DNA from: an uncultured Myxococcaceae bacterium
GTDB taxonomy: Bacteria > Myxococcota_A > UBA9160
Length of the DNA stretch: 64,000 nucleotides
NCBI GenBank assembly: GCA_964505355.1
Contig: CAZDHU010000035.1
Span: 2,002-66,001 of the forward strand
Direction: 5' to 3'
The notes under the pieces are model-generated. The model was not told the origin of the DNA. It saw nothing but the letters and a program-made list of their open reading frames with translations, and did not search any database. Below, piece by piece: positions 1 through 64,000 of the stretch (the first letter of the stretch is position 1; the number at the start of each line of letters is the position of its first letter). The position numbers were made by a program, and so were the translations under genes.

Positions 1-1
1 G

Positions 2-970
2 TCCGCGTCGGGATTCGGGACGCCGACCGTCTGGCTGGTCCACGGGGGTGGACTCCCGAGCAAGCAGATGCAGTACCACGACGTCAACGGCGACGGTCGC
101 GCGGACGCGATCTTCTTCGTGGCCGGGGCCGGCTCGGTCTACGTCAGCCTCGCACAAACCGGCTCGTTCGCAGCACCGGCACTCTGGGCGCAGTTCCCGT
201 CGTCGTCGCCGGATCAAGTGCACTACCCCGACGTCAACGGGGACGGACGCGCCGACGTCGCGTGGTTCGATACGTCGACCACGCCGGGTTACGTCCACGT
301 CGGTGTGTCGACGGGCACCGGCTTCACGACCCCGACCATGTGGGCGGGCCACGGTGGCGCGGTCGCCGCAGCCAAGCTGCAGTTCGGCGACGCCAACGGC
401 GACGGCATGGACGACCTGCTCTACTTCGACTCGGGAGGAAACAGCCTGGTCTGGGTGAACCTCTCGGTGGGCACCGGCTACAGCCCGCCGACCGCGTGGC
501 TCCAGCACGGCCCGACCCCGCCGCAGGCCATGAAGTATGCGGACGTGAACGGAGACGGAGCGGTCGATGCCCTGCTCTTCGCGGCAACGTTCAGCGACAT
601 CGTGTACGCCAGCCCGTCGACGGGAACCTCGTTCACGCCGGCCGCCAACTGGCTCGAGTTCGCGTACTCGACGGTGGACATGCTGCAATACGCCGACGTG
701 AACGGAGACGGACTCGCGGATGCGCTCTACTTCGATCTCCTGCGCGGCGGTGCGGTGCAGGTGGGAACCTCGCTCGGCCTCGACTTCGCAACACCGGCGA
801 CCTGGACCACCATCACCGCACCGGTAACCAGCGGCGACGACGTCGCATGGACGGACTTCGACGGAGACGGCCGGGCGGACATGGCGGTGCACCGAAGCGA
901 CAACAAGATCGAGTTGCGCCGATCAACGGGTTCCGCTCTGACGGCCGCAACGATCTGGCCGGCGCCGTAG
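2..970 (+). CDS. FG-GAP/VCBS-type repeat protein (beta-propeller), 5'-truncated by window edge
   Basis: Six to seven tandem ~45-aa units with the Ca-binding-like signature D(V/A)NGDG(R/L/M)AD followed by S/T-G-x-GF-x-x-P-x-x-W. The frame stays open upstream of the listed ATG(68) to nt 2, and the upstream residues (SASGFGTPTVW) continue the repeat, so the gene starts outside the window. Stop TAG 968-970. Confidence 0.8.
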   Translation, partial: SASGFGTPTVWLVHGGGLPSKQMQYHDVNGDGRADAIFFVAGAGSVYVSLAQTGSFAAPALWAQFPSSSPDQVHYPDVNGDGRADVAWFDTSTTPGYVHVGVSTGTGFTTPTMWAGHGGAVAAAKLQFGDANGDGMDDLLYFDSGGNSLVWVNLSVGTGYSPPTAWLQHGPTPPQAMKYADVNGDGAVDALLFAATFSDIVYASPSTGTSFTPAANWLEFAYSTVDMLQYADVNGDGLADALYFDLLRGGAVQVGTSLGLDFATPATWTTITAPVTSGDDVAWTDFDGDGRADMAVHRSDNKIELRRSTGSALTAATIWPAP

Positions 971-979
971 CAAGAGCGC

Positions 980-1018
980 GTCCCCTGTCGCGCCGGATGA
1001 CCGGCCGCGACACGGGAC
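980..1018 (+). terminator. GC-rich hairpin 10 nt after the FG-GAP stop codon, in a convergent intergenic region (candidate terminator, no U-tract)
   Basis: GTCCCCTGTCGCGCCGG-atga-CCGGCCGCGACACGGGAC forms a ~17-bp stem with one mismatch and one bulge. It lies between convergent genes (970 / 1203). Confidence 0.3.
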
Positions 1019-1202
1019 GACTCTTCCATCGGGGACGAAACCGAGATTCGCGAGTGAATCCGTTTTCGCAGAGCTTGCGTCCGGATCACCGTGGTCGTCG
1101 AACGTCGCTCGCGCGAGCACCGAGGGTTCATGCCGCGGCCGAGAAACGCCGTCGCCCGGGAAGTCCCGCGTCGGCGCACGCGCTCCATCGCCGACGATTT
1201 TC

Positions 1203-1946
1203 TCACTTCCGCAGTCGTGCGACCCAGCAGCGTGTGGTGTACGGGACGGAGATCTTTCCGGATGGCGGCAGCACGCGCCGAATCGCGTCGACGACGCGGT
1301 CGAACGCCTCACCGGCCTGGCGCTGAAGCGTCGCGTGAGACCGCCACGCGTCGATGTAGTCCTCGACGCGTGTGGGCGCGACCGATCGTGCTTCGACGTG
1401 ATCGACGGCTTCGAAGAGGCCGGAGTCGTCGATCACTGCCGTCTGGTCTTCGCGTCGAACACCGTGTCCATAGTCGGGCACGTGAGCGGTGATCGTCGCC
1501 TCGACTTCCTTCTGCAGCGGATCGTCGAGATCCCGGTGGTTCCACAGGCACCCAAACCAGCCCCGCACGACGGCGATTCGTGCGACCTCGCGCAGCGCGG
1601 CAGCCCGATCGACCACGTTGAACGAGGAGCCGAAAAAGACCATCGCGTAGCCATGGTCCGGAAGACCCGTCTGCTCGCCCGTGCCCTCGCTCCAGCACAC
1701 GTCCGCACCGCGCGTGTTTTCGATCCCGATCGCGCGCATCGCGTCATTCGGCTCGACGGCGTGCACGCGCAGGCCGCGCGCCACGAGCGGACGCGTCAGC
1801 TTCGCGGTTCCCGCACCGATGTCGGCGACCCGATCTCCGCGCGACAGCCCGGCGATTTCGACCAGCCGATCGATCGCGTTCGGCGCGTATTCGGCGCGCC
1901 GGTCGTAGTAGGGCGCGAGTGCGGTGTAGTTCCAGGTCGTCTGCAT
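1203..1946 (-). CDS. Class I SAM-dependent methyltransferase (candidate phosphoramidate O-methyltransferase, Cj1419/Cj1420-like role)
   Basis: 247 aa from ATG 1944-1946 (MQTTWNY...). SAM motif I VADIGAGTAKLT. The longer 641-aa track ORF upstream is Arg/Ala-rich read-through. Last gene of the train containing the phosphoramidate cassette. Confidence 0.85.
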   Translation of the reverse strand: MQTTWNYTALAPYYDRRAEYAPNAIDRLVEIAGLSRGDRVADIGAGTAKLTRPLVARGLRVHAVEPNDAMRAIGIENTRGADVCWSEGTGEQTGLPDHGYAMVFFGSSFNVVDRAAALREVARIAVVRGWFGCLWNHRDLDDPLQKEVEATITAHVPDYGHGVRREDQTAVIDDSGLFEAVDHVEARSVAPTRVEDYIDAWRSHATLQRQAGEAFDRVVDAIRRVLPPSGKISVPYTTRCWVARLRK

Positions 1947-2032
1947 GTCTTCTCCGCTTCGAACTCGTGCGCAGCCTACGCCAGAGAGACCACAGGCGCA
2001 GGTCGTCGTTCCGCCACGTCGTGCTTCATCGC

Positions 2033-3187
2033 TCAGGCAATCGGATTCACCCCCCATCTCGGATGTCGCACCGTTCGCTCGTAGAGCCATTCGATCTCGT
2101 CGGGTTCGAGCAGCATTCGACAGACGGCCGCGAAGAACGAATGCAACGCGGGCACCTCGGCGGACGTTTCGGCCACGGCGTAGGCCCAGTTCTCCGCGAT
2201 TCGATGCTGCCGAACGGGCGTGCACCGCGTGTCGAGCCGGCGTTCGATGCGACCAGACGGCTCCTGCCAGAGCATCGGAGCGCCCGCGGCGTCGTGCGGT
2301 CGCACGAAAACGCGTCGCTGGACGAGCGTCCGCAGGTCGACGATGGGACGTCTCGCGGCGCGCTGGAGCCAGCCGTCGAGGTGACTCTCGTCGGCCTCGT
2401 ATCCCATCCAGCGCAGGAACGCGCGCATCAGCGCTCCGTCGTAGTGGGCGAGTTCGACCGGATCGTTCCGCTCCTTCCACTCGAAAGACCGTCCCCGATG
2501 AATCGCCTGCATCGACCCGCCCGGCATGCGACGGGCGAGCATGTCTCGCGCGCGCTCGGTCGACGAGCTCGCAATCGCCCGGCGGATGCACGCGTCGTCC
2601 CGATGGCGCGAACCGAGGAAGGCGAGAACGCCGGCGAGCGTCTCCTCGGGCCGTTCTTTCAGATCCTCGAAGCGCACGAAGCGGATGGGCCGAACCCGAC
2701 TCGCGTGCAACCAGCGCAGGTGAAACAGCAGATACGTCTTCACGGCATCCAGCCAGAACAGGCCGGGAAAGTGATCCGGCCAGTCCGTGCGCCAGTCGAG
2801 AAACTCGGGCAACTCGCCCGGATACCAGCCGTTCATCTTCCAGCGGCGATGCAAAGAGAAGATCGCGTCTCTCGGGTCTCGCACCACGACGACCACCGGA
2901 CACGCGGGATCGATGTCGAAACGAACGCGATGCTCCCAGAAGAGCTCGATCTCCGGGATGAATCGGTGTCGCTCGCGTTCGAGCAAGATGGGAAGGTGGT
3001 GGACGATGTGTTTCCGAGCCGCCTCGCCGACGCGATACTCCCCGTCGCCGACGTCTTCCCAGTGGTTCTTCTCGTAGAGCAGAGACGTCGTTCGATGCCC
3101 GAGGGCGAGCATCGCGTTGACGAGCCATGCCAGTCCGCAGGCGAACGGAGCCGAGGTCAGAAAGGCCACGCGTCGAACGCGCGTCAT
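2033..3187 (-). CDS. Sulfotransferase-fold protein with divergent 5'-phosphosulfate-binding loop (candidate phosphoramidate transferase)
   Basis: 384 aa from ATG 3185-3187, overlapping the upstream stop as ATGA. 3'-phosphate-binding-like motif VVVVRDPRDAIFSLHRR and the FVRFEDLKERPEETLAGVLAFLG segment are typical of sulfotransferases. The N-terminal P-loop position reads SAPFACGLAWL instead of PKxGTTWL, so the Lys is absent. Confidence 0.75.
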   Translation of the reverse strand: MTRVRRVAFLTSAPFACGLAWLVNAMLALGHRTTSLLYEKNHWEDVGDGEYRVGEAARKHIVHHLPILLERERHRFIPEIELFWEHRVRFDIDPACPVVVVVRDPRDAIFSLHRRWKMNGWYPGELPEFLDWRTDWPDHFPGLFWLDAVKTYLLFHLRWLHASRVRPIRFVRFEDLKERPEETLAGVLAFLGSRHRDDACIRRAIASSSTERARDMLARRMPGGSMQAIHRGRSFEWKERNDPVELAHYDGALMRAFLRWMGYEADESHLDGWLQRAARRPIVDLRTLVQRRVFVRPHDAAGAPMLWQEPSGRIERRLDTRCTPVRQHRIAENWAYAVAETSAEVPALHSFFAAVCRMLLEPDEIEWLYERTVRHPRWGVNPIA

Positions 3188-3906
3188 CGCCAGTGCTCGA
3201 CGTCGCTCTCGCTGTCGAACTCCCACCAGGCTTCGTCGGTGTCGATGGTGTCGATCCGTTCTCCGGCCTCGATCATCGTCTGCAGAAGGCTCGTCACGTC
3301 GATGTCGCGAAAGCGCTCGGACGAGAGGGTCGAGAGCGTCGCTTCGATGCGACTCCACCCGTCCGGCGTGATCGCGAGCAGCCCCATGAACTGCCCCTCG
3401 ATCTCGTGCATGCCCGAAGGGCGGCGACCGATCTCGACCAGCCTGCCCGCGGCGTCGCGGCGAAAGGTCTCCGCGTCGGCGAGGGGATCGGCGAATCGCC
3501 GTTCCCAGATCTCGCGCCAGCGCGTGTTGTTCGCGACGACGATGTCCCCGGGTGCATCGGCCAACCTCAGGATCGTCTTTGCACCGAACAGAATGTCCGA
3601 ATAACACACGATGCCGGGCGCCTCGATCATCCAGGGTCGGGCCTGCCACAGCGAGTAGACCATGTTGGTGGTCTCCCACTGCGCATTGTGAAACGTCCGC
3701 CGGAACGCTGGCCCCTCGAGCAGATCGGCCCGATACCCGGTGACGATCGCGAGCTCGCGGATTCCGCCACCGCGCAGGGCATCGATCGCGGATTCGAGAA
3801 GGGGGCGCCCGTCGACGGACAGCAGACACTTCGGGCGCTCTTCGGTGAGCCCCTTCATGCGGCGCCCTCGACCGGCGGCGAGGATCACGGCGCGCCGGGT
3901 GCTCAC
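3184..3906 (-). CDS. MobA/LicC-like nucleotidyltransferase (Cj1416-like CTP:phosphoglutamine cytidylyltransferase candidate)
   Basis: 240 aa from GTG 3904-3906 (GTGA overlap with the upstream stop). N-terminal AVILAAGRGRRM nucleotide-binding loop. Sits between the amidotransferase and the sulfotransferase-fold gene. Confidence 0.75.
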   Translation of the reverse strand: MSTRRAVILAAGRGRRMKGLTEERPKCLLSVDGRPLLESAIDALRGGGIRELAIVTGYRADLLEGPAFRRTFHNAQWETTNMVYSLWQARPWMIEAPGIVCYSDILFGAKTILRLADAPGDIVVANNTRWREIWERRFADPLADAETFRRDAAGRLVEIGRRPSGMHEIEGQFMGLLAITPDGWSRIEATLSTLSSERFRDIDVTSLLQTMIEAGERIDTIDTDEAWWEFDSESDVEHWR

Positions 3907-4517
3907 GCGATCCCAAAATGGACGCGCAGCATCTCGGTGTCCGCGGAGGTCGGAACACGCTCCCGCTCGGGATGCCACATCACCCCCTGCACCCGCCGGT
4001 CCTTCGCTCTCACCCACTCGACGTGACCTTCGACCGTCCGTCCGAGCACTTCCCACTTCGCGGGTTCTCTTCGAATCGCAAACTGGTGATAACTGTTCAC
4101 TTCGCGCATCGGCCGGCCCGTCTCGTCGAGCAGTGCGTGCCGTGTCTTCACGTGGCCATCCACCCGCTCCAGTTCTCCTCCGAATCGCTCGCACAGGAGC
4201 TGAGCCCCGCGACAGATGCCGAACACCGGGATCGCGCGCTGAAGCGCGTCGTCCAGCAACCGCGCCTCCGTTTCGTCTCGCTCGGATCGATCGCCCCCGA
4301 GCGTGCAGAGATCGTTTCCCCCGCTCAGCAAGAGACCGTCCGGTCGCAACCGGTCGATCGCCCCGAAGTCGAGACTCGGCTGATTCGGAATCAGAATCGG
4401 CGCCGCGCCGATGTCGCACAGCAGCCGCGAGAGCCGCTGATCGAGTGCGTCTCTCACCTCGCCGATGTCGCCGTGCACGTCGACCCGACAGGAGACCAGA
4501 ATCAGCGGTCGCGTCAT
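3903..4517 (-). CDS. Class I glutamine amidotransferase / peptidase C26 family (Cj1417-like gamma-glutamyl-CDP-amidate hydrolase candidate)
   Basis: 204 aa. Nucleophile elbow PVFGICRGAQLL and His-Glu motif GVMWHPE. ATGA overlap with the upstream gene at 4514-4517. Confidence 0.85.
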   Translation of the reverse strand: MTRPLILVSCRVDVHGDIGEVRDALDQRLSRLLCDIGAAPILIPNQPSLDFGAIDRLRPDGLLLSGGNDLCTLGGDRSERDETEARLLDDALQRAIPVFGICRGAQLLCERFGGELERVDGHVKTRHALLDETGRPMREVNSYHQFAIRREPAKWEVLGRTVEGHVEWVRAKDRRVQGVMWHPERERVPTSADTEMLRVHFGIA

Positions 4518-6829
4518 CGAAGAATCTTGACCTGCCGGTTGCAGCCATCGATCGACAATCGCCGGGCACGAGACCAGGCCCCGTAGTTCGTCTCGCCCGC
4601 ACCGACCACGGCCGGCAGTTTCATCTCGGCTGCTCGGATGGCCATGTGCGAGTTGACGCCGCCGTACATCGTGACGAATCCCGCGATCCGTCGGGTGAAG
4701 ATCCAGTCGAAACCGGGATCTGCGTTCTCGATGAACACGATTTTCCCCCGCAGGTCGTCGCGCTCCGAATCGAGCACGGCGACGTCGGCCTCGACCGAGC
4801 CGAGGGTGACGAAGTTCGGCTCGGTTTCCAGAACGTGGAAGGTCCAGACGTCTTCCGGCGATACGATCAGGCTCGGAAGAACGAGTGCCCGGGTGACTTC
4901 GTGCGCCCGGCGTCCCTGTTCGATCGAACGCGCCATCGCAGCGGCCGGACTCTCGCAGGAACCGAACAACCTCTGGACGGCCCGAACGTCGAGGTGGCTG
5001 GAATCGTCGAGATCGAATCCGTGTTCTCGGCCGAGTCGCCCGATCTCGACCAGCGCGTCGCTGACGTTCCGCGTGAACAGGAATTTCGCGTACTCACGCC
5101 CTTCGATCGCACACTTCAGGAACTCGAACAGTCCGAGCACGTCGAGATCGAGCCGATGTGCGCGCAGCTCCGTCTGGATCGTCGTGTACTGCTCGATCGA
5201 GAGACGGAACGGGGTCGCCGCCGGAATCGGACTCTTTCGTTCCCAGTCGAAGTATCGATCGGGGTCCTCGTCGTACCGGGGAGACAGGATGTCGTAGGTG
5301 CCCGGCCGAAGATGTCCGTAGACGGCGAGAAATGCCTCGCGAGGAAGTCTCGCGTGATCCCGCGCCATCCGCGTACTCACGGTGTCGAGCGACCCCATGA
5401 ACTCGGCGCACTCGCGATCGGTGAGAATTCCGGACGACACCATCGACTTCAACATCTGAACGGCGATGAATCCGGCGCGGGCGAGTCCTGCGAACGGGAG
5501 CGTCCCGTACCGCTTGCAATCTTCGAGCAGCCAGTAGATGCGCTCGATTCGATTCATCGAACTCGACGCCAGCGCCCGATGCCGCTCTTCGAGAATCGAG
5601 AGCCGTTCGAGATCCTTCTTCCAGAGTCCGGTCTCCGGCGCGACGATGCGGACCGTCAAGGCACGGAGGCTCTCGACGATCCGCGTGATTTCGTCCGAGG
5701 TGAACCCGAATCCGCGCAGCCGTTCGATCTCTTTTTCGAGCTCGAAGTGATGACAGGAGAAAGCGATCTCGAACTCGACCTTGTCGTGGAGCTGTGGCGA
5801 GCTCGCCAGCCGGTCGAGGTAGTGCTCGACGAGTTTGTTCGCGAGCGCTTCGGGGACGTCGGCGGGAACGAACGAATTGAAATCGACGCGCACGTCGACG
5901 TACGGGCATCCGTGAAGGCTTTGGATCAGCGGCTGGCTTCGCAGATTTCGGTAGCCGTAGTTGTCGCGCTGGTACGCCCAGGTGCTGTCCGTGACGAGTT
6001 CCGTGTACAGCGAGAGCGCGAGCGGGCGAGGGCGCACGCCGACGATCTCCGCCGGATTCCAGTCGGGCATGATGCCGAAGAGGGTTCGAGATCCGAGCAG
6101 GAAGGGTTTCGGCTCCATCCATTGCGTGACCTTGTCGTGAATCTCGACGAGGCGCGCCCGCAGGGCCTCGGTTTCGACGCGACACTCCCGAGCGAGTACA
6201 AGCGGACGCACCTGCAGCAAATGAAGTCGATGGGCATCGTCGATGGCGAACTCGACGTCGAGCCGGTCGGAGCCAAACCGGGCTTCCAGCTCGTCGAGCA
6301 GCGCGTGAAGTTCGGGAAATTCCGCGCGCGCGTGCGACGGCGGCGACGAAAACGAGATCGCGGTCCTCGTCGCGCGACCGAGCCCCGAAGTCACGCCGTC
6401 GGTCGCGCCCGAATCGTCGTAGTTGATCACGCGGTAGGGCGATCCCGTGGAGGGATCGCGCGTGAAGGCCACCCCCGAACGAATCACGCGCCGGACCATC
6501 GGCTGCACGAAAAGGTGTTCGTCGTCGTCGAGCGGGTCGTACCGTTCGAAGACGGCATCGATCGCCGTTCGCAATCGATTCGCGTCCTGCACGTTCGGAA
6601 TCGAGAGGTATCGCCCGGCAAGAGAGCGCTCGATGCCATCCTCTCCGCTCGCACTGCTCCGGACGATCAGCGGTTCGGCGAATCCGAGCGTTCGTTCGAC
6701 GCGCCGGAGACACGATTCGGGATCACGCCGCCACTCGCCGAACGAAAGCAGACAGGAGGCGGGGATCACCGCGTGTTGCAGCGTTTCGCGAAGCGATTCG
6801 AGCGTCGTCGCCTTCGTTCCCGGCTTCAT
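4514..6829 (-). CDS. PEP-utilising-enzyme family kinase: ATP-grasp/PPDK_N domain plus phosphohistidine swivel domain (Cj1418-like L-glutamine kinase candidate)
   Basis: 771 aa from ATG 6827-6829 (ATGA overlap). N-terminal PPDK_N-type motif IVRSSASGEDG..SLAGRY. C-terminal mobile-domain motif GGVNSHMAIRAAEMKLPAVVG. No PEP/pyruvate TIM-barrel domain recognisable. Confidence 0.85.
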   Translation of the reverse strand: MKPGTKATTLESLRETLQHAVIPASCLLSFGEWRRDPESCLRRVERTLGFAEPLIVRSSASGEDGIERSLAGRYLSIPNVQDANRLRTAIDAVFERYDPLDDDEHLFVQPMVRRVIRSGVAFTRDPSTGSPYRVINYDDSGATDGVTSGLGRATRTAISFSSPPSHARAEFPELHALLDELEARFGSDRLDVEFAIDDAHRLHLLQVRPLVLARECRVETEALRARLVEIHDKVTQWMEPKPFLLGSRTLFGIMPDWNPAEIVGVRPRPLALSLYTELVTDSTWAYQRDNYGYRNLRSQPLIQSLHGCPYVDVRVDFNSFVPADVPEALANKLVEHYLDRLASSPQLHDKVEFEIAFSCHHFELEKEIERLRGFGFTSDEITRIVESLRALTVRIVAPETGLWKKDLERLSILEERHRALASSSMNRIERIYWLLEDCKRYGTLPFAGLARAGFIAVQMLKSMVSSGILTDRECAEFMGSLDTVSTRMARDHARLPREAFLAVYGHLRPGTYDILSPRYDEDPDRYFDWERKSPIPAATPFRLSIEQYTTIQTELRAHRLDLDVLGLFEFLKCAIEGREYAKFLFTRNVSDALVEIGRLGREHGFDLDDSSHLDVRAVQRLFGSCESPAAAMARSIEQGRRAHEVTRALVLPSLIVSPEDVWTFHVLETEPNFVTLGSVEADVAVLDSERDDLRGKIVFIENADPGFDWIFTRRIAGFVTMYGGVNSHMAIRAAEMKLPAVVGAGETNYGAWSRARRLSIDGCNRQVKILR

Positions 6830-7365
6830 GCGATCGCTCCGAGCAGCGTTCCCCGAATCGTCGCCATCGCCTGCTCCCGCATGCCGGCGATCGGCAACCC
6901 GGATTCGCCGAGGTCGAACACGAGATCGGGATGCGCCGGCTCTTCCGGCTCCAGATCCACGCCGACCACCGGACCCGTACCCGGCTTCGCAGCGTAGAGG
7001 TCGTGCTGGTTCCGGGCTCGCAGCAGGGCGTTCGGAGCCCGCAGGTAGATCTCGAGATAGCGCGGAACGCGTCTGCGATTTCGTTCTCGAACGGACTCGA
7101 ACATCGAGACCGTACAGCAAATCACGTTCACGCCCTGGTCGGTGAGCAGCGTGCAAAGGCGCGAGTAGAACTGCGCGCAGCGGAGTCGTCCGTCACGGTC
7201 GTATCCAAAGACGCCACCGGCGACTTCGCGCAGCTCGTCGCCGTCGAGCAAGACGGCGGGCGTACCGGAGGCCACGAGCGAATCACGCAGACTTCGTCCC
7301 AGCGTCGTCTTTCCGGAACCCGCGAGTCCGGTGACCCAGACCAGAAATCCTTCTCTCGCCTCCAT
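6826..7365 (-). CDS. Adenylylsulfate-kinase-fold kinase (Cj1415-like cytidine diphosphoramidate 3'-kinase candidate)
   Basis: 179 aa from ATG 7363-7365. The track start at 7401 is a TTG. P-loop VTGLAGSGKTTLG and LLDGDELR as in APS kinases. No ATP sulfurylase gene nearby. Confidence 0.8.
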   Translation of the reverse strand: MEAREGFLVWVTGLAGSGKTTLGRSLRDSLVASGTPAVLLDGDELREVAGGVFGYDRDGRLRCAQFYSRLCTLLTDQGVNVICCTVSMFESVRERNRRRVPRYLEIYLRAPNALLRARNQHDLYAAKPGTGPVVGVDLEPEEPAHPDLVFDLGESGLPIAGMREQAMATIRGTLLGAIA

Positions 7366-7397
7366 TCCGAGCACGTTCACCGTCCTCGCACATCGAG

Positions 7398-9017
7398 TCA
7401 AGCGCCCCCCGCGCTCTCCAGCCCGGCGAGCTCGACGGCATCCGCCGCTGCAGGCTTCGGCCCCGTCTCGCCGGCGAGTTCGGATTTCGGTGGTGAATCG
7501 CGCTCGGCCGGCGGTGCGTTCGGCGTGACGCCCTCCGTGTCAGGCGTTTCGATCGCCTGTCCCTCGTCCCGGGCGGCGAGATCGACCAGCCGCTCGCGAA
7601 GCGACGACTCCGTCTCTCCGGTCAAGACCAGTGCGCCGAGCGCGTGATCTCCGATTCGATCGAAACGCAGATCGATGGGGCCCGTCTCGTGATGCACGGC
7701 GAACCATCGTTCGTCACCGCCACGAAGCCAGCGATGGAGATGGTCGGGAACTCGCGTGGTCCGGCGCAGCAGGTTGTAGCGCCCGACCACGTCGACGAGG
7801 TCGATTCGGGTCTCCATCCGCCACGGCTTCGCGATCGTCGATGCAACGTGCTCGAGCCTCTGCTCTTCGCGCTGCTCGCGATCGGCCCGGGTTCGACGAC
7901 GCCCGAGCCCGCGCAGCCACCCCCTCCGCGCCCCGGCCGCCAGCGAAGCGTCGAGTTCGAAGCGCGTCTTCGCGGAAGCCGCGGCGCGGTCGTCGCGAAT
8001 CACGCGCGCGACGAGGCTGCGCGAGATCGGACCGCGCACGGCGTGGAGACCTCCATCGAAGGCCCAGATTTCGTATCCATCCTTCCGCGCCTCGATCCGG
8101 CGCGGTTCGGCGGCGTCACCGGCTGCGAGCGTCGGCCCCCAGGACGCCGGCACCGAACGCCCGCGCTCGCGACGCAGCCACGAGTCGAACGCGCGCGCGC
8201 GCGCCGACAGAAACTCCCGAAGCCAGCGTTCGAAATCGGCTGGACAGCGGACGGAGTCCCCGACGAAGGCGGGTTCATCGAGACGAAGCAGGGCGGTATC
8301 GACGTCCGTGCGCACGCCGAGGAAGGAGAACACGCCGTCGATGGCGCTTCGCGGATCGGTCTCGACGTCTTCCAGAAAACCGACGTGAATCTGCGAAGAA
8401 TGAAACACCGACGAGAGCCGTTCGAGCAGTCCGAGCGGGTCGACGGCCGTGAGCATCACGTCCGAGAGCGCGGCCGCGCAGAGCGCGCGTTCCTCGAGAT
8501 TTCCAATCGAACAGTCGGCATCCGCAAAGGGAGCTTCGCGCCAGCGACAGGCATGACGAATCAGCGACCACATGTGGTCGACGGGCTCGCGCAACCAGAC
8601 GATCCAACGAACGTCCGGTCGGAGTTCTCGGATGGTGCGCAACGCGGTGCGAGGAAGTCCGGCATTCGGCGTCGCATCGCCGCGACACGTCGAACTCACT
8701 CCCGCGAAGTGATCGAGATACCGGTCGACGCCGTGTTCGCGCCAGCCCGTGTCGAAGTAGTGCAGTTCTTTTTCTCGAGGCAGATGGACGTCCGGATGAC
8801 GGCGCAGAACGTCGGCCAGCCAGGTGGTGCCGGTCTTACCGGGAGACGCGAAGAGAAATTCGGGAAATAACGATTCGCGTCCACGCGGGATCCGTCCGAT
8901 CCGTTGCGCGTATCGAGCCCAGAGCCAGTGCTCGTTCGGGTACAGGGGCTCGGGCTCGCCTCGAGTCGAGGACGTCCCGGGATCGGCATCGTCGTATTCG
9001 GACGCCCCGCGCTTCAT
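7398..9017 (-). CDS. Canonical sulfotransferase domain fused to a ~250-aa C-terminal domain of unknown function
   Basis: 539 aa from ATG 9015-9017 (MKRGASEY...). 5'-PSB loop SPGKTGTTWL and 3'-PB motif WLREPVDHMWSL. The C-terminal half carries two copies of a Y-(N/E)-hydrophobic ... aromatic-aromatic-(A/G)-(V/L) module that also occurs in the adjacent radical SAM protein. Confidence 0.8.
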   Translation of the reverse strand: MKRGASEYDDADPGTSSTRGEPEPLYPNEHWLWARYAQRIGRIPRGRESLFPEFLFASPGKTGTTWLADVLRRHPDVHLPREKELHYFDTGWREHGVDRYLDHFAGVSSTCRGDATPNAGLPRTALRTIRELRPDVRWIVWLREPVDHMWSLIRHACRWREAPFADADCSIGNLEERALCAAALSDVMLTAVDPLGLLERLSSVFHSSQIHVGFLEDVETDPRSAIDGVFSFLGVRTDVDTALLRLDEPAFVGDSVRCPADFERWLREFLSARARAFDSWLRRERGRSVPASWGPTLAAGDAAEPRRIEARKDGYEIWAFDGGLHAVRGPISRSLVARVIRDDRAAASAKTRFELDASLAAGARRGWLRGLGRRRTRADREQREEQRLEHVASTIAKPWRMETRIDLVDVVGRYNLLRRTTRVPDHLHRWLRGGDERWFAVHHETGPIDLRFDRIGDHALGALVLTGETESSLRERLVDLAARDEGQAIETPDTEGVTPNAPPAERDSPPKSELAGETGPKPAAADAVELAGLESAGGA

Positions 9018-9028
9018 CCCTGCACGCG

Positions 9029-12000
9029 TCAGGCGACGGGCAAAGACTTCGACTGTGACGCGAGAAGCTCGCGAATCTCTCCTTCGACGACGTCTCGCGA
9101 GACGTCTCGCACGACGCCCGGCATCTCCATCACGTCGACGGTCTGCAAGTCGAGGGAGCCGAGTGACTGCGGAAGCCCGTAGAACCAGCCCTCGAACTCG
9201 ACCACGTTGTAGTCGCCCACCGCGCAAACGAGACGCGGCGCCGACGAGCGACCGGACGCGCCCGCCGACTCGCTCGCGAGCCGATCGCGTCCTTTCGCGC
9301 GCTCGCCGCGAAGCCTCGAATAGACGCCCGCGGCGAGCCGGCGGATCTGACGCCGCACACCGTCCGCCGCGGACCCCGTCTCCTCGCCGGATTCGATCCG
9401 TTCGACGATCTCTCGCATCGCGCGCGCGGTCAGCACGCCCGGCAACGCGTCGACCGGCTCTTCGCCCCAGCGAACCGCGCCGCACGCATGAGGCACGCCG
9501 TAGTAGACACCGTCGTACTTCACGATGTTGTACGAACCCATGGTCCGCAGGAGCTCGGGGTTCGCGCCGCGGGTCACGACGGACACGAGCTCGAGCCGGC
9601 CTTCGAGATCCACGCTCGATGCTTCGGTCAGGCCGAGTGACGCGACCTCCGCGCCGAGCACGCTCGCGAGCGCATCGCGATCGATCACGAAGCGTTCATC
9701 GCCGAGACGAATCACACCGACGCGCGGCGCGGTGCGACCCGGCTCTTGCTCCGGCCACGCGCTGTCGGCGCGAAACTGCCCGGCACCCGCGAGCGCCGAG
9801 TCCACGCCGGCCGGGCCATCCGATTCGTACTCCCCCATCGGATTGAGCGTCGGCTGGCTGACCGGTGCCGCATCCCGCCCGTTCGTGTCTCCCCGCACGT
9901 CGACACCACCCTCGAGCGACGGTCCTTCGCACGCCGAGGCGGCGACCGCGTTCCGATCGAGGCCGGACGCGTCGGACTCGTGTTCCGGCACCGCCGGGTG
10001 GGTTCCGCGCGGACGTCCCTGCTCGTCGAAATTGGGGTCGTTCTGCTCGGACATGCCGGAGCGGCTCGGATCTTTCGCCGTCTCCACGACGTCGATGATC
10101 TTCGATGCCCAGGCGCCGACGTCGAAGCCGTTGTCACGCAACGCGTGGACGATCCGGGCAAAGCGCCGCTTGCGAACGTCGACGTCGATGAACGGGTTCT
10201 CGCTGTGCCAGAGATTCGCGGGCATCGCGCGAGGAAACCGTTCGTAGAGCGCTTCTCTGGGTTCGTGGAACACGATTCCGTGCTTCTCGGGCTCCAGCCA
10301 GTAGACGCTCCCATTCACCATGATCAGCGGGTTGATGTTCGCGAGACGCCCGATCCACGGTTTGCAGCGCACGATCAGATCGATCGATTCGTCGACGTCG
10401 GTCTCGGTCTCGCCGGGAACCCCGATCACCCAGTTCACTTCCGTGTAGATGCCGGCCTGCCAGCAATCGCGCAGATTCTGCTCCACGTCTTCGGTCGTGT
10501 ACCCCTTCTTTTGCATGCGAAGCGTATTCGCACTGAACGCGTCGACGCCGAATCGAAGCGCGACGAAACCCGCCTCGCGCAACTTCCGAAAGAACGCGGC
10601 ATCGCTCTTCTTGTGAATCCGAAGCTGCCCCGTCAGTCGTACGTTCAGTCCGCGACGAATGATTTCGTCACAGATCTCCAGCACCACCTCCGGCATCCCG
10701 TTCAGGTCGCTCTCGTTGAACATGAAGAGATGACAGCCCTGGGACGTCAGCCATTCCAGCTCGTCCACGAACACGCTCGGCGAGTGGATCCGCCAGAGAA
10801 AACGCTCCGCGCAGAACGTGCAGCGCGACCAGCGACAACCGCGGCTCGCGAGCACCGGTGTCAGCTGGTATCCGTCGAAGTTTCGATACAGATCGAGGTC
10901 GAACCACTCGTACCTGGGAAACTCGAGCAGGTCGAGGTTGTGCGGCATGGGCCCCGGCACGAACGTCCAGTCGGGGTCGTCGAAGCGCGACAGGACACCG
11001 GGTTGATTCTTCGGCCGCTCGCCGCGGGCGAGCGCTTCGATCAGCGGCCCCACGGTGAGATCGGCTTCCGAGATGCACATGAAGTCGGCTTCGGGGAACG
11101 CGCGCCGACCGACGCTCGCGTGGTAACAGCTGAATCCGCCGACGACGATGACGGTGTCGGGCAGGCGCGCCTTCACCCCGTTCACGACTTCTCGCGAGAA
11201 TCTCTCGCTGCACTCCTGAATCGAAAGTCCGAGCACCTTCGGAGCCGCGCGCACGATTTCGTCGACGATCTCGTCGATCTCCGGACGGAACCATTCGATC
11301 ACCGCGGGATCTGCCCACGTGTCGTAGTGTTCGGCCTTCCACGGATCGACGGGCAGTTCTCGACCGTTCGGGAGCACGGTCCGTCCGCCCTGGTCGAAGA
11401 GGCGACGGACGTGGAATCGGTGATAGATCACGGTGTCGAGGTCGAAGGTCTGCCAGCTGACGCCGGTCTTCTTCAACGCGTTGTGCACGTACCCGATGCC
11501 GTTCGGCATCAGGCCGAGGTTTCGCGCCGGGCAGTCGATCAGCAGCAGGTCGAGGCCGGGACGAAACTCGATCGGCGGAATCTCGATCGGATAAATGATC
11601 TCACGCGACCACGGCGTCCACGCGTGTGCGGGAATCGATTCGAGCGAAATTTCAGGCAGCACTTCGGGATCGATCACGCGCAGGCGCGGTTCCAGGCGGG
11701 CGCGCATGCGCCAGCGAGCGAGTGTCCGCGTCTCGGCGAGGAACACCGTCTGCACCTCGTCCGGCAGGCGGGCGGGAGGAATCTCGGCGAGGGCCGCGAG
11801 GGCGGGTACCGGGCCGTCGGCACCGGCATCGACGATCCGCCAGCGAACGTGGCGAACGAGGTCCGGAGTTTCTCGAACCAGCGCGGCGAGAAACTCCGCG
11901 TTTCCCCACAGCGCGAGCCCCGGCACCTGCAGGAGATGTTCGCCGAGTCGCCGCAGCGGTTCGCGTTCGGCGGGATCCCCGGCAAGACGCAGGCACTGGT

Positions 12001-12085
12001 GAGGACTGAATCGCACCAGCGTACCGTCGACGGAAAACGGCCGACCCCGGTGACGGAGTGTCAGCGTGCTCGGACGTCGTTCCAT
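9029..12085 (-). CDS. B12-binding-domain radical SAM protein with N- and C-terminal extensions
   Basis: 1018 aa from ATG 12083-12085, preceded by GGGAGC SD. GTG at 12109 is an alternative start. The cluster motif is GCRWSRCTFC (CX4CX2C), verified on the nucleotide sequence at 10811-10837. A B12-binding-like Rossmann region lies upstream, and a ~330-aa C-terminal tail carries two YN(I/V)V..(Y/F).G.(Y/F)YG(V/L)P repeats. Confidence 0.85.
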   Translation of the reverse strand: MERRPSTLTLRHRGRPFSVDGTLVRFSPHQCLRLAGDPAEREPLRRLGEHLLQVPGLALWGNAEFLAALVRETPDLVRHVRWRIVDAGADGPVPALAALAEIPPARLPDEVQTVFLAETRTLARWRMRARLEPRLRVIDPEVLPEISLESIPAHAWTPWSREIIYPIEIPPIEFRPGLDLLLIDCPARNLGLMPNGIGYVHNALKKTGVSWQTFDLDTVIYHRFHVRRLFDQGGRTVLPNGRELPVDPWKAEHYDTWADPAVIEWFRPEIDEIVDEIVRAAPKVLGLSIQECSERFSREVVNGVKARLPDTVIVVGGFSCYHASVGRRAFPEADFMCISEADLTVGPLIEALARGERPKNQPGVLSRFDDPDWTFVPGPMPHNLDLLEFPRYEWFDLDLYRNFDGYQLTPVLASRGCRWSRCTFCAERFLWRIHSPSVFVDELEWLTSQGCHLFMFNESDLNGMPEVVLEICDEIIRRGLNVRLTGQLRIHKKSDAAFFRKLREAGFVALRFGVDAFSANTLRMQKKGYTTEDVEQNLRDCWQAGIYTEVNWVIGVPGETETDVDESIDLIVRCKPWIGRLANINPLIMVNGSVYWLEPEKHGIVFHEPREALYERFPRAMPANLWHSENPFIDVDVRKRRFARIVHALRDNGFDVGAWASKIIDVVETAKDPSRSGMSEQNDPNFDEQGRPRGTHPAVPEHESDASGLDRNAVAASACEGPSLEGGVDVRGDTNGRDAAPVSQPTLNPMGEYESDGPAGVDSALAGAGQFRADSAWPEQEPGRTAPRVGVIRLGDERFVIDRDALASVLGAEVASLGLTEASSVDLEGRLELVSVVTRGANPELLRTMGSYNIVKYDGVYYGVPHACGAVRWGEEPVDALPGVLTARAMREIVERIESGEETGSAADGVRRQIRRLAAGVYSRLRGERAKGRDRLASESAGASGRSSAPRLVCAVGDYNVVEFEGWFYGLPQSLGSLDLQTVDVMEMPGVVRDVSRDVVEGEIRELLASQSKSLPVA

Positions 12086-12136
12086 GTCCGGGCTCCCTTC
12101 CCGACGCACGCGACGCAGGACGTCGGGCGCGCGTCT

Positions 12137-12589
12137 CTAGAGTGCGACGTCGACCAGAGCAGATCCCCGCAACGCATCGACGCCGTCGAGAATCTCGTGA
12201 ACCTGCCAGCTCGCTGCACGATCGGACTTCGCTGCGATCTCGGCTGCGATCGCCGTTTCTCCAAAGGCCGGGATCACGATCACCGGCTTCCCGTGCTTGC
12301 GAGCCAGTTCGAACTCGAGCTCGAGCCACTTCCGCGAACTCGCCTGCGCCCACACGCTGGCGAGCGCGATCACCGCATGAACCGGAACGATCTGCGCTTC
12401 GAGCCATCGTCGCACGAACGTTCCTCCGTCCGCGCTGTTCGCACTCACCGCCGGGTCGTGCCAGGGCACACTGAAGTTCCGCCACTGCAGACCGGGCTCC
12501 GCATCGAACAGCGCGACGAGCCGATTCCAGTCGTCGTGATAGCGCCATGCATGCGTGATGAAGAGGTCGTATCGCGGTCGCGCCGTCAC
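12137..12589 (-). CDS. TIR-like domain protein (DUF1863/MTH538-type, ThsB-like fold)
   Basis: 150 aa from GTG 12587-12589 with a strong GGAGG SD 5-6 nt upstream. N-terminal YDLFITHAW, then SRKWLELEFELARKHGKPVIVI, a typical TIR-like layout. Embedded between the YfhO-like and radical SAM genes with 34- and 51-nt gaps. Confidence 0.75.
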   Translation of the reverse strand: MTARPRYDLFITHAWRYHDDWNRLVALFDAEPGLQWRNFSVPWHDPAVSANSADGGTFVRRWLEAQIVPVHAVIALASVWAQASSRKWLELEFELARKHGKPVIVIPAFGETAIAAEIAAKSDRAASWQVHEILDGVDALRGSALVDVAL

Positions 12590-12623
12590 GGTCTCCTCCC
12601 TCGACTGGACGTCCGGGCGCAGT

Positions 12624-15320
12624 TCACACTAGCTCACGCGACTTCGCCTGGCGTCGCCGCGAATCGACGAATGCGAACGCCCCGAGCGCCGCACAGGTGG
12701 CCAGCAGTCCGGCTCCCGACAGGCGCTTGCCTCGCGCCAGCGCCGGCGGCGAATACCACAGCTCGAGTCGTCGGGCTCCGGCCGGAATCCCGATCGCCAT
12801 GAATGCGAAATCGGCCCGCATCACCGCTTGCTCCGCACCGTCGACCGACGCGTGCCACCCCGGGTCGAACACGTCACCGAAGAACACGATCGTCGGAGCG
12901 ACGCCGCCGACGGGAATCACGATCCGGTCGCTCGTGAGCTCGTCGAAGGCGAGATCGATCGCTCGGCCGCTCGTCGCAGCGACACCGCCCGGGGGGTCTC
13001 GATCGAGAACGAGCCGGCGCAATGGATCGAAGTCCAAATCCGTCAGCCTCCGGAGCGCGTCTTCGTCCCCGGGAATCACTTCGAAGTCCGAGCAGGCGAC
13101 GAATCGGGAGAGCGCGCCCGGGCGGCGCTGAACCTGCCCGCGCGAGACTCCCTCGAACCCCGCGCCGAGCAGATCGAGCAGGCGCGGATCGTTCACCTCG
13201 GGCGTCATCGCGCCCGGGCCGAAGGGTGGATTCGGCTCGAACGCGGACACGAGTCGCGACAGGCGTTCGCCTCGGAGCGAGTTCACGCCACCCATCGAGC
13301 GGATCCCGTGAACCGTGAAGACGTTTCCCTGAAACTCTTCGGCGGCGATCCCGAGCGCGACGTGGGGTCGGTTGACGCGCCATCGTGCGAGATCGGAGGC
13401 GGACAGGTCGAAGGTCGCCGTCTCTCCGCGAGAGCGATCGATCTTACCGGGACGCCAGAACGGTTCGGTGATCACGTGCTGATACTCGCGGTTCGCCGGC
13501 GCGAGGTCGGCGAACAGCACGAGCCCGAGCGTCACGACGAACGCTTCGGAGCCGATTCTCCCCGTACGCAGGGCGCCGAGCGCGGGCACCAGAACCGCCG
13601 TGACGAGCAGCAGCCGGCCGACTCCGAGCAGCGCCAGCAGCGCCGCATTCGGCAGCGTCGGATGCGCCCCTTCCGGTAAGGGGATCACCATCACCACCAT
13701 CACCAGCCCGAGCGCCAGCCAGCGGAGCCTCCCTGCGATCCGCTCTCTTCCGGACGAAGCGTCGAGCAGAGATCGCCAGAGCAGAAGGATCGCAGCGATG
13801 CTCGTCTGGATCAGCACGAACGAGCAAACGAAGAGATCGTCTCTCCAGCCGGCGAACCATGCGACGATCCCGACCACGACGGCGTCGATGCCCACGGCGC
13901 ACCAGACCGCGAGCGGACGCCCGAGCAGCGAACTCACCGACGACGGACGCACGAAGACCAGCGCCGCCGCCGCGAGCGCGAGCAGCACGACGCATGCGAC
14001 GGGATGGATCGCCTCGGGCCTCAGATAGAACCACGGAACGGCGCTCGCACCGGCAGCGAGCAGCGCGCATGCCGCGAGAACGCGCACGGGGTCTCCGAAG
14101 GCGCCGGGCTCGTCGATCGCCGTCCGGAGCGCGGACGCGAACGCTCCCAGCAGCGCCACCGGAACCAGAAGACGCGGAATGATCGCATGGATGTAGGGAA
14201 AGAAGAGCGTCCAGATCAAATCGGCAAACGGGCGCACGGACAGAAACCAGACCGTCGCCGCGACGAAGAACGCAGGCCAGAACGGACGCATCCCGCGGCG
14301 CCGGCGCGCGAGTGCGAGCAGGACGAGCAGCATCGTCGCCGCCCCGGCGTACGGATGGCCGTCGATCTGATGATGCTGCACGGGTTCCCACCAGACGTAG
14401 TGCTGCAACAACCGCTTTGCGGTCTCGATCTGAATGCCGAGCGCCTCGGGAACCAGCGCTGTGACGCCGTACAACGGATCGTTCATGTGGCCGCCGAACG
14501 CGTGGTGAAACGAATCGGTGAAAACGCGATCTCCGCCGTGCAGCGCACCCGCGATCGGAAGCAGCCGAATCATCGCGACCAGCAGAGCGCAGACGAACGC
14601 GGTCCCGGCGATCCACGCCAGTGCGTTCCGGGGCCAGCGTCCGAGCTCGGCAGGGTTCAGTCGGTAGACGACGAGAATCCCGAGGGCGAGCAGGATTCCC
14701 GCGCCGTACACCACGTTCCCGGTCGTCAGTACGATCAGAATCGAACACCAGACGGCGAGAAACGTTCGCCAGAGGGCGCGGCGATCGATCGTCCAGATCG
14801 CGGCCAGCGCGCCGTAGAGCGCCACGTGGAGCGTCAGACACGCGTAGGTGGTGACCGCGAAGAACGCGTTGGTCCCGATCTGGGCGGTCAGCGCCGCGAG
14901 AAGTGCGACCGGGCGACTGCCGAACTCTTCGCGAAGAAACGCCCATGCGAATCGTCCGAGAAGCCACGTTTCGATCGCCACGCGGAGATGAAAGCCCCAC
15001 TTGAACCAGCCGCGCGGCAACAGGAAGAGCGGCCAGGATGCAGGCGAGTAGAGAAAATTGTGGGTGCTCCCGGAGAAATCGATTCCGCCGAGAAGCTGCG
15101 GATTCCACAGCCCCCATCCTCCGCGACGAAGCTCGGCGGCCGTGAACAGGTGATTGGGAAAGATCGCGAACCAGTTGTCGGTGCTCCCGACCAGCGCTTT
15201 TCCCTGAAGCAGCGGCGGGAGGTAGATCAGGCACGCCGTCGCGAGGAAGAACCACGTCGCGCTGCGATCGGGTCGCGCGAGCAGGCGCTCGCGAAGCCGG
15301 GAAGTGACGCCGGCCGTCAC
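12624..15320 (-). CDS. Large polytopic membrane protein, YfhO/GT-C-like glycosyltransferase
   Basis: 898 aa from GTG 15318-15320 (GTGA overlap with the gmhB stop). More than 12 predicted hydrophobic helices followed by a ~230-aa soluble C-terminal domain and a final TM segment. The N-terminal region resembles the YfhO family. The family call is by eye only. Confidence 0.65.
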   Translation of the reverse strand: MTAGVTSRLRERLLARPDRSATWFFLATACLIYLPPLLQGKALVGSTDNWFAIFPNHLFTAAELRRGGWGLWNPQLLGGIDFSGSTHNFLYSPASWPLFLLPRGWFKWGFHLRVAIETWLLGRFAWAFLREEFGSRPVALLAALTAQIGTNAFFAVTTYACLTLHVALYGALAAIWTIDRRALWRTFLAVWCSILIVLTTGNVVYGAGILLALGILVVYRLNPAELGRWPRNALAWIAGTAFVCALLVAMIRLLPIAGALHGGDRVFTDSFHHAFGGHMNDPLYGVTALVPEALGIQIETAKRLLQHYVWWEPVQHHQIDGHPYAGAATMLLVLLALARRRRGMRPFWPAFFVAATVWFLSVRPFADLIWTLFFPYIHAIIPRLLVPVALLGAFASALRTAIDEPGAFGDPVRVLAACALLAAGASAVPWFYLRPEAIHPVACVVLLALAAAALVFVRPSSVSSLLGRPLAVWCAVGIDAVVVGIVAWFAGWRDDLFVCSFVLIQTSIAAILLLWRSLLDASSGRERIAGRLRWLALGLVMVVMVIPLPEGAHPTLPNAALLALLGVGRLLLVTAVLVPALGALRTGRIGSEAFVVTLGLVLFADLAPANREYQHVITEPFWRPGKIDRSRGETATFDLSASDLARWRVNRPHVALGIAAEEFQGNVFTVHGIRSMGGVNSLRGERLSRLVSAFEPNPPFGPGAMTPEVNDPRLLDLLGAGFEGVSRGQVQRRPGALSRFVACSDFEVIPGDEDALRRLTDLDFDPLRRLVLDRDPPGGVAATSGRAIDLAFDELTSDRIVIPVGGVAPTIVFFGDVFDPGWHASVDGAEQAVMRADFAFMAIGIPAGARRLELWYSPPALARGKRLSGAGLLATCAALGAFAFVDSRRRQAKSRELV

Positions 15321-15925
15321 CGGAGCGCGGCCTCGGTGTCGACGATGGTCCGAACGGCATCGGCCAGATCGCGTGCCCGGAGCGTCGGCCGATGGGTCTC
15401 CGATCGTTCCGCCGGATGATCGGGGTCGACGAGGATCGTCCGGGTACCGGCGCGCGTTCCACATTCGACGTCGGTCGCGCGGTCACCGATCATCCAGCAG
15501 TACGAGAGTTCCAGTCCGAGATCGAGGGCCGCTCGGCACAGGAAATGGGGAGACGGCTTGCGACACTCGCAGACGCCACTCCACTCCGGCACGACCCCGT
15601 TCGGATGATGAAAGCAGTAGAAGCTCGCATCGAGTCCGATGCCCGCGGTCCCGAGTTCGTGCTCCAGTCGCTCGTGCACCGCCCGCAGCGACGCGAGCGA
15701 CGTCTTCCCCTTCGCGTGGCTCGGCTGGTTCGAGACGACGACGAGCTTCCAACCGTCACGCCGAAGCGCTGCGAGCGCCTCCTTCACCCCATCGTGGAGC
15801 ACGAGATCTCCGGGCTCGCGCGGCGATTCCCATTCGCGCGACGAGGCGTACCAGACGTTACGGTTCAGCACCCCGTCCCGATCGAGAAACACCGCGCGAC
15901 GTCGACTCAACGCACGGATTCCCAT
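15317..15925 (-). CDS. gmhB: D-glycero-D-manno-heptose 1,7-bisphosphate phosphatase (HAD-IIIA)
   Basis: 202 aa. HAD motif I FLDRDGVLN, motif II VVVSNQ, CxHxxxxxCxCRKP zinc-binding loop (CFHHP...CECRKP), and GDRATD. Confidence 0.85.
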   Translation of the reverse strand: MGIRALSRRRAVFLDRDGVLNRNVWYASSREWESPREPGDLVLHDGVKEALAALRRDGWKLVVVSNQPSHAKGKTSLASLRAVHERLEHELGTAGIGLDASFYCFHHPNGVVPEWSGVCECRKPSPHFLCRAALDLGLELSYCWMIGDRATDVECGTRAGTRTILVDPDHPAERSETHRPTLRARDLADAVRTIVDTEAALR

Positions 15926-17235
15926 TTCATCGCGTTCCGTCGAAGTCGCGGATGCGAGACGACGAGATGTGCGATCACCGATTGAAACGCTTCGGTGTGC
16001 GGCGTCACCGTTTCGGGATTCACCGTCGGAACGACGACACAGGCGTCCGCGAGTTTGGCCGTGGTTCCACCGTCACGGCCGACGATCCCCAGCACACGGG
16101 CACCGGCCGACCTCGCGAACTCGATCGCTTCCACGAGGTTGACGCTGATCCTCCGCTCGCGATCGCCGCCACCGACGGACAGCACGAGCACGGCGTCGCG
16201 TGACGAAATCCGGCTGGTTTCGAGCCAGCGCGAAAAGACTCCCTCCCAGCCCTCGTCGTTGACGCGCGCGGTCAGCTCCGAAACGTTGTCGGTCGGAGCG
16301 TAACTTTCGATCCCGGCGATCTTGCGAAAATCGTTGACGGCATGACTCGCGTTGGCCGCACTGCCTCCGACGCCGATCACGAACAGACGTCCTCCGGACG
16401 CACGCAGATCGACCAGACCATCGATCACGCGCTCGATCGCGAACACGTCGATCGCGTCGACGATCCGATGGACTTCGCTCAGGTACCGTCGCGTGTAGTC
16501 TCGTTCCGGTTCGGTCATGGCGCCCCCTCGGGTTCTCAATCGAGCATCGGTCTCGGCGAGCCCCTGCTCGGATCCGATCTCGAAGAATCGTTCGCGGGCT
16601 TCGAAACCGGCGAGCTGTCCCGCGGACGAGAGTCGTTCGTAGACGTCCGACAGGCCGAACGGCTCGCTGGCCGGCCAGTCGTCGAGTATCGAGGAGCGCA
16701 GCACGCCGAGCCCGAAGTCGATCCACTGCATCTCGGAACCCGGAGATCGCTTGGAGTAGCGAACCCGGGCGCCGTCGAAATCCGCGTTGCTTCGATCCCA
16801 GAGACCGTGGTTGTGGAGAACGGTCATCAGCGCCGGCTTTTGCGAAGCGTAGAACGCTTCGAGGACCGGCTCGACGTCGATTTCCAGCCAGGAGTCTCCA
16901 TAGACGACGACGAAGGGATCGCCGAGCAGGGGCCGTGCTCTGCGCAGGGCGCCGCCGGTGCCGAGCAGCACGTCGCCGTCGCGCGAGTACTCGACGTGCA
17001 GCCCGAACGCCGATCCGTCCCTCACGAACCGTTCGATCGCGTCGCCCAGATGACCGATACAGAGCACGACGTCACGAAACCCCTGGCGTGCGGCGAGACG
17101 AAGCTGGTGGGCGACGAAGGGCTCGCCCGCCACGGGAAGCAGCGCCTTCGGAACGTGGCGTGTCCGTTCGCCGTGCCTGCTCGCGAGTCCGCCGGCGAGG
17201 ATCGCGAGCGCGGGCAACGAAGACGCAGCGCTCAC
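15907..17235 (-). CDS. hddC-gmhA: Fusion protein: heptose-1-phosphate nucleotidyl(guanylyl)transferase (HddC-like) plus SIS-domain sedoheptulose-7-phosphate isomerase (GmhA-like)
   Basis: 442 aa from GTG 17233-17235 (GTGA overlap). N-terminal AILAGGLASR...KALLPV NTP-transferase domain. C-terminal SIS domain with FVIGVGGSAANASHAVNDF. There is no stop between the domains. An internal ATG at 16516-18 with a GAGGGGG SD could also give a stand-alone GmhA. Confidence 0.85.
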   Translation of the reverse strand: MSAASSLPALAILAGGLASRHGERTRHVPKALLPVAGEPFVAHQLRLAARQGFRDVVLCIGHLGDAIERFVRDGSAFGLHVEYSRDGDVLLGTGGALRRARPLLGDPFVVVYGDSWLEIDVEPVLEAFYASQKPALMTVLHNHGLWDRSNADFDGARVRYSKRSPGSEMQWIDFGLGVLRSSILDDWPASEPFGLSDVYERLSSAGQLAGFEARERFFEIGSEQGLAETDARLRTRGGAMTEPERDYTRRYLSEVHRIVDAIDVFAIERVIDGLVDLRASGGRLFVIGVGGSAANASHAVNDFRKIAGIESYAPTDNVSELTARVNDEGWEGVFSRWLETSRISSRDAVLVLSVGGGDRERRISVNLVEAIEFARSAGARVLGIVGRDGGTTAKLADACVVVPTVNPETVTPHTEAFQSVIAHLVVSHPRLRRNAMKWESVR

Positions 17236-18212
17236 TGGACGACCGTGGTCGTGCCTTCGAAGTCGAAGTGGAATCGTACTTCCGGCAACCCGAGGGCCGC
17301 CATCGCACGCCGCAGATGCAGCTTGTCTTCGGTGTAGAACATCAGAAACCCGCCGCCGCCGGCGCCGATCAACTTTCCACCGACGGCACCGTTGTCGCGC
17401 GCGACCTCGTACCAGTGGTCGATCTGCGGATTCGACATCCCGCCCGAACGGCGCTTCTTGTGTTCCCAGTGTTCGTGCATCAGCGTGCCGAACTCGTGCA
17501 GTGCTCCCGCTTCGAGCGCGTCTCGACTGCGCAGACCGAGGTCCTTCACGTAGTGGAGGTTGTCGATCATTTCGGGATCGAGCATCCGGGTCCGATCGTC
17601 CTGTTCCTTCAGGATCTCCGACGCCGATCGCGAGTACCCGGTGAAGAAAAGGACGAGCCCGTCCTCGAGATTGGCGCGAACCTCGGTCGACACCCGCAGA
17701 GGCCAGGCTTCGACGCGATCATCGGTGCCGAACTGAAAGCACGTGATGCCGCCGTACGCGGCGATGTACTGATCCTGTTTGCCGATCGGCTCGCGAAGTC
17801 GGTCGAGTTCGATGAAGCAGGCCTGCTCGGCCAGCTCTCTCGGATGAACGAGATTTCTACGCAACGTGTGCAGGGCCTTCAAGACGCCGGTCGTGAAGCT
17901 GCCCGACGAGCCGAGGCCGGTGCCGGACGGGATGTCGGCCATGCTCGTCAGCTCGAGCGACTCGCCCCCGACGCCGACCAGTTCGAACGCCTCGCGCAGA
18001 ATCGGATGCTCGAGATCGCGCGCATGCGCGACGCGCTCGAGCTTCGAATACTTGACGATCAGTTCGGGCACGAAGGTCTGATGCACCGTGATGTAGACGT
18101 ACTTGTCGATCGCGGCCGCCACCAGAAATCCGTCGTGGTCGCGGTAGTAGGACGGAAGATCGGTCCCTCCGCCGCCGAGCGTGATGCGCAGCGGACTGCG
18201 GACGATGATCAT
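17232..18212 (-). CDS. hddA: GHMP-family D-glycero-alpha-D-manno-heptose 7-phosphate kinase
   Basis: 326 aa. RSPLRITLGGGGTD N-terminus, GHMP motif II PSGTGLGSSGSF, and C-terminal KLIGAGGGGF. ATGA overlap at 18209-18212. Confidence 0.85.
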   Translation of the reverse strand: MIIVRSPLRITLGGGGTDLPSYYRDHDGFLVAAAIDKYVYITVHQTFVPELIVKYSKLERVAHARDLEHPILREAFELVGVGGESLELTSMADIPSGTGLGSSGSFTTGVLKALHTLRRNLVHPRELAEQACFIELDRLREPIGKQDQYIAAYGGITCFQFGTDDRVEAWPLRVSTEVRANLEDGLVLFFTGYSRSASEILKEQDDRTRMLDPEMIDNLHYVKDLGLRSRDALEAGALHEFGTLMHEHWEHKKRRSGGMSNPQIDHWYEVARDNGAVGGKLIGAGGGGFLMFYTEDKLHLRRAMAALGLPEVRFHFDFEGTTTVVQ

Positions 18213-19204
18213 GTTTCCTCCCCGTGTCCTCGTGCCGGCGTCCGAAACGCGCGCGCCGCATCGAGAATGCGCAGCATCCGGAGGGCATCCACGACGTCAC
18301 CCGACGGTCTGGCTCCGGTCTCGATGGCGGCGACGAAATCTTCGAACTCGAGCGCCCACGAATCGTCCGGAAACGGCCATTCCCAGCGCGTCGTCGCCGG
18401 CGGCCCCATCGCCTTCGACATCGCGTAGAGCGTCGCACTCTCGACGCCGTAGCTTCCACCCAGCCCCTCGATGGCGATCTTGCCCTCACGGCCGTGAATC
18501 TCGAACGAAAATCCGTTCTTCCACTCCGTCCAGCTCGCGTGAAGCCACGCCATCTCACCGTGTGCACCGCGAAGGGCGAAGTAGGCGTTGTCCTCGACGT
18601 CGATCGGCCAGAAGTAGGTGGGAAGCGCCGCGTACTCCAGCACGAGATCGCCGAGAAACCAGCGGGCGAGATCGATCAGATGCGAACCCTGATCGATCGC
18701 TTCGCCCCCGCCCGAGCGTTCGGGATCACAGCGCCATTCGCTCTCGTAACCGGGACGTCCTCCATGTCCGTAGCGACCGCGAACCGAATGGAGCAGGCCG
18801 ATGGTGCCCGCGTCGACGAGTTCGCGCGCGCGCCGCAGTCCGGGGTGAAAGCGGTGGTTGAAGCCGACCTTGACCACCCGGCCGGCACGCGTCGCGGCAT
18901 CGGCCAGCGGCTCGACCTCCGCCGCACTGCGCCCCGCGGGCTTCTCGACCAGCACGTGACGCCGCGCCCGCAGCGCAGCGAGTGCGATCTCCGCGAGCCG
19001 GTCGTGCGTGGTCGCCACGACGACGGCGTCGACGTCGCTCGCGATCACGTCGCGCCAGTCCGTCATCGCGCGCGCACCGGTCTCGCCGGCCAGAGCCCGG
19101 GCGCGATCCGGATCGAGGTCGGCGACCGCGACGATGCAGTGGTCGCGCGCGGCGATCGCACGCTTTCGACCGATCAGGCCGCAGCCCACGATGCCGATTT
19201 TCAT
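18209..19204 (-). CDS. Gfo/Idh/MocA family NAD(P)-dependent oxidoreductase
   Basis: 331 aa from ATG 19202-19204 (ATGA overlap). MKIGIVGCGLIGRKR Rossmann motif and the EKP motif (VLVEKPAG). Confidence 0.85.
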   Translation of the reverse strand: MKIGIVGCGLIGRKRAIAARDHCIVAVADLDPDRARALAGETGARAMTDWRDVIASDVDAVVVATTHDRLAEIALAALRARRHVLVEKPAGRSAAEVEPLADAATRAGRVVKVGFNHRFHPGLRRARELVDAGTIGLLHSVRGRYGHGGRPGYESEWRCDPERSGGGEAIDQGSHLIDLARWFLGDLVLEYAALPTYFWPIDVEDNAYFALRGAHGEMAWLHASWTEWKNGFSFEIHGREGKIAIEGLGGSYGVESATLYAMSKAMGPPATTRWEWPFPDDSWALEFEDFVAAIETGARPSGDVVDALRMLRILDAARAFRTPARGHGEET

Positions 19205-20073
19205 CGAGGTTCTCCGAAATCGAGGCCGCGATCTTTCGGAACGATTCGGCGCAGCGTGTAGACGTCGCTCTTCGCGAGCGCGTCTCGATGCGTCGCGAGG
19301 TCGCGCCAGGGATCCCAGAGCGCACTCAGCAGCCGTCCCGAGATGCCGTCGCTCGCGGGCGATGCGAGCCAGACGCAGAGATCGGCGCCGGCATCGAGTG
19401 GCGTGCCGCCCTCTTCCTTCACCCGCAGCATGCGATCGTGAAACTCGGCTCCGACGCGTTCGGCCCCCGCCGCGATCACGTCGTCGAGCAGACGCGTCGC
19501 GAGCGCTCCCGGCGCGATGGCGTTGACGTCGATGCGATCGCCGCGCACCTCCTCGGCGAACGTTTCGGTGAAACGGACGACGGCGGCTTTGGCCGCCGCG
19601 TAGGCGCTGATCCGTGGCAGAGGTTGCGTGGCGCCTCCCCCGGACAGATTGATGATCTTTCCGCCACCGCGACGCTTCAGATGCGGCAACACGGCACGGC
19701 AGGGATACACCGTCCCGTAGAGATCGATTTCGATCGCACGCACCCATGCGTCCCACGACACGTCCTCGAGCGGGCCGAGCGGGCCATACACGCCCGCGTT
19801 GTTGACCAGCACGTCGAGATGCCCGAACGCATCGACCGTCGTCGCGACCAGCGCATCCACCTCGCCGGGATGCGAAACGTCGCAACACACGGCGAGCACA
19901 CGTCGTCCTTCGCTCGCGACCTCGCGCAGCCGGCGCTCGGCCGCACGGAGCGCGCCCTCTTCGCGCGCGCAAATCGACACCGAGGCCCCTTCTTCGAGCA
20001 GGCGTTCGGCCACGCGCAGGCCGAGCCCCTGGCTCGCACCGGTCACGATCGCGCAACGACCGGCGAGCTTCAC
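19201..20073 (-). CDS. Short-chain dehydrogenase/reductase (SDR)
   Basis: 290 aa from GTG 20071-20073 (GTGA overlap). TGASQGLG, NNAG, YAAAKAA (YxxxK). Confidence 0.85.
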   Translation of the reverse strand: MKLAGRCAIVTGASQGLGLRVAERLLEEGASVSICAREEGALRAAERRLREVASEGRRVLAVCCDVSHPGEVDALVATTVDAFGHLDVLVNNAGVYGPLGPLEDVSWDAWVRAIEIDLYGTVYPCRAVLPHLKRRGGGKIINLSGGGATQPLPRISAYAAAKAAVVRFTETFAEEVRGDRIDVNAIAPGALATRLLDDVIAAGAERVGAEFHDRMLRVKEEGGTPLDAGADLCVWLASPASDGISGRLLSALWDPWRDLATHRDALAKSDVYTLRRIVPKDRGLDFGEPR

Positions 20074-21359
20074 GACGGCCGCCCGACGACGAGATGTTCG
20101 ATTCCCGGCGCATCGCGCAACGCGGACAGAAATCCGCCCGCATCGATCACCAGCGCCCGCTTCATCCGCGAGCGAAACGAATCGGCGTCGAGGTCACGAA
20201 ACTCCGGCCACTCCGTCGCCAGCACCGCGGCGTCGGCATCGACGAGCGCGTCATCCGCGCAGGCAGAGACGGCGATCGTCCGGCCGTCGATCTCGGGTAG
20301 CCGGCGGACGACCGGATCGAATGCACGAACGTCCGCGGCCTCGGCCAGCAGCCCACGACAGAGTTCGATCGCGACGGAACGCCGCAACGCATCGGTGCCG
20401 GGCTTGTAGGCGAGGCCGAGAACGGCGATTCGTCGGCCTGCGAGCGAGCCGAGCACTGCGCGCAGCCGGCGCAGCGCCCAGCCCCGATGCGCGTCATTGC
20501 TCGGCAAGACCGCGGAGAGGAGAGGGATCCGAACCTCGTGACGTGCCGCGAGCCGTTCCAGCGTCGAGACGTCGCGCGCGAGCGTGCCGCCGGCAAACGC
20601 CGCGCCGGGTCGAATGCACGCGCGCGAACCGACGCGCGGTTCGCTGCGCAGCGCCTGTTCCACCTCGGCCGCATCCGCCCCCACACGCTCGCAGAGCGAC
20701 GCGATCTCGTTGGCAAAGGTGACGCTGATCGCGAGCCACGCGTTGAGCGCATGTTTGGTCATCTCCGCCGACTCGATGGAAACGGTCTGAATGCGCGCGC
20801 AGAAACGCCCGAGCAGTTCGTGCAGCACGCGACGCGCGCGCTCGTCGCCGACGCCGAGCACGATTCGCTCCGGCCGACGAAATGCCTCGATCGCGCCTCC
20901 GAGGCGCAGATTCTCCGGCGAACAGGCGAACGAGACGCGGCGACCTCCCGCCCGCTCTTCGAACGCGCGCGCGAGCGCACGCGTCGTACCGACCGGAAGC
21001 TGTGCGGAGACGAGAACGATCGCTCCGTCGGCGAGATGAGGAAACGTCGCTTCGACGCGCTTCGTCACGAACGCGACGTCGGACCGATCCTCGTCGTCGA
21101 CCGGCACATCGAAGGTCACCCAGACCACGTCGGCGTCGCGGCACACCGCCGGATCACTCGAAAATCGAAGTCGCCCCGAGTCGAGACCCGCGCGAACGAG
21201 ATCGGAGAGCCCCGGCTCGTGCAGCGGTGGAATCCCCGCTGCGAGCCGTTCGACGACGTTCGCATCGTCGTCGAGACCGACCACGTCGATCCCTTCGGCC
21301 GCGAGGCACGCGGCCGTGACCGACCCGAGATGCCAGAGGCCGTGCACGCAGACTTTCAC
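20070..21359 (-). CDS. UDP-glucose/GDP-mannose dehydrogenase-family protein lacking the catalytic Cys
   Basis: 429 aa from GTG 21357-21359 (GTGA overlap). N-terminal Rossmann region HGLWHLGSVTAACLA, central and C-terminal UDPG_MGDP_dh-like regions (AYKPGTDALRRS). The position normally reading GGxCxxKD reads GGTLARD (Thr codon at 20583-20585). Confidence 0.8.
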   Translation of the reverse strand: MKVCVHGLWHLGSVTAACLAAEGIDVVGLDDDANVVERLAAGIPPLHEPGLSDLVRAGLDSGRLRFSSDPAVCRDADVVWVTFDVPVDDEDRSDVAFVTKRVEATFPHLADGAIVLVSAQLPVGTTRALARAFEERAGGRRVSFACSPENLRLGGAIEAFRRPERIVLGVGDERARRVLHELLGRFCARIQTVSIESAEMTKHALNAWLAISVTFANEIASLCERVGADAAEVEQALRSEPRVGSRACIRPGAAFAGGTLARDVSTLERLAARHEVRIPLLSAVLPSNDAHRGWALRRLRAVLGSLAGRRIAVLGLAYKPGTDALRRSVAIELCRGLLAEAADVRAFDPVVRRLPEIDGRTIAVSACADDALVDADAAVLATEWPEFRDLDADSFRSRMKRALVIDAGGFLSALRDAPGIEHLVVGRPS

Positions 21360-22321
21360 CGTCGTCGCTCCAGCGCCCGGTCGTTCGCTCGCAACCAGTC
21401 GAGCGTTCGGATCACGCCCTCGCGGATGCTCAGGCGCGGCTTCCAGCCGAGTGCGCGAATCCTCGCGGCGTCGAGCCAGATGAACGGGCTGTCGCCGACC
21501 CATCCCCGCTCGCCACCGGCGTACGAGATCCGTGGCGACAGGCCGAGGTGCGCCGTGATCCATCCGATCGAATCGTTCACCGTGCAGTACTCGTCGGCAC
21601 CGAGGTTGAAGACGTTCACTCTCTCCCGCGCCCGCTCGACCCCGAGCAGCATGCCGTCGATGCAATCCTGAACCCACATGTACGACTTGCGCTGCAGGCC
21701 GTTGCCCAGCACGTGCAATCGGGCGGGGTCTTCGAGCAGCTTCCGATGAAAATCGAACACGTGGCCGTGCGTATACCGTTCGCCGAGCACCGACACGAAT
21801 CGAAAGATCCATCCCGAAAAGCCGAACCCTTCGCAGTAGGCGGCGATCAACCCCTCGCAGGCGAGTTTCGACGCACCGTAGAGCGAGGTCTGGAGCGGAA
21901 ACGGCGCGTCTTCCGGCGTCGGGAACACCGCCGGCTCGCCGTAGATGGAACCGGTCGACGAAAATGCGATGCGCCGAACGCCGGTGGTCCGCATCGCCTC
22001 CAGCACGCGAAAGGTGGCGATCGTGTTCTGTTCGAGGTCGCGTCCGGGATGCTCGGTGCCGAACCGCACGTCGGCATTCGCAGCCAGATGCCAGACGTGC
22101 TCGCAACCCGCGATCGCGCGTTCGAGGCCCGCGGAATCGAGCAGATCGCCCTCGACGAACTCGAGTCCTCCGGTCTTGCGCGCGTCGTCGAGAAACCAGG
22201 AACACCCCGTCGAGAGATCGTCGTAGACCACCACCTCGATCCCTCGCGTGAGCAGCCGATCGACGAGGTGGCTGCCGATGAACCCGGCGCCGCCCGTGAC
22301 GAGATGGCGCGGTCGGCTCAC
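21356..22321 (-). CDS. NAD-dependent epimerase/dehydratase (extended SDR)
   Basis: 321 aa from GTG 22319-22321 (GTGA overlap). VTGGAGFIGSHL and YGASKLA. Confidence 0.85.
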   Translation of the reverse strand: MSRPRHLVTGGAGFIGSHLVDRLLTRGIEVVVYDDLSTGCSWFLDDARKTGGLEFVEGDLLDSAGLERAIAGCEHVWHLAANADVRFGTEHPGRDLEQNTIATFRVLEAMRTTGVRRIAFSSTGSIYGEPAVFPTPEDAPFPLQTSLYGASKLACEGLIAAYCEGFGFSGWIFRFVSVLGERYTHGHVFDFHRKLLEDPARLHVLGNGLQRKSYMWVQDCIDGMLLGVERARERVNVFNLGADEYCTVNDSIGWITAHLGLSPRISYAGGERGWVGDSPFIWLDAARIRALGWKPRLSIREGVIRTLDWLRANDRALERRR

Positions 22322-23064
22322 GACGGCGAGCTCGCGGCGGATCGAGGAGTCAGTTCGAGTCCGATCACGAGATTGAGCGTGGTCACTGGAATGCCCAGCG
22401 GAAAAAACCGTCGATGCACGACCACGAAATCGCGCTCCAGCTCTTCGATGATTTCGGCCGGACGGTTCACGTGCTCGGACGCGACCAGCCAGTCGTAGGA
22501 CTGCCGGTAGCGCGCCTCGAACACGCGCCGCGCGGACACGTTGCGCGCGAGGGAATAGGCGATCCCTCCCTCGCACGGAATGACGGCGCAGAGCTGGCCG
22601 CCGGGCCGTACGACCCGACGAATCTCGCGCAGCGCAGCCGGCAGATTCGGCAGATGTTCGAGCACGTGGATCGCGAGCACGCGATCGAAGAAGGCGTCGT
22701 CGAACGGCAACCGCTGTTGACAATCGCCCGTTTCGACATGGCAGGCCGGGAAGCGTCGTTCGAGTCGTGCCGCCATCTCCGAACGAAGCTCCACCGCGAC
22801 GTAGTCCTGCGCCGAGAGATCTTCGAACGCGAGATGCGCGCCGAGCCCGGCACCGATCTCGAGCGTGCGAAGACGCCGCGCTGCACGCGGCAGCCGCGCG
22901 ATCGGATACCCGTGATTGAATCGTTCGATGGCCGAGTAACGGCGAGGCAACAGCTCGTGCCAGTGCGCCATGAAATCGTCGCGGATCCGTTCTTGCTCGG
23001 ACGTGAGCGGCGGCAGCCGCTTCGGCCAGCGCGACGAGCCCGCTTCGCACGGCGGCGTCGTCAC
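22318..23064 (-). CDS. Class I SAM-dependent methyltransferase
   Basis: 248 aa from GTG 23062-23064 (GTGA overlap). Motif I LEIGAGLGAH. Also VLEHLPN and the post-motif VVRPGG. Confidence 0.8.
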   Translation of the reverse strand: MTTPPCEAGSSRWPKRLPPLTSEQERIRDDFMAHWHELLPRRYSAIERFNHGYPIARLPRAARRLRTLEIGAGLGAHLAFEDLSAQDYVAVELRSEMAARLERRFPACHVETGDCQQRLPFDDAFFDRVLAIHVLEHLPNLPAALREIRRVVRPGGQLCAVIPCEGGIAYSLARNVSARRVFEARYRQSYDWLVASEHVNRPAEIIEELERDFVVVHRRFFPLGIPVTTLNLVIGLELTPRSAASSPS

Positions 23065-23705
23065 GCTCGGCCCTCGCCTGCATCCGGTCGAGAGAGGTCG
23101 GAGCGTCGCAGCAGGAACGAGGCAAATCGATGAATCGAGAAGTCGAACGTACGGTGCCGCTCTTCGCGAAGCGGACCGAACAGGCCCCGGTAGCCCGATA
23201 CATCACGGATGAATCGCCCGCGATCGAAGGTGAGCAGCAGAGTGCTCAGGTGCCGCTCGCGCGTGAACAGCGGCTCGGCAACCAGCACACATCCGTCGTC
23301 GCGCAAGACCCGGTGTGCGTCGTGCAGCACGTCACGGGCGAGCTCGTCGTCCATGTGATGCAGCACACCGACGAAGAGCACGCGATCGAAGTGACGGTCG
23401 GGGAACTCCATGCGTCGCGCGTCCATCGCGACGAATCGACCCTTCGGATGGCGCCGGCGCGCGATCTCGACGTAGCCGGCGTCCGCGTCGACGCCGACGT
23501 ATTCGTTTCGTTCCATGTCGACGACGTGCCCGGCGCAGGTTCCGGTCGAACAACCGACGTCGAGGATCCGCAGCCCGTCAGCCGCGAGCTCGCCGGAAAA
23601 CTCCTGCCGAACGCGCCCGTAATCGTTCGACACCCGTTGCTGCAGTTCGAACAGCGCGGGACGCCGCAACACGGCGTCGACCGCACGCACGACGAGCGAC
23701 ATCAC
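23061..23705 (-). CDS. Class I SAM-dependent methyltransferase
   Basis: ~213 aa. The start is GTG 23705 or the adjacent ATG 23702, and both overlap the upstream stop. Motif I ILDVGCSTGTC, and VGVLHHM. Confidence 0.8.
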   Translation of the reverse strand: MMSLVVRAVDAVLRRPALFELQQRVSNDYGRVRQEFSGELAADGLRILDVGCSTGTCAGHVVDMERNEYVGVDADAGYVEIARRRHPKGRFVAMDARRMEFPDRHFDRVLFVGVLHHMDDELARDVLHDAHRVLRDDGCVLVAEPLFTRERHLSTLLLTFDRGRFIRDVSGYRGLFGPLREERHRTFDFSIHRFASFLLRRSDLSRPDAGEGRA

Positions 23706-24712
23706 GGAATCTCGCGTCGCTCGGGCAACTCGACGTTCACCGAGCGCTCGACGATGAATCCCGGCCGGCGTTTCACCTCGTCGTAGATGCGTCCCACGTA
23801 CTCGCCGAGGATTCCGATCGAAACCAGTTGCACCCCGCCGAGAAAGAGCGCGAGTACCGTGAGCGTGGGAAGCCCGAGCGGATAACGAACCCCGGCCGCC
23901 CAGGTGGCGACGATGAAGAGGGCGACCAGCAACGAAAGCCCCGCGATCGCGATCCCCGAGATCAGCGTGGCCGTCAGCAAGAAGTTCGAAAACCCGACCA
24001 TTCCATTGAGCGCGATTTTCAGCGAACCGAGGTAGCGGTTGTAGTTTCCGCTCCCGTGGGCACGCTCGTCGCGATCGTACTCGATGAACGTCTGCGGGTG
24101 GCCGACGAAGGCGACCAGGCCGCGCAGGAAACCGTGGCCTTCCGGCAGGCGCTTGATCTCTTCGACCACGCGCCGCGAAAGGATCCGGAAATCTCCCGTG
24201 TCGCGCGGAATCTCGACCTCGGAAATCGCGTTGATGAAGCGATAGCCGAGCGACGAGACGGCCTTCTTGATCAGCGTCTCTCCCTTGCGAGATCGCCGCT
24301 TCGCATACACGACGTCGTAGCCGGTCCGAAGCCGCGCGTGCATCTCGGCGATCAGCTCCGGCGGATCTTGCAGATCGACGTCGATCACGACCACCGCGTC
24401 GCCACGCGCCGCATGCAGGCCGGCGATCACTGCGCTCGGCTGGCCGAAGCGACGACTCATCACCAGCATGCCGAGTTGCGGATTTCGTTCGATCTCCGCC
24501 TCGAGGATCTCTTCCGTCCCGTCGGAACAGGGATCGGCGCTGAAGATCACTTCGTACGAACCGAGCTTGTCCAGTACGGGTACGAGGCGTCGCAGAAACG
24601 GCCGGATGTTGTCCGCTTCGCCGTAGACGGGGACGACGACGGACACCGCGGGCCGACGTCGGTCCGGCGTCTCTCCCCGCTCAGACAATCCGGTAGCCCG
24701 CCGCACGCGCAT
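23702..24712 (-). CDS. GT2 polyprenyl-phosphate glycosyltransferase (GtrB/CsbB/ArnC-like)
   Basis: 336 aa. VVVPVYGE, DxD motif DVDLQDPP, and two C-terminal TM helices typical of Und-P-sugar synthases. The ATG at 24712 overlaps the transaldolase 3' end by 32 nt. Confidence 0.85.
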   Translation of the reverse strand: MRVRRATGLSERGETPDRRRPAVSVVVPVYGEADNIRPFLRRLVPVLDKLGSYEVIFSADPCSDGTEEILEAEIERNPQLGMLVMSRRFGQPSAVIAGLHAARGDAVVVIDVDLQDPPELIAEMHARLRTGYDVVYAKRRSRKGETLIKKAVSSLGYRFINAISEVEIPRDTGDFRILSRRVVEEIKRLPEGHGFLRGLVAFVGHPQTFIEYDRDERAHGSGNYNRYLGSLKIALNGMVGFSNFLLTATLISGIAIAGLSLLVALFIVATWAAGVRYPLGLPTLTVLALFLGGVQLVSIGILGEYVGRIYDEVKRRPGFIVERSVNVELPERREIP

Positions 24713-25406
24713 CGTCGTGGAACATCTTCACGGTTTCGAGCGAGTATTCGGCGAGATCCTTGCCGACGAGCGACAGCTTCTCGAGCACCGCCGGCGTCGC
24801 CGTGATGATGTCGGTCCCCGACTCTTCGGCGTGGAAGACGTTCAGCAGCTCGCGCGGGCTCGCCCAGAGCAGCTCCGCCTTTGGCCGATCCGCGAGCAAT
24901 TCTTTCGCACGGCGCATCACCGGAACCGGATCGATTCCGGTGTCGGCGATGCGACCGGCGAACACCGAGACGATGGCGCGCTCGTCGGGCGCGAGCGCGA
25001 CGGCGACTTCTTCGACCTGTTGCAGGGTGAGAATCGCGGTCACGTTGAGCGAAAGGCCTTCGCCCGAAAGTTGCCGAATCAGCGGCGCGGTCGACTGACC
25101 GGCCGTCGTCGTGATCGGAATCTTCACGTACGTGTCGCCGCCCCAGCCGGCGATCGCGTGCGCTTCTTTCGCCATCGTCGCGAGATCGTCCGTGAAGACC
25201 TCGAACGAAATCGGGAGGTCGGGAATCGCTTCGATGGCAGCGCGAGCGAACCGCTCGTAGTCGGTGACGCCCGCCTTGCGCATCAACGTCGGATTCGTGG
25301 TGAAACCACTCGCGATTCGTCCGGCGTAGCCGCGTCGCATCTCGTCGATGTCTGCGCCATCCTGGAACAGTTTGATCCGAAGCCCGGGCACCCCTCGTGT
25401 CGTCAT
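24681..25406 (-). CDS. Transaldolase / fructose-6-phosphate-aldolase family protein
   Basis: 241 aa from ATG 25404-25406. TTNPTL signature and the Schiff-base Lys context YVKIP. Confidence 0.85.
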   Translation of the reverse strand: MTTRGVPGLRIKLFQDGADIDEMRRGYAGRIASGFTTNPTLMRKAGVTDYERFARAAIEAIPDLPISFEVFTDDLATMAKEAHAIAGWGGDTYVKIPITTTAGQSTAPLIRQLSGEGLSLNVTAILTLQQVEEVAVALAPDERAIVSVFAGRIADTGIDPVPVMRRAKELLADRPKAELLWASPRELLNVFHAEESGTDIITATPAVLEKLSLVGKDLAEYSLETVKMFHDDARAAGYRIV

Positions 25407-25465
25407 GCAGATCTCCCGCCTTCGTGGCTTCGCGCCGTCGCGACCCGAAGGCCGACGCGCCGGGC

Positions 25466-26317
25466 TCACGCTAGCACTCGCTCCCACGGCGATGCGTCGA
25501 GAAATGCGAGATGCCGTCCATCCCGGTGAAAGAATCGTCCCGTCGGCCCGCCGCGCGGTTGCGCCAGCAGGCGGAGCGTCATCGGAACCACCAGCCATGG
25601 CGACGCCGTCGAGCCCTGGTTCATTTCCGTGCGAGCTTCGCCCGGCTCGAGCACGTTGATCTGCGCGTCGAACGCGGGCTCGCTGGTCGCGAGTTCCCGG
25701 GCAAAGCAGGCGAAGAGCGAGTTCAGCGCGACCTTCGAGACGTTGTACGGGCCGAAGCCCGGCGTCGACGACCAGCCGGCCCCGGACGACAAGGCGAGCA
25801 CTCGCGCCGTTCCCGCGCGCCGAAACGCGGGCAGGCACTCGCGCGTGAGTTGCCAGGGGGCGTGAAGATTCAGCCGCAACAGCCGCTCCCAGTCGTCGAC
25901 GCGTTCCGTCACGAGCGGATTCGGCACGCCACCACGCGGAGGAAGCGCCGCATCATGCACCAGTCCGACGAGGGGGAACCGTTCGGCGACGACTTCCTTC
26001 GCCGCCCGGACCACCGCGTCTCGATCGTCGAGGTCGAGAGGACGAGGCGAGAGGCGCGCCGCATCGGCACCGAGTCGCCGCGCTTCGTCGATCGTCTCAT
26101 CCAGCTTCTCGCGGCGCCGGCCGCTGAGCAGCACACGAGCACCGAGCAGCGCGAGCGCGACCGCCTGCACTCGCCCGTATCCCGTCCCCGCGCCGGTGAT
26201 CCAGACCACGCGGTCGCGCAATCGATCGACCGCCTGCTGCGTCAGCCCGAAGCGGTGCCGCCCCACGTCAGCCGGATCGACCTCGAGCACGATCGGCGTC
26301 GCGGCGACCGGCATCAC
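25466..26317 (-). CDS. Short-chain dehydrogenase/reductase (SDR)
   Basis: ~282 aa. The start is GTG 26317 or ATG 26314, overlapping the upstream stop. ITGAGTGYG and YNVSKVA. Confidence 0.8.
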   Translation of the reverse strand: MMPVAATPIVLEVDPADVGRHRFGLTQQAVDRLRDRVVWITGAGTGYGRVQAVALALLGARVLLSGRRREKLDETIDEARRLGADAARLSPRPLDLDDRDAVVRAAKEVVAERFPLVGLVHDAALPPRGGVPNPLVTERVDDWERLLRLNLHAPWQLTRECLPAFRRAGTARVLALSSGAGWSSTPGFGPYNVSKVALNSLFACFARELATSEPAFDAQINVLEPGEARTEMNQGSTASPWLVVPMTLRLLAQPRGGPTGRFFHRDGRHLAFLDASPWERVLA

Positions 26318-27861
26318 GCATACTTCCTCGCCAGCCGCTTCGCCGACATCTCCTTCACGTGCGCGAGCGTCGCGGCGCCGAAGGTCTCTTCGACCAGTTG
26401 CAGGTAGCTCGGAGCCGCGAAGTAGGCGTGGAACGCGTCGTCACGGAAACGCAGGACGTCACCGGCCGGGACGTGTTTGGTCGGCAGGGGCAGGGTCTCG
26501 TAGGCGTGCTGCGAGTACGCGTACCACGGGCTCGGAAGCTGCCAGTTCTCGCGCAGCGCCATCTCGTAGAGCGGAGAGCCGGGATACGCCATCGCGGAGT
26601 AGAAGTTCGCGAACTCGCAGTTCAGGCGCAGCGCGAGATCGAGCGTCTGCTGCATGGTCTGGTGCGTGTCGTCGGGCAGGCCGAAGATGTAGTTGCCGAT
26701 CACGCGAATGCCCGCGTCCTGGATCGAGCGAACGACCTCGACGATGTCCTCTTCACCGAACTTCTTGTGCGCACCGTCGCGCACGTGCGCACTGCCCGAT
26801 TCGATGCCGAGCGCGAGCCAGTTGAAACCGGCCTGCTTCAGCTTCGGCAGCATCCCCTCGCGCACGGTGTCGATGCGGGCATAGGCCCAGAAGTTGAGGT
26901 CGTATCCGCGCTCGAGGATGCCGTCGCAGATTCCTTCCACCTGCTTCGGATTGAGCACGAACATTTCGTCGACGATCTTCACGTTCCGAACGCCGTACCG
27001 TTCGACCAGAATGCCCAGCTCGTGCACCACCTGCTGCGGCGAGTGATACCGAATGCCCGACTTCCCGAACGGCGCGTTGATGCAACAGAACGTGCAGCGA
27101 AACGGACAGCCGAGGCTGGTGTAGATCGACGCGTAGGGCATCCGCTGATCGATGCGGTCGAAGCAGTGCCAGTTGTGCGCGCGATATCGATCCATCGGCA
27201 GCAAGTCCCACGCCATCTCCGGAAAGGCCGCGTCGAGGTCCTCGAGATTGCGCGCCGGAGCGTTGCGACGCGGTCGTCCCGCGTCCCACCACCAGAGCCC
27301 CTCGACCTTCGCGAGATCCTCGCGCGATCCGTCGCGCAGGGCTTCGAGCAACTGCTCGATGGTGAGCGGCCCCTCGCCCTGACAGACGAAATCGACGGCC
27401 TCTTCGCGCATCGTGCGCTCGGGCAGGGCCGAGACGTGCCCGCCGACGATCAGCGTCGCCACCTCCGGCGTTTGCGAACGAATCGCGCGCAGTGTGTCGC
27501 CGGCCGCGGTCATCATCTGCGTCGAGGCGGAGGGTTGATGGCCGTACACCACCAGCACGGCGAGGCGCGGTCGTCGTTCCGCGACGGCATTCGCCACGCC
27601 CTGCGGAGAGAGACGCAGCGCCTCCGCGTCGAGCAGATCGACCGAGAAGCCGTGGTTACGCGCGTAGCTCGCGAGCATTCCCGCCCAGGCCGGCGGCTCG
27701 ACGGCCGTCAGTTCGCCTCCGAGATCCTGATAGACCTGCTCGCGCGCGCCGGGATTGACGAAAACGACGTCGAGGTCGGCGCGACCGCGCAGCGCGAACA
27801 CGTCTCGTTCGGCGGCCCCGTCCGTCCTGCCCGCGAGTTCCTCTGCCGTGATGATCGCCAT
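26314..27861 (-). CDS. Class B (B12-binding domain) radical SAM enzyme, methyltransferase-like
   Basis: 515 aa, ATG 27859-27861 with a GGGGAG SD. N-terminal B12-binding-like domain and a canonical GCPFRCTFC (CX3CX2C) cluster motif. Confidence 0.9.
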   Translation of the reverse strand: MAIITAEELAGRTDGAAERDVFALRGRADLDVVFVNPGAREQVYQDLGGELTAVEPPAWAGMLASYARNHGFSVDLLDAEALRLSPQGVANAVAERRPRLAVLVVYGHQPSASTQMMTAAGDTLRAIRSQTPEVATLIVGGHVSALPERTMREEAVDFVCQGEGPLTIEQLLEALRDGSREDLAKVEGLWWWDAGRPRRNAPARNLEDLDAAFPEMAWDLLPMDRYRAHNWHCFDRIDQRMPYASIYTSLGCPFRCTFCCINAPFGKSGIRYHSPQQVVHELGILVERYGVRNVKIVDEMFVLNPKQVEGICDGILERGYDLNFWAYARIDTVREGMLPKLKQAGFNWLALGIESGSAHVRDGAHKKFGEEDIVEVVRSIQDAGIRVIGNYIFGLPDDTHQTMQQTLDLALRLNCEFANFYSAMAYPGSPLYEMALRENWQLPSPWYAYSQHAYETLPLPTKHVPAGDVLRFRDDAFHAYFAAPSYLQLVEETFGAATLAHVKEMSAKRLARKYA

Positions 27862-27883
27862 CGTCGTCGTCTCCCCGGATCCG

Positions 27884-28819
27884 TCAGACGTTGGAGAACT
27901 GGTTCCGACGCAATACGGTGTAGCCTTTGACCAGCTCGCGGATCCCGTCGTCGAGCGAGACCTGCGGCTTCCAGCCCGTGCGGTGCAGACGGTCGCTGCT
28001 GACCACGTAGTCTCGCTTGTCCGGATCCTCTCCCACCTTCGCTTCGTACCAGACGAACGACGGGGCGTGTCGCTTGATCGCCTCGCAGAGCCCTGCCTTG
28101 CTCATGTTCGCTTCATCGAGGCCGAGGTTGAAGGGCCGGCCCTGCATGGCGTCGAAGTGCTCCATCGCGTGCAGGAAGCCCGACGAGATGTCCCGTACGT
28201 GGACGAAGTTGCGCCGGAAGTGAGCCTCGAAGAGCACGAGAAACCGGTCGTTCACCGCGCGATAGGTGAAATCGTTCACCAGCAAATCGAGTCGCATGCG
28301 CGGGCTGATGCCGAAGGCGGTGGCGAGGCGCAGCGTGATCGCCCGCCCCGCCTGCAGCAGACGGTTCTCCGCCTCGACCTTCAGTTTTCCGTACAGCGAG
28401 ACCGGTCGCAGCGGCGAGTCTTCGGTACAGAACGCGTCCTTCTCGCCCACGCCGTAGCCGCTGTTGGTGGTCGGATAGACGATGCCCTGCGACGAACTGC
28501 GCAGCTTCAGCAGGCTCGCGATCGCATCGACGATGACGGTCTGCGCACCGACGGGATCCTGCGCGCAAAGCGGTGCGCCGGTCAGACAGGCCAGCGGGAA
28601 GACGAAGTCGACTCCGCGCAACGCGTCGCCGAGCGTGCGCTCGTCGCGCGCGTCCCCGCGAACGATCGAGAGCTTCGGGTCGTGGACGACGTCGAGCAGG
28701 GGCGTTTGCCCGAACAGGAAGTTGTCGAGCACCACGACTTCGTGACCCTGCGCGAGCAGCCGCGGCACCAGCACCGACCCGATGTAGCCGGCACCACCGG
28801 TGACGAGAACGCGAGACAT
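27884..28819 (-). CDS. NAD-dependent epimerase/dehydratase/reductase (extended SDR)
   Basis: 311 aa (MSRVLVTGGAGYIGS...; YGKLK). The start coordinate was derived from the stop at 27884 plus the residue count. Confidence 0.85.
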   Translation of the reverse strand: MSRVLVTGGAGYIGSVLVPRLLAQGHEVVVLDNFLFGQTPLLDVVHDPKLSIVRGDARDERTLGDALRGVDFVFPLACLTGAPLCAQDPVGAQTVIVDAIASLLKLRSSSQGIVYPTTNSGYGVGEKDAFCTEDSPLRPVSLYGKLKVEAENRLLQAGRAITLRLATAFGISPRMRLDLLVNDFTYRAVNDRFLVLFEAHFRRNFVHVRDISSGFLHAMEHFDAMQGRPFNLGLDEANMSKAGLCEAIKRHAPSFVWYEAKVGEDPDKRDYVVSSDRLHRTGWKPQVSLDDGIRELVKGYTVLRRNQFSNV

Positions 28820-28830
28820 CGATCCCCCCT

Positions 28831-29880
28831 CTACTGCGTGTTGGCTCGCGCGCGGCTCTCGTTCGATGCGAGCCACTGCTCGTGCCATTGATGGGCCCCG
28901 CGCAGACCGTCCGAGAGCGCGATGGCCGGCTTCCAGCCGAGCGCCCGCAGGGCCGAGCTGTCGAGTCGTTTGCGCGGCGCGCCGTCGGGCGCACTCGCGT
29001 CGAATCGGATCTCGCCCTCGAACCCGACGACGGTCGCGATCTCTCGCGCCAGCTCGGCGATCGACACTTCCTCGCCGGATCCCGCGTTGATCAGATCGAG
29101 TTCTTCGCCGCAGCCGAGCAGGAAGAGCGCTGCGTCGGCCGCGTCGTCGCAATGCAGAAACTCGCGAAGCGGACGACCCGAGCCGAGCACCGTGACCGAC
29201 TTCGCCCCCTCGACGCGCGCCGCGCGAAACCGCGTCATCAGCGCGGGAATGACGTGCGCCCGCTCCATCCCGAAATGGTCGTGCGGGCCGTACAGCGTCG
29301 CCGGCACCATGGCGAAGAACCGGCGACCGTGCTCGCGACGATGGGCGCGGCAGAGCTCGAGCCCCGCCAGCTTCGAGACCGCGTAGGCCTGACTGGTGGG
29401 TTCGAGCGGACCGCCGTACAGAGCGTCCTCGCGCATCGGCTGCGGAGCCTCGCGCGGATACATGCAAGAAGAGCCGAAGAGCACGAGCCCCCTCACGCCC
29501 ACCGCATCCGACGCCCCCAGCACGGCCAGTTCGATCGCGAGATTGGTCGTGAGGAAATCGATCGGGTGGCGCTGATTGGCGACGATGCCCCCCACCCGGG
29601 CGGCGGCGAGCAGGACGTACTCGGGGCGCTCGCGCTCGAACCACGCACGCACCGCGGGGCCGTCGGTCAGATCGAGCGCGGACCGGTCGGCCGTGAGAAC
29701 GTGGACGAAGCCAGCCGCTTCGAGCCGGCGCACGAGCGCGCGACCGAGCAGACCGCGGTGGCCGGCCACGAACACCCGTGATGCGCGATCGAGCCCGCGC
29801 GGCGCGACCCCGTGCGCGGACGGCACGACCTCTCCCGCCAAGATCCCCCCTTCGGCCGGCTCGACGGCGCGGTCCGACAT
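28831..29880 (-). CDS. GDP-L-fucose synthase-like (Fcl/WcaG family) 3,5-epimerase/4-reductase
   Basis: 349 aa. RVFVAGHRGLLGRALVRRL, YAVSKLAG (YxxxK), FLHCDD. First gene of the 29880->1203 train. A ~30-aa N-terminal extension leaves the start uncertain. Confidence 0.85.
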   Translation of the reverse strand: MSDRAVEPAEGGILAGEVVPSAHGVAPRGLDRASRVFVAGHRGLLGRALVRRLEAAGFVHVLTADRSALDLTDGPAVRAWFERERPEYVLLAAARVGGIVANQRHPIDFLTTNLAIELAVLGASDAVGVRGLVLFGSSCMYPREAPQPMREDALYGGPLEPTSQAYAVSKLAGLELCRAHRREHGRRFFAMVPATLYGPHDHFGMERAHVIPALMTRFRAARVEGAKSVTVLGSGRPLREFLHCDDAADAALFLLGCGEELDLINAGSGEEVSIAELAREIATVVGFEGEIRFDASAPDGAPRKRLDSSALRALGWKPAIALSDGLRGAHQWHEQWLASNESRARANTQ

Positions 29881-29979
29881 CGGTCGGTTGCATTCTCACC
29901 CACGATGCGCGGCAGCGAAAGCCGAATCTCGCGCCTCGCACCGCGTCGGGTCGTGCGCCTGCGCTCGCGAACTCGCGCG

Positions 29980-30009
29980 TTGACGGAGCGGGGCATCGCG
30001 AGCGATGCT
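29980..30009 (+). promoter_or_regulatory. Weak sigma70-like promoter candidate in the divergent intergenic region
   Basis: TTGACG (29980-29985), an 18-nt spacer, then GATGCT (30004-30009), upstream of the plus-strand gene starting at 30144. Sequence match only. Confidence 0.15.
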
Positions 30010-30143
30010 GCGCGGCGCGGTCGGTCGCCCACGGTGGTCACCGAATCGTCGGGCGAGGCGCCCGGGGGGTCCGCGGTCTCGCACCGGCTCGGGGCGAGCG
30101 GCATGGCAGCGGCCGGACGGATCGCCGGCCGGCGAGGGGAAAG

Positions 30144-31283
30144 ATGACGTCGAAGTTTCGGGTCTCGTTCGGCGAAATTCGGATCGGTGAGATCGCGCGC
30201 AGGCACCTGAACCAGGCCCTCGACAAGAACTGGGTCTCGGAGGGTGAGAACACGCGCGCCTTCGAGCGTCAGTTCGCGCAGCAGTTCGGCTACCGGCACG
30301 CGGTCGCCACCAGCTCCGGCACCGACGCGGACATCGTCGCCTGCGCCGCACTTCACGACTTCGGCGGTCGCCGCGGCGACGAGATCATCGTCCCGGCCTG
30401 TTCGTTCGTCGCCACCGCCAACTCGATCCTCGCCGCGGGCTTCGTCCCGAAGTTCGTCGACGTGAAGGTCGAAACGCTCAACCTCGACGAGACGAAGCTC
30501 GAGGCGGCGATCGGCCCCAGGACACGCGCCATCATGGCGGTGCACACCATGGGCAAGCCCTGCGAGATGGACACGATTCTCGCGGTCGCGCGAAGACACG
30601 GCCTCGCCGTGCTGGAGGATTCGTGCGAGGCCCACGGCGCGAAATATCGCGGCCAGTTCATCGGCTCGTTCGGTCAGGCGGCGATGTTCAGCTTTTACAT
30701 CGCGCACCTCATTTGCTGCGGCGAAGGCGGCATGATCGCGACCAACGACCCCGAGTGGGAGCAGGTGCTGCGCTCGGTGAAGAGTCACGGCCGACCCACC
30801 GGCTCGATCTTCTTCGACTTCCAGCGTTTCGGGACCAACTCGAAGATGAACGACATGGAGGCCGCGCTCGGTCTCGAGGGCATCGCATCTTTCGACGAGA
30901 CGTTCGAGATTCGAAAGCGGCACGTTCATCGACTGCTCGAACGGACCAAGGAGCTCGAGCAGTACTGCCACTTCATCGTCGAAGAGCCGCACGAAGTCGT
31001 CTCGCCGCACGCGTTTCCGGTGACGCTCCGCGACCCGAAGCTCGATCTGAAGAAGCTGTACGCGTACCTCGAAGATCACGGCGTGCAGTGCAAGACGAAC
31101 TTCGGCAGCCTGCCGACGCAGCATCGCGCGTTCGCCTTCATGGGCCACCAGCGGGGCGAGTTCCCGGCCTCCGAGTACATCGGCGAGAACGGCCTTCACT
31201 TCGGTGTTCACCGCCATCTCTCGGACGCCGACGTCGACTTCGCCGCCGACACGCTGCGCGCTTACTTCCGCACGCAGATCTGA
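30144..31283 (+). CDS. DegT/DnrJ/EryC1 (aspartate-aminotransferase fold) enzyme with His in place of the PLP Lys: ColD-like nucleotide-sugar 3-dehydratase
   Basis: 379 aa from ATG 30144 (GAGGGGA SD). The family motif normally reading SF..xK....GEGG reads SFYIAHLICCGEGG. The His is residue 188 (CAC at 30705-30707). Confidence 0.85.
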   Translation: MTSKFRVSFGEIRIGEIARRHLNQALDKNWVSEGENTRAFERQFAQQFGYRHAVATSSGTDADIVACAALHDFGGRRGDEIIVPACSFVATANSILAAGFVPKFVDVKVETLNLDETKLEAAIGPRTRAIMAVHTMGKPCEMDTILAVARRHGLAVLEDSCEAHGAKYRGQFIGSFGQAAMFSFYIAHLICCGEGGMIATNDPEWEQVLRSVKSHGRPTGSIFFDFQRFGTNSKMNDMEAALGLEGIASFDETFEIRKRHVHRLLERTKELEQYCHFIVEEPHEVVSPHAFPVTLRDPKLDLKKLYAYLEDHGVQCKTNFGSLPTQHRAFAFMGHQRGEFPASEYIGENGLHFGVHRHLSDADVDFAADTLRAYFRTQI

Positions 31284-31322
31284 GCGGGAAGGTGCGCTGC
31301 GGAGGCGGCCCGGCTTCGCGCG

Positions 31323-32489
31323 TCAGCGCTCGCGCGCACGCAGCGCCGCGCGCACGACCGGCTCCAGCAGGCGGGCTTCGATCTCGGTCGTCTTCGCCGT
31401 CACGTGAACGTCGTCGCGAAAGTGATCGAAGTCTTTCGGTACCGCCGCCTCGAGGTCGACGACCGGCGTGCCGGTCTCGGCGCCGACTTCGAGCACCGTG
31501 CGATTGAACCGGCGCAGTCCCTCGGCGAGCGATTCGTAGTCCGGATGTTCGCCTCCCTGTCCGCAATGCACCGGGCCGAAATAGAGCGCTTTCGCCGCCT
31601 CGGTGTCGTGCGCGGGCCCGTAGACGTTCGGCTGGGTGGCCAGAATCAGCGACACGCCGTCCGCCCGGGCGAGCGTCGCGAACAGACGAAGATTGTCGCG
31701 GAACGGCGAGAGACTCGGAAACTCGCGCACGCCGACCGCTCGCTGCTCCTCGCGCGCGCGCCGCGCGAAATCCGGCGCCTCCGCGTCGATCGGACCGGGC
31801 GATGCCACGGGCGCACGCCCCAGGGCACGGCGCACCGTCCGCAAGAGAAGTGACTCGCGAAACGGAATCCAGACCGCCTCGCGCGGTCGAGCCACCCGCA
31901 CGATGGCGCCCAGGTAGTGCGAGTAGTCGGGACGGAAGCGCGCCCCGGCGTCACAAAACCATTCGGGTGCGAAACTTCGGAAGAGATCGTTGATCGCGTG
32001 CATCACGATGATCACGTCCGGTTTCAATCGCCGGACGTGAAACGCGTATCGGATCACGCTGTGTTCGGTCGAATACCAGTCGCTCGCGGCGTTTTGAAGC
32101 TGAACTCGTTTCCCGCCCGGCGTCGCCGCGAGACGCCGCTCGAGCTTCGCGGGATAGGTGTCCTCGTAGGGCAGCCGCCATTCGAACGTGCTCGATCCAC
32201 CGAGCGTGAAGACTCGGCTCACGTCGTCCGAGAGATCGAGCGGATCTCCGCGAAACGAGTCGGCGTTGACGTGGATTCGATCGTTCGGCCGCGGGCGAAT
32301 TTGAAGAAACGGATCCACCTCGAAAAGCTCGCTTCGCGACTCCGCTCGTTCGGCTCGTTCACGCTGCGCTTCGAGTTCGCGCCACTGAAGAGCCCCTTCC
32401 ATGACCGCGAGGCTCAGCGACACCGACGTCACGAAGAGCAGCGACGACGCGACGGCAGATCGACGCCGGCGTCGGGATTCTTCCGTCAC
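31323..32489 (-). CDS. Membrane-anchored SGNH/GDSL-type hydrolase (polysaccharide esterase/acyl-modifying candidate)
   Basis: 388 aa from GTG 32487-32489 (GTGA overlap). N-terminal TM anchor. Block I-like FTLGGSST, block III-like MHAINDL, and C-terminal DDVH (DxxH). Confidence 0.7.
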   Translation of the reverse strand: MTEESRRRRRSAVASSLLFVTSVSLSLAVMEGALQWRELEAQRERAERAESRSELFEVDPFLQIRPRPNDRIHVNADSFRGDPLDLSDDVSRVFTLGGSSTFEWRLPYEDTYPAKLERRLAATPGGKRVQLQNAASDWYSTEHSVIRYAFHVRRLKPDVIIVMHAINDLFRSFAPEWFCDAGARFRPDYSHYLGAIVRVARPREAVWIPFRESLLLRTVRRALGRAPVASPGPIDAEAPDFARRAREEQRAVGVREFPSLSPFRDNLRLFATLARADGVSLILATQPNVYGPAHDTEAAKALYFGPVHCGQGGEHPDYESLAEGLRRFNRTVLEVGAETGTPVVDLEAAVPKDFDHFRDDVHVTAKTTEIEARLLEPVVRAALRARER

Positions 32490-35400
32490 GCGAGCCCGTC
32501 CCACGCGCGCGCGAGCCGGTCGATCTCGCTCGTCTCGAGCGGAGTCGAGTCGGGCGGGAGGCGCCAGCGCAGATCGGGTTCGAGCGCGAACTCGTGGCCG
32601 GCCGCGGAGAGCCGGCGACAAAGATCGAGACCGAGCAGCAACTCGCTCGACAGATCCTGCGCCAGCCCGCCGACCGAATCGAACGCGCTCCTGCGCACGG
32701 CGAGCCCGAAGATCCCGCTGCCGGCGTTCGTGGTCGCGCCCTCGGACGGCGGGACGAACCGGGCGGGATCGATCCCGCGACCGCTCTCGTGAATCACGCT
32801 GCGTCCGCTCTCGCGCGCGAGGCACGCGCTCGCGCGCCGTAGACGACCGCACCGCTGCTCGACGACGAGTCCCGAGACGGCCGCGCGGCGCGGGTCGGCT
32901 GCGAATGCGTTCGCGATCTTCGCGGCGAAGCCCGGCGCTGTCCCGGCACCGAGGGGGAGACACAGAAGAATGTCGCCCCGGGCGCGGCCGGCGGCGCTCT
33001 GCAGCGCGACCCCCGGCGACCCCGAGTACCAGCGCACGAGACAGACTTCGGTCGGCGTTCCGGGCGCAAGGCCTGCTTCCGCGAGGTCCCGCGGCGCGGG
33101 AATCTTCGCGCCCGCCCCGAACGGCGCGCGTGCGCGCTCGTCCGCCAGCAGCAGCACCGTGAGTCGCGGCGCGGGCTGGGGTGTTCCGATCGGCTCGAGT
33201 TCGAATGGCGCCGCCGATCCGTGCGAGGCGTCCACCCCTCCCGATCGACGCGCGACGTCGACCGGCACGGCGCCCGTCCCGCCGCCGTCTTCGTGTCCGC
33301 GCTCGATCGTTCGTTGCAAGCGCTCGGCCGCGCGTGCGCGCTCGCCGGCGAGCAGCCCGTAGGTCACGCGATCGCGCTGCGCGTGTCGCTTGCGGCCGGT
33401 TCCCGCCGCCCCGGCGCCGCCGGCGGCGAAGTGGTGTTCGAAGACGACGTCGGGCAAGAAAACGCGCCGCTCGTGACCCGCGCGCGCCAGCCGCGCGAAC
33501 ACGTCGTAGAGGTGCGACTCGATGTGGAAGTGGACGTACTGCGGGGCCGTCACGCAGCCGAGGACGTCGACCGCCGCGCGCGAGAGTGCCGGAAAGGTGG
33601 GATTGGCGTCGCGCTGGTGGAGATCGTCGCCCCAGACCAGCGCGATTCCGTCGTCGAATCGTGCGAACGCCTCGACGATGCGTGCGTCCCAGCCGCTGCG
33701 CGCGACGTGCACGTCGTCGTTGAGCAGGAGCACGATGCGTCCGGAACTCGACGCGACACAGCGTTCGGTGATCGCCCCCATCGGCGCACGCTCGCCGACG
33801 AGTCGCACGATGCGCAGCGCGTCGCAGCCGATCGCGTGGCTCGGCTCGTCGTCCTCGTCGACGTAGAGCACGACCTCGATCGCGCGCGGATCGCCGGCCG
33901 TCTTCGCCAGCGCTTCGAGCGTGGCACGTGCGAGCGAAGGACGACCCCGCGTCGGCATCACGATCGAGATCGCGATCTCCTGCCCGGCTCCGCCCGTGAC
34001 CTCTTGCGTCGCCCTCGGCAGTCGCTCTTCGCGCGACCACTCCGGATCGAGCACCAGTACGCGATCCCGGTCGAAGCCCTGCTCGATCAGCATCTCGCGC
34101 ACCCGGGCGAGGCCGAAGCGAAGGCCGAGCAGCACGGGCGGACCTTCGCGATCGAGTCGCAGCGTCGCAGCTTCGCCATCGCGAAGGTCAATCGTGCGTG
34201 CGATGCGAATGCCATGGGCCGGCGCAAACGCGCGAATGGCATCGACCAGATCCGCCGTACCGAGCAACTGAATCTCGCGCAGGCCTTCGCTGGCGAGGCC
34301 TTCGAGCCGCTGTCGAGCGCGCGCGAGCGGCTCACGAACGGCAGCCGCGACGTCGCGCGCGAGGTCGAGCGGAAGGCGCGCGCGGGTGACCATCTTTCGT
34401 GCTTTGCCCGAGAGGCTTCGAACGCGCGCGGCCAGCGCGGAGCCGCGGTCCTCGCCGAGCCCCGGAGTCTGAAGAAGCCCGCTGGTTCGTGCGACGAGCG
34501 CGGCGTACGCGGTCGTCGCCTGTGCGACGCGAAGCCCGGCGCGCAGCACGAGGGCGGGATACGCACGCATCGACGCCGCGAGCGTTCGCCCCTCACTGCT
34601 GTAGATCGACAGCCGCTCGGCGGACCAGGCCGTGGCCATCTCCGGAGCCGTCGCCAGCACGAGCAAATCATCGGCCCCCGGCAGCGAGGGGCGCAGCGCC
34701 GCTTCGCGCAGCGCGCGCACGGCCGGATTCTCGACCCGCGGCAGCACGCGCCCGGTTTCGCGGGCCCGCAGCGCCGACGACGACACGTGCCGGCCGTCGT
34801 GCGGCCCGACGAAGTTCTGCTCGCCCGAAGCTCCCGGGTGCCAGGTGTGGAAGATCCACTCGCGCTCGTGCCAGCGTTCGGCGAGACCGGCGTTGACGAG
34901 ACGGAACGTCATCTCGTAGGGGCCACAGACGTGGCCGAGATGGTCGAGATGCTCGTCGGCACCGCCGATCGCGATCAGGTCTTCGCGTCGTGCGCTCATG
35001 CACGCGCCGTAGTTCGCGACGTGCAGCGCGTCGCGCAACGGTTCTCCGCCGGGGCCGGGAATGCCGGCCGGGCGGCCGTCGACGAGGTTGATGCAATCGC
35101 TCGCCAGCACCTCGTCCACCGTCGGATGCGAGAACGGATAGAAGGCGCGGCTTCGGCTGCGGATCTCGTCGAGGTGCAGCACCTGCGCGGGCTCGGCGCC
35201 AAAGGCTTCGACGTGCGCGCGGACGAATCCCGGACCGAAGATCGCGTCCGAATCGCAGAAGGTGACGATGCGCCCGCGGCTCGCCACGAGACCGACGTCG
35301 TAGAGCAGATGTTTGTGGTAGTAAGCGGCGGGCGGCATCTCGAGCACGATCCACTGATCGACGGGAGCCGGCAGATTTCGTTCGGCGGCACGCGCGAGGC

Positions 35401-35584
35401 GATCGCGAATGCCCGCGGCTTCGGATGCGTAGTACTCGATCCAGAGGATCTCGTAGCGATCGCGCGGCACGTTCTGCGCGGCGAGATAGTCGAGCGCGTG
35501 ATGACTCTCGCGCACGGACCAGTCCACGAGCACGATGCTTTGCTCGGGCGGTCGTCGCAGCGCCGTGCGGTGGAGGATCCTCAT
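32486..35584 (-). CDS. Large multi-domain glycosyltransferase (several GT-A/GT2-like modules), paralog of 37817..41026
   Basis: 1032 aa from ATG 35582-35584 (MRILHRT...). N-terminal ~330 aa are strongly similar to the N-terminus of the other large GT (VLVDWSVRESHHALDYL..., FCDSDA, HVANYGACM, IGGADEHLD). A second module carries ISIVMPTRGR and LLNDDV, and a third GT-like module sits at the C-terminus. Confidence 0.8.
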   Translation of the reverse strand: MRILHRTALRRPPEQSIVLVDWSVRESHHALDYLAAQNVPRDRYEILWIEYYASEAAGIRDRLARAAERNLPAPVDQWIVLEMPPAAYYHKHLLYDVGLVASRGRIVTFCDSDAIFGPGFVRAHVEAFGAEPAQVLHLDEIRSRSRAFYPFSHPTVDEVLASDCINLVDGRPAGIPGPGGEPLRDALHVANYGACMSARREDLIAIGGADEHLDHLGHVCGPYEMTFRLVNAGLAERWHEREWIFHTWHPGASGEQNFVGPHDGRHVSSSALRARETGRVLPRVENPAVRALREAALRPSLPGADDLLVLATAPEMATAWSAERLSIYSSEGRTLAASMRAYPALVLRAGLRVAQATTAYAALVARTSGLLQTPGLGEDRGSALAARVRSLSGKARKMVTRARLPLDLARDVAAAVREPLARARQRLEGLASEGLREIQLLGTADLVDAIRAFAPAHGIRIARTIDLRDGEAATLRLDREGPPVLLGLRFGLARVREMLIEQGFDRDRVLVLDPEWSREERLPRATQEVTGGAGQEIAISIVMPTRGRPSLARATLEALAKTAGDPRAIEVVLYVDEDDEPSHAIGCDALRIVRLVGERAPMGAITERCVASSSGRIVLLLNDDVHVARSGWDARIVEAFARFDDGIALVWGDDLHQRDANPTFPALSRAAVDVLGCVTAPQYVHFHIESHLYDVFARLARAGHERRVFLPDVVFEHHFAAGGAGAAGTGRKRHAQRDRVTYGLLAGERARAAERLQRTIERGHEDGGGTGAVPVDVARRSGGVDASHGSAAPFELEPIGTPQPAPRLTVLLLADERARAPFGAGAKIPAPRDLAEAGLAPGTPTEVCLVRWYSGSPGVALQSAAGRARGDILLCLPLGAGTAPGFAAKIANAFAADPRRAAVSGLVVEQRCGRLRRASACLARESGRSVIHESGRGIDPARFVPPSEGATTNAGSGIFGLAVRRSAFDSVGGLAQDLSSELLLGLDLCRRLSAAGHEFALEPDLRWRLPPDSTPLETSEIDRLARAWDGLA

Positions 35585-35633
35585 CGGCGGGCACGATCCC
35601 TCGATCGGCGGCGCGGCCGGGCCGCGCCCGGCG

Positions 35634-36677
35634 TCAAAACGGTCCCTTGAACCGGTTCTCGTAGGTGTAGAAGTCGACCCCGTCGAGATCCATCGGCGGC
35701 GCACCGAGCTGCGATTCGACCGCGCGGATGATCTGTCCGGCATTCGGGTAGTACGAGTTTTCGAGTTCACGAGACGTCGGGCAGGGAACGAACGCCCAGC
35801 CGATCCGCTGCACCGGCGCGGCGAGCTCGCCGAAGCAGCGTTCGCCGATCAGCGCCGACAGCTCGGCACCGAACCCGCAGAACGACCAGTCGTTGTCGGC
35901 GACGACGCAGCGCCGCGTGCGGCGAACGGAGGCGAGGATCGCGTCCTCGTCGAGCGGCGTCACGCTCCGCGGATCGATCACTTCGATCTCGACGCCACGG
36001 CCGGACAACAGCTCGGCCGCGCGCAACGCTTCGACGGCCATCCACGAGGTGGCGATCACGGTCGCGTCGCGACCCTCGCGCAGCGTTCGCGCCTTGCCGA
36101 GCGGCAGCACGCCTTCGCCGCGCGGCACCGGCCCCTTCGTGTCGTAGAGCCAGCGATGTTCGAGCACGATCACCGGGCCGTCGTCGCGGATGGCGGCGGC
36201 AAGCAGGCCCTTCGCGTCGGCTGGCGTGGTCGGCATCACGACCTTCACGCCCGGCAGGTGCGCGAAAATCGATTGCAGTGATTTCGAATGCTGCGCCGAT
36301 TGTCCCCAGCCGCGGCCGACCACCGCACGAATCACCAGCGGAACGGTGAGGTCGCCTCCGCTCATGTACTGCGCGGTCGTGATCATGTTCGCGATCTGGT
36401 TCATCGCGAGCAGCAGAAAATCGACCCGGATGTGCACGTGGATCGGGCGCAGGCCGCTGATCGCCGCGCCGAGCGCCATGCCCGTCATCGCGTCTTCCGA
36501 AATCGGCGTTCCGAAACAGCGCTCGGCGCCGAACTTTTCGACCAGCCCGACGGTGCTGCCGTAGATGCGCTTGTGATCGTCGACGTCGAGCCCGAAGACG
36601 AACACGCGATCGTCGCGCTCCATCTCCTGCACCAGCGCCTCGTTCAGTGCCTCCCGATAGCTGAGCATGCGGTCCAT
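35634..36677 (-). CDS. ThDP-dependent 2-oxoacid dehydrogenase E1 component, beta subunit (transketolase-like Pyr/C domains)
   Basis: 347 aa from ATG 36675-36677, a 1-nt overlap with the alpha-subunit stop. FGLDV, RCFGTPISEDAMTGMALGAA, and a transketolase C-terminal-like region. Confidence 0.85.
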   Translation of the reverse strand: MDRMLSYREALNEALVQEMERDDRVFVFGLDVDDHKRIYGSTVGLVEKFGAERCFGTPISEDAMTGMALGAAISGLRPIHVHIRVDFLLLAMNQIANMITTAQYMSGGDLTVPLVIRAVVGRGWGQSAQHSKSLQSIFAHLPGVKVVMPTTPADAKGLLAAAIRDDGPVIVLEHRWLYDTKGPVPRGEGVLPLGKARTLREGRDATVIATSWMAVEALRAAELLSGRGVEIEVIDPRSVTPLDEDAILASVRRTRRCVVADNDWSFCGFGAELSALIGERCFGELAAPVQRIGWAFVPCPTSRELENSYYPNAGQIIRAVESQLGAPPMDLDGVDFYTYENRFKGPF

Positions 36678-37642
36678 CAGGCGTCCTCGTAGAGTGCTTC
36701 GGTCCGCGGAATGGGTGCGGAGCGGGCCGCGACGACCGCGGCGTCGAGCCGTGCGTCGAGTGCGCGTTCCATTTCTTCGAGCACGCGCTCGGCGACACCC
36801 GACTTCAGCAATCGCTCGCGTGCCGTGCGGACGGGATCGCGCGACCACCAGTCCTCGAACTCTTCGGCCCGGCGATGACCGAGATGGAAATCGCGGTCTT
36901 CCCGAATTCCGACGTGCTCGACGTATCGATAACACTCGAGGTGGAGAAAGACGGGGCGCCCGTCTTCGCGATGGCGCGCGATCGCCTCGTGCGTGACGCG
37001 GGAGATCTCCGCGGGATCGGTCGAATCGCTGTGCGCGACGTGGCAATCGTACTGGCGCACGACGTCGGTGATGGCCCCGTACCCCTGTCGCCGCTCGCCG
37101 CGAGCGTGGATCGCGAGGCCGTTGTCCTCACAGACGAAGACGACGCCCAGCCGGTGAAGACAGGCGAAGTTGAGGCTTTCCCAGAAGACGCCTTCGTTGG
37201 TCGCGCCGTCGCCGAAGAAGGCCACCGCGAGCCGGCCGTTTCGCTTCACGCGATTGGCCCACGCGATGCCGAGCGCGACCGGAATCGTCGTTCCCACCAC
37301 GGCCGAGGTCATCGCGACGCCGCCCGACGGCTTTGCGAGATGCATCGACCCCGCCTTGCCCTTGCCCGGGCCGGTCGTGCGTCCATAGAGCTCGGCGAAC
37401 ATGCCTTCGATGTCTTCGCTGCGCGCGAGGTAGATGCCGTGGCTGCGGTAGGTGCCCACCACGCCGTCGCCGGCATGCAGCGCGTCGCAGACGCCCGCCG
37501 CCACGGCCTCTTGCCCGATGTAGAGATGAACGGGGCTCTTCATCTCGTCTTCCGGATAGTGCTGCTGGATCTTCTCTTCCGATCGGCGGATCAGAAGCAT
37601 CGTTCGATAGAGCTCGAGGTCGTGATTCGAATCCCGTTCCAT
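36677..37642 (-). CDS. ThDP-dependent 2-oxoacid dehydrogenase E1 component, alpha subunit
   Basis: 321 aa, ATG 37640-37642. ThDP-binding motif FFGDGATNEGVFWESLNFA, and YRSHG. Confidence 0.9.
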   Translation of the reverse strand: MERDSNHDLELYRTMLLIRRSEEKIQQHYPEDEMKSPVHLYIGQEAVAAGVCDALHAGDGVVGTYRSHGIYLARSEDIEGMFAELYGRTTGPGKGKAGSMHLAKPSGGVAMTSAVVGTTIPVALGIAWANRVKRNGRLAVAFFGDGATNEGVFWESLNFACLHRLGVVFVCEDNGLAIHARGERRQGYGAITDVVRQYDCHVAHSDSTDPAEISRVTHEAIARHREDGRPVFLHLECYRYVEHVGIREDRDFHLGHRRAEEFEDWWSRDPVRTARERLLKSGVAERVLEEMERALDARLDAAVVAARSAPIPRTEALYEDA

Positions 37643-37816
37643 GCGTCCTCGTCGCGTAGCGACGCGCAGGGCGCGCGGCCACGCTGAACTGTTCCGGCGC
37701 GACCGACCGGATGGCGTTCGCGGCTCACCGCGCTCTCGGTTCGCGCTGCGGGGGTGGCGGCACGCTACGCCAGCGGTCTCACGGCTGCCACGCGCGCACC
37801 GCGCGCCGCGAACGAG

Positions 37817-40800
37817 TCAGCGCAGATCCGGCGGCGGCGACCATTCGGCGAGCGGAACGTCGACGTTCTCGAGCCGCCCGGTCGGCGCCAGCTTCGCCGC
37901 CACCTCGCGCCAGCCGGCGTGTTCGAGCGAGGACAACCAGGCGATGAGCAGGGTCTGGCGTCGAGAGGCGCGCGCCTCGGCCTCGCTGCCCGCATCCGGC
38001 GACATGAGGATGACCTCCGTGTCGCCGACGTGCACCCGGTCGGCCCGTTCCACGTCGAGACGCGCCTCGAGTCGGGCCACCGGCCCGACTCGATCGCCGA
38101 ACGGAAACGCGGTCGCGATGCGATTCGACGTGGCGTCTCCGAGCAGTCGTGGATCCTCGATCAGCCAGCGCACTTCGGGCAAGAGCACGATGCGCTGCTT
38201 GCTCGCCAGCAGTTGCAGACAAAGTGCGGCGCCGAGGCGGGTCGCGTCTCCCTGCCCATCCTGCATGCCACCGGCCTCGACGAACCGAATGCGATCGACA
38301 CAGAGCCCGAACAGGGGCATCAGCGTTCCGTCCTGGCGTTCGGTCAGGCGAGGATCGTCCGCGGCCACGCCGCGATACAGCGGCACTACGCGAATGCGCT
38401 CGTCTTCTGCGTGCAGCGCGAGGCCCGCCGCCACCACGCGGCCACTGCGCCGCTCGAGCACCGGCCCCGACACGGCAGCCACGTCGGGTTCTCGCGCAAG
38501 GAACCGCCCGAGTCGCGCGATCGCACCCGGCTCGGGCTCGAGTTCGCGATCGAGAAAGACGAGGTGACGCCCGGTCGCTTCGCGCGCGGCGAGGTTGCAG
38601 ACATCGGCGAGCGACATGCCGTCGATCAAGGGCGCGAGAAGCCACTCGGCATCGACCCCCTGTTCGCGGCCCATCAGGGCCTCCAGTCGGACGACGTCGA
38701 GTTCGGGTGCCCCTGCCAGCATCACGATCGAAAGTCGAGGAACGCCGCCGGCGAGACCGCGCGGAGTCTCGCCGATTCTCATCATGTGTACGGCAGGCGC
38801 CTCGTTCCGCCGCGGATCATCGCTCGATGTTTCGACGGTCGCGAGCGCATGGGCCGCATACTCGCGATCCTCGCTTTGCAGCAGCCAGGCCATTCGATCG
38901 ACGGCCGGATCGATCGTTTCCGCCCGACGACGGAGTCCCACCTCCGGTTGATCGATGATCCGCACCGGACGCAGGGCCGCGGCGCGCTGAAACACGTCGT
39001 GGACGTGACGACCGAGTTGAACGGTTTGATAGACCTCGGGGAAGAGACCGGGAACCGCAGACGCCAGCTTCCGCGAGAACGCGAGCAGACTGGCGATCTC
39101 GCGGTTGTGGACGTCGATCCCGATTCTCAACAACGCGGGATGCTCGCGCTGATTGTCGAGGGTCCACCAGATCGAGGCATCCCAGCCGCGCGTGGCGAAG
39201 TGCACGGGTTCGAACAGAACGACGAGGATCCGGCCCCGCGCGAACATCGCGCCTTCGGCGACCCGGGCTCCGAGCGTGGCGCCCGACAGCCTGGTGAGCG
39301 ATCGAACGCGCAGGCGTTTCGCCGCGCCGACGAGTTGTTCGGGCTGGATGTCGGCGCAGACCAGCACCTCGATCGTGGAGGGATCGCGTGCGGTTTCAGC
39401 GAGGTGTTGCAGCCAGGCGCGGGTCTCGTCGGACGAAACCAGCGGCGAGAGGATCAGCGTCAGGTCCGGCACCGCCCCGGGCGCCGCAATCCGGAGCGGC
39501 TCGGTCGGAGCCAGTTCGATCGGGCCGTCCACGCAAAAGACGCGGCGCGGGCGAATGCCAGCGCGCGCGATCCACTGGGCCCAGTGCGCGCCGCCATAAA
39601 GAGAACCGACGAGCACGTCGAGCGGCTCGTCGCGCGCCTCGTTTCGGCGCCCCCCCGTCTCCACGCTCAGAATGCGGGGTTCGATGCCGACGCGCCGGCA
39701 GGCGTCGGCGAGGATCTCCACCATCTCCGACACACCGACGATCGCGACCTCTCGCACACCCTCACCGGCGAGCTGACGAACGCGCCGATCCCACGTCGTT
39801 ACGCGCCCGTCCACTTCGCGGTAGAGCGCACGGATCGCTCGCACGGCTCGCTTCGCGAATCGCACCGCACGGCGCGCGAGCTCGTCGACGCCGGTGACCG
39901 TGCGCGCGAGCTGGCGGACGTCGGCCGGTCGCCGTGCCGCGAGACGCAGCTTCGCGATTTCCACCACGGCATGAAGTGTGAGCAGGAGACGCGGACGCTG
40001 CGGCGTGAGCGGCGCTTCGACTCCGGCGCCGGCCGGAGCAACGGCGCCGGCGAGCTGCGCGTCGATCCGCTCGAGCTTCCATCCCTCGAGTTCGCCGCCA
40101 GCGATCGCCTGCGCGAGCGGAGGCGCCCAGACGAGGCCGCCGGCCTTCGCTTCTCGCAACGCCCGAATGCCCGGGTTCTCGACCAGTGGCATCACGCGCC
40201 CGGTGGCGAGCGTATCGAGCGCGGTCGTCGACATGTGGCGCCCGTCGTGGGGACCGAGATAGTTGCCGTCCCCTGCCTGCCCCGGGTGCCAGACGTGATA
40301 GAGCCACTCGCTCCCGTGCCAGATTTCACGGCGCCCGAGATTGCGCAGACGGAACGTCATGTCGTACGGGCCGCAAATGTGGCCGAGATAGTCGAGGTGC
40401 TCGTCGGCGCCGCCGATGGTGATCAGATCTTCACGCAACGCGGCCATGCAGGCGCCGTAGTTCGCCACGTGGAGCAAATCCTCGACGGTGCCGCCGGGAG
40501 CGGGGATGCCCGCCGGGCGACCGTCGACGAAATTGATGCACCCCTCGCGTTCGATCTCGGTGATCGACGGGTAGTTGAACGGATAGAAGTCGCGCCGGTT
40601 GTTCCGGATCTCGTCGAGATGAAGAACGATGTCGGGGTCGTCCTGAAACGAACGGATGATCGACTCGATGAAAGTCGAGCGAAAGACCGCGTCGGAATCG
40701 CAAAACACGACGATGCGCCCCGCCGCGGCGAGGAGACCGACGTTGTAGGCGAGGTGCTTGTGATAGTAGATCGACGATGGCATGCCGAGCGTCAGCCAGG

Positions 40801-41026
40801 CGTCGACCGCCGGCGGGCGGTCGCGCTCGATCGAATCGCGCAGGCGCCGCTCGACCCCCTCTGCGCGACGCTCGCCGTACTCGACCCAGATCAGTTCATA
40901 GCGCTCGCGCGCGACGGTCTGCTGGTTCAGATAGTCGAGCGAATGGAAGCTCTCCCGAACCGACCAGTCGAGCAGCACGACGCTCACGTCGGGCCGCTGC
41001 GGTACGTGGCGGAATACGATTTCCAT
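37817..41026 (-). CDS. Large multi-domain glycosyltransferase, paralog of 32486..35584
   Basis: 1069 aa from ATG 41024-41026 (AAGGA SD). The N-terminal module MEIVFRHVPQRPDVSVVLLDWSVRESFHSLDYL... parallels the other large GT. Later modules carry LSIVMLAG-type GT-A starts. Confidence 0.8.
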   Translation of the reverse strand: MEIVFRHVPQRPDVSVVLLDWSVRESFHSLDYLNQQTVARERYELIWVEYGERRAEGVERRLRDSIERDRPPAVDAWLTLGMPSSIYYHKHLAYNVGLLAAAGRIVVFCDSDAVFRSTFIESIIRSFQDDPDIVLHLDEIRNNRRDFYPFNYPSITEIEREGCINFVDGRPAGIPAPGGTVEDLLHVANYGACMAALREDLITIGGADEHLDYLGHICGPYDMTFRLRNLGRREIWHGSEWLYHVWHPGQAGDGNYLGPHDGRHMSTTALDTLATGRVMPLVENPGIRALREAKAGGLVWAPPLAQAIAGGELEGWKLERIDAQLAGAVAPAGAGVEAPLTPQRPRLLLTLHAVVEIAKLRLAARRPADVRQLARTVTGVDELARRAVRFAKRAVRAIRALYREVDGRVTTWDRRVRQLAGEGVREVAIVGVSEMVEILADACRRVGIEPRILSVETGGRRNEARDEPLDVLVGSLYGGAHWAQWIARAGIRPRRVFCVDGPIELAPTEPLRIAAPGAVPDLTLILSPLVSSDETRAWLQHLAETARDPSTIEVLVCADIQPEQLVGAAKRLRVRSLTRLSGATLGARVAEGAMFARGRILVVLFEPVHFATRGWDASIWWTLDNQREHPALLRIGIDVHNREIASLLAFSRKLASAVPGLFPEVYQTVQLGRHVHDVFQRAAALRPVRIIDQPEVGLRRRAETIDPAVDRMAWLLQSEDREYAAHALATVETSSDDPRRNEAPAVHMMRIGETPRGLAGGVPRLSIVMLAGAPELDVVRLEALMGREQGVDAEWLLAPLIDGMSLADVCNLAAREATGRHLVFLDRELEPEPGAIARLGRFLAREPDVAAVSGPVLERRSGRVVAAGLALHAEDERIRVVPLYRGVAADDPRLTERQDGTLMPLFGLCVDRIRFVEAGGMQDGQGDATRLGAALCLQLLASKQRIVLLPEVRWLIEDPRLLGDATSNRIATAFPFGDRVGPVARLEARLDVERADRVHVGDTEVILMSPDAGSEAEARASRRQTLLIAWLSSLEHAGWREVAAKLAPTGRLENVDVPLAEWSPPPDLR

Positions 41027-41058
41027 GCGCTGTCCTTGCTCCCATTCTGGTGCGGCGC

Positions 41059-41805
41059 TCAGCCGCCGGACGCCTTCTCGTAGGCTTCGATGACTTCGCG
41101 CGCCGGTCCGAACCGGCGCACGCAGCCATGCTCGATCCAGGCCACCCGATCGCACATCCGCTCGACGTCGGCCATCGAGTGCGAGACGAACAGGATCGTG
41201 CACCCTCTCGCCTTGAAGCTCTTCATCACCGACAGGCAGCGGGTCTGAAACTGATAGTCACCGACCGCGAGTATCTCGTCGATCAGCAGCAGGTTGGGTT
41301 CGAGATTCGCGACCACCGCGAAGCCGAGCCGCGCGAGCATGCCGCTCGAGAAGGTTCTCACGGGCTGGTCGGCGAACTCTTCGAGCCCGGCGAACGCGAT
41401 GATCTCGTCGACGCGCGCGCGAAGAAACCGGCGTCGCATGCCGAGCAGCATGCCGTTCAGGATCACGTTCTCGCGGGCCGTGCACTCGGGATGGAAACCG
41501 GCACCGAGTTCGAGCAGCGGGAAGGGGCGCTCGCGGACGATCACCTCGCCGCCACTCGGCCGCATCACACCGGCCGCGAGCGCCAGCAGCGTGCTCTTGC
41601 CGGCGCCATTGCGACCGATCACGCCGACGGCTTCGCCCCGGCCGACGCTGAAGTCGACGTCGCGTAGCGCGACGAACCGGTCGGCGCGCAACTGCCGAAC
41701 GGCGCGCGGAAGGTTGAAGAGAAACCCCTTCAGCCCGCCCTGCAGGTGGTGATAGCGCGGGAAACTCTTCGCCACGTGACGGAACTCGACCACCCGCTCG
41801 CTCAT
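41059..41805 (-). CDS. wzt: Polysaccharide ABC exporter ATP-binding protein (Wzt/TagH/KpsT-type), no C-terminal carbohydrate-binding domain
   Basis: 248 aa from ATG 41803-41805 (ATGA overlap). Walker A GRNGAGKST, signature FSSGMLARL, Walker B LLLIDE. Confidence 0.9.
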   Translation of the reverse strand: MSERVVEFRHVAKSFPRYHHLQGGLKGFLFNLPRAVRQLRADRFVALRDVDFSVGRGEAVGVIGRNGAGKSTLLALAAGVMRPSGGEVIVRERPFPLLELGAGFHPECTARENVILNGMLLGMRRRFLRARVDEIIAFAGLEEFADQPVRTFSSGMLARLGFAVVANLEPNLLLIDEILAVGDYQFQTRCLSVMKSFKARGCTILFVSHSMADVERMCDRVAWIEHGCVRRFGPAREVIEAYEKASGG

Positions 41806-42587
41806 ACGACTTCCGCCAGCCGCCAGCGCAGGCGCACGTGCACCGCGGCTCCGATCGCGAGCATCACCGCGCTGGCGAGGAAGGCCCGCCCGATGTCCGG
41901 CCAGAGCACGACTCCGTCGAGCACGAGACCGTGCCAGGCCGAGATCACGGGTTCCATCGGGTTGAGACGAAACCAGGGCAGCAGATGCGCGGGAATGCGC
42001 TCGGCGGGATAGACGATCGGCGTGCAATAGAAAAGCAGCATGAGCACGATGCCGACCAGTCGCTCGACGTCGCGAAAGAACGGGTTGGCAGCGGCCACCA
42101 CGAGCGAAAGGCCGTAGTTGATGCCGAACTGCGAGAGAATGACGATCGGAACTCCCCAGCTCAACGAGGCGTGGATCGGCACTCCCTCCCAGAGGGCGAA
42201 TCCCAGCGTCACGGGCAACGCGACGACGAGGTGCACGAGATCGTGCAGTTGCGTCGAAAGCGGCAGCAGCGAGCGCGGGAACGCGATCTTCTTCACCAGC
42301 GAGGCATTGCCGATGTAGGCGTTCGCGCTCGTGCCCACCGAGTTCGTCAGCCACTGCCAGGGGAAGAGCCCGACCACCAGAAAGAGCGTGTAGTGCTCGA
42401 TCGCCGCCCTCAGAATCAGTCCGAACGCGAGATAGAACACACCGGCCGTGAGCAGCGGATTGAGGACCGACCAGACGTAGCCGAGGATGCTGTTGCGGTA
42501 CCGCACGCGCAGCTCTTTGCGCGTGAGTTCGGCCAGGATTTCGAAGTACGCGAGCCCGGCGCCCGGAGTTCCCGTCGCTGCGCTCAT
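41802..42587 (-). CDS. wzm: ABC-2 type polysaccharide exporter permease (Wzm/TagG/KpsM-type)
   Basis: 261 aa from ATG 42585-42587 (ATGA overlap). The N-terminal KELRVRYRNSILGYVWSVLNPLL motif is typical of the ABC-2 family. Six hydrophobic segments. Confidence 0.85.
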   Translation of the reverse strand: MSAATGTPGAGLAYFEILAELTRKELRVRYRNSILGYVWSVLNPLLTAGVFYLAFGLILRAAIEHYTLFLVVGLFPWQWLTNSVGTSANAYIGNASLVKKIAFPRSLLPLSTQLHDLVHLVVALPVTLGFALWEGVPIHASLSWGVPIVILSQFGINYGLSLVVAAANPFFRDVERLVGIVLMLLFYCTPIVYPAERIPAHLLPWFRLNPMEPVISAWHGLVLDGVVLWPDIGRAFLASAVMLAIGAAVHVRLRWRLAEVV

Positions 42588-43354
42588 GTCGGCTCCGCAG
42601 ACTCGTGGGTTGCCACGCCGTCGCCCGTCAGCGCGGCGAGCGCGGCACCGGCCCCGCGCCAGCGCTCCGGCGTGCCGATGTCGACGAACCCATCCGCCTG
42701 CGCGAATCCGTACAGCCCGCGGCCCACGAGGGCAGGAAAGACGTCGTGCTCGAGGGAGAACGCCGCCGGCCACGACGGCGAATCGAAGACTTCGCGTTCG
42801 ATCACGTACACGCCGACGTTCGTGAAGGCGCCCGCCCGTACCGATCCTTTCTCGTCGAAGGCCTCGATGCGCTCGTCGAGGCCGAGTCGCACCACGCCCC
42901 CTTCCGACGATCGTTCCGCCGGGGCCAGACCGACCGACACGCGCGCGCGCCGCGCGCGGTGAAACGCGAGCAACCGGCCGAGATCGATCGGACACAGCGA
43001 GTCACCGTTCAAGGCGAAGAAGCGATCGCCTCGCAGTAGCGGCAGCGCATGCCGCAGCGCTCCGCCGGTGCCGAGGGGCGCCGTCTCGCGCGAAATCACG
43101 ATCTCGCCGGAATGGCACAGCCCCGGCGCCGCGGCCATCAGCTCGTCCGCGCGATGGCCCGCGCAGAGCACGAACCGGCGCAGCCTGCTCGCGGCGAGAT
43201 GCGCGAGAAGAATCTCGAGGAACGGGCGTCCCCCGACGGGCGCCAGCGCTTTCGGCAAATCAGGCACCGCCGCCCGCAGGCGAGTACCGAGACCGCCACA
43301 GAGGATGGCGGCGTCGAGAACGCCGATCTCACTGGCGGCCGTCGCATCGGTCAT
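42584..43354 (-). CDS. Sugar-1-phosphate nucleotidyltransferase (HddC/ManC-like), second copy in the locus
   Basis: 256 aa. AAILCGGLGTRLR...PKALAPV G-rich loop. ATGA overlaps at both ends. Confidence 0.85.
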   Translation of the reverse strand: MTDATAASEIGVLDAAILCGGLGTRLRAAVPDLPKALAPVGGRPFLEILLAHLAASRLRRFVLCAGHRADELMAAAPGLCHSGEIVISRETAPLGTGGALRHALPLLRGDRFFALNGDSLCPIDLGRLLAFHRARRARVSVGLAPAERSSEGGVVRLGLDERIEAFDEKGSVRAGAFTNVGVYVIEREVFDSPSWPAAFSLEHDVFPALVGRGLYGFAQADGFVDIGTPERWRGAGAALAALTGDGVATHESAEPT

Positions 43355-44343
43355 TGCTGATTCGGCTGATAGAACACCACCTGGCTACCGAGCTCGTCGA
43401 AGGCAAACGGCACTTCGAGAAGACCGTTCAGCGCGCGGCGAACTTCGGGCTGGCGTTCGGGTTCCGCAAACACGAGGAAGAACCCGCCCCCGCCGGCACC
43501 GAGCAGCTTGCCGCCAATCGCTCCGTTGTCGCGCGCGGTCTGATAGATCCCGTCGATCGCGCCGGTCGTGATGCGGGACGAAAGCGTGCGCTTCAACTGC
43601 CAGGTTTCGTGCAGCAGTCGCCCGAAATCGCGCACGTCGCAATCGCTCGCGAGGATGCCGACCGCCTCGTCCACCATGCCGAACATCGTGCGCAGCTCGC
43701 GTTTGTGGGCCGGCGTGTTTTCGATCTGTTCCGCCGCCACCTCGCTCGCGGTACGCGAGAACCCGGTGAAAAAGAGCATGAGGTGGTCGAGCAGTTGCCG
43801 CTTTCGGCGCGCCGACACGGTGATCCGCTGGACGGAGATCTGATCGCCGGCTGCGAACTCGATTCGGTTCAGACCGCCGAACGCGGCAGCCGTCTGATCC
43901 TGCGACCCCACGTTCTCGCCGATCCGCTTCTGCTCGACGTGAATCGCTTCTTCGGCGAGTTGCTGTTTGGTCGACATCTGGCCGAGCAGGGCGCGCACCG
44001 CGTGCAGCAGCCCGACCGTGAACGAGGAACTCGAGCCGAGCCCCGTGCGAGCCGGCAGATCGCCGTCGTGGTGGATCTCGACCCCGTGCGCGACGTCGAG
44101 ATGCCGCAGCACCTCGCGCACGGCTGCGTGCTGGATGTCGCCCACGTCGTGGCAGTTCTCGATTTGCGAATAGACGATCCGAAACCGATGCGGAAAGAAC
44201 GGCGGGAGATAGCGGCAGGTGATCCAGCAGTACTTGTCGATCGTCGTGGCGAGAACGGCGCCTTTTTCTTCGTTGTACCAGGCCGGGTAGTCGGTCCCGC
44301 CCCCGAAAAACGAGATGCGGAACGGCGTGCGACTGATGATCAC
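43351..44343 (-). CDS. GHMP-family sugar kinase (HddA-like), second copy; first gene of the 44343->31323 train
   Basis: 330 aa from GTG 44341-44343. The N-terminus VIISRTPFRISFFGGGTDYP aligns with the start of the hddA paralog (MIIVRSPLRITLGGGGTDLP). GHMP motif ARTGLGSSSSF, and KLLGAGGGGF. The track ORF start at 44406 is also a GTG and would place the G11 tract inside the coding sequence. Confidence 0.8.
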   Translation of the reverse strand: MIISRTPFRISFFGGGTDYPAWYNEEKGAVLATTIDKYCWITCRYLPPFFPHRFRIVYSQIENCHDVGDIQHAAVREVLRHLDVAHGVEIHHDGDLPARTGLGSSSSFTVGLLHAVRALLGQMSTKQQLAEEAIHVEQKRIGENVGSQDQTAAAFGGLNRIEFAAGDQISVQRITVSARRKRQLLDHLMLFFTGFSRTASEVAAEQIENTPAHKRELRTMFGMVDEAVGILASDCDVRDFGRLLHETWQLKRTLSSRITTGAIDGIYQTARDNGAIGGKLLGAGGGGFFLVFAEPERQPEVRRALNGLLEVPFAFDELGSQVVFYQPNQQ

Positions 44344-44346
44344 GCT

Positions 44347-44357
44347 CCCCCCCCCCC
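44347..44357 (-). repeat. Homopolymeric tract: C11 on the plus strand = G11 on the coding strand, 3 nt upstream of the GTG start of the HddA-like gene
   Basis: Read directly: ...cacgct ccccccccccc tac... On the mRNA strand, GTAGGGGGGGGGGGAGC-GTG, so the tract forms or overlaps the SD. Confidence 0.9.
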
Positions 44358-44481
44358 TACGAGCTGCGTGTCCCTCGGCGCCAGGGGCCGTCCGTATCGC
44401 GCGCACACGCGGCCGGGCGGAGACGCGTCCCGTTTATAGGGGAACGGCCGGGGCGATGTCCACGAAGAATTCCGGTACCGC

Positions 44482-44502
44482 GTCGCTTCGGCGCGAAGCG
44501 AC
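44482..44502. promoter_or_regulatory. Perfect 9-bp inverted repeat with 3-nt loop in the 326-nt divergent intergenic region (operator or RNA hairpin candidate)
   Basis: GTCGCTTCG-gcg-CGAAGCGAC, between the minus-strand operon start (44343) and the plus-strand GT gene (44670). Confidence 0.3.
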
Positions 44503-44669
44503 AGCGAGGCGGCAGCACGCCGGCAACGCGATCGCGTACTGCGCCCGCCCCCGAGAGTTTGCGCTCACGTCGTGCGCAGCGCCGGCCGATGCCGGGGCTG
44601 CGGGCAACCCCGGAGTGCGCTCACGAGAACCATTCCGGCGTTCACCCGAGCCCGCGCGAAGGGGCGAAC

Positions 44670-46433
44670 ATGGTCGCTTCGGGCCTGGTGGCGGATCGCC
44701 CGATCCATCGACTTTGCGAACTCGAGAGCGACGCGAAGAGCGACGCCGGGCGGCTGCTCCGAATCGACGGCCTGTACCGCTCGCTGGTCGCCGCTGCGCC
44801 GCTCGACGTCGAGACGCTGCTCGCGCACCAGCGCTTTCGCCTGCGTCATCTCTCCTGCCTGCCGCGCACGCGCACCCGGGTCATTCTCGGCGGCACCGGC
44901 AACGAGGTCTTTCCGAATCTTCATGCCATACCCCTATTGCGCGTGGCCGACGTGATTTCGCTGACCACGAATGAAACCCGGCCGGAAGAAACGGAGCGGC
45001 TCCACTTCGATCTGTTCGCTCAGCGGCTACCGGATCTCGTGGGACGGATGCCCGACGGATTCTCGGCAGATCTGTTCTTCGATCACCAGGTCGAAAACGG
45101 GCACCTGATTCCGCTCGGCCTCGAGGACGCCCCCTGCCCGACCGTCGCCGCCATCTGCCACATGGTGCAGATCCCGGCGATTGCGCACGCCTGCCGGCTC
45201 TTCGACATCGTGCTCCCGCTCTCCCGCCGGTTCTCCCCGCGCCTTCGATCCCTCGGCGCAGGCCATCTCGTCGAGCTTCCATTCGGGCTCAACTGGGCGT
45301 CCTTCGATCACGTCCTCGCCCCGGGCGAAACCCGCGAGGTGGACGTGGCTCTGACCTTCGACGACGGCGTCCATCCCGTGTACGCCGACCACAGGCGTCG
45401 CACGCACGAGATCGTCGAGCGCGTCCGGCGCTCATCGGGCGGACGGTTTCGGTTCGTCACCGCCACCGGTCTCGCCCGGCGCGACTATTTCGCGCTGCTC
45501 CGGTCGAGCCGGATCGTGCTCAACGTCGCGGGGATCCACGGCCCGTACAACTATCGAACCTGCGAAGCCATGAACGCGGGCGCGCTCTTGCTGCAATACC
45601 GCGGCGACGGACATCCCGTGCGGACGGAGATCGGCGATTACTTCGAAGACGGGAAGGAACTCGTCGGCTTCGGCTTCGACGATCTCGAAGAGACCCTGCT
45701 GCACTATCTCGAACATCCCGGCGAAGCCGAGCGAATCGCGCGCGCCGGCGCTGCGAAGCTGCGTCGCGAATATGGCTACGAGCGGCTCTATCAGCGACTG
45801 TTCGCCGAGGTGCGCCGGCTCGGGCGCCGAACAGACCGCCCCACCCGCTCGCGGGCGCTCGTTCATCTCGGGCTGCTCTACTGGCAACAACCGCGATCGA
45901 GCAGCTACCAGAAGCTCGGTGTGTTCGCGCTCGCCGGAGCGCTCGCACTGCCGGAGGGCCTGCGCGAAGCGAATCTGATGGTGCTGCTACCCACCCTGCT
46001 CGCCAACAACGATCGCGAGGCCGTGTTGCAGTTGATGGCCCCGCTGCCCGCCGTCGCCGAGGCGTTCCGTGCAGGCGATGAGGAGGGCATCGAACTGCTC
46101 TGGCGCCACGCAGACGAGCATCCCGTCACGCACTGGAACTACGTCCTGCTGCGCGCCGAGCGGGGCCTTGCGACGCCTCGCGAACTCGAAGCCGCGATCG
46201 CCGGGCTCGACGATCCCGCCGCGATCGACTTCGATCCCGGAGAACGGCTGGTTCACGATCAGGCCCGCGTGCCGGGCATGGATTCCGTCGCCTTCGATCA
46301 CGCGTGGCACGAGAACCTGCTGATTCCGCTGCTGGCCTGCGACGGATCGCGCGAACGCGTCGCCACCACCTATCTCGGCTGGATGCGCTGGCTCGGGGCG
46401 CGCGCCGTCCTTGCGACACCCGGCACCGCGTAG
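44670..46433 (+). CDS. CgeB-like/GT1-type glycosyltransferase-family protein with extra N- and C-terminal regions
   Basis: 587 aa from ATG 44670 (GAAGGGG SD). The central region YFALLRSSRIVLNV...YNYRTCEAMNAGALLLQ...FEDGKELVGF..LEHPGEAERIARAGAAKLRREY resembles the Glyco_trans_1_2/DUF3880 (CgeB) family. Assignment is by eye. Confidence 0.65.
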   Translation: MVASGLVADRPIHRLCELESDAKSDAGRLLRIDGLYRSLVAAAPLDVETLLAHQRFRLRHLSCLPRTRTRVILGGTGNEVFPNLHAIPLLRVADVISLTTNETRPEETERLHFDLFAQRLPDLVGRMPDGFSADLFFDHQVENGHLIPLGLEDAPCPTVAAICHMVQIPAIAHACRLFDIVLPLSRRFSPRLRSLGAGHLVELPFGLNWASFDHVLAPGETREVDVALTFDDGVHPVYADHRRRTHEIVERVRRSSGGRFRFVTATGLARRDYFALLRSSRIVLNVAGIHGPYNYRTCEAMNAGALLLQYRGDGHPVRTEIGDYFEDGKELVGFGFDDLEETLLHYLEHPGEAERIARAGAAKLRREYGYERLYQRLFAEVRRLGRRTDRPTRSRALVHLGLLYWQQPRSSSYQKLGVFALAGALALPEGLREANLMVLLPTLLANNDREAVLQLMAPLPAVAEAFRAGDEEGIELLWRHADEHPVTHWNYVLLRAERGLATPRELEAAIAGLDDPAAIDFDPGERLVHDQARVPGMDSVAFDHAWHENLLIPLLACDGSRERVATTYLGWMRWLGARAVLATPGTA

Positions 46434-46475
46434 CACTCGCCGCCGTATCTCGATCGACCTTCGGTCGCTCGCCGA

Positions 46476-46661
46476 TCAGCCTTCGGCGGGCGGCTCGGTT
46501 CGGGCCGGCGTAGCGCCCGGCTCGACCGAGGCCCAGTCCGACTTCTCCGATACGTCGGGCAGCGCGTCGATTTCCGCCTGCACCGTCGGATCCGAGATCC
46601 ACTGCTTGCGGCGCAGCAATCGGCGATCGGTCTTCAAATGACTCAAGTGCTCGTGAACCAA
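46476..46661 (-). CDS. Small hypothetical protein (61 aa)
   Basis: TTG start at 46659-46661 preceded by a GAGGAG SD ~8 nt upstream. Third-codon positions are predominantly G/C, as in the neighbouring genes. No family recognised. Confidence 0.4.
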   Translation of the reverse strand: MVHEHLSHLKTDRRLLRRKQWISDPTVQAEIDALPDVSEKSDWASVEPGATPARTEPPAEG

Positions 46662-46872
46662 GGGATCATCTCCTCGACGATGGCGTCCGCGAAGGGGGAG
46701 TCCGGGGCACGACCCGGACCGATTCGAGTCGGCGGGGTGGTGCAGCGGAACGGCGCCACAACCCTAGCCTGCTCCTGCAGCGGGCGCCCCGGGCGCAGGG
46801 TGCCGTGAACATGGCAGCCCCCGGAGGCGTCGGATAGGGTGCGAGCGGCACTCGTGGGAGGGGAACGCGCGG

Positions 46873-47715
46873 ATGAGCGGTCATTCAGTTTCGGCCCGTT
46901 GGACCCGCTTCGGTCGACAAACAGACGGCATCCGCCGGCGGATCGAGGCCGGATTCCTCGCCGTCGCGCTCGCCGGCGGACTCGGCGGGTGCGCTTCTGC
47001 CCCGCCGGCCGAGGAAGAGTTGCCCTCGGCCGAGGTGCTCTATCAGCGTGGGCTCTCTCATCTCGAAAGCGGCGGGCGCATCCTCTGGTTCTTCCCCAGC
47101 AGCGACAACGCGAAGGCGATCGAAGCCTTCCAGCAGATCATCGACAACTATCCCTACAGCGATCAGGCGGTGCTGGCCGAGCTCAAGATCGCCGACGCCT
47201 ATTTCCTCGACGAGAAATACGACGAAGCGCTTTCTTACTACCGCGACTTCAGCGAGCTGCACCCCAACCACGACCAGGTGCCCTATACGCTGCTGCGCGC
47301 TGCGCGCTGCCACTACGAGCAGTCGCGAGACTCGGTGCGAGACCAGACGGCAACGCGCGCAGCGGTCGGCTTCCTCGACACGCTTCTCTCGAAGCACGGC
47401 GCCTCGCCGCAGGCCGTCGAGGGACGGTCGATGTGGATCGAACTGAGAACGCGGCTCGCCGAACACGAACTCGAGATCGCCGAGTTCTACGAAGACCGCG
47501 AGGAATACCAGTCCGCGGCGGAGCGCTACCAGCAGGTGCTCGCGCGCTATCCGGGCCTCGGTCTCGAGGCCGACACGCTCGATCGCCTCGGTCGGTGCTA
47601 TCAGGAGCTGCACCTCGAGCAGCAGGCGAAGCAGACCTTCGAGCTGATCGCTCGCAGTCGCGCCACGGCGGACGTCGCCGCGGGCGCGGCCGATCAGGTC
47701 CCGTCGGCGCAGTAG
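46873..47715 (+). CDS. bamD: Outer membrane protein assembly factor BamD (YfiO) lipoprotein
   Basis: 280 aa. Signal peptide with lipobox LGGC. TPR-like helices with the typical BamD segments (YPYSDQAVLAELKIADAYF, YYRDFSELHPNH, IAEFYEDREEYQSA). Confidence 0.85.
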   Translation: MSGHSVSARWTRFGRQTDGIRRRIEAGFLAVALAGGLGGCASAPPAEEELPSAEVLYQRGLSHLESGGRILWFFPSSDNAKAIEAFQQIIDNYPYSDQAVLAELKIADAYFLDEKYDEALSYYRDFSELHPNHDQVPYTLLRAARCHYEQSRDSVRDQTATRAAVGFLDTLLSKHGASPQAVEGRSMWIELRTRLAEHELEIAEFYEDREEYQSAAERYQQVLARYPGLGLEADTLDRLGRCYQELHLEQQAKQTFELIARSRATADVAAGAADQVPSAQ

Positions 47716-47734
47716 CCGGGCGCACGTTCGCCGC

Positions 47735-48583
47735 ATGCAGGCGCCGCGCGAACTCACGGCTTCGGAACGCGAAGACTGGTCGCGTGGACGGCAGCTTTTC
47801 GAGCGCGGCGAGCTGGACGGAGCGCTTCGCCACCTCGGCCGACTGGTCGAGACGCGCTCGGGGTTCGCGGACGTTCACTACCTGCTCGGGCTGTTGCACG
47901 AACGACGAGGGGATCTTCCGTCCGCGGCGCATTGCCTCGAGCGAGCGATCGCGATCAACCCGGGTTACGCCGAAGCCGTCCTCGCACTCGGTTCGGTGTA
48001 CGAGCAGAGCCACGAATACGAGCGCGCGCGGGTGCTCTCGGGGACGCTTCGCGTGTTCGACGCCGGCGACCCGCAGTCGGACCAAACGAGCGATTCGACG
48101 ACGGCCGAAACGCGGCGCCTTCTCGACGCCGCGTTGCCTTCCGATCCGCGCGCTCTCGATCCGACGACGCAGGGGAAACTCGCGAATCTCCAGGCCGCCC
48201 TCGGAGACGCGTATCGGGAAGCCGGCGAACTGCGCGACGCGATCGACGCCTACCGGCGAGCGCTCGACCGGTGCCCGCACTTTCACGACATCCGTCACCG
48301 ACTCGGCATCGCACTGCGCGAAGCCGGGCTTCCGGATTGCGCCGCCCGGGAACTCAGGCGTGCGCTGCGCGGCGCCCCCGAGCAACTCGCATCCGCAGTG
48401 CAGCTCGGTCTCACGTATTACGCCATGGGGCGTGCCGGCGACGCCGTTCGCGAGTGGACCGCGGTTCTCGAACGGGACCCTGAACGCGCAGACGCCCGGC
48501 TCTACCTGCGTCTCGTCAAGGCGCAATCCGCAGAACCGGCGCAGCAGCCGGCGGATCGCTCGAAACCCGCGCGGGGCGTTTGA
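47735..48583 (+). CDS. Tetratricopeptide repeat protein
   Basis: 282 aa. Several TPR units (ALRHLGRLVE..., AAHCLERAIAINPGYAEA, AIDAYRRALDRCPHF, AVREWTAVLERDPERADA). Confidence 0.8.
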   Translation: MQAPRELTASEREDWSRGRQLFERGELDGALRHLGRLVETRSGFADVHYLLGLLHERRGDLPSAAHCLERAIAINPGYAEAVLALGSVYEQSHEYERARVLSGTLRVFDAGDPQSDQTSDSTTAETRRLLDAALPSDPRALDPTTQGKLANLQAALGDAYREAGELRDAIDAYRRALDRCPHFHDIRHRLGIALREAGLPDCAARELRRALRGAPEQLASAVQLGLTYYAMGRAGDAVREWTAVLERDPERADARLYLRLVKAQSAEPAQQPADRSKPARGV

Positions 48584-48785
48584 CCTCTTTTCGCCGCGAG
48601 GAGCCACCTCGTCGCGTTCGACGCCGCTGCGCGGATTCGGGCTTGATCCTCGCCCACGCGCGTGGTTGGATGGACCATGGCCGCCCGCCCATTTGTCCCG
48701 TCGGGCCGCGCTCGTGTTCTTTCGTTCGCCGATCTGGACGGTCCACGGGACATCCCTCACCGCAACGCGGCCGGGGAGGTCCGTC

Positions 48786-49223
48786 GTGCACACGATTCGC
48801 CAGCTTCTGCGTCCCTCCGGGCTCGTCACCACACCGGCCGAAGCCCCCGTGATGAGCGTGATTCTGTTGATGGCCGACGCGAATGTCGGCGCGATCCCGG
48901 TCGTCGAAGACGACCGGATCATCGGAATCTTTTCCGAACGGGATCTCATGCTGCGCGTCACGATCCCGGCGCGCGATCCACGTCTGGTGCTGGTCGGAGA
49001 GGTGATGACGCCGGCTCCGCTCTGCGCCTCCGTCGAGACGACCCGCAACTCCGCCATCGAGATGATGCGTAAGGTCGGCTGCCGCCATCTGCCCGTGGTC
49101 CGATCCGATGGAACGGTCGTCGCCATGCTCTCGATGCGCGATCTGCTGCGCGACGAGATCGAAGAGCAGTACGCCGAGATCCGAGAGCTCCGCGCCTACA
49201 TCCATCAATCGCCACTCGTCTGA
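48786..49223 (+). CDS. CBS domain pair protein
   Basis: 145 aa from GTG 48786 (GGGGAGG SD 6 nt upstream). Two CBS motifs (GAIPVVEDDRIIGIFSERDL; RHLPVVRSDGTVVAMLSMRDL). The 794-aa track ORF upstream is read-through across bamD and the TPR gene in another frame. Confidence 0.8.
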   Translation: MHTIRQLLRPSGLVTTPAEAPVMSVILLMADANVGAIPVVEDDRIIGIFSERDLMLRVTIPARDPRLVLVGEVMTPAPLCASVETTRNSAIEMMRKVGCRHLPVVRSDGTVVAMLSMRDLLRDEIEEQYAEIRELRAYIHQSPLV

Positions 49224-49236
49224 GCGCGACCGCGAA

Positions 49237-50844
49237 TCACCGGGCGCGATCGGCGCGCAGAATCTCGAGAGCGGCGTTCCGGCCGCATGCCCCCATCACG
49301 CCTCCTCCGGGATGCGCGGCGGCTCCGCAGAGCCAGAGGCCTTCGACTGGTGTCCGGTAGCCATCGCTTCCCGGCAGTGGCCGCAGCGAGAGCAGGCGGT
49401 CGAGCGTCATCGCGCCGTGAAAGATGTTGCCGCCGGTCAGACCGAAGATCCGCTCGAGATCTGGCGGGGCGAGCACCTCGCGCTCGAGCACCGAGTCCGA
49501 AAACCCGGGCGCCACCTCGTCGACGAGAGCAAAGACGCGGTCGGCGAAGCGGTCGCGAGCGATCTCCCAGCTCATGCCATCCACCACCCACGGCACGTAC
49601 TGCACGAACATCGACGCGACGAAACGCCCGGCCGGCGCCAGCGTGCGATCGACGGCCGACGGAATCGTGAGCTCGATCAGCGGCCGCTCGGGCAGCCTTC
49701 CCGTGCAGGCCGCTGCAAACGCGCGCTCGATCGAGTCCAGATCGAAGCAGCCGAGATGGATCGTTCCCCGATGCTCCGGTCCGACACCATTCTGCGTCGC
49801 ACCGGCGTGACGGAAGCGCGGCGGACGGTCGAGCACGAGGTTGATCTTGAGGGACGGGCTTCGCATGTCGAGCGCGTCGATGCCGCGCGCGAACGCTTCG
49901 GGCAATTGATCGCGGCCGACGAGGCCGAGCAGAGTGTGTACGGGATCCGCGTTCGAGAGAACGAGCGGCGCTTCGATCGTCTCTCCCCCCTCGAGCTCGA
50001 CGCCGAAGACGCGGCCCTGCTCGACCAGCAGGCGGCGCACGGCGCTGTCGGTGCGAATCTCGCCGCCCGCGTCACGCACGGCCGATGCGAGCGCGTCGGA
50101 CAGTCGCCCCATCCCTCCCTCGACGTAGGCCCAGACGCCACGCGCCCCGCCGGTCTCACCCATCACGTGGTGAAAGAGGACGTAGCCGGTGCCGGCCGTC
50201 GCCGGGGATGCGAAGGCGCCGATCACGGCATCGGTCGCGAGCGTCGAGCGCAGCGGTTCGCTTTCGAACCACTGCTCGAGCACCGGGCGCGCCGGGCCTA
50301 GCAACAGGGCGAGCGCGTCGGGAAGCCGCGGCCCGAGCGCGAGCATCCCCCGGGCTGCGCGCGCGAGCGTTCCGAGATCGCGCCAGCGCGGTCGCGGAAG
50401 TCTCGGAGGCGGCGCATCGAGGGCCGGCTCGAGCGCCCGCGCAATGCGGTCGAGGAAGGCCTCGTACTCGACGTGGCGATCCGCATCCCGGCGAGAGAAC
50501 CGGGCGATCGAGGCGTGCGTTGCCACCGGATCCGCACCCATCGCGAGCGCGCGTCCATCGGGCAAAGGCGTGAACGAGGAGGGCTGGCGCGGAAGGAGGC
50601 GAAGGCCGCGCCCGGCAAGGCCCAGTTCACGAACCACGATCGGTCGCAGCAGTCCGGCGACGTACGCGGCGCGAGACACACGATGGCCCGGCCAGAGTTC
50701 TTCGGTGACGCACGCACCTCCGACCACGGACCGGCGCTCCAGCACCAGCGTCCCGAGACCGGCCCGGGCGAGATAAGCTGCGGCGACCAGTCCGTTGTGA
50801 CCGGCGCCGACCACGATCACTTCCACGCGACGTCTCTGCGACAT
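49237..50844 (-). CDS. FAD/NAD(P)-dependent oxidoreductase, phytoene desaturase (CrtI)/PYROXD2-like family
   Basis: 535 aa from ATG 50842-50844. Dinucleotide-binding motif VIVVGAGHNGLVAAAYLARAG, and the C-terminal GLWLCGAAAHPGGGVMG. Confidence 0.85.
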   Translation of the reverse strand: MSQRRRVEVIVVGAGHNGLVAAAYLARAGLGTLVLERRSVVGGACVTEELWPGHRVSRAAYVAGLLRPIVVRELGLAGRGLRLLPRQPSSFTPLPDGRALAMGADPVATHASIARFSRRDADRHVEYEAFLDRIARALEPALDAPPPRLPRPRWRDLGTLARAARGMLALGPRLPDALALLLGPARPVLEQWFESEPLRSTLATDAVIGAFASPATAGTGYVLFHHVMGETGGARGVWAYVEGGMGRLSDALASAVRDAGGEIRTDSAVRRLLVEQGRVFGVELEGGETIEAPLVLSNADPVHTLLGLVGRDQLPEAFARGIDALDMRSPSLKINLVLDRPPRFRHAGATQNGVGPEHRGTIHLGCFDLDSIERAFAAACTGRLPERPLIELTIPSAVDRTLAPAGRFVASMFVQYVPWVVDGMSWEIARDRFADRVFALVDEVAPGFSDSVLEREVLAPPDLERIFGLTGGNIFHGAMTLDRLLSLRPLPGSDGYRTPVEGLWLCGAAAHPGGGVMGACGRNAALEILRADRAR

Positions 50845-50967
50845 TCGCGCACTGTACCGACAACGCCGGCGAAGCAGCGAAGGGGTCGCTTGGGCTGCCA
50901 GACGAAACACGACCGCGATGCCAACGGGCCGAGCGCGAGCGTCGCATCGCGCGCTGCTGGCGCCCGG

Positions 50968-51765
50968 GTGCAGAATGCGTGCAGAAGCCGGCGCAGCGCG
51001 AAGCCCGTTCGGCGGCACCCTCGCTGGCCGGGCATCGTGCTGGCCTTGCTCGCCACCGCCTGCAGCCTTCCCGAGCGGCAGGAACGCGTGGCCGTCGCGC
51101 CGTTCGACGTGGTGATGGCGCTGGTTCCACGAGCGACTCCGAACCGCATCGTCGTGCTGATCTCCGCGAACTCGGGCGTCGACTCGCGCCTCGTCGCGCT
51201 GGGCCGGGGACTGGCCCGGCAGGGGGCGCTCGCGGTGCTGGTCGATCGGCGACTGCACCGCGACCGACTCGAAGCGACCTCTGCCGCCGAGGTGGATCTC
51301 GCGGCGAACTATGCCGAGATCCGCGACGCGCTGAAGCGAGCGCTGCGCGTCGACTCGGCACTGCCGGTCACGCTGGTGGGGATCGACGCCGGCGCGGCGG
51401 AAGCATGGGCCGCGCTCGCGCAGTCCGAACCCGGCACGTTCGCCGGCGCGATCGGCGTACGCTTCTGTCCGACGCTCTCGCTCCCGAAGCCGGCCGCGAT
51501 TCGCGGTGCGCTGGCGATCGGCGAAGCACGAACGCCGCAGGCGCAGCGTCTGCTCCCGGCGCCGCTGTCGAAGGCGCCCTTCATCGCCATGGTCGGTGCG
51601 GCACCGGCCGACTGCGCACCCGGCGAGACGGCGGCGTTCATCGCGGCCACTTCGTCGGCGTCGCTGCTTTCCGTCGACGGGCTAGACGCCGGACTCGACG
51701 GTCAGGAGCGCTGGCGCGACGAGCTCGATCAGGCGCTCGCGCAGATCGCGGAGACGACGCGGTGA
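50968..51765 (+). CDS. Putative lipoprotein of unknown function
   Basis: 265 aa from GTG 50968. Basic N-region, then a hydrophobic stretch and the lipobox-like LLATAC. Any resemblance to AcvB/VirJ-type hydrolases is weak and unverified. The start codon is uncertain. Confidence 0.5.
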   Translation: MQNACRSRRSAKPVRRHPRWPGIVLALLATACSLPERQERVAVAPFDVVMALVPRATPNRIVVLISANSGVDSRLVALGRGLARQGALAVLVDRRLHRDRLEATSAAEVDLAANYAEIRDALKRALRVDSALPVTLVGIDAGAAEAWAALAQSEPGTFAGAIGVRFCPTLSLPKPAAIRGALAIGEARTPQAQRLLPAPLSKAPFIAMVGAAPADCAPGETAAFIAATSSASLLSVDGLDAGLDGQERWRDELDQALAQIAETTR

Positions 51766-52286
51766 CACCGGGCGCGCCGATCGCGACCGATCTCGCCATC
51801 GCCGTGCTGGTCGGACTGCTCGCACTGCGCGGACTGCTGCGCGGCGCGATTCGCGAAGCCTTCTCGCTCGGTGCGCTGGCCGCAGCCGTGCTCGCGGTGC
51901 GAACGCTCGACCTCTCGCTGACTCGCTGGCTCGAACCGTGGCTGGCGGCGCATCTCTCGCCGCTCGCGGTTCGGGTGCTCGCGATCACGCTGCTCGTGGC
52001 CGGCGCGGTCGCGCTCGTTTCGACGGCCGGCGCACTCGTGCGCCGCGGCCTGCGTGCGGCCGGCCTCGGATTCGCCGATCGGATCGGCGGCGCGGCACTC
52101 GGTGCCATCGAAGGCGCGCTGCTCGCGGCGCTCGTGCTGTTCGGCGCGAGCCTGTTGCTCGGTCCCGATCACCCGTTGCTGCGCGAGTCGCGCAGCTACA
52201 CGGCCTTCGCGCAGCTTCGAGACGCGATCCGCGGTGGCCCGCCGCGCGGCGCGCCGCCCGCCGTCGCGGCACCGCCGCGTCGCTGA
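51762..52286 (+). CDS. cvpA: CvpA family membrane protein
   Basis: 174 aa from GTG 51762 (GTGA overlap with the upstream stop). Four hydrophobic helices and an N-terminal LAIAVLVGLLALRGLLRGAIREAFSL typical of CvpA. Confidence 0.7.
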   Translation: MTPGAPIATDLAIAVLVGLLALRGLLRGAIREAFSLGALAAAVLAVRTLDLSLTRWLEPWLAAHLSPLAVRVLAITLLVAGAVALVSTAGALVRRGLRAAGLGFADRIGGAALGAIEGALLAALVLFGASLLLGPDHPLLRESRSYTAFAQLRDAIRGGPPRGAPPAVAAPPRR

Positions 52287-52420
52287 CTCCGCACCCCGGA
52301 TCATTCACGAACGCCCTGCTGCGAACACCACGGGCGACGGCTTCGTGAATCCTCCCGGCGGACGGGTCGCGCGCAGCGCTCGAGGAGCGATCGACGATCC
52401 ACCCGCCGTTCCGCGGCTGC

Positions 52421-54490
52421 TCACGCCTGCGGGTCACGCCATGCGCCGCGCGCACGGATCAGCGCGACCAGTCGATCGTCGGCCTCCGCTTCCGGAACGT
52501 GCCGCTCGACGAGTTCCTTGCCGACGTAGAGACTGACGGTTCCCGGGCCCGAACCGACGTAGCCGAAGTCCGCGTCCGCCATCTCGCCGGGACCGTTCAC
52601 GATGCAGCCCATGATCGCGATCTTCAGCCCTGGCAGATGCGCGGTTCGCGCCTTGATTCGCGCCGTCGTTCGTTCGAGATCGAAGAGCGTGCGACCGCAC
52701 GAAGGGCAGGAGATGAACTCGGTGCGCGTGCTCCGCAAACGCGCGCCCTGCAGAATGCGGTAGGCCGTGTCGAGCGTGCGCCCCGCGTCGCCGAACGCAT
52801 CGACCGGCAGCGAAATCGCGTCACCAATGCCGTCGCAAAGCGGCGCGCCGAGATCACTCGCCACGGAGAGCAGCCGAGTATCGCCCTCGGGCAGACGGCC
52901 GCGCGCACCGCGCAGCACGATCGGAATCTGCCCGCGACCGCGCGCGCAAAGTTGCGCGGCCAGCAGTCGCGCCCTGTGCACGAACCGATCGTCTGGATTC
53001 GCGGGTCGCGCTTCGAGCGCGCAAAGCAGCGCGACACCCGATGCGTCGGCGACGGCGAGCAGATCGTCGACCAGCCGCGGCAGCGCGGGCATCGGCGCCG
53101 CCAGCGTCACTTCGATCGCGATGCCCGCGCCGCGCGCCGCCCGTACCGCGGCGTCGACCGCCGTCGAGGGCGTCGTCGCGTCGGCGGTGATCAGTAATCG
53201 CGCCGCGCCTTCCGCAGACACGGCGTCGCCCGCGGGCAGACGGTGCACGAGCGGCGCAGACTGCCCGCGCGAGGCGAGAGCCGCGGCGAGATCGCGCGCC
53301 CGCGCGCGCTCATGCTCCGTCGCGACGTCGACCACGAACCCCTCACACTCGATCGACGGCTGGCGCGCGAGCGCGCGAGCGAGTTCGTCGGCCTGCGCGT
53401 CGACGCTCGCCGCCGGCGGACCGAGTTCGAGTTCCACGCGCACGGGCTCCGTGCCACCGAGGACGATCCCGCCACTCGCGACGGCGCCGGTCTTCCGCCG
53501 GCCGGCGTGAGCCGACACGAACTCGCGAAACGGCCACGTCGGGTCCAGATCCCGTGCAGACTCGACCGGCAGCGAAGGTGCCGGCGTTCGGCGCGCGTCG
53601 TAGCGAGCCGCGAGTGCCCGCGCGACCGGGATCTCCTTCACGGGATCTTCGGTCAGCGACACCCGGATCGTGTCACCGAGGCCGTCTTCGAGCAGCGAAC
53701 CGATCCCGATCGCGCTCTTGATCCGCCCGTCCTCGGCATCGCCGGCTTCGGTCACACCGAGATGAAACGGCGCGTCTCCCGCGCGCCCGTTTCGCGCGCG
53801 CTCGCGAAGATGCTCGGCGAGCAGGCGGTAGGCCTCGATCGCGACCTGCGCGTTGCTCGCCTTCATGCTGAAGATCACGTCGTGAAACGACTCGTCTTCG
53901 CAGACGTCGAGAAACTCGAGCGCACTCTGCACCATGCCGAGCGGCGTGTCGCCGAAACGGTTCAGGATCCGGTCCGAAAGCGAGCCGTGGTTGGTTCCAA
54001 TGCGCAGCGCGCGACCGAGTTCGCGGCAGCGACGCACCAGCGGGCGGAATCGCGCGGCGACGCGCTCGATCTCCTCGCGCCAGTGCGCCTCGTCGTACTC
54101 GCGAACTTCGAACCGCTTCTTGTCGGCGAAGTTGCCGGGATTGATCCGCACCTTCTCGACGTGTTCGACGGCGATCTGCGCGGCGTTCGGCGTGAAGTGG
54201 ATGTCCGCGACGAGGGGTGCACGGATTCCGCGTCGCCAGAGCGCTTCGCGAATCTCGCGCAGCGCGTGCGCATCGCGCGTACTCGGCGCCGTCACGCGCA
54301 CGATCTCGCACCCGGCGCCGACGAGGCGCTCGGCCTGCGCCACCGTGGCCGCCACGTCCTGCGTGTCGGTCGTCGTCATCGACTGCACGCGAATCGGATT
54401 CGTGCCGCCGATCTCCACTTCGCCGACCCGGACGACGCGCGTGTGTCGGCGTCGCGGTGCGAACGGATCGTCGACGAACAACACGGCCAT
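52421..54490 (-). CDS. ispG: 4-hydroxy-3-methylbut-2-en-1-yl diphosphate synthase, long form with inserted domain
   Basis: 689 aa. VQSMTTTDT, RINPGNF, HLGVTEAG, then a ~280-aa insertion, then CPSCGRT and GCIVNGPGE. Confidence 0.9.
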   Translation of the reverse strand: MAVLFVDDPFAPRRRHTRVVRVGEVEIGGTNPIRVQSMTTTDTQDVAATVAQAERLVGAGCEIVRVTAPSTRDAHALREIREALWRRGIRAPLVADIHFTPNAAQIAVEHVEKVRINPGNFADKKRFEVREYDEAHWREEIERVAARFRPLVRRCRELGRALRIGTNHGSLSDRILNRFGDTPLGMVQSALEFLDVCEDESFHDVIFSMKASNAQVAIEAYRLLAEHLRERARNGRAGDAPFHLGVTEAGDAEDGRIKSAIGIGSLLEDGLGDTIRVSLTEDPVKEIPVARALAARYDARRTPAPSLPVESARDLDPTWPFREFVSAHAGRRKTGAVASGGIVLGGTEPVRVELELGPPAASVDAQADELARALARQPSIECEGFVVDVATEHERARARDLAAALASRGQSAPLVHRLPAGDAVSAEGAARLLITADATTPSTAVDAAVRAARGAGIAIEVTLAAPMPALPRLVDDLLAVADASGVALLCALEARPANPDDRFVHRARLLAAQLCARGRGQIPIVLRGARGRLPEGDTRLLSVASDLGAPLCDGIGDAISLPVDAFGDAGRTLDTAYRILQGARLRSTRTEFISCPSCGRTLFDLERTTARIKARTAHLPGLKIAIMGCIVNGPGEMADADFGYVGSGPGTVSLYVGKELVERHVPEAEADDRLVALIRARGAWRDPQA

Positions 54491-54499
54491 CGCCCGCGG

Positions 54500-57148
54500 C
54501 TACCCGGCGCTCATCAGCTCGTGCAGGCGCGCGATCGCCGCATCGATCTTTCCGGGATCGCGGCCACCGGCCTGTGCGAAATCGGCCTTGCCGCCGCCCT
54601 TTCCGCCGACCACGGCCGCGATTTCCCGCACGAGATCGCCGGCGCGGAAGCGGCCGACGAGATCCGGCGTGACGCCGAGCGCGAGGCTGACCTTCTCGGC
54701 TTCGCCCGTCAGCAGCAACACCACGGCGCTGCCGAGTCGTGCACGCAGTTCGTCGACCATGCCGCGCAGATCACGGGGATCGACGTCGTCGAGACGCGCG
54801 GCGAGCACCTTCGTGCCGTTCACCTCGCGCGCTGCCGCGAGCAGATCGCCGGACGCGGCGCCGCGCTTTTCGGCGCGCAACTTTTCGAGCTCGCGCTCGA
54901 GGGTTCGCCTTTCTTCGAGCAACCGGTCGAGACGCGCCGGCAGCTCGGCCAGCGGCGAGCGCAACTGGTCCGCGAGGCGCCGCAGCGTGCGCTCCTCGTC
55001 GCGCACGTGCGCGAGCGCACCCTCGCCGGTCAATGCTTCGATCCGGCGCACACCGGACGCGATCCCCGTTTCCGACACGATCTTCAGCAGCCCGATCTCG
55101 CCGGTCGCCCGCGCATGGGTTCCTCCGCAGAGCTCGGTCGAGACGTCGCCGAACCCGATCACGCGCACCAGGTCGCCGTACTTTTCCTCGAAGATCGCGA
55201 TCGCCCCGGCCTCGATCGCGCGCGAATGACTCATCTCGCGAACCGTGCCGGTCTCGTTGCGTTCGATCCACGCGTTGACGAGATCCTCGATCCGCTCGAG
55301 CTCGTCGTCCGAGAGCGGCGCATCGTGCGTGAAGTCGAAACGCAGGCGTTCGGGCGAGACCAGCGATCCCTTCTGCATCGCCTGCGGTCCGAGCACTTCG
55401 CGCAGCGCCGCGTGAAGGAGATGCGTGCCCGAGTGATTTCGCACCGTCGCCGCACGCGCCGCCGCGTCGACGCGAAACTCGGCCGTTTCGCCGACCCGCA
55501 GCTCTCCGCTCTCGACCCGGCCCTGATGCACGATCAGCCCGCCCGCCGGCTTGCGGGTGTCGCCGACGACGATCCGACTGCCCTGCGTCGTGATCACCCC
55601 GCGATCTCCGCATTGCCCGCCGCTTTCGCCGTAGAACGGCGTCGCCTCGCTGACGATCTCGATCGACTCGCCCTCGCTCGCGACGTCGACGAGAACACCG
55701 TCACGCAGGAGGGCGGTGACGCGCGATTCGCAGGCGAGCGTCTCGTAACCGACGAATCGCGGCAGCGCCTGATTGGCGAGACGCCCGTAGACCTCGGCGA
55801 CGGCCACCTGTCCGCTGCCTTTCCAGGCCGCGCGCGCGCGGCCGCGCTGCTCGTCCATCGAGGCGTCGAAACCGGCCTGATCGATCGTCATCCGATGGCC
55901 GCGCAAAATGTCGGCCGTCAGATCGAGCGGAAACCCGAACGTGTCGTAGAGACGAAAGACGACTTCGCCCGGCAGCACCTGCGCCGCGTGCGCTTTCAGC
56001 TCCGCGATCTCGCCTTCGAGCAGCGCGAGCCCCCTGGCGAGCGTCTCGAGGAAGCGTTCTTCTTCGCGCCGAACGCGATCCCTGACGTACGCGCGCCGCT
56101 CGACGAGTTCGGGATAGGCGCGTCCCATCTCGTCGATCACGGCATCCGCGACCCCGTACAAAAAGGGGCGCTCGAGGCCGAGCAATACGCCGTGACGTGC
56201 GGCGCGGCGAAGAATGCGGCGCAGCACGTAGCCGCGGCCTTCGTTCGAGGGAAGGACTCCGTCGCCGATCAGAAACGTCACCGCCCGTGCGTGATCGGCC
56301 ACCACGCGGAGCGAAACGTCCGTTTCGGGATCGGATCCGAGGGCGACGCCGGAGAGATCCTGCGCGCGAAGCAGAATCCCCTGAAACAAATCAGTGTCGT
56401 AGTTGGACCGCACCTGCTGGCAGACGACCGCGAGACGTTCGAGCCCCGAACCGGTGTCGATCGAAGGCTTCGGCAGCGGCGTCATCCGGCCGCTCGCATC
56501 CCGGTCGAATTGCATGAAGACGAGATTCCAGATCTCGAGCCAGCGCCCGCAGTCGCACGACGGATCGCAAACGGCCGCCGTGCAGTGTGCCGGTCGTCCG
56601 AAATCCCAGTGAATCTCGGAGCAGGGACCGCAGGGGCCGGTGTCTCCCATCGCCCAGAAGTTGTCGTCTTCGCCGAGGTGGAAGAGCCGCTCGGCCGGAA
56701 TCCCCATCCGTTCGTTCCAGATCCGGTGCGCCTCGTCGTCGTCGCGAAAGACGGTCACCGCGAGCCGCTCGGCCGGGAGTCCGAGCTTCACCGTCAACAG
56801 TTCCCAGGCGAACTCGACGGCGCCCTGCTTGAAGTAATCGCCGAAGGAGAAGTTGCCGAGCATCTCGAAAAACGTGTGATGCCGCGGCGTGCGTCCGACG
56901 TTCTCGAGATCGTTGTGTTTGCCGGAGACGCGCATGCACTTCTGCGACGTCGTCGCGCGCACGTAGTCGCGAGATTCTTCGCCGAGGAACAGGCGCTTGA
57001 ACGGGACCATGCCGGCATTGGTGAAGAGCAGCGTCGGATCGGAATCGGGGATCAGCGAAGCGCTGGCGACCCGGCGATGCCCGCGCTCCTCGAAAAAGCG
57101 CAGAAAGGTTTCGCGAATGTCGTGGGCAGGTCGGACCGCGGAAGGCAT
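54500..57148 (-). CDS. alaS: Alanine--tRNA ligase
   Basis: 882 aa from ATG 57146-57148. IRETFLRFFEERGH, LLFTNAGMVPFK, HHTFFEMLGNFSFGDYFK, editing-domain HSGTHLLH, and a C-terminal DHHA1-like domain. Confidence 0.95.
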   Translation of the reverse strand: MPSAVRPAHDIRETFLRFFEERGHRRVASASLIPDSDPTLLFTNAGMVPFKRLFLGEESRDYVRATTSQKCMRVSGKHNDLENVGRTPRHHTFFEMLGNFSFGDYFKQGAVEFAWELLTVKLGLPAERLAVTVFRDDDEAHRIWNERMGIPAERLFHLGEDDNFWAMGDTGPCGPCSEIHWDFGRPAHCTAAVCDPSCDCGRWLEIWNLVFMQFDRDASGRMTPLPKPSIDTGSGLERLAVVCQQVRSNYDTDLFQGILLRAQDLSGVALGSDPETDVSLRVVADHARAVTFLIGDGVLPSNEGRGYVLRRILRRAARHGVLLGLERPFLYGVADAVIDEMGRAYPELVERRAYVRDRVRREEERFLETLARGLALLEGEIAELKAHAAQVLPGEVVFRLYDTFGFPLDLTADILRGHRMTIDQAGFDASMDEQRGRARAAWKGSGQVAVAEVYGRLANQALPRFVGYETLACESRVTALLRDGVLVDVASEGESIEIVSEATPFYGESGGQCGDRGVITTQGSRIVVGDTRKPAGGLIVHQGRVESGELRVGETAEFRVDAAARAATVRNHSGTHLLHAALREVLGPQAMQKGSLVSPERLRFDFTHDAPLSDDELERIEDLVNAWIERNETGTVREMSHSRAIEAGAIAIFEEKYGDLVRVIGFGDVSTELCGGTHARATGEIGLLKIVSETGIASGVRRIEALTGEGALAHVRDEERTLRRLADQLRSPLAELPARLDRLLEERRTLERELEKLRAEKRGAASGDLLAAAREVNGTKVLAARLDDVDPRDLRGMVDELRARLGSAVVLLLTGEAEKVSLALGVTPDLVGRFRAGDLVREIAAVVGGKGGGKADFAQAGGRDPGKIDAAIARLHELMSAG

Positions 57149-57237
57149 CGTGGCTCCTGTGACGAGGGACTCCCCATCATAGGAGAGGGCCACGCGAGGG
57201 GCTGCCACCGGACGGAATCAGCGGACCTGCGCCCGGG

Positions 57238-58497
57238 CTAGAAGCGTTCGATCTGAAGGCTGTCGTCGGGCGACTTCGCGGGGCCCGGAGCGGGCTCGGC
57301 CGGCTTCGCGGCCGCCGGCGCACCGGACGGCGGCGCGACCTCGCGCCGCGGGGGAACTTTGCCGCCCTCCGGCTTCTCGTCCTCGTCCTTGTCGAAGTCG
57401 TCCCAGGTGCCGTCCGAGGTCGAGGCGATGCCGCGAAAGCGCAGCGCGAAGTCGTCGGCGTTGGAGACGTGCTTCAGGGCCTCGTCGTAGGTCACGAGCT
57501 CGCTCTTGACGAGGTGCATCAGCGACTGATCGAAGGTTTGCATGCCGTAGCTGGTGAAGCCCTTCGCGATCGCGTCGTGCAGCTCTTTGGTGCGATCCTT
57601 GTCGGCGATGCATTCCCGCACGCGCGCCGTCGAGACCATGACTTCGAGCGCCGGCACGCGCCCCTTTCCGTCGGCCCGCGTCACGAGACGCTGCGAAATC
57701 ACTGCCTTCAGAATCGACGCGAGCTGCAAACGCACCTGCTTCTGCTGGTACGGCGGGAAGACGGAGATGATGCGGTTGATGGTTTCGACCGCATCGAGGG
57801 TGTGCAGCGTGCTCATCACGAGATGGCCCGTTTCGGCCGCCGTGATCGCCGTTTCGATGGTCTCGAAATCGCGCATTTCTCCGACCAGCACGACGTCGGG
57901 ATCCTGTCGGAGTGCGGCGCGCAGCGCGCTGGCGAAGTCGTTGGTGTCGACGCCGATTTCGCGCTGATTGACGATCGAACGCCGATCGCGCAGCAAGAAC
58001 TCGATCGGATCTTCGATCGTCACGATGTGACAGGTCCGGTTCGAGTTGATGTGATCGATCATCGAGGCGAGCGTGGTCGACTTGCCCGAGCCGGTGGTGC
58101 CGGTGACGAGGACGAGGCCGCGCTGCTCCATCGCCACGCCTTCGATCACCTTCGGCAGATGCAACTGATCGAAGCTCTTGACGGCGAACGGAATCACGCG
58201 AAAGACGATGCCGGTGGTGCCCCGCTGCTGGAAGACGTTGACGCGAAAGCGACCCAGCCCGGCGATGCCGTAGGCGAGGTCGGCTTCGTGATGCTTGTCG
58301 AATCGCCCCTTTTGCACGGGGTTCATGATGGCGAGCGCCATCTTCGTGATCTCGTCGGGGAGCAGCCGCTCGGCGCTCTTGAGCGGCACCAGCGCGCCGT
58401 CCACCCGGAACATCGGCGGCAGCCCGGACTTGAGGTGGATGTCCGAGGCTCCGCCTTTGACGGCGACCTTGAGGATCTCGTTCAACTCCATCGGCAT
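57238..58497 (-). CDS. pilT: Type IV pilus retraction ATPase PilT, with a ~55-aa acidic/Pro-Ala-rich C-terminal tail
   Basis: 419 aa. ASDIHL, Walker A GTTGSGKST, IEDPIEF, Walker B-like DPDVVLVGEMRD, and TGHLVMSTLHT. Confidence 0.9.
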   Translation of the reverse strand: MPMELNEILKVAVKGGASDIHLKSGLPPMFRVDGALVPLKSAERLLPDEITKMALAIMNPVQKGRFDKHHEADLAYGIAGLGRFRVNVFQQRGTTGIVFRVIPFAVKSFDQLHLPKVIEGVAMEQRGLVLVTGTTGSGKSTTLASMIDHINSNRTCHIVTIEDPIEFLLRDRRSIVNQREIGVDTNDFASALRAALRQDPDVVLVGEMRDFETIETAITAAETGHLVMSTLHTLDAVETINRIISVFPPYQQKQVRLQLASILKAVISQRLVTRADGKGRVPALEVMVSTARVRECIADKDRTKELHDAIAKGFTSYGMQTFDQSLMHLVKSELVTYDEALKHVSNADDFALRFRGIASTSDGTWDDFDKDEDEKPEGGKVPPRREVAPPSGAPAAAKPAEPAPGPAKSPDDSLQIERF

Positions 58498-58699
58498 CGG
58501 CGCGAGTCTCCTCGTGACGCAGGTCGCACTCCCGTCGTGTTTCGACCACTCCGACGCCCGGCTTGAGCTGCGGATCGGGTCTTCTCCGGTCGCGCCGGGG
58601 CGAGGCGGCGTTCGACGACCGGGCGACTTCGCCCGTTCTGCGCGAGGCTGGCTCCCGTCTCGCCGATGGACGCGCTACGACAGGTTCGAGGAGGGACGC

Positions 58700-61387
58700 A
58701 TGGGTAAGAACACGGACTCGACGAGCGCGCGCCGCACCCTGACCGTCGGAGGGCGTGCGTTCGATTACTGGAGCCTTCCGGCCGCGGCCGAGGCCGGACT
58801 CGCGGGCATCGAACGGCTGCCCGTCTCCATGAAAGTCCTGCTCGAGAACCTGCTCCGAAACGAGGACGGACGCACCGTCACGGCGGAAGATCTGCGTGCC
58901 TTTCCGGCCTGGCTCGAAGCGCGGCGCAGCGATCGCGAAATCGCTTTCCGACCGGCCCGCGTCCTGATGCAAGACTTCACCGGGGTTCCCGCCGTGGTCG
59001 ATCTGGCGGCCATGCGCGACGCGATGGTCGCGCTCGGCGGAGATCCGAAGAAGATCAATCCGCTCGTCCCCGTCGATCTCGTGATCGATCACTCCGTGCA
59101 GGTCGACGTCTTCGGTCGTGCCGACGCGGCCGAGCGAAACGTCGCGCTCGAATACGAGCGCAACGGCGAGCGCTACGCATTTCTTCGCTGGGGGCAGGCG
59201 GCGCTCGATCGCTTCCGCGTGGTGCCGCCGGGAAACGGCATCTGCCATCAGGTCAATCTCGAACATCTCGCGCAAACGGTCTGGACCGACGAGGTCGGCG
59301 GGCGCACGATCGCTTACCCCGACACGCTCGTCGGCACCGACAGCCACACCACGATGGTCAACGGACTCGGCGTTCTCGGCTGGGGCGTCGGTGGCATCGA
59401 AGCCGAAGCAGCGATGCTCGGGCAGCCGATCTCGATGCTGCTGCCCGAAGTGATCGGCTTCCGCGTGACCGGCCGTCTGCCGGAAGGTCGCACCGCCACC
59501 GATCTCGTGCTGACCGTGGCGCAGCAACTGCGCAAGAAGGGCGTGGTCGGTCGCTTCGTCGAGTTCTTCGGCCCCGGCCTCGATCATCTGTCACTGCCCG
59601 ATCGCGCGACGATCTCGAACATGTGTCCGGAGTACGGTTCGACCTGCGTGTTGTTTCCGATCGATGCGGAGACGATTCAGTTCCTTCGCTTCTCGGGACG
59701 AAGTGCGGAACGCGTGGCGCTGGTCGAGGCGTACGCGAAGGCGCAGGGCCTCTGGCGCGACGCGACGACGCCCGATCCCGTCTTCACGGACGTCCTCGAA
59801 CTCGACCTCTCCACCGTCGAAGCGAGCCTCGCGGGACCGAAACGCCCCCAAGACCGCGTCGCGCTGGCGAGTGCGGCGCAGGGCTTCGCCGAAGCGCTGC
59901 CGGGATTGATGAAAGCGGGAGCGAACGCGCAGACGCGCGCACCGGTCGAAGGAGAATCGTTCGCGCTCGGGCACGGCGACGTGGTGATCGCCGCGATCAC
60001 CAGTTGCACCAACACGTCGAATCCCGACGTCATGATCGCCGCCGGTCTGGTCGCCCGAAAGGCGCGGGCACGCGGTCTCGTGCGAAAACCGTGGGTCAAG
60101 AGCTCGCTCGCCCCGGGCTCGAAGGTCGTCGCCGACTACCTCGCGGCCGCCGGTCTGCAGGACGATCTCGACGCGCTGGGCTTTCAGCTGGTGGGTTTCG
60201 GCTGTACGACGTGCATCGGCAACTCGGGCCCGCTGCCGGACGCGATCGAGGCAGCGGTCAAGAGCGGAAACCTCGTGGTGGCGTCGGTGCTCTCGGGGAA
60301 CCGAAATTTCGAAGGCCGCGTGCATCCGCAGGTTCGTGCGAACTACCTCGCGTCACCACCGCTCGTCGTCGCCTACGCACTGGCGGGCTCGCTGGGCGTC
60401 GATTTGACGCGCGATCCGATCGGCACCGGCAGCGACGGGAAGCCCGTCCATCTGCACGAGATCTGGCCGACGACGCAGGAAGTCCGCGATGCGGTGCGCG
60501 CAGCGCTGACGCCCGAGATGTTTCGCCGCCGCTACGACGACGTCTTTCGGGGCGACGAACGCTGGCAGGCGATCGGTGGCGCGGGCGGTCTCACGTTCGG
60601 GTGGGACCGGGCGAGCACCTACGTGCAGCAGCCGCCGTACTTCGTGGGCCTGTCGCGCACGCCCGCTGCGCCCGGCGACGTACGCGGTGCGCGCGTACTC
60701 GCGCTGCTCGGCGACAGCATCACGACCGATCACATTTCGCCGGCCGGAAACATCGCGGCCGATTCGCCGGCGGCGAAGTACCTGACCGAGCACGGGGTCG
60801 TGAAAGCGGACTTCAACAGTTATGGCGCCCGCCGCGGAAATCACGAAGTGATGATGCGCGGAACGCTCGCGAACGTTCGGTTGCGCAACGAGACGGCGCC
60901 CGGCACGGAGGGCGGACTGACCCGGCTCCTGCCCGAAGGAACCGTGACCTCGATCTACGAAGCGGCGATGGCCTACCAGCAGCGTGGTGTTCCGCTCGTG
61001 ATTTTCGCCGGGCTCGAGTACGGGTCGGGTTCGTCACGCGACTGGGCCGCCAAGGGAACGCAGCTCCTCGGCGTACGCGCGGTGATCGCGGAGAGCTTCG
61101 AGCGCATTCATCGATCGAATCTGGTCGGAATGGGCGTCTTGCCGCTCGTCTTCGAAGCCGGCACGACGCGGCGGACGCTCGGACTCGACGGCAGCGAGCT
61201 GGTCGACGTGCTCGGGATTTCCGGTGGCATCCGTCCGCGCATGAAGCTCACGGTTCGGATCGCGCGAAGCGACGGCCGCAGCGAAGAGATCCCGGTGCTC
61301 TGCCGGATCGATACGCTCGACGAAGTCGAGTACTACCGGCACGGAGGCATTCTGCCCTTCGTGCTGCGTCAGTTGCTCGACGCCTGA
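58700..61387 (+). CDS. acnA: Aconitate hydratase A
   Basis: 895 aa from ATG 58700 (GAGGAGGG SD). MQDFTGVPAVVDLAAMRDA, DSHTTM, Fe-S ligand context ITSCTNTSNP and GCTTCIGNSG, and the swivel domain GSSRDWAAKG. Confidence 0.95.
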   Translation: MGKNTDSTSARRTLTVGGRAFDYWSLPAAAEAGLAGIERLPVSMKVLLENLLRNEDGRTVTAEDLRAFPAWLEARRSDREIAFRPARVLMQDFTGVPAVVDLAAMRDAMVALGGDPKKINPLVPVDLVIDHSVQVDVFGRADAAERNVALEYERNGERYAFLRWGQAALDRFRVVPPGNGICHQVNLEHLAQTVWTDEVGGRTIAYPDTLVGTDSHTTMVNGLGVLGWGVGGIEAEAAMLGQPISMLLPEVIGFRVTGRLPEGRTATDLVLTVAQQLRKKGVVGRFVEFFGPGLDHLSLPDRATISNMCPEYGSTCVLFPIDAETIQFLRFSGRSAERVALVEAYAKAQGLWRDATTPDPVFTDVLELDLSTVEASLAGPKRPQDRVALASAAQGFAEALPGLMKAGANAQTRAPVEGESFALGHGDVVIAAITSCTNTSNPDVMIAAGLVARKARARGLVRKPWVKSSLAPGSKVVADYLAAAGLQDDLDALGFQLVGFGCTTCIGNSGPLPDAIEAAVKSGNLVVASVLSGNRNFEGRVHPQVRANYLASPPLVVAYALAGSLGVDLTRDPIGTGSDGKPVHLHEIWPTTQEVRDAVRAALTPEMFRRRYDDVFRGDERWQAIGGAGGLTFGWDRASTYVQQPPYFVGLSRTPAAPGDVRGARVLALLGDSITTDHISPAGNIAADSPAAKYLTEHGVVKADFNSYGARRGNHEVMMRGTLANVRLRNETAPGTEGGLTRLLPEGTVTSIYEAAMAYQQRGVPLVIFAGLEYGSGSSRDWAAKGTQLLGVRAVIAESFERIHRSNLVGMGVLPLVFEAGTTRRTLGLDGSELVDVLGISGGIRPRMKLTVRIARSDGRSEEIPVLCRIDTLDEVEYYRHGGILPFVLRQLLDA

Positions 61388-61454
61388 CGGCGGGCGGCGC
61401 GAGGCCGCATCGATGCAGTCGAGCCGCGGCGTGTCGCTGCTCGATCGGCCGCGC

Positions 61455-61718
61455 TCAGCCCCCGGCCGCGGGCTTCAGGAAGGCGACGGTGTCTCCGTCG
61501 CCGACCGCCGTCCCCATCCCGCGACGGTGCGCGATGATCACGCCGTTGACCGCGATGGTGACGACGCGCATCAATCGTTCGAACTCCTCCGCGTGTTCGC
61601 CAAATCGCTCGCGCGCGCCACGGACGACGTCCTTCACCGTGCCCGCGCCGTCGATTTCGAGCCGCCGGGCACCGAAGACTTTGGCGAGGTCGTAGGTCAA
61701 CTCGACGGTGACGCTCAT
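61455..61718 (-). CDS. MoaD/ThiS-family ubiquitin-like sulfur-carrier protein
   Basis: 87 aa from ATG 61716-61718, ending in ...GDTVAFLKPAAGG (C-terminal Gly-Gly). Lies 17 nt downstream of the AOR gene. Confidence 0.7.
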   Translation of the reverse strand: MSVTVELTYDLAKVFGARRLEIDGAGTVKDVVRGARERFGEHAEEFERLMRVVTIAVNGVIIAHRRGMGTAVGDGDTVAFLKPAAGG

Positions 61719-61735
61719 CGGCGAAGTCCTTTCTC

Positions 61736-63619
61736 TCAGATCCGCACCTTCAGTGCTTCGAGCGTGCGCGGCTTCGGTACACCGGCCGCATCCCATCCGC
61801 GCAGTGCGTAGTAGCGCGGCAACAGCTTCGCGAGCGGATGCCCGGCGCTGGCCCCTCGAAACGTCGGCTCGTCGAGCATGCGTCGCGGCAGCGTGTCGTC
61901 CGCGGCGGTGAAGCCTTCGCGCAGGTTGTACATCCGCTCGAGATTGAAGATGCGCGCGCCGATCTCCTGCAGATGTCCGCCGGAGAAGGTCGATCCGGTG
62001 ATGTAGGTCAGCCATTTTTCGTACCACATCATCGGTCGGCCCTTGATCGCCATCGCCGTTCGCATCAGCGGTCCGCTGTTCTCGAGCAGCGTCGAGAGCG
62101 CGCGATGGGGCAGCGAGTTCGGATTCATTTGATGGACCTGCTTCGGAATCATCCCGTAGGTGGTGAAGATGCAGAGCACCATCGAGTTGATCGCGCAGGC
62201 GAGATTCTGCTGCAGCATCGGGATGTCGGCCTTCAGCTTCAGACTCCTCGGATCGATCGTCAGCGGTCCGACCGATTCGAGGTACATGCTGCCACCCTGG
62301 ACGTGACAGCCGCCTCGATTCGTGGTCGCGTACTCGACACCCTGCGCGAACGAACCGCGCGGATCGTAGGCCGAGAGCTCGAGCCCCTTGACGTGCATCG
62401 CGAACTCTCGCCCGCCGAACTTCTCGCTCATGCGGCGGGTACCGTCGGCGAGATCGTTGCCCGCGCCGCGCCGATGCGCGATGTCGCGGATCGCGTCGCC
62501 GATGTTGCTCACGTCTCCGAAACGCAGACCCGGATTCCAGAGCCCTCGTTCCTGCAGCTCCATCGCGAAGCTCAGACTGGCTCCGAGGCTGATCGTGTCC
62601 ATGCCGAGGTCGTCGGCGAGGTAGTTCCACTCCGAGATCTTCTTCAGATCGAAGACTTCGAGGTTGCTGCCGAGCAGCGCCAGCGTTTCGTACTCCGGCC
62701 CCTTCACGCGACCGACGCCTTCGACGTCGACGTCGCGGCCACAGGTCACCGGACAATGGAGACAGCTCGTTTTGACCCCGCGAAGCTCGTGATCCTCCAT
62801 GAACTCGCCGGAGATGCTCATCGCGTCCGGGTGATGTCCGAGCGCGAAGTTTCGAGTCGGCAGGATGTTTCGCGCATTGGTCGTGTTGACGATTCCGGCC
62901 GTGCCATGGCGCTTCAGCTTCTCGCCGAGAACGGGATGCTCCTTGAACATCTCGCGCACCCATTTCGTGTACTCACGGAACTTCTCGGGATCGTCCATTC
63001 CGAGTTTCCGCGTTCCGCCGACCGAAATCGCCTTCAGGCGCTTCGAGCCCATGACCGCGCCGACTCCGGTGCGCCCCGCCATCCGTTCGTCGGAGACGAT
63101 GCCCGCGTAGAGCACGCGGTTCTCTCCGGCCGGCCCGATCACTGCGTGGTGCTGCTTCTTGTTCAGCCGTCGCTGCGTTTCGTACGTGCCGAGGCCCCAC
63201 AAATCGTCGGCGGGCAGAAACTCGACGTGGCTCGCGTCCCCGTCGACCGCGAGACGAACCGGCGTCGCGGACTGGCCGCTCACGACCAGCACGTCGATTC
63301 CCGCGCGCTTGAGGCCGTAGGCGAACGATCCGCCGCAGGCCGCGTTGCCGATGCCGCCGGTCAGAGGGCTCTTGCAGACGACGGCAAACCGGTTCGATTG
63401 CGGTGCGACGGATCCGTTGAGCGGCCCGGTCGCGAAGACGAGAGGGTTGGCCGGACCGAGCGGATCGATGCCGGGTGCGGTTCGGTCGTAGAGCAAACGC
63501 GTTCCGTAGCCTTTGCCACCGATGTACATCCGCGCGATCTCTTCATCGAGCGGCTCGAACGAGAACGTGCGTGCCGAGAGGTTCACTTCGAGCACGCGTC
63601 CCGCGTAGCCATCGATCAT
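61736..63619 (-). CDS. aor: Aldehyde:ferredoxin oxidoreductase family (tungstopterin enzyme)
   Basis: 627 aa. AOR_N-type N-terminus (GRVLEVNLS...IGGKGYGTRLL, SPLTGG) and a C-terminal domain with the Cys ligand context (LHCPVTCGR, TNRGGCH). Confidence 0.9.
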   Translation of the reverse strand: MIDGYAGRVLEVNLSARTFSFEPLDEEIARMYIGGKGYGTRLLYDRTAPGIDPLGPANPLVFATGPLNGSVAPQSNRFAVVCKSPLTGGIGNAACGGSFAYGLKRAGIDVLVVSGQSATPVRLAVDGDASHVEFLPADDLWGLGTYETQRRLNKKQHHAVIGPAGENRVLYAGIVSDERMAGRTGVGAVMGSKRLKAISVGGTRKLGMDDPEKFREYTKWVREMFKEHPVLGEKLKRHGTAGIVNTTNARNILPTRNFALGHHPDAMSISGEFMEDHELRGVKTSCLHCPVTCGRDVDVEGVGRVKGPEYETLALLGSNLEVFDLKKISEWNYLADDLGMDTISLGASLSFAMELQERGLWNPGLRFGDVSNIGDAIRDIAHRRGAGNDLADGTRRMSEKFGGREFAMHVKGLELSAYDPRGSFAQGVEYATTNRGGCHVQGGSMYLESVGPLTIDPRSLKLKADIPMLQQNLACAINSMVLCIFTTYGMIPKQVHQMNPNSLPHRALSTLLENSGPLMRTAMAIKGRPMMWYEKWLTYITGSTFSGGHLQEIGARIFNLERMYNLREGFTAADDTLPRRMLDEPTFRGASAGHPLAKLLPRYYALRGWDAAGVPKPRTLEALKVRI

Positions 63620-64000
63620 CGAGCGTCTCCCCTGTCGTGCCGGTGCGGCGCCGTTTGGAAGACCATACCCGCCGGCCGCCGCGACGGCGCGCAGAATCGG
63701 CTCGCGGCTGCACTGGCCGACTCGGGTCGACCGGGGTCTGCGAGGGCGCGGGCCCGGCCGGCGCTAGATTGCACGAGCCACCGGGCCTGGCCGGAATCTC
63801 GGAGCCGCGCCGGGGTTCGGTCGGGCCACCGACCGGCCGATCAGTGGCGTTCCGGACGCGGAGCGACCGAACCCGCACGGACGATCGATTCGAGGAGGCA
63901 GCACCATCGCTCCGCTCGCAGAACGGATCTCGCGCATTCGCGAGCGCTATCGGGAGATCGCCGGAATCGCGGCGCCGCTCAAGGCTCCGCGCGCGTATGG

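Follow-up and report, generated by a model that had tools for sequence, protein, structure and literature searches.

The closest described system is the set of genes for MeOPN in Campylobacter jejuni. In the capsule locus taken as the reference here (L084, GCA_010278785.1), these genes stand in the order Cj1419-Cj1418-Cj1417-Cj1416-Cj1415-kpsC-kpsS, and the chemistry of the donor pathway has been described previously (PMC11800397, PMC6429109). Knock-outs of Cj1419 and Cj1420 produced a capsule without visible change (PMC11800397), so the methylation role of these two proteins is unproven even in C. jejuni. Sugar-linked phosphoramidates are also found in diderm envelope glycans outside Campylobacter. 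PMC3907429, citing Silipo 2005 and Vinogradov 2008, describes LPS-core phosphoramide groups for Xanthomonas campestris and Shewanella sp. MR-4, which share the chemical group with the product proposed here, but are described there as unmethylated, in contrast to MeOPN.

In the 64-kb window (the whole stretch of DNA analyzed, with 48 called genes), a minus-strand run of genes at positions 7365-1203 lies inside a locus for surface polysaccharide in a GC-rich bacterium and represents a probable phosphoramidate cassette, which matches the Campylobacter donor pathway enzyme for enzyme. The positions and, by Pfam, the families given for the four donor genes in the original prediction were confirmed. 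In reading order, these encode a Cj1415-type kinase (6826-7365, 179 aa, APS_kinase; candidate cytidine diphosphoramidate 3'-kinase), the L-glutamine kinase GlnK (Cj1418 orthologue; 4514-6829, 771 aa, PPDK_N and PEP-utilizers), a hydrolase with a class I amidotransferase fold (GATase; 3903-4517, 204 aa, Peptidase_C26/GATase; candidate Cj1417-like gamma-glutamyl-CDP-amidate hydrolase), and a Cj1416-like nucleotidyltransferase (3184-3906, 240 aa, GTG start, NTP_transf_3; candidate CTP:phosphoglutamine cytidylyltransferase). Their predicted translational coupling is literal, with stop/start overlaps of ATGA, ATGA and GTGA, and a fourth successive overlap (ATGA) joins the nucleotidyltransferase stop to the ATG at 3187 of the sulfotransferase-fold protein ST_B (2033-3187, minus strand, 384 aa, Sulfotransfer_1), the main candidate for a phosphoramidate transferase. 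The gene call in the NCBI record gives this 384-aa protein as well. A Cj1419-type SAM methyltransferase gene (1203-1946, minus strand, 247 aa, Methyltransf_11) closes the run as predicted, but it does not directly follow the nucleotidyltransferase gene, as ST_B intervenes. A long ORF at 1203-3128 was rejected as a false frame. At the other end of the cassette, the gene of a second sulfotransferase-domain protein, ST_A (7398-9017, minus strand, 539 aa, Sulfotransfer_1/3), has its stop codon 32 nt upstream of the point where the kinase gene starts. The gene order (kinase, GlnK, hydrolase, nucleotidyltransferase) differs from that of C. jejuni (GlnK, hydrolase, nucleotidyltransferase, kinase), and a single methyltransferase is present in place of Cj1419 and Cj1420.

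Homologues of all five soluble C. jejuni enzymes are found here with 29-43% sequence identity and conserved catalytic residues, and in both organisms the genes are clustered and co-directional in a polysaccharide locus that has genes for making a GDP-heptose-type sugar as well. The assignment of the four donor genes to Cj1415-Cj1418 is supported by BLASTP identities of 41% between the kinase and Cj1415 (147 aa, E 9e-39), 41% between GlnK and Cj1418 over the full length (780 aa, E 0), 29% between the hydrolase and Cj1417 (147 aa, E 1e-21; 28% over 186 aa with the homologue from locus L003, E 1e-26), and 31% between the nucleotidyltransferase and Cj1416 over the full length (248 aa, E 1e-51). 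The models NF004508, NF004041 and NF045546 are the best NCBIfam matches of the C. jejuni enzymes and the window proteins alike. GlnK scored 918.7 bits over the full length of NF004508 (cut-off 501; 1171 bits for C. jejuni Cj1418 itself), and the kinase 141.7 bits on NF004041 (cut-off 127). The hydrolase scored 95.6 bits on NF045546, well below the curated equivalog cut-off of 250, and there is no curated model of the Cj1416 family for comparison with the nucleotidyltransferase. The phospho-His and the Cys-His-Glu triad are conserved together with the kinase P-loop: the swivel-domain His728 of GlnK (NSHMAIRA) aligns with His737 of C. jejuni, and the hydrolase has Cys102, His182 and Glu184 with conserved GICRG and WHPERE motifs. 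The nucleotidyltransferase has ILAAGxGxR and PKC motifs in common with Cj1416. A sequence search of the PDB with the window proteins matched no solved Cj1415-Cj1418 structure. The methyltransferase shares 43% identity with Cj1419 (250 aa, E 2e-72) and 29% with a Cj1420 homologue, in line with the Cj1419/1420-like role proposed originally. At 29-41% identity, the specificity of the donor enzymes for Gln and CTP is predicted from homology.

The run 7365-1203 thus probably encodes a Campylobacter-type phosphoramidate donor pathway producing 3'-phospho-CDP-amidate, together with enzymes using this donor. The first four steps are assigned by homology to the characterized C. jejuni enzymes, and the last two by gene context and fold. 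GlnK would phosphorylate L-glutamine at its amide nitrogen using ATP via His728, and the nucleotidyltransferase would join CTP to L-glutamine phosphate with the formation of CDP-L-glutamine. The hydrolase would then free glutamate to give cytidine diphosphoramidate, and the APS-kinase-fold kinase would phosphorylate its 3'-OH producing 3'-phospho-cytidine 5'-diphosphoramidate. From this PAPS-like donor, ST_B and possibly ST_A would move the phosphoramidate onto a sugar hydroxyl, releasing cytidine 3',5'-bisphosphate. The acceptor is predicted to be a sugar of the heptose-containing polysaccharide, which the locus makes and an ABC transporter exports. Finally, the Cj1419-type methyltransferase would O-methylate the group to MeOPN.

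The heptose genes claimed for the same locus are indeed present, at 15317-18212 on the minus strand (HAD phosphatase, HddC-GmhA fusion and HddA-like GHMP kinase by Pfam) and at 42584-44343. Their products share 23-29% identity with HddA, GmhA2 and HddC of C. jejuni, and those encoded at 15317-18212 may supply the acceptor sugar. The locus encodes a Wzm/Wzt-type ABC-2 transporter (41059-42587), whereas C. jejuni uses the kps system for export. Also unlike C. jejuni, a B12-binding radical SAM enzyme is attached to the cassette (9029-12016, minus strand, 995 aa, Radical_SAM and B12-binding). This protein shares 49% identity over 681 aa with the cassette-adjoining radical SAM protein of the related locus L086, and its gene is conserved next to the cassette in this lineage.

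The Pfam assignments APS_kinase and Sulfotransfer_1/3 would also fit a sulfation module, in which the small kinase acts as an APS kinase and makes PAPS, ST_A and ST_B sulfate the polysaccharide, and GlnK, the hydrolase and the nucleotidyltransferase are unrelated neighbours. The likeness to the PAPS system includes the APS-kinase fold, a 3'-phosphorylated nucleotide donor as the predicted product, candidate transferases with the sulfotransferase fold and the 3'-phosphate-binding RxPxDxxxS motif, and a CysQ-like phosphatase in relatives. The N-terminal carbohydrate-sulfotransferase-like domain of ST_A has the canonical motifs PGKTGTT (59-65) and REPxDxxxS (143-151) and matches 3rnl, the NDST1 sulfotransferase domain and 3-OST in the PDB, and the top 50 PDB matches of the ST_B AF2 model (pLDDT 83, pTM 0.86) are all PAPS sulfotransferases. 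However, Cj1415 is a closer match for the kinase than any APS kinase of known structure (best E 5e-19), and with 83.6 bits the kinase falls below the cut-off of the apsK model TIGR00455 (138.7). Besides a P-loop (GLAGSGKT, 13-20) and LDGDELRE (40-47), it contains TVSMF (85-89), a form of the T[IV]S[LM]F motif common to the cassette kinases of approximately 66 of 75 related loci, at the position where PDB APS kinases carry ISP or VSP. Judged by these motifs, the small kinase bears the cassette-kinase signature rather than that of APS kinases. In addition to the overlap of the kinase and GlnK genes, an APS_kinase domain is present in 41 of the 120 best GlnK homologues, the fused proteins having an N-terminal extension of approximately 200-280 aa followed by the GlnK part. 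In ST_B, the RDPRDAxxS motif is invariant and the conserved 5'-PSB lysine is absent (SAPFACG). As originally claimed, there was no match to the ATP-sulfurylase, CysD or CysN families among the called genes of the window, and in related loci no ATP-sulfurylase family is among those found at least twice in 226 neighbours. The earlier argument against a PAPS route overlooked the two sulfotransferase-fold genes bracketing the cassette, which need an explanation of their own. Overall, we regard a sulfation module as unlikely.

With the phosphoramidate donor pathway, gene context and fold suggest that the bracketing sulfotransferase-fold proteins are likely phosphoramidate transferases. Homologues of ST_B are scarce (15 in 5.8 billion proteins), and on contigs long enough to judge they are located inside the cassette, in the same slot, in the related loci L085, L086 and L087. 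Among 82 immediate co-directional neighbour ORFs of related loci, the commonest Pfam families are sulfotransferases (11/82 and 8/82), and a sulfotransferase-fold ORF occurs within 10 kb in approximately 28 of 80 related loci, mostly adjacent. Furthermore, CysQ-like Inositol_P genes sit inside the cassettes of relatives, as the release of a 3',5'-bisphosphate nucleotide would lead one to expect. ST_A may act as a second transferase or be a true sulfotransferase; with its fully canonical PAPS-binding motifs, it could act on PAPS made elsewhere in the genome.

It is quite improbable, in our view, that the donor pathway is correct but the group is attached by another protein (such as the unassigned C-terminal half of ST_A, a YfhO-like membrane protein encoded at 12624-15320, or the product of a gene outside the window), or that the group is unmethylated or the acceptor is not a glycan. 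No sulfotransferase-fold gene was detected within 10 kb in approximately 52 of 80 related loci, and the Campylobacter transferases Cj1421 and Cj1422 are members of another sequence family (DUF8374 and DUF2972), which has no member in the window and gave no significant profile-profile match with the ST_B family. The unmethylated groups described for Xanthomonas and Shewanella LPS in PMC3907429 also provide a precedent. On the other hand, a stop/start overlap couples ST_B to the nucleotidyltransferase, in a slot kept in three relatives, sulfotransferases are the most frequent neighbour families, and the top 13 PDB matches of the C. jejuni transferase AF2 model are all sulfotransferases, although weak (E 0.036-0.9).

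Hardly credible is a set of generic look-alikes (a PEP synthase/rifampin-phosphotransferase-type enzyme, a PuuD-type hydrolase and a LicC/GlmU-type sugar- or choline-phosphate nucleotidyltransferase), as RefSeq names of Azospirillum homologues ("PEP-utilizing enzyme", "gamma-glutamyl-gamma-aminobutyrate hydrolase family protein", "phosphocholine cytidylyltransferase family protein") and PDB matches would have it: these PDB matches are partial and weak (5fbs, Listeria rifampin phosphotransferase, GlnK swivel domain only, E 5e-5; PuuD, E 9e-7; LicC, the closest PDB relative of the nucleotidyltransferase, residues 5-91 only), whereas Cj1418 and Cj1416 are matched over the full length, and GlnK reaches 30-51 bits on the models of rifampin phosphotransferase and PpsA, which have cut-offs of 600-1000. 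GlnK shares the ATP-grasp nucleotide-binding and phosphohistidine swivel domains with these enzymes, but has no PEP/pyruvate-binding domain detectable by Pfam and no rifampin-binding domain, and has a 400-residue middle region peculiar to the NF004508 family. The closest homologues of the cassette proteins are not rifampin phosphotransferase/PpsA, PuuD, GlmU or true CysC, and on homology this reading can already be counted as refuted.

The expectation that such a cassette would be unusual outside Campylobacter was not borne out, as at least 594 GTDB species from many phyla have the glutamine kinase, which forms over 1,500 clusters at 50% identity. JGI annotation already calls such homologues "glutamine kinase". 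The best 80 related loci include the kinase in 75, the GATase in 72, the nucleotidyltransferase in 75 and a Cj1419/1420-type methyltransferase in 69 cases, with the GATase and nucleotidyltransferase encoded by a single fused gene in L086 and L087. Thus, the cassette is common in environmental bacteria and not special to Campylobacter, and the variant with sulfotransferase-fold proteins as likely phosphoramidate transferases is likely to be new.

The cassette genes close a near-unbroken minus-strand operon that, according to gene calling by codon-position G+C, begins at about 44.3 kb of the window and ends at 1.2 kb. The G+C content of the window is 63-72%, which gives rise to many false open reading frames (ORFs). 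At the cassette end, the gene order starts with a B12-binding radical SAM (rSAM) protein (9029-12016), followed on the same strand by ST_A, a 539-aa sulfotransferase-like protein (7398-9017, Pfam Sulfotransfer_1/3), a small kinase (6826-7365, APS_kinase), the glutamine kinase GlnK (4514-6829, PPDK_N and PEP-utilizers mobile domain with no further domain), a hydrolase (3903-4517, Peptidase_C26/GATase), a nucleotidyltransferase (3184-3906, NTP_transf_3), ST_B, a 384-aa sulfotransferase-fold protein (2033-3187, Sulfotransfer_1), and a methyltransferase (1203-1946, Methyltransf_11). The four donor-pathway genes are clustered and co-transcribed, with stop/start overlaps at kinase/GlnK (ATGA), GlnK/hydrolase (ATGA) and hydrolase/nucleotidyltransferase (GTGA), and a further ATGA overlap joins the nucleotidyltransferase to ST_B. 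The remaining spacers are short, with 11 nt from the rSAM gene to ST_A, 32 nt from ST_A to the kinase and 87 nt from ST_B to the methyltransferase.

The original prediction gave the coordinates of the four core genes exactly and rightly placed the methyltransferase at the end of the train, but it left ST_A without comment and missed ST_B between the nucleotidyltransferase and the methyltransferase. ST_B was overlooked because a 641-aa ORF (1203-3128, minus strand) runs in a false frame. This ORF is a high-G+C artefact, the real genes being 1203-1946 and, in another frame, 2033-3187, and the 384-aa product of the latter is also the product called in the NCBI record. Horizontal transfer, considered because of a G+C dip at 4-6 kb (0.63 versus about 0.67), was set aside, the GC3 of the cassette genes (0.77-0.85) resembling that of their neighbours. 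A BamD gene at 47020-47715 shows that the host is a diderm. A partial gene for an FG-GAP repeat/dockerin-type/TcdB-middle-like protein (2-970, plus strand) converges on the operon end. A 150-aa ThsB_TIR-like protein (PF08937; 12137-12589, minus strand) is encoded between the rSAM gene and a YfhO-like membrane protein. An unrelated metagenome contig (L089, 3231-3689) has a similar small TIR-like gene adjoining P0261, an ST_B homologue.

For comparison, Campylobacter jejuni references were recovered by searching metagenome contigs for the sequence of a cj1420 primer from PMC3907429, which yielded two Campylobacter-type contigs (L002 and L003). The transferase of L002 matches a DUF2972 protein of C. 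jejuni at 100% identity, and the NCBI contig of the latter (L084, GCA_010278785.1) has the gene order transferase, Cj1419, Cj1418, Cj1417, Cj1416, Cj1415, kpsC, kpsS. By homology, the window shares the donor pathway and the methyltransferase with this O-methyl phosphoramidate (MeOPN) system, but differs in gene order. GlnK is 41% identical to Cj1418 over 780 aa (E 0), the kinase 41% to Cj1415 over 147 aa (E 9e-39), the hydrolase 29% to Cj1417 over 147 aa (E 1e-21), the nucleotidyltransferase 31% to Cj1416 over 248 aa in full-length BLASTP (E 1e-51), and the methyltransferase 43% to Cj1419 over 250 aa (E 2e-72). A PDB sequence search detected no Cj1415-Cj1418 chain.

The top NCBIfam model for GlnK is NF004508, matched at full length with 918.7 bits (cut-off 501; 1171 bits for C. 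jejuni Cj1418). Its swivel His728 (NSHMAIRA) aligns with His737 of Cj1418, the residue reported as phosphorylated. With an ATP-grasp domain and a phospho-His swivel but no PEP/pyruvate domain, GlnK is predicted to be of the L-glutamine kinase type. The kinase retains the P-loop and the LDGDELRE segment and falls into the NF004041 subfamily (141.7 bits, cut-off 127; Cj1415, 292 bits), which makes it a candidate Cj1415-type cytidine diphosphoramidate 3'-kinase. Cj1416 has no curated model; the nucleotidyltransferase shares its nucleotide-binding motifs and is a putative CTP:phosphoglutamine cytidylyltransferase. The gene at 1203-1946 encodes a Cj1419/Cj1420-type methyltransferase. The hydrolase has the Cys-His-Glu triad (Cys102/His182/Glu184 in GICRG and WHPERE), and its top NCBIfam model, NF045546, gave 95.6 bits, under the cut-off of 250 (Cj1417, 328 bits). 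Its role as a Cj1417-type candidate is supported by its cassette position and by fusion to the nucleotidyltransferase in close relatives, where the two form one protein of about 430 aa (L086, 8725-10014; L087, 1604-2896). Taken with the frequent kinase-GlnK fusions, this is evidence of the Rosetta-stone kind for a joint function of the four activities. The assignment to a Campylobacter-type donor pathway is thus backed by homology, conserved residues and conserved gene context. The refuting outcome named beforehand, that the best homologues are instead RPH/PpsA, PuuD, GlmU or true CysC, did not occur, such matches being partial and weak.

The cassette proved to be widespread. Among the candidates scored, 6,682 relatives of GlnK were found at E <= 1e-10, and the best 120 of these are all at least 49% identical with near-full coverage; JGI uses the name 'glutamine kinase' for several of them, and an APS_kinase domain is also present in 41. 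Among 1.84 billion representatives scanned exhaustively with HMMER, 1,551 GlnK clusters (50% identity) scored E <= 1e-30, many with an N-terminal extension of 200-280 aa. From two exact peptide motifs alone, at least 594 GlnK loci were confirmed in GTDB species genomes, the closest species match to the window protein among the matches listed having 57% identity. The best 80 of these loci include Acidobacteriota, Alpha-, Beta- and Gammaproteobacteria (Azospirillum, Pseudomonas, Marinobacter, Chitinibacter, Jannaschia, Yoonia), Gemmatimonadales, Planctomycetota, Bacillota (Cohnella, Butyrivibrio, Lachnospiraceae), Sericytochromatia, Obscuribacterales, Eremiobacterota, Verrucomicrobiales, Solirubrobacteraceae, Nannocystaceae and others. 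A tblastn search with the window proteins found the kinase in 75, the hydrolase in 72, the nucleotidyltransferase in 75 and a Cj1419/1420-type methyltransferase in 69 of these 80 loci, packed tightly about the glutamine kinase. Judged by gene neighbourhood, this shows that the whole module travels together.

The cassette is also carried on plasmids of cultured Azospirillum, Vibrio alfacsensis, Cupriavidus taiwanensis and Agrobacterium vitis, under the RefSeq names 'PEP-utilizing enzyme', 'gamma-glutamyl-GABA hydrolase family', 'phosphocholine cytidylyltransferase family' and 'adenylyl-sulfate kinase'. Cohnella boryungensis and a Pseudomonas species are further cultured carriers. One cultured strain, Azospirillum lipoferum 4B, has a complete cassette on plasmid AZO_p6 (L091, 27861-37327), with an annotated 'sulfotransferase domain-containing protein' two genes downstream. 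A Sulfotransfer_3-type neighbour in this strain is AZOLI_RS29210. The 'adenylyl-sulfate kinase' of the cassette is 846 aa long and therefore has extra domains. Because every gene carries a generic name, RefSeq does not reveal the pathway. Previously, the glutamine kinase was termed 'C. jejuni-specific' in a 2022 review (PMC9561416), and the modification was said to be identified only in Campylobacter (PMC6429109). The single mention outside Campylobacter that we found in the literature is a Borg preprint, and MeOPN is still treated as a Campylobacter peculiarity. Given its wide spread, occurrence of the cassette outside Campylobacter is not notable, and the rarity argument of the original prediction is not supported.

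Campylobacter attaches the group with a transferase of the Cj1421/Cj1422 type (DUF8374 and DUF2972), whereas the window has sulfotransferase-fold partners instead. No Cj1421/Cj1422-type protein was found in the window by tblastn with two C. jejuni transferases (E <= 1e-3), nor was a DUF2972 transferase detected in the best 80 of the at least 594 loci (tblastn, E <= 1e-5). The AF2 model of ST_B (pLDDT 83, pTM 0.86) has as its 50 best PDB matches PAPS-dependent sulfotransferases exclusively, including LGS1, Teg12/14, StaL and SULTs (E 1e-7 to 5e-5). In the ST_B family of 15 proteins, the 3'-phosphate-binding (3'-PB) motif RDPRDAxxSxxxR is invariant, and the lysine-bearing 5'-PSB loop of sulfotransferases is replaced by a degenerate, lysine-free SAPFACG. 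The N-terminal domain of ST_A has canonical PGKTGTT and REPxDxxxS motifs and PDB sequence matches to 3rnl, NDST1 and 3-OST. Both proteins thus have the sulfotransferase fold with 5'-PSB and 3'-PB motifs, the former degenerate in ST_B, and their donor may be either PAPS or 3'-phospho-CDP-amidate.

Sulfotransferase-fold proteins recur beside the cassette. On contigs long enough to judge, ST_B homologues lie inside it: L085 reads kinase, GlnK, hydrolase, Inositol_P, nucleotidyltransferase, sulfotransferase, an unknown gene, sulfotransferase, methyltransferase and ST_B homologue; L086 reads kinase, GlnK, hydrolase-nucleotidyltransferase fusion, ST_B homologue, methyltransferase and B12-rSAM; and L087 reads GlnK, fusion, ST_B homologue, methyltransferase and Inositol_P. 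In the 80 loci, 82 neighbours are immediate and co-directional, and Sulfotransfer_3 (11) and Sulfotransfer_1 (8) are the Pfam families seen most often in them, ahead of Inositol_P (4); Sulfotransfer_3 appeared again in 6 of 144 more distant neighbours. By iterative HMM searches, about 28 of the 80 loci have sulfotransferase-fold ORFs no more than 10 kb away, mostly adjacent. With ST_A as the seed, such searches picked up no relatives at these loci, and ST_A was reached marginally (E 9e-4) from a Sulfotransfer_3 seed.

The rSAM protein (995 aa), encoded directly upstream of ST_A, may be a methylase. Over 681 aa it is 49% identical to the rSAM protein of L086 (11950-14571), which comes after the L086 methyltransferase, which makes it a lineage-conserved cassette partner. 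A second B12-rSAM gene lies at 26314-27861. A motif YN(I/V)V..G..(Y/W)(F/W)A(V/L)P...GPIDL is found in ST_A (residues ~410-455), at the C-terminus of the rSAM protein (~933-948) and at the C-termini of the ST_B-family members P0259 and P0261, where it may mark a shared small domain.

The Campylobacter transferases are a separate sequence family, and BLASTP found no similarity of ST_A or ST_B to the Cj1421-type protein. In a profile-profile comparison with the ST_B family the match was not significant, the RDP segment alone being aligned (E 0.11). The AF2 model of one Campylobacter transferase has useful confidence at residues 210-612, and its top 13 PDB matches are weak but exclusively sulfotransferases (E 0.036-0.9, probability 0.99-0.5, TM about 0.4). 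The family also keeps GxSGxxAL and LVRDP at sulfotransferase-like spacing. If transfer by a sulfotransferase fold holds, Cj1421/1422 would on these models be very divergent members of that fold. At another locus (L090, 6931-13150), a Cj1415-like kinase (35%), a Cj1419-type methyltransferase (49%) and two sulfotransferase-like genes occur without a glutamine kinase and adjoin genes for PEP mutase-cytidylyltransferase and phosphonopyruvate decarboxylase. In L003 (5729-8256), a Campylobacter-type locus, these phosphonate genes come immediately after Cj1416. The kinase, sulfotransferase-fold protein and methyltransferase may form a module of general use, with phosphonate donors among those served.

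By homology to characterised enzymes, the donor pathway would proceed by phosphorylation of the glutamine amide, cytidylylation, release of glutamate and 3'-phosphorylation, the chemistry of these steps being that summarised in PMC11800397 and PMC6429109. The predicted product, 3'-phospho-cytidine 5'-diphosphoramidate, would be a structural analogue of PAPS, from which a protein of the sulfotransferase fold, foremost ST_B and perhaps also ST_A, could transfer the phosphoramidate to a sugar of the locus polysaccharide. In relatives, CysQ-like 3'-phosphatases (Inositol_P) are encoded within or adjoining the cassette (L085, 4450-5244; L087, 4854-5654), and none in the window; these genes fit with removal of the cytidine 3',5'-bisphosphate by-product, which they would clear. 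The Cj1419-type enzyme would methylate the phosphoramidate group. Single Cj1419 and Cj1420 knock-outs in C. jejuni gave no phenotype (PMC11800397), which redundancy of the two could explain, and a pathway role for the methyltransferase is favoured by its near-universal linkage (69 of the 80 loci). As a scheme for bacteria outside Campylobacter, a sulfotransferase-fold last enzyme that takes a PAPS look-alike and passes on phosphoramidate rather than sulfate, with CysQ-like clean-up and Cj1419-type methylation, is put forward tentatively, its chances standing slightly below even.

The sulfotransferase-fold proteins may instead be bystanders, with another protein attaching the group. Three points speak against the main rival, a plain sulfation module: the family membership and motif of the kinase, the fact that the kinase is coupled or fused to the glutamine kinase, and the missing sulfurylase. 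ST_A nevertheless looks like an ordinary carbohydrate sulfotransferase, for which PAPS might be supplied by genes elsewhere in the genome. Against the apsK equivalog TIGR00455 the kinase scores 83.6 bits, under the cut-off of 138.7, and TVSMF stands where solved APS kinases in the PDB have ISP or VSP; C. jejuni has TISMF, and T[IV]S[LM]F is common at this position to most cassette-linked kinases of related loci. By profile and motif, the kinase is thus unlikely to be a genuine APS kinase. As originally noted for the surroundings of the kinase, ATP sulfurylase is absent: neither Sat nor CysDN Pfam families occur among the 48 called genes of the window, and no ATP-sulfurylase-type family is among those seen at least twice in the 144 more distant neighbours of related loci.

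The likely acceptor for phosphoramidate transfer by a sulfotransferase-fold enzyme would be a heptose-containing, ABC-2-exported polysaccharide, as the locus carries heptose genes, GT2 giants and Wzm/Wzt genes. A second HddC-like nucleotidyltransferase and an HddA-like GHMP kinase are encoded at the upstream end of the operon (42584-44343, minus strand), adjoined by the Wzm/Wzt ABC-2 transporter genes (41059-42587). The glycan operon also contains a split E1-dehydrogenase/transketolase-like TPP enzyme pair (35634-37642, minus strand) and a transaldolase/FSA-family gene (24681-25391, minus strand), which may supply an unusual keto-sugar or sedoheptulose-7-phosphate. In L086, a transaldolase-family gene lies beside the heptose genes.

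For the window alone, these results soundly annotate the function of an operon for polysaccharide decoration, an ordinary outcome in itself. The coupled and recurrent sulfotransferase-fold partner is a concrete, testable candidate for the transfer step and would widen the known chemistry of this fold, and both this hypothesis and the cassette's breadth merit tests in cultured carriers. Bacteria of many phyla, environmental, plant-associated and gut-dwelling alike, widely share the five-gene cassette as a module. Given this spread and the generic RefSeq labels, surface glycans with P-N decorations may be far commoner than known structures suggest.

Follow-up and report, generated by a model that had tools for sequence, protein, structure and literature searches.

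A sulfotransferase-fold protein as candidate phosphoramidate transferase of a glycan locus with Cj1415-Cj1419 orthologues

Introduction

Which protein moves the phosphoramidate onto the glycan in a locus where the genes for its synthesis are flanked by two sulfotransferase-fold genes? The question is raised by the 64-kb stretch of DNA analysed here (the window), in which orthologues of Cj1415, Cj1416, Cj1417, Cj1418 and Cj1419 are all present, contiguous on the minus strand, between the sulfotransferase-fold genes that we call StA and StB. In Campylobacter jejuni, Cj1415-Cj1419 are responsible for the synthesis and methylation of 3'-phospho-cytidine diphosphoramidate. Of the steps of the MeOPN pathway, the transfer of the phosphoramidate alone has, to our knowledge, yet to be reconstituted in vitro. 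The step has been assigned by genetics only, from knockouts of two large phase-variable proteins, Cj1421 and Cj1422, and 3'-phospho-CDP-amidate has been named its “likely donor” (PMC11800397, PMC12409886). The original prediction for this locus was that a sulfotransferase fold transfers P(O)(NH2)O- from this PAPS-like donor, as a solution non-homologous to Cj1421/Cj1422.

Results

The phosphoramidate cassette

The genes of the locus are listed in Table 1. The interval 1203-7365 is, as read from its sequence, a predicted complete O-methyl-phosphoramidate module within a large ABC-transporter-type glycan locus. The Cj1415-like kinase matches NF004041 with 141.5 bits (cut-off 127), while the best NCBIfam match of the amidotransferase, NF045546 (gamma-glutamyl-CDP-amidate hydrolase), scores 95.6 bits, below the cut-off of 250; the place of the latter gene within the cassette is conserved across the loci compared. 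The slot of the cytidylyltransferase gene, between the amidotransferase gene and StA in the window, is conserved in three further loci (L001, L084 and L088), and in two others (L002 and L092) the cytidylyltransferase and the amidotransferase form one fused gene. The methyltransferase shows 43% identity to Cj1419 (E 2e-72) and 30% to Cj1420, has a homologue in 75 of the 89 cassette loci, and presumably O-methylates the transferred phosphoramidate. The B12-binding radical SAM protein is a conserved accessory to StA-type modules: its homologues (47-49% identity) adjoin the cassette, StA and the methyltransferase in L002, L086 and L087.

Table 1 Genes of the phosphoramidate locus (positions in the window)
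Feature	Position	Strand	Evidence and remarks
SAM methyltransferase, Cj1419 orthologue	1203..1946	-	Pfam Methyltransf_11/25; ATG 1946-1944
StA, sulfotransferase-fold, candidate phosphoramidate transferase	2033..3187	-	Pfam Sulfotransfer_1, model, synteny
Cj1416-like cytidylyltransferase (CTP:phosphoglutamine), MobA-like nucleotidyltransferase	3184..3930, start approximate	-	Pfam NTP_transf_3, 58.6 bits
Cj1417-like class-I glutamine amidotransferase (gamma-glutamyl-CDP-amidate hydrolase)	3903..4517	-	Pfam Peptidase_C26/GATase
Cj1418-like L-glutamine kinase	4514..6832	-	NF004508, 919 bits (cut-off 501)
Cj1415-like APS-kinase-fold kinase (cytidine diphosphoramidate 3'-kinase)	6826..7365	-	Pfam APS_kinase, 84.9 bits
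StB, canonical carbohydrate-type sulfotransferase	7398..9017	-	Pfam Sulfotransfer_1 and Sulfotransfer_3
B12-binding radical SAM protein	9029..12109	-	Pfam Radical_SAM and B12-binding

Genes for PAPS synthesis were not found in the 64-kb window, a point in favour of phosphoramidate transfer. PAPS is a housekeeping metabolite of many bacteria, thus the lack of such genes in the locus does not exclude sulfation.

StA has a sulfotransferase fold with an altered 5'-loop

The StA protein consists of 384 residues, has the N-terminus MTRVRRVAFLTSAPFACGLAWLVN and includes VVVVVRDPRDAIFSLHRRW. Its ATG (3187-3185) overlaps the TGA of the nucleotidyltransferase gene (3186-3184) as ATGA, and 86 nt separate the gene from the Cj1419 orthologue downstream. 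The predicted fold was borne out by three lines of evidence, (i) a match to Pfam Sulfotransfer_1 of 34.9 bits (cut-off 22), which covers residues 93-211 only; (ii) an AF2 model (pLDDT 83, pTM 0.86), for which the top 50 matches listed by Foldseek are all PAPS sulfotransferases, the first 30 at probability 1.00; and (iii) a profile of the StA family, which finds SULT2A1 in the PDB at E 3e-15. Alignment to SULT2A1 identifies R103 and S111 (in RDPRDAIFS) and G232 (in HRGRSFEWK) as residues of the 3'-phosphate type. The 5'-loop of StA reads PFACGLAW and contains neither Lys nor Arg, HMMER aligning FACG with PKSG so that the A falls on the K. The whole narrow StA clade is devoid of Lys and Arg in this loop, while in the broader StA family about 25% carry Arg two residues ahead of the site of the loop Lys. 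The position of StA, its ATGA overlap, the loop lacking Lys and the 3'-phosphate motif had all been described correctly in the original prediction, and the HMM alignment likewise gave the expected substitution in StA.

The loss of the canonical catalytic Lys could mean that StA is a catalytically dead relic of a sulfotransferase, acting as a nucleotide-binding or scaffolding subunit rather than as a transferase. This is very improbable, as the positions expected in an active site are strongly conserved: over 101 clusters of the StA family, mostly 20-35% identical to the StA of the window, G18, R103, S111 and R115 are invariant, G232 is invariant or nearly so, and H86 is present in 91. The family is moreover large and widespread (278 clusters at E <= 1e-30), and Cj1421 and Cj1422, for which genetics has proven a transferase role, are similarly without Lys or Arg at the canonical loop position.

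StA might also be an ordinary PAPS sulfotransferase. In this case the glycan would carry sulfate as well as phosphoramidate, and another, unrecognised protein would move the latter. The Pfam match and the fact that every structural neighbour of StA uses PAPS are in line with this reading, which we nevertheless regard as unlikely. The residues through which the loop touches the sulfate, one Lys and two Thr, have all been substituted (FACGLAW versus PKSGTNW in the HMMER alignment), and the gene context, a phosphoramidate cassette and not sulfate activation, argues against PAPS as the donor of StA. The distribution of StA relatives bears on the same issue.

Sulfotransferase-like genes accompany the cassette

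Homologues of the glutamine kinase number more than 6859, and some of them carry the JGI name glutamine kinase. Starting from this kinase, a sulfotransferase-like gene was found in 58 of 89 cassette loci; the median distance to a core gene is 49 nt, and 52 of the 71 such genes lie within 300 nt. The co-occurrence proposed in the original prediction was thus recovered, together with the absence of Cj1421/Cj1422-type genes from the 88 non-Campylobacter loci. Relatives of StA itself are neighbours of cassette genes in about eleven contigs that are independent of each other, among them L001, L002, L084, L086, L092 and L094, as well as four genome assemblies of differing lineages (L072, L077, L080 and L053); no cassette genes were found in L091 and L093, two contigs that have StA relatives but are short. 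A CysQ-type bisphosphate nucleotidase gene is located within or beside the cassette in nine loci, which fits pCp as a by-product.

The remaining 31 loci, about one-third of the total, have no recognisable sulfotransferase-like gene. Short contigs account for several of them, though not for the Pseudomonas flagellar islands or L088, and another type of transferase must therefore exist somewhere. L088 is otherwise highly syntenic with the window and has a TagF-like CDP-glycerol-type transferase gene (Glyphos_transf) in place of the sulfotransferase-like gene. Both observations are consistent with StA being a PAPS enzyme. Against this, no second candidate for the transferase is present in minimal clusters, for instance L002 and L092, and the relatives of StA follow the cassette, together with the Cj1415-like kinase and the Cj1419-like methyltransferase, over unrelated lineages, even where phosphonate genes replace those of the glutamine kinase type. 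In the latter PEP-mutase phosphonate loci, of which L089 and L090 are examples, distant StA-like genes adjoin a Cj1415-like kinase and a Cj1419-like methyltransferase, the glutamine-kinase genes being swapped for PEP mutase::cytidylyltransferase and phosphonopyruvate decarboxylase. The retention of these three genes links the fold with the 3'-phosphorylating kinase and not with sulfate, and points to a portable transfer module. Considering its linkage to the cassette together with the pairing seen in phosphonate loci, its fold and its motifs, we conclude that StA is most likely the phosphoramidate transferase of the locus.

The survey did not bear out the absence of a loop Lys as a distinguishing mark of such enzymes, since two other cassette-linked families of sulfotransferase-like proteins, L001b and clu5, retain a loop Arg.

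StA and the Cj1421/Cj1422 proteins

The recovered sequences of Cj1421 and Cj1422 match DUF2972 (PF11186) with 245-247 bits, a Pfam domain with no match in StA or StB. An HMM built from 25 members of the Cj1421/Cj1422 family gave no match in the 64-kb window or in any of the 88 non-Campylobacter loci, and matched in the Campylobacter locus only. The conserved core of Cj1421/Cj1422 has an SG loop and an LVRDPIERLK motif. In an hhalign comparison, residues 13-196 of StA align with residues 253-436 of this core over 164 collinear columns, weakly (E 0.014, probability 3%), which is comparable to the control alignment of StA with StB (E 0.0038). The top PDB matches of a Cj1421-type model in Foldseek are sulfotransferase domains, also weak (E >= 0.027). 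In view of the RDP motif, these structural matches and the collinear alignment, the claim that StA is non-homologous to Cj1421/Cj1422 is probably wrong, and StA is probably a very distant relative of theirs with the same fold. G tracts are found in both Cj1421/Cj1422-type genes of L083, while 1203-9017 contains no run of at least 7 G/C or at least 8 A/T that would qualify as a phase-variation tract.

StB, a predicted additional enzyme of the window locus

StB (539 residues, containing FLFASPGKTGTTWLADVL) is recognised by Sulfotransfer_1 (30.2 bits, cut-off 22) and Sulfotransfer_3 (32.7 bits, cut-off 27). Its sulfotransferase domain, at about residues 50-241, carries an intact 5'-phosphosulfate loop (PGKTGTTWL) and a motif of the 3'-phosphate type (LREPVDHMWS, as aligned to 3RNL and NDST1). 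Its placement opposite StA across the cassette and its canonical loop agree with what had been claimed for it.

StB is predicted to be a further decorating enzyme, peculiar to the window locus: either it transfers phosphoramidate to a second site or it is an ordinary sulfotransferase that uses PAPS; gene context is neutral on PAPS as its donor. That StB is a second phosphoramidate transferase with an acceptor position of its own, as Cj1421 and Cj1422 each have in C. jejuni, is possible, though we lean slightly against it. StB shares an operon with the Cj1415-like kinase and lies about 35 nt ahead of it, the start of the kinase being most likely at 7365 (ATG 7365-7363); several cassette loci (L001, L009 and L042) have two or three sulfotransferase-like genes; and the basic loop residue kept in L001b and clu5 means that a canonical loop is no bar to the role. 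On the other hand, a search with StB detected no homologue in any of the other loci covered (L001-L091), the closest relative of the window cassette (with a kinase 76% identical) has a tRNA synthetase gene at the position of StB, and the best matches of StB are genuine PAPS enzymes, all of whose PAPS motifs it has intact.

Discussion

Proposed pathway

Taken together, the fold of StA, its 3'-phosphate residues, its linkage to the cassette and the lack of a Cj1421/Cj1422-type gene in the window make transfer of P(O)(NH2)O- from a PAPS-like donor the best reading, as originally predicted. In the pathway that we propose, the first four steps are assigned by orthology from C. jejuni enzymology. 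The glutamine kinase would phosphorylate the amide nitrogen of glutamine, the cytidylyltransferase would make CDP-glutamine, the amidotransferase-type hydrolase would release cytidine diphosphoramidate, and the APS-kinase-like enzyme would phosphorylate its 3'-OH, generating a look-alike of PAPS. For the last two steps we infer that StA binds the 3'-phospho-cytidine donor at the conserved 3'-phosphate site (R103, S111, R115 and G232) and transfers the terminal P(O)(NH2)O- to a sugar hydroxyl with release of cytidine 3',5'-bisphosphate, and that the Cj1419-like methyltransferase O-methylates the product. H86, in a WEHR motif, is the likely general base, and H64 aligns with the catalytic His of the SULT enzymes.

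More tentatively, and with somewhat less than even confidence, the Cj1415-like 3'-kinase, a sulfotransferase-fold protein and the Cj1419-like methyltransferase may be viewed jointly as a portable module, in which 3'-phosphorylation activates cytidine-linked phosphorus groups for sulfotransferase-style transfer onto glycans. Joined to glutamine kinase, hydrolase and cytidylyltransferase, the module would handle phosphoramidates, and with PEP mutase::cytidylyltransferase and phosphonopyruvate decarboxylase as partners it would handle phosphonates. On this view at least four families that have diverged very far (StA-like, L001b, clu5 and DUF2972/Cj1421-Cj1422) would be transferases of phosphorus groups and not sulfotransferases, and many genes annotated as “sulfotransferase” would be misannotated.

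If StA-type enzymes do transfer phosphoramidate, they would offer a small, single-domain, Pfam-recognisable protein for biochemistry and structural work, and would give the pathway a reason to spend a 3'-phosphorylation on mimicking PAPS. They would also provide a rule for spotting phosphoramidate-decorated, and possibly phosphonate-decorated, glycans in thousands of non-Campylobacter genomes with glutamine kinase, and would flag a systematic “sulfotransferase” annotation error in phosphoramidate cassette loci.

Comparison with known systems

StA shares its fold with the cytosolic and natural-product PAPS sulfotransferases of PF00685 (SULT1/2, StaL, Teg12/14 and plant SOT; target-normalised TM 0.5-0.6 in Foldseek). 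Its 3'-phosphate motifs correspond to those of SULT2A1 (RDPRD..S to RNPKD..S, and KG...EWK to RKGxxGDWK), and its HLP motif aligns with the catalytic SHLP. It differs from the PF00685 enzymes in the loop, where PKSGTxW has become PFACGLAW with the Lys and both Thr/Asn gone, and in an additional C-terminal helical region of about 120 residues. StB resembles the heparan-sulfate-type sulfotransferases, its domain aligning with the bacterial 3RNL (E 3e-9), the sulfotransferase domain of NDST1 (E 5e-7) and 3-OST with the PxxGTT loop and the R.P.D..S motif intact, and is distinguished from them by a C-terminal extension of about 300 residues without match and by its location directly upstream of the Cj1415-like kinase.

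Compared with the C. jejuni MeOPN pathway (Cj1415-Cj1420), the window has, besides the five orthologues, a heptose pathway neighbouring the cassette, as in the C. jejuni capsule locus. It differs in coming from a high-GC organism, in the transferase family, in extra B12 radical SAM and TIR-like genes and in the absence of a Cj1420 paralogue beside the cassette. With respect to Cj1421/Cj1422 (DUF2972, PF11186 and PF28160), StA is shorter (384 residues against 612-625), is free of DUF2972, of the 240-residue N-terminal helical region and of a poly-G phase-variation tract, and is recognised by Sulfotransfer_1, which Cj1421 and Cj1422 are not; the sequence similarity at the E value given above is not significant. 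What StA has in common with them is the genetic linkage to Cj1415-Cj1419-type genes, a P-loop-like strand-loop-helix without the canonical Lys/Arg followed by a strand-RDP-helix motif, and the equivalent slot beside a Cj1419-like methyltransferase. From sequence and model, we propose that StA is the functional counterpart of Cj1421/Cj1422.

The diphosphoramidate cassette and its glycan locus

Judged by family scores and by identity to Cj1419, the window carries orthologues of Campylobacter jejuni Cj1415 to Cj1419, the set that makes and methylates 3'-phospho-cytidine diphosphoramidate in the MeOPN pathway. The presence of sulfotransferase-fold genes (StA and StB) around this cassette, as originally noticed, was confirmed by translations, family scores and the ATGA overlap between the nucleotidyltransferase gene and StA, which is real; the motif strings quoted for both proteins occur exactly in the translations. 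Genes were defined as stop-to-stop ORFs combined with HMMs; simple gene callers chose antisense ORFs in this high-GC DNA.

Cassette genes in minus-strand 5' to 3' order, followed by other ORFs of the window
Feature	Coordinates	Strand	Remarks
StB	9017-7398	-	first gene of block
APS-kinase-like gene	7365-6826	-	NF004041, 141.5 bits (cut-off 127)
Glutamine kinase	6832-4514	-	NF004508, 919 bits (cut-off 501)
Class-I amidotransferase	4517-3903	-	top NCBIfam match gamma-glutamyl-CDP-amidate hydrolase, below cut-off
MobA-type nucleotidyltransferase	about 3930-3184	-	overlaps StA
StA	3187-2033	-	between nucleotidyltransferase and methyltransferase
SAM methyltransferase	1946-1203	-	43% identity to Cj1419 (E 2e-72), 30% to Cj1420
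B12-binding radical SAM protein	9029-12109	-	1026 aa; weakly similar to PhpK-type P-methyltransferases
ThsB-type TIR-like ORF	12137-12589	-	small; no obvious glycan-synthesis role
YfhO-like membrane protein	12624-15464	-	large; beside cassette
Partial edge ORF	2-970	+	FG-GAP/VCBS-like repeats, dockerin-like matches; unrelated to cassette

The cassette belongs to a glycan locus about 45 kb long; heptose-pathway genes, a UDP-glucose dehydrogenase, large GT2 proteins, an ABC-2 exporter and a pair of B12 radical SAM genes are also located there. No sulfate-activation genes were found in the 64-kb window. Homologues of the tabulated B12 radical SAM protein (47-49% identical) adjoin the cassette in three other loci (L002, L086 and L087), accompanied in L002 and L086 by StA and the methyltransferase. 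The TIR-like ORF, which lies within the glycan locus, is seen again on L093 (3231-3689), an unrelated contig, close to an StA-like gene, and the YfhO-like protein has a counterpart beside the cassette at L088:6789-9446 (27% identity over about 900 aa).

The sulfotransferase domain of StB is of the canonical carbohydrate type, its motifs are intact, and it matches 3RNL (E 3e-9) as well as NDST1 and 3-OST; the C-terminal half of StB is unmatched. On sequence, either PAPS or the cytidine donor may serve StB. None of the other fetched loci searched (L001-L091) contains a StB homologue, and the closest relative of the window cassette (kinase 76% identical) has a tRNA synthetase gene in the StB position.

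Fold and active site of StA

StA was proposed to transfer phosphoramidate from a PAPS-like cytidine donor. This is the best-supported reading and quite probably the right one, drawn wholly from fold, motifs and gene neighbourhood. The lack of homology to the C. jejuni transferases Cj1421/Cj1422 and the diagnostic value of a lost lysine are not supported.

By sequence and by structural model StA is a sulfotransferase-fold protein. It scores above the cut-off for Pfam Sulfotransfer_1, the match being restricted to residues 93-211, and its AlphaFold2 model, built with 15 homologues, has a pLDDT of 83 and a pTM of 0.86. All 50 best listed Foldseek matches of this model in the PDB are PAPS sulfotransferases (the first 30 at probability 1.00), LGS1, Teg12/14, StaL and SULT1A1, 1C, 2A, 2B and 7A1 among them. 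The StA family profile matches SULT2A1 at E 3e-15. In this alignment RDPRDAIFS of StA falls on the 3'-phosphate motif, KG...EWK on the RKGxxGDWK site and HLP on the catalytic SHLP, whereas FACGvaWL replaces PKSGTNWL; StA therefore lacks the loop Lys, as had been noted, together with both sulfate-contacting hydroxyl residues.

Among 101 cluster representatives of the broader StA family G18, R103, S111 and R115 are invariant, H86 (in WEHR) is His in 91, and about one quarter have an Arg two positions ahead of the canonical Lys site. H64 (in HLP) was dropped as the catalytic base: roughly half of these representatives have Trp there, while H86 is conserved. A search of 150 representatives for a fusion of StA to the cytidylyltransferase gave none, the apparent fusions being to tandem sulfotransferase domains, TPR repeats, an SDR, an epimerase or a TagF-like domain. 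An exact-sequence look-up of StA returned no identical record.

Linkage of sulfotransferase-like genes to the cassette

When StA homologues are taken as the anchor, cassette genes lie alongside them wherever the contig is long enough. In L001 the set comprises the kinase, glutamine kinase, GATase, a CysQ-like protein, the nucleotidyltransferase, three sulfotransferase-like genes and the methyltransferase, and in L002 the kinase, glutamine kinase, a GATase::nucleotidyltransferase fusion, StA, the methyltransferase and the B12 radical SAM protein. StA homologues also stand beside cassette genes in L084, L086, L092 and L094; two short contigs with StA relatives (L091 and L093) have no cassette genes. 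A reverse survey anchored on the glutamine kinase drew on 80 genome loci of many different phyla as well as the other fetched loci; among the assemblies in which it found StA-family genes are those of Burkholderiaceae, Magnetococcales and Bdellovibrionales.

Two further families were found beside cassettes. The first, L001b (410-650 aa, with a GRSGS loop and an RDP..S motif), occurs in 19 loci, including those of the Firmicutes Cohnella and Lachnospiraceae; several members pass the Pfam Sulfotransfer_3 cut-off, and the family is homologous to StA (hhalign E 2e-9, probability 96%). The second, clu5, of about 360 aa and without a Pfam match, occurs in 27 loci, mostly of Acidobacteriota (e.g. L024:14460-15545 and L054:14553-15512), and from its motifs (IGLFGTGRxY, YRHPLDSLL..W and LRLEDFMIDP) looks like a third sulfotransferase-like family. 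Both cassette-linked families retain an Arg in the loop, and we consequently abandoned the idea that a missing Lys marks the use of phosphoramidate donors.

Taken together, 58 of the 89 cassette loci have a sulfotransferase-like gene. The gap between such a gene and a core gene of the cassette has a median of 49 nt, with 52 of 71 such genes within 300 nt, and a motif regex detected sulfotransferase-like genes nowhere else in the surveyed loci. The remaining 31 loci include some short contigs; Pseudomonas flagellar glycosylation islands and L088 are real exceptions. The Pseudomonas loci (L051, L055, L069, L074, L076 and L081) carry the glutamine-kinase cassette in a flagellar gene region (matches to FlgI, FlgK or flagellin were verified in L069, L055 and L076, and in L051 homologous ORFs cluster); they imply phosphoramidate-type flagellin glycans and yet another type of transferase. 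L088 is highly syntenic with the window, without StA and StB, and a TagF-like CDP-glycerol-type phosphotransferase adjoins its cassette (L088:15323-16861), a class that could in principle transfer phosphoramidate from a CDP-linked donor.

Nine loci have an inositol-monophosphatase/CysQ-type bisphosphate nucleotidase gene inside the cassette or next to it (L001:4450-5244, L088:12902-13699, L092:4854-5654 and six others), with none in the window; such neighbours would fit the hydrolysis of cytidine 3',5'-bisphosphate formed as a by-product.

A related gene trio in phosphonate loci

Of the StA-like proteins found, P0014 and P0015 are the most distant. In gene groups that span L089:8931-15150 and L090:10001-15267, they neighbour a Cj1415-like kinase (35-37% identical to that of the window), a Cj1419-like methyltransferase (47-49%), a PEP mutase::cytidylyltransferase fusion and a phosphonopyruvate decarboxylase, with no glutamine kinase nearby. 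Kinase, methyltransferase and sulfotransferase-fold protein therefore stay together as a set while the chemistry by which the phosphorus group is built varies. This is hard to square with the use of PAPS, and suggests that the trio also serves phosphonate decoration and that its logic is that of a general 3'-phospho-cytidine donor. We found no paper in the open-access literature in which sulfotransferase-fold proteins are connected with MeOPN or with phosphonate tailoring.

Comparison with Cj1421 and Cj1422

The glutamine-kinase-anchored genome scan returned no Campylobacter locus. Cj1421 and Cj1422 were located through a primer sequence given in the supplement to PMC8437040; it flanks the poly-G tract and matches one metagenome contig (L083) twice. 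On that contig their ORFs encode 625 and 612 aa, have Cj1423-1425-like and Cj1419/1420-like genes on their flanks, and match in the protein database only Campylobacter entries named [quoted passage not shown]. The two (L083:2895-6662) are identical over about their first 240 residues, poly-G tract included, a region that AlphaFold models as low-confidence helices; the acceptor-specific parts begin only past residue 240. An "EHR" shared with StA near the Cj1421 N-terminus lies in a low-confidence region and was taken as coincidence.

An HMM of the Cj1421/22 family has no match in the window or the 88 other loci, and thus, outside Campylobacter, the transferase of the loci examined must be something else. 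That this is a non-homologous solution, as originally claimed, is unlikely, given a probable shared ancestry. The profile of Cj1421/22 found no PDB match by sequence. The only invariant core residues of the family include the Gly of an SGHAAM loop and the R-D-P of LVRDPIERLK, and residues 13-196 of StA are collinear with its residues 253-436 (hhalign E 0.014), about equal to the control comparison of StA with the undoubted sulfotransferase StB (E 0.0038). A Cj1421-type protein was modelled with confidence over residues 240-604; heading the PDB matches of this model are the sulfotransferase domain of NDST1 (probability 0.99, E 0.027), 1NST, 2-OST and SULT1C2, followed by P-loop kinases. From these alignments and models StA and Cj1421/22 probably share a very distant common ancestor within the sulfotransferase fold, short of proven homology.

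What the first reader, a model, noticed from the sequence alone, without database searches (positions are those of the whole stretch)
7560..9545. Uncharacterised repeat module shared by the C-terminal tails of the radical SAM enzyme and the adjacent sulfotransferase
The last ~330 aa of the radical SAM protein contain two copies of a ~60-aa unit: ...MGSYNIVKYDGVYYGVPHACGAVRW..ALPGVLTARAMREIVERI (nt ~9380-9545) and ...VGDYNVVEFEGWFYGLPQSLGSLDL..EMPGVVRDVSRDVVEGEI (nt ~9032-9230). The C-terminal half of the neighbouring sulfotransferase carries two degenerate copies: DGYEIWAFDGGLHAVRGPI (nt ~8030-8085) and VGRYNLLRR...ERWFAVHHETGPIDL...LVLTGETESSLRERL (nt ~7560-7790). I do not recognise this as a named domain. 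Its presence on two different catalytic scaffolds encoded side by side suggests a common docking, substrate-carrier or glycan-binding module.
Basis: seen in the sequence. Interest (0 to 1): 0.6.

Follow-up and report, generated by a model that had tools for sequence, protein, structure and literature searches.

The report
Unnamed shared tail repeat on glycan enzymes
The radical SAM enzyme and the neighbouring sulfotransferase-like enzyme both end in copies of a small, about 60-residue folded repeat that is in no domain database searched, yet tags many different sugar-chain-building enzymes, often several in one gene cluster, across many bacterial phyla.

Summary
The radical SAM protein (9029-12109, minus strand) ends in two clear copies of a ~60-aa unit (BLASTP E=3e-10; 74-78 bits each against a unit profile).

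The sulfotransferase-fold neighbour (7398-9017) carries two very divergent copies:
- S2 matches a 665-unit profile over 56 columns (hhalign 94%, P=1.6e-7). It has a 15-aa insertion. No shuffle of 5000 reaches its score, and it ranks third of 35,887 ORFs in the genome.
- S1 is weaker by sequence (P=2e-4), but AlphaFold2 folds it confidently into the same order of strands and helices as the radical SAM units.

The unit has no model in Pfam or NCBIfam and no PDB match by sequence or fold. An exhaustive search finds it in 1,122 protein clusters, usually as C-terminal arrays of 2-13 copies. Its carriers include radical SAM, GT2, GT4, methyltransferase, acyltransferase, GT-C-like and NRPS-like enzymes, and also predicted lipoproteins.

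Around radical SAM orthologues, 20 of 27 loci hold two to seven genes that carry the unit.

It is a new accessory domain family of glycan-assembly enzymes. I think it most likely tethers enzymes to the shared polymer. Enzyme-enzyme docking is the main rival. The function is untested.

The parts
9029..12109 (-). B12-binding radical SAM enzyme (1026 aa) carrying two tail units
   Evidence: Pfam Radical_SAM 1.4e-12 and B12-binding 3.1e-6. It has 48 orthologues with 2-3 tail units.
9380..9562 (-). Tail unit R1 (aa 850-910): NPELLRTMGSYNIVKYDGVYYGVPHACGAVRWGEEPVDALPGVLTARAMREIVERIESGEE
   Evidence: 74.5 bits against the unit HMM. AlphaFold2 pLDDT is above 90, with three strands, a short turn, a fourth strand and a helix. 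Translation checked.
9065..9241 (-). Tail unit R2 (aa 957-1015): APRLVCAVGDYNVVEFEGWFYGLPQSLGSLDLQTVDVMEMPGVVRDVSRDVVEGEIREL
   Evidence: 77.6 bits. BLASTP against R1 gives E=3e-10. Mean pairwise identity among 47 orthologues is 65%. Translation checked.
7398..9017 (-). Sulfotransferase-fold enzyme (539 aa) with a divergent two-unit tail. Its start codon lies 11 nt after the radical SAM stop codon.
   Evidence: Pfam Sulfotransfer_3 and Sulfotransfer_1. Start codon read. One orthologue, P0054.
7929..8108 (-). Degenerate tail unit S1 (aa 304-363): EPRRIEARKDGYEIWAFDGGLHAVRGPISRSLVARVIRDDRAAASAKTRFELDASLAAGA
   Evidence: hhalign P=2.1e-4 over 49 columns. AlphaFold2 pLDDT is 85-90 with the same order of secondary structure as R1 and R2. 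It aligns collinearly with unit 1 of the sulfotransferase-like proteins of the Methylomicrobium-type cluster.
7581..7802 (-). Divergent tail unit S2 (aa 406-479) with a 15-aa insertion in the hairpin: DLVDVVGRYNLLRR[...]ERWFAVHHETGPIDLRF...LVLTGETESSLRERLVD
   Evidence: hhalign probability 93.9%, P=1.6e-7, 56 columns. HMM score 13.8 bits; no shuffle of 5000 reaches it; third-best ORF in the genome. The AlphaFold2 model is of low confidence here.
12137..12589 (-). 150-aa TIR-like gene directly upstream of the radical SAM gene. This is context: a conserved companion, not a carrier of the unit.
   Evidence: Pfam ThsB_TIR 8.4e-6. A 142-153-aa gene holds the same position before the radical SAM orthologue in L004, L006, L007, L008 and L009.

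Best explanation
The unit is a real domain of about 60 residues that folds on its own. It has a three-stranded beta meander (PxL[VLI]..., [YFH]N[ILV][VI]x[YF], Gx[FY][YF][GA][VIL]P), an LGxxD[LW] turn, a fourth short strand (PG[VI][IL]) and a C-terminal helix. It is a non-catalytic accessory module that evolution has appended, mostly as C-terminal arrays of 1-13 copies, to the enzymes that build and decorate one surface polysaccharide. In this window it sits on the B12-radical SAM enzyme (two good copies) and on the adjacent sulfotransferase-fold enzyme 11 nt downstream (two eroded copies).

The most likely mechanism is inferred, not shown. Each unit would bind the common polymer substrate, the nascent or lipid-linked glycan chain. 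Every tailoring enzyme of the cluster would then be held on the same chain, and tandem copies would add avidity. This would work much as cell-wall-binding repeats hold many unrelated enzymes on one polymer.

Shown here: the domain exists; it is absent from Pfam, NCBIfam and the PDB; it occurs on many catalytic scaffolds; it accumulates within clusters; and forms with signal peptides or lipoprotein signals are predicted.

Inferred: that the ligand is the glycan. The confidence given is for this specific mechanism. That the unit is a real, shared, non-catalytic module I hold at about 0.9.
For: - The domain is real and widespread. It occurs in 1,122 clusters at 50% identity with E<=1e-3, and 501 with E<=1e-10. 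The AlphaFold2 units have pLDDT above 90.
- Its partners are almost all glycan enzymes: radical SAM 9, GT2 8, Methyltransf_24 7, GT1/4 6, Acyl_transf_3 3, plus YfhO and PMT, out of 64 proteins.
- One Nitrospira locus has seven carriers: SPASM radical SAM, GT2, B12 radical SAM, GT4, an AT3 acyltransferase and two proteins of unknown family.
- 20 of 27 loci of at least 15 kb hold two or more carriers. The unit is otherwise rare: 0 of 40 related genomes have it, and this genome has three carrier proteins.
- Variable tandem arrays of up to 13 copies, with a median period of 69 aa, are typical of polymer-binding repeats. They are hard to explain for one-to-one docking.
- Proteins made only of units with lipoprotein or Sec signal peptides exist (P0093, P0104, P0160). 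The unit is also fused behind GT-C-like polytopic domains (P0006). So the unit is predicted on both sides of the membrane, where the glycan is the obvious shared ligand.
- Conserved aromatic and polar positions (Y11, N12, Y16, Y21, D31) fit a sugar-binding surface.
- In GT2-[units]-GT4 proteins the array lies between the two catalytic domains.
Against: - There is no binding data and no structural similarity to any known carbohydrate-binding module.
- Units of different enzymes in one locus are only about 30-40% identical. Each enzyme's unit is conserved with its orthologue across phyla, and the nearest neighbour lies in another locus for 54 of 58 units. This is the pattern expected of specific docking contacts as much as of a common ligand.
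- The last radical SAM unit is 65% identical across phyla. That is more even conservation than a single sugar-binding patch would need.
- The membrane side of the GT-C-fused and AT3-fused units could not be fixed with the crude hydropathy analysis.
- Signal peptides were judged by eye and by a simple rule, not by a trained predictor.
- The sulfotransferase copies are so eroded that they may no longer bind anything.
Confidence: 0.45

Rival explanations
1. The unit is a protein-protein docking or scaffolding module. The tails of the different enzymes bind one another, or bind a common cluster protein such as the conserved TIR-like companion, the Wzm/Wzt exporter or a scaffold made only of units. 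The tailoring enzymes would then assemble into one complex at the membrane, as PKS/NRPS docking domains, dockerin-cohesin pairs or the WbdD-WbdA pair do.
For: - Up to seven enzymes of one cluster carry the unit.
- Each enzyme's unit is distinct and conserved with its orthologue rather than homogenised within a locus, as expected for specific pairings.
- The terminal radical SAM unit is conserved along its whole length.
- Some carriers continue into long coiled coils, as WbdD-type terminators do (the L004 methyltransferase and the L006 sulfotransferase-like protein).
- Cytoplasmic proteins made only of units exist and could be scaffolds (P0069).
Against: - Arrays of 10-13 copies on a single enzyme are excessive for docking.
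- Predicted lipoprotein and secreted forms, and GT-C fusions, place the unit outside the cytoplasm as well.
- AlphaFold2 did not pack the two radical SAM units against each other (pTM 0.43).
- No partner has been identified.
Confidence: 0.3
2. The unit is a structural spacer or self-association element with no external ligand. Arrays would form a rod or oligomer that sets the distance or stoichiometry of catalytic domains relative to the membrane or to each other, like a molecular ruler.
For: - The copy number varies from 1 to 13.
- Arrays are inserted between GT2 and GT4 domains in nine proteins.
- Some carriers combine the unit with coiled coils.
Against: - Many carriers have a single terminal unit, which cannot act as a spacer.
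- Long disordered linkers separate the radical SAM units.
- Strong conservation of specific polar and aromatic residues suggests a binding site.
Confidence: 0.1
3. Only the radical SAM tail carries functional units. The sulfotransferase 'copies' are decaying relics, or partly chance resemblance, with no shared role.
For: - Pairwise BLASTP is not significant (E=0.098) and the small HMM gave E=0.32.
- S2 has a 15-aa insertion and lacks the consensus Y/G/P of strand 3, and AlphaFold2 is unsure of it (pLDDT 35-67).
- S1 lacks the LGxxD turn.
Against: - The large-profile statistics (P=1.6e-7; no shuffle of 5000; third of 35,887 ORFs) rule out chance for S2.
- The motif residues are the best-conserved part of the tail between the two orthologues at 55% overall identity, which argues for continued selection.
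- S1 folds confidently into the unit topology.
- Sulfotransferase-like proteins with an analogous weak-unit plus full-unit tail sit next to radical SAM orthologues in other phyla.
Confidence: 0.1

Closest known systems
Cell-wall/choline-binding repeats (Pfam CW_binding_1) of Gram-positive surface enzymes
   Same: A short beta-hairpin-based repeat rich in aromatic residues. It forms C-terminal tandem arrays of variable copy number, is shared by many unrelated catalytic domains, and directs them to one polymer. This comparison rests on my own knowledge of the family, set.
   Different: There is no sequence match (Pfam scans). The unit here is three times longer and includes a helix. Most carriers are cytoplasmic glycan-assembly enzymes rather than secreted hydrolases. 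Ligand binding is untested.
WbdD-WbdA terminator-polymerase complex and Wzt C-terminal carbohydrate-binding domain of ABC-transporter-dependent O-antigen assembly (PMC3482155; PMC11231755)
   Same: These are non-catalytic C-terminal parts of cytoplasmic O-antigen enzymes or exporters that recruit them to each other or to the finished glycan. Wzm/Wzt genes lie in the Methylomicrobium locus that has six unit carriers. Some carriers also have WbdD-like coiled coils.
   Different: WbdD uses a coiled coil and an amphipathic helix. Wzt_C (PF14524) is a beta-sandwich. Neither resembles this unit by sequence or in the PDB fold searches.
Dockerin modules of cellulosomal enzymes and docking domains of PKS/NRPS assembly lines
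   Same: A small module shared by many enzymes of one pathway, usually at the C-terminus, that brings them together.
   Different: Dockerins are Ca-binding duplicated helical loops. PKS docking domains are short helices. No cohesin-like partner is known here. No sequence match was found in the Pfam scans and no fold match in the PDB searches.
RiPP recognition element (PqqD-like) of radical SAM maturases
   Same: A three-stranded sheet followed by helices, attached to radical SAM enzymes. The radical SAM core here scores best, though below cut-off, against RiPP C-methyltransferase models.
   Different: An RRE is one N-terminal copy of about 85 aa with three helices. Here the unit is a C-terminal repeat of about 60 aa that also sits on GT, methyltransferase and acyltransferase enzymes in sugar clusters. 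Foldseek listed no RRE structure among the 50 matches shown for each model.

Membership tests
Any Pfam-A (2025) or NCBIfam (r20) domain or repeat family | Significant hmmscan match of the unit region | tested here: not met
   The tails of P0001 and P0002 are not covered. P0006 (5 units) and P0033 (11 units), scanned at E<=10, give only scattered sub-threshold hits to unrelated families. NCBI names a unit-only protein 'hypothetical protein'.
Any protein of solved structure (PDB) | Sequence-profile or fold similarity | tested here: not met
   The profile search gives a best E of 0.22. Foldseek gives a best E of 0.67 for the radical SAM tail model and 0.82 for the sulfotransferase tail model, all at low probability. 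The power of a fold search is limited for a 60-aa domain.
The new tail-repeat family itself (unit profile A2/big.hmm) | Full-length match to the 62-position profile with the PxL / [YFH]N[ILV][VI]x[YF] / Gx[FY][YF]G[VIL]P / LGxxD / PG[VI] / helix layout | tested here: met
   R1 and R2 score 74-78 bits. S2 matches 56 of 62 columns with P=1.6e-7 and an insertion. S1 meets the feature only in part: P=2e-4, no LGxxD turn, but the same predicted topology.
Choline/cell-wall-binding repeats (PF01473) and MORN repeats (PF02493) | Hairpin repeats of 20-23 aa with GW/YxG signatures detected by the Pfam model | tested here: not met
   There is no PF01473 hit. MORN scores E=0.21 at residues 581-592 of P0006, outside the units. 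The unit period is about 62-69 aa and includes a helix.
Carbohydrate-binding module (functional class) | Demonstrated binding of a glycan by the isolated domain | not testable with these tools
   Only indirect support is available: the partner enzymes, the tandem arrays, and the predicted presence on both sides of the membrane.
Docking/scaffold domain (functional class) | Specific binding between tails or to a common partner protein | not testable with these tools
   No multimer prediction tool was available. The two radical SAM units are not packed in the monomer model. Units are conserved with their orthologues and are not homogenised within a locus.

The most novel reading that the evidence does not exclude
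The units form a docking code for a glycan-tailoring assembly line. Each of up to seven enzymes in a cluster carries its own variant of the same 60-aa domain, conserved with its orthologues. These variants would fix the order or position of the enzymes on a scaffold (unit-only proteins, the exporter, or the conserved TIR-like companion of the radical SAM enzyme). A polysaccharide would then be modified in a programmed sequence, the glycan counterpart of PKS/NRPS docking domains.
Probability: 0.15. Interest if true: 0.8.

Novelty: new variant of a known kind. Interest (0 to 1): 0.55.

Why it matters
How the many tailoring enzymes of a bacterial surface-polysaccharide pathway find the same growing chain is understood for only a few model O-antigens. 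These enzymes include glycosyl-, methyl-, acyl- and sulfo- or phosphoramidate transferases and radical SAM enzymes.

A small, widespread and unannotated domain marks up to seven enzymes of one cluster. It also occurs as lipoproteins made only of units. This gives a concrete handle on the question.
- It can be expressed alone, its ligand or partner can be fished out, and it can be deleted.
- It can serve as a genomic marker to assign orphan enzymes, including many with no Pfam domain, to glycan pathways in Nitrospira, methanotrophs, Acidobacteria, Planctomycetes and others.
- At the least it deserves a domain-database entry.

Tried and rejected
- Pairwise BLASTP of the two tails (E=0.098) and a 24-unit HMM (E=0.32) did not detect the sulfotransferase copies. 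Only the broad profile did.
- Homologue searches for the sulfotransferase, over the whole protein and over the tail alone, found a single orthologue. No intermediates could be collected.
- BLASTP of P0002 against the sulfotransferase-like unit carrier of Methylomicrobium showed no similarity between the catalytic domains. A profile comparison aligned only the tails, and weakly (P=0.011).
- The search for related loci with the diverse unit alignment failed because no conserved 7-10-column stretch exists. The radical SAM tail alignment was used instead.
- The PDB sequence search and two Foldseek searches gave no credible match. I considered RRE, dockerin, Wzt_C, MORN and choline-binding repeats and rejected each as the family.
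- Forty genomes of the same family or order lack the unit, so vertical conservation could not be used.
- A test for concerted evolution of units within a locus was negative.
- Hydropathy and positive-inside counting could not fix the topology of the membrane-fused carriers.
- AlphaFold2 of the sulfotransferase tail was confident only for S1.
- Two full-text literature searches found no description of the unit.
Full report
**What is at the site.** All relevant genes lie on the minus strand of a GC-rich (about 65%) surface-glycan locus. In order they are:
- a PEP-utilising PRK05849-type enzyme (4514-6829);
- an APS-kinase-like protein (6826-7401);
- a sulfotransferase-fold protein of 539 aa (7398-9017);
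- a B12-type radical SAM protein of 1026 aa (9029-12109);
- a 150-aa TIR-like protein (12137-12589);
- a YfhO-like polytopic protein (12624-15464).

Around them lie a methyltransferase gene, nucleotidyltransferase genes (one fused to a SIS isomerase domain), GHMP kinase, dehydrogenase and epimerase genes, and a second radical SAM gene. The sulfotransferase start codon lies 11 nt after the radical SAM stop codon.

**The radical SAM repeats.** Residues 850-910 (R1) and 957-1015 (R2) align with each other by BLASTP at E=3e-10. A search restricted to the tail found 48 orthologous radical SAM proteins of 945-1169 aa with two or three such units. It also found a polytopic membrane protein with five units (P0006) and a Magnetobacterium GT2 with eleven (P0033). 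The unit is therefore a genuine repeat of about 62 aa, not a local duplication. Its consensus is xPxL[VLI]xSxxx[YFH]N[ILV][VI]x[YF]xGx[FY][YF][GA][VIL]PxxLGx[VI]D[LW]...PG[VI][IL]xxx[ST]xxE[VL]xxxI.

**The sulfotransferase copies.** The first tests were negative or marginal: BLASTP E=0.098, a 24-unit HMM E=0.32, and hhalign against 44 units P=0.003. I then rebuilt the profile from 668 units, and the picture changed.
- The protein scores 13.8 bits. No shuffle of 5000 exceeds 6.0 bits. In a six-frame scan of the whole 3.75-Mb genome its ORF ranks third of 35,887, behind the radical SAM protein and a GT2 on another contig. The next ORF scores 5.5 bits.
- hhalign gives S2 (aa 406-479) probability 93.9% and P=1.6e-7 over 56 of 62 columns, with a 15-aa insertion between strands 2 and 3. 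It gives S1 (aa 304-363) P=2.1e-4 over 49 columns.
- AlphaFold2 run on just the two orthologous tails folds S1 at pLDDT 85-90 as strand-strand-strand-helix-strand-helix. That is the same order as in the high-confidence radical SAM units. S2 stays at low confidence.
- The single orthologue (55% identity) keeps the motif residues of both units.

I conclude that S2 is a true divergent unit and that S1 is very probably an eroded one.

**Is it a known domain?** Pfam-A (2025) and NCBIfam r20 have no model for it, even when the 5-unit and 11-unit proteins are scanned at E<=10. The PDB has no relative by profile (best E=0.22) or by Foldseek (best E=0.67 and 0.82). NCBI calls a protein made only of these units 'hypothetical protein'. 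Two literature searches found nothing. HHpred against profile libraries could not be run here.

**Distribution and architecture.** An exhaustive HMMER search of 1.84 billion representative proteins finds 1,122 clusters at E<=1e-3 and 501 at E<=1e-10. Among the top 149:
- the proteins hold 2-13 units at a median period of 69 aa;
- in 128 the array ends within 35 residues of the C-terminus;
- in nine it lies between two catalytic parts, for example GT2-[units]-GT4.

Partner domains among 64 multidomain proteins are Radical_SAM (9, with B12 or SPASM), GT2 (8), Methyltransf_24 (7), GT1/4 (6), Acyl_transf_3 (3), YfhO, PMT and an NRPS-like A-T-TE. About 20 are polytopic membrane proteins. Several unit-only proteins begin with lipoprotein or Sec signal peptides (P0093, P0104, P0160, P0204). 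Others, such as Nitrospina P0069, have none. Some of the apparently unit-only entries may be fragments from short contigs.

**Clustering in loci.** None of 40 genomes of the same family or order has the unit, so it travels with mobile glycan clusters. Radical SAM orthologues occur in Nitrospira, Methylobacter, Methylomonas, Methylomicrobium, Acidobacteria, Planctomycetota and Alpha- and Betaproteobacteria.
- Of 27 such loci of at least 15 kb, 20 hold two to seven unit-bearing ORFs.
- Methylomicrobium sp. wino1 has six next to Wzm/Wzt. One is a sulfotransferase-like protein with a weak unit, a full unit and a coiled coil.
- A Nitrospira locus has seven: SPASM radical SAM, two unknowns, GT2, B12 radical SAM, GT4 and AT3.
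- Units are not homogenised within loci. For 54 of 58 units the nearest relative is the orthologous unit in another locus.
- The terminal radical SAM unit is 65% identical across the family, against 83% for the radical SAM core.

**Interpretation.** For mechanism I favour polymer (glycan) tethering, at about 0.45, for three reasons. Long variable arrays suit a repeating ligand. The unit is predicted on both faces of the membrane. All carriers of a cluster share one substrate.

Enzyme-enzyme docking (about 0.3) is favoured by the enzyme-specific, orthologue-conserved unit variants and by the WbdD-like coiled coils. A pure spacer or oligomerisation role, and the view that the sulfotransferase copies are functionless relics, are less likely (about 0.1 each). 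None of this is shown experimentally.

**Context from earlier notes.** Earlier notes of this scan read the neighbouring genes as a Campylobacter-type phosphoramidate-donor cassette. My Pfam and NCBIfam hits (PRK05849, APS-kinase-like) are compatible with that. If it is right, the 'sulfotransferase' may transfer phosphoramidate rather than sulfate. That does not change the reading of its tail.

Noticed in passing
window 12137-12589 (-); L004 9523-9984; L006 9517-9969; L007 1775-2203; L008 9527-9979; L009 9494-9952: A 142-153-aa TIR-like (ThsB_TIR, weak) gene sits immediately upstream of the tail-bearing B12-radical SAM gene in every locus examined, across several phyla. This looks like a conserved two-gene unit. 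The protein could be a dedicated partner of the radical SAM enzyme, for example a flavodoxin-fold reductant or regulator, rather than a defence protein.
   Followed up: partly
own genome contig C65:13927-15309 (-), outside the window: A GT2 glycosyltransferase on another contig of the same genome ends in one clear copy of the unit (35.7 bits). It is the only other carrier in the genome. Its neighbourhood was not examined.
   Followed up: partly
L006 6223-8226 and L004 7652-9403: A sulfotransferase-like protein and a Methyltransf_24 protein next to radical SAM orthologues carry the unit followed by a long heptad-like coiled coil. This is reminiscent of WbdD-type O-antigen chain terminators.
   Followed up: no
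P0044, P0047, P0049 (radical SAM orthologues): In some orthologues the first of the two terminal units is split by an insertion of about 50-60 aa between the LG turn and the PGV strand. The unit therefore tolerates large loop insertions, which makes the 15-aa insertion in S2 less odd.
   Followed up: no
window 4514-7401 and 1203-4602: The PRK05849-type PEP-utilising enzyme (918 bits), the APS-kinase-like protein, an NTP-transferase fusion and a methyltransferase flank the sulfotransferase-fold gene.
   Followed up: no
window 9029-12109, aa 700-850: The window's radical SAM protein belongs to a shorter two-unit subfamily (with P0018, P0026, P0038, P0042, P0043). It lacks the first of the three units that most orthologues carry at about residue 770.
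   Followed up: partly
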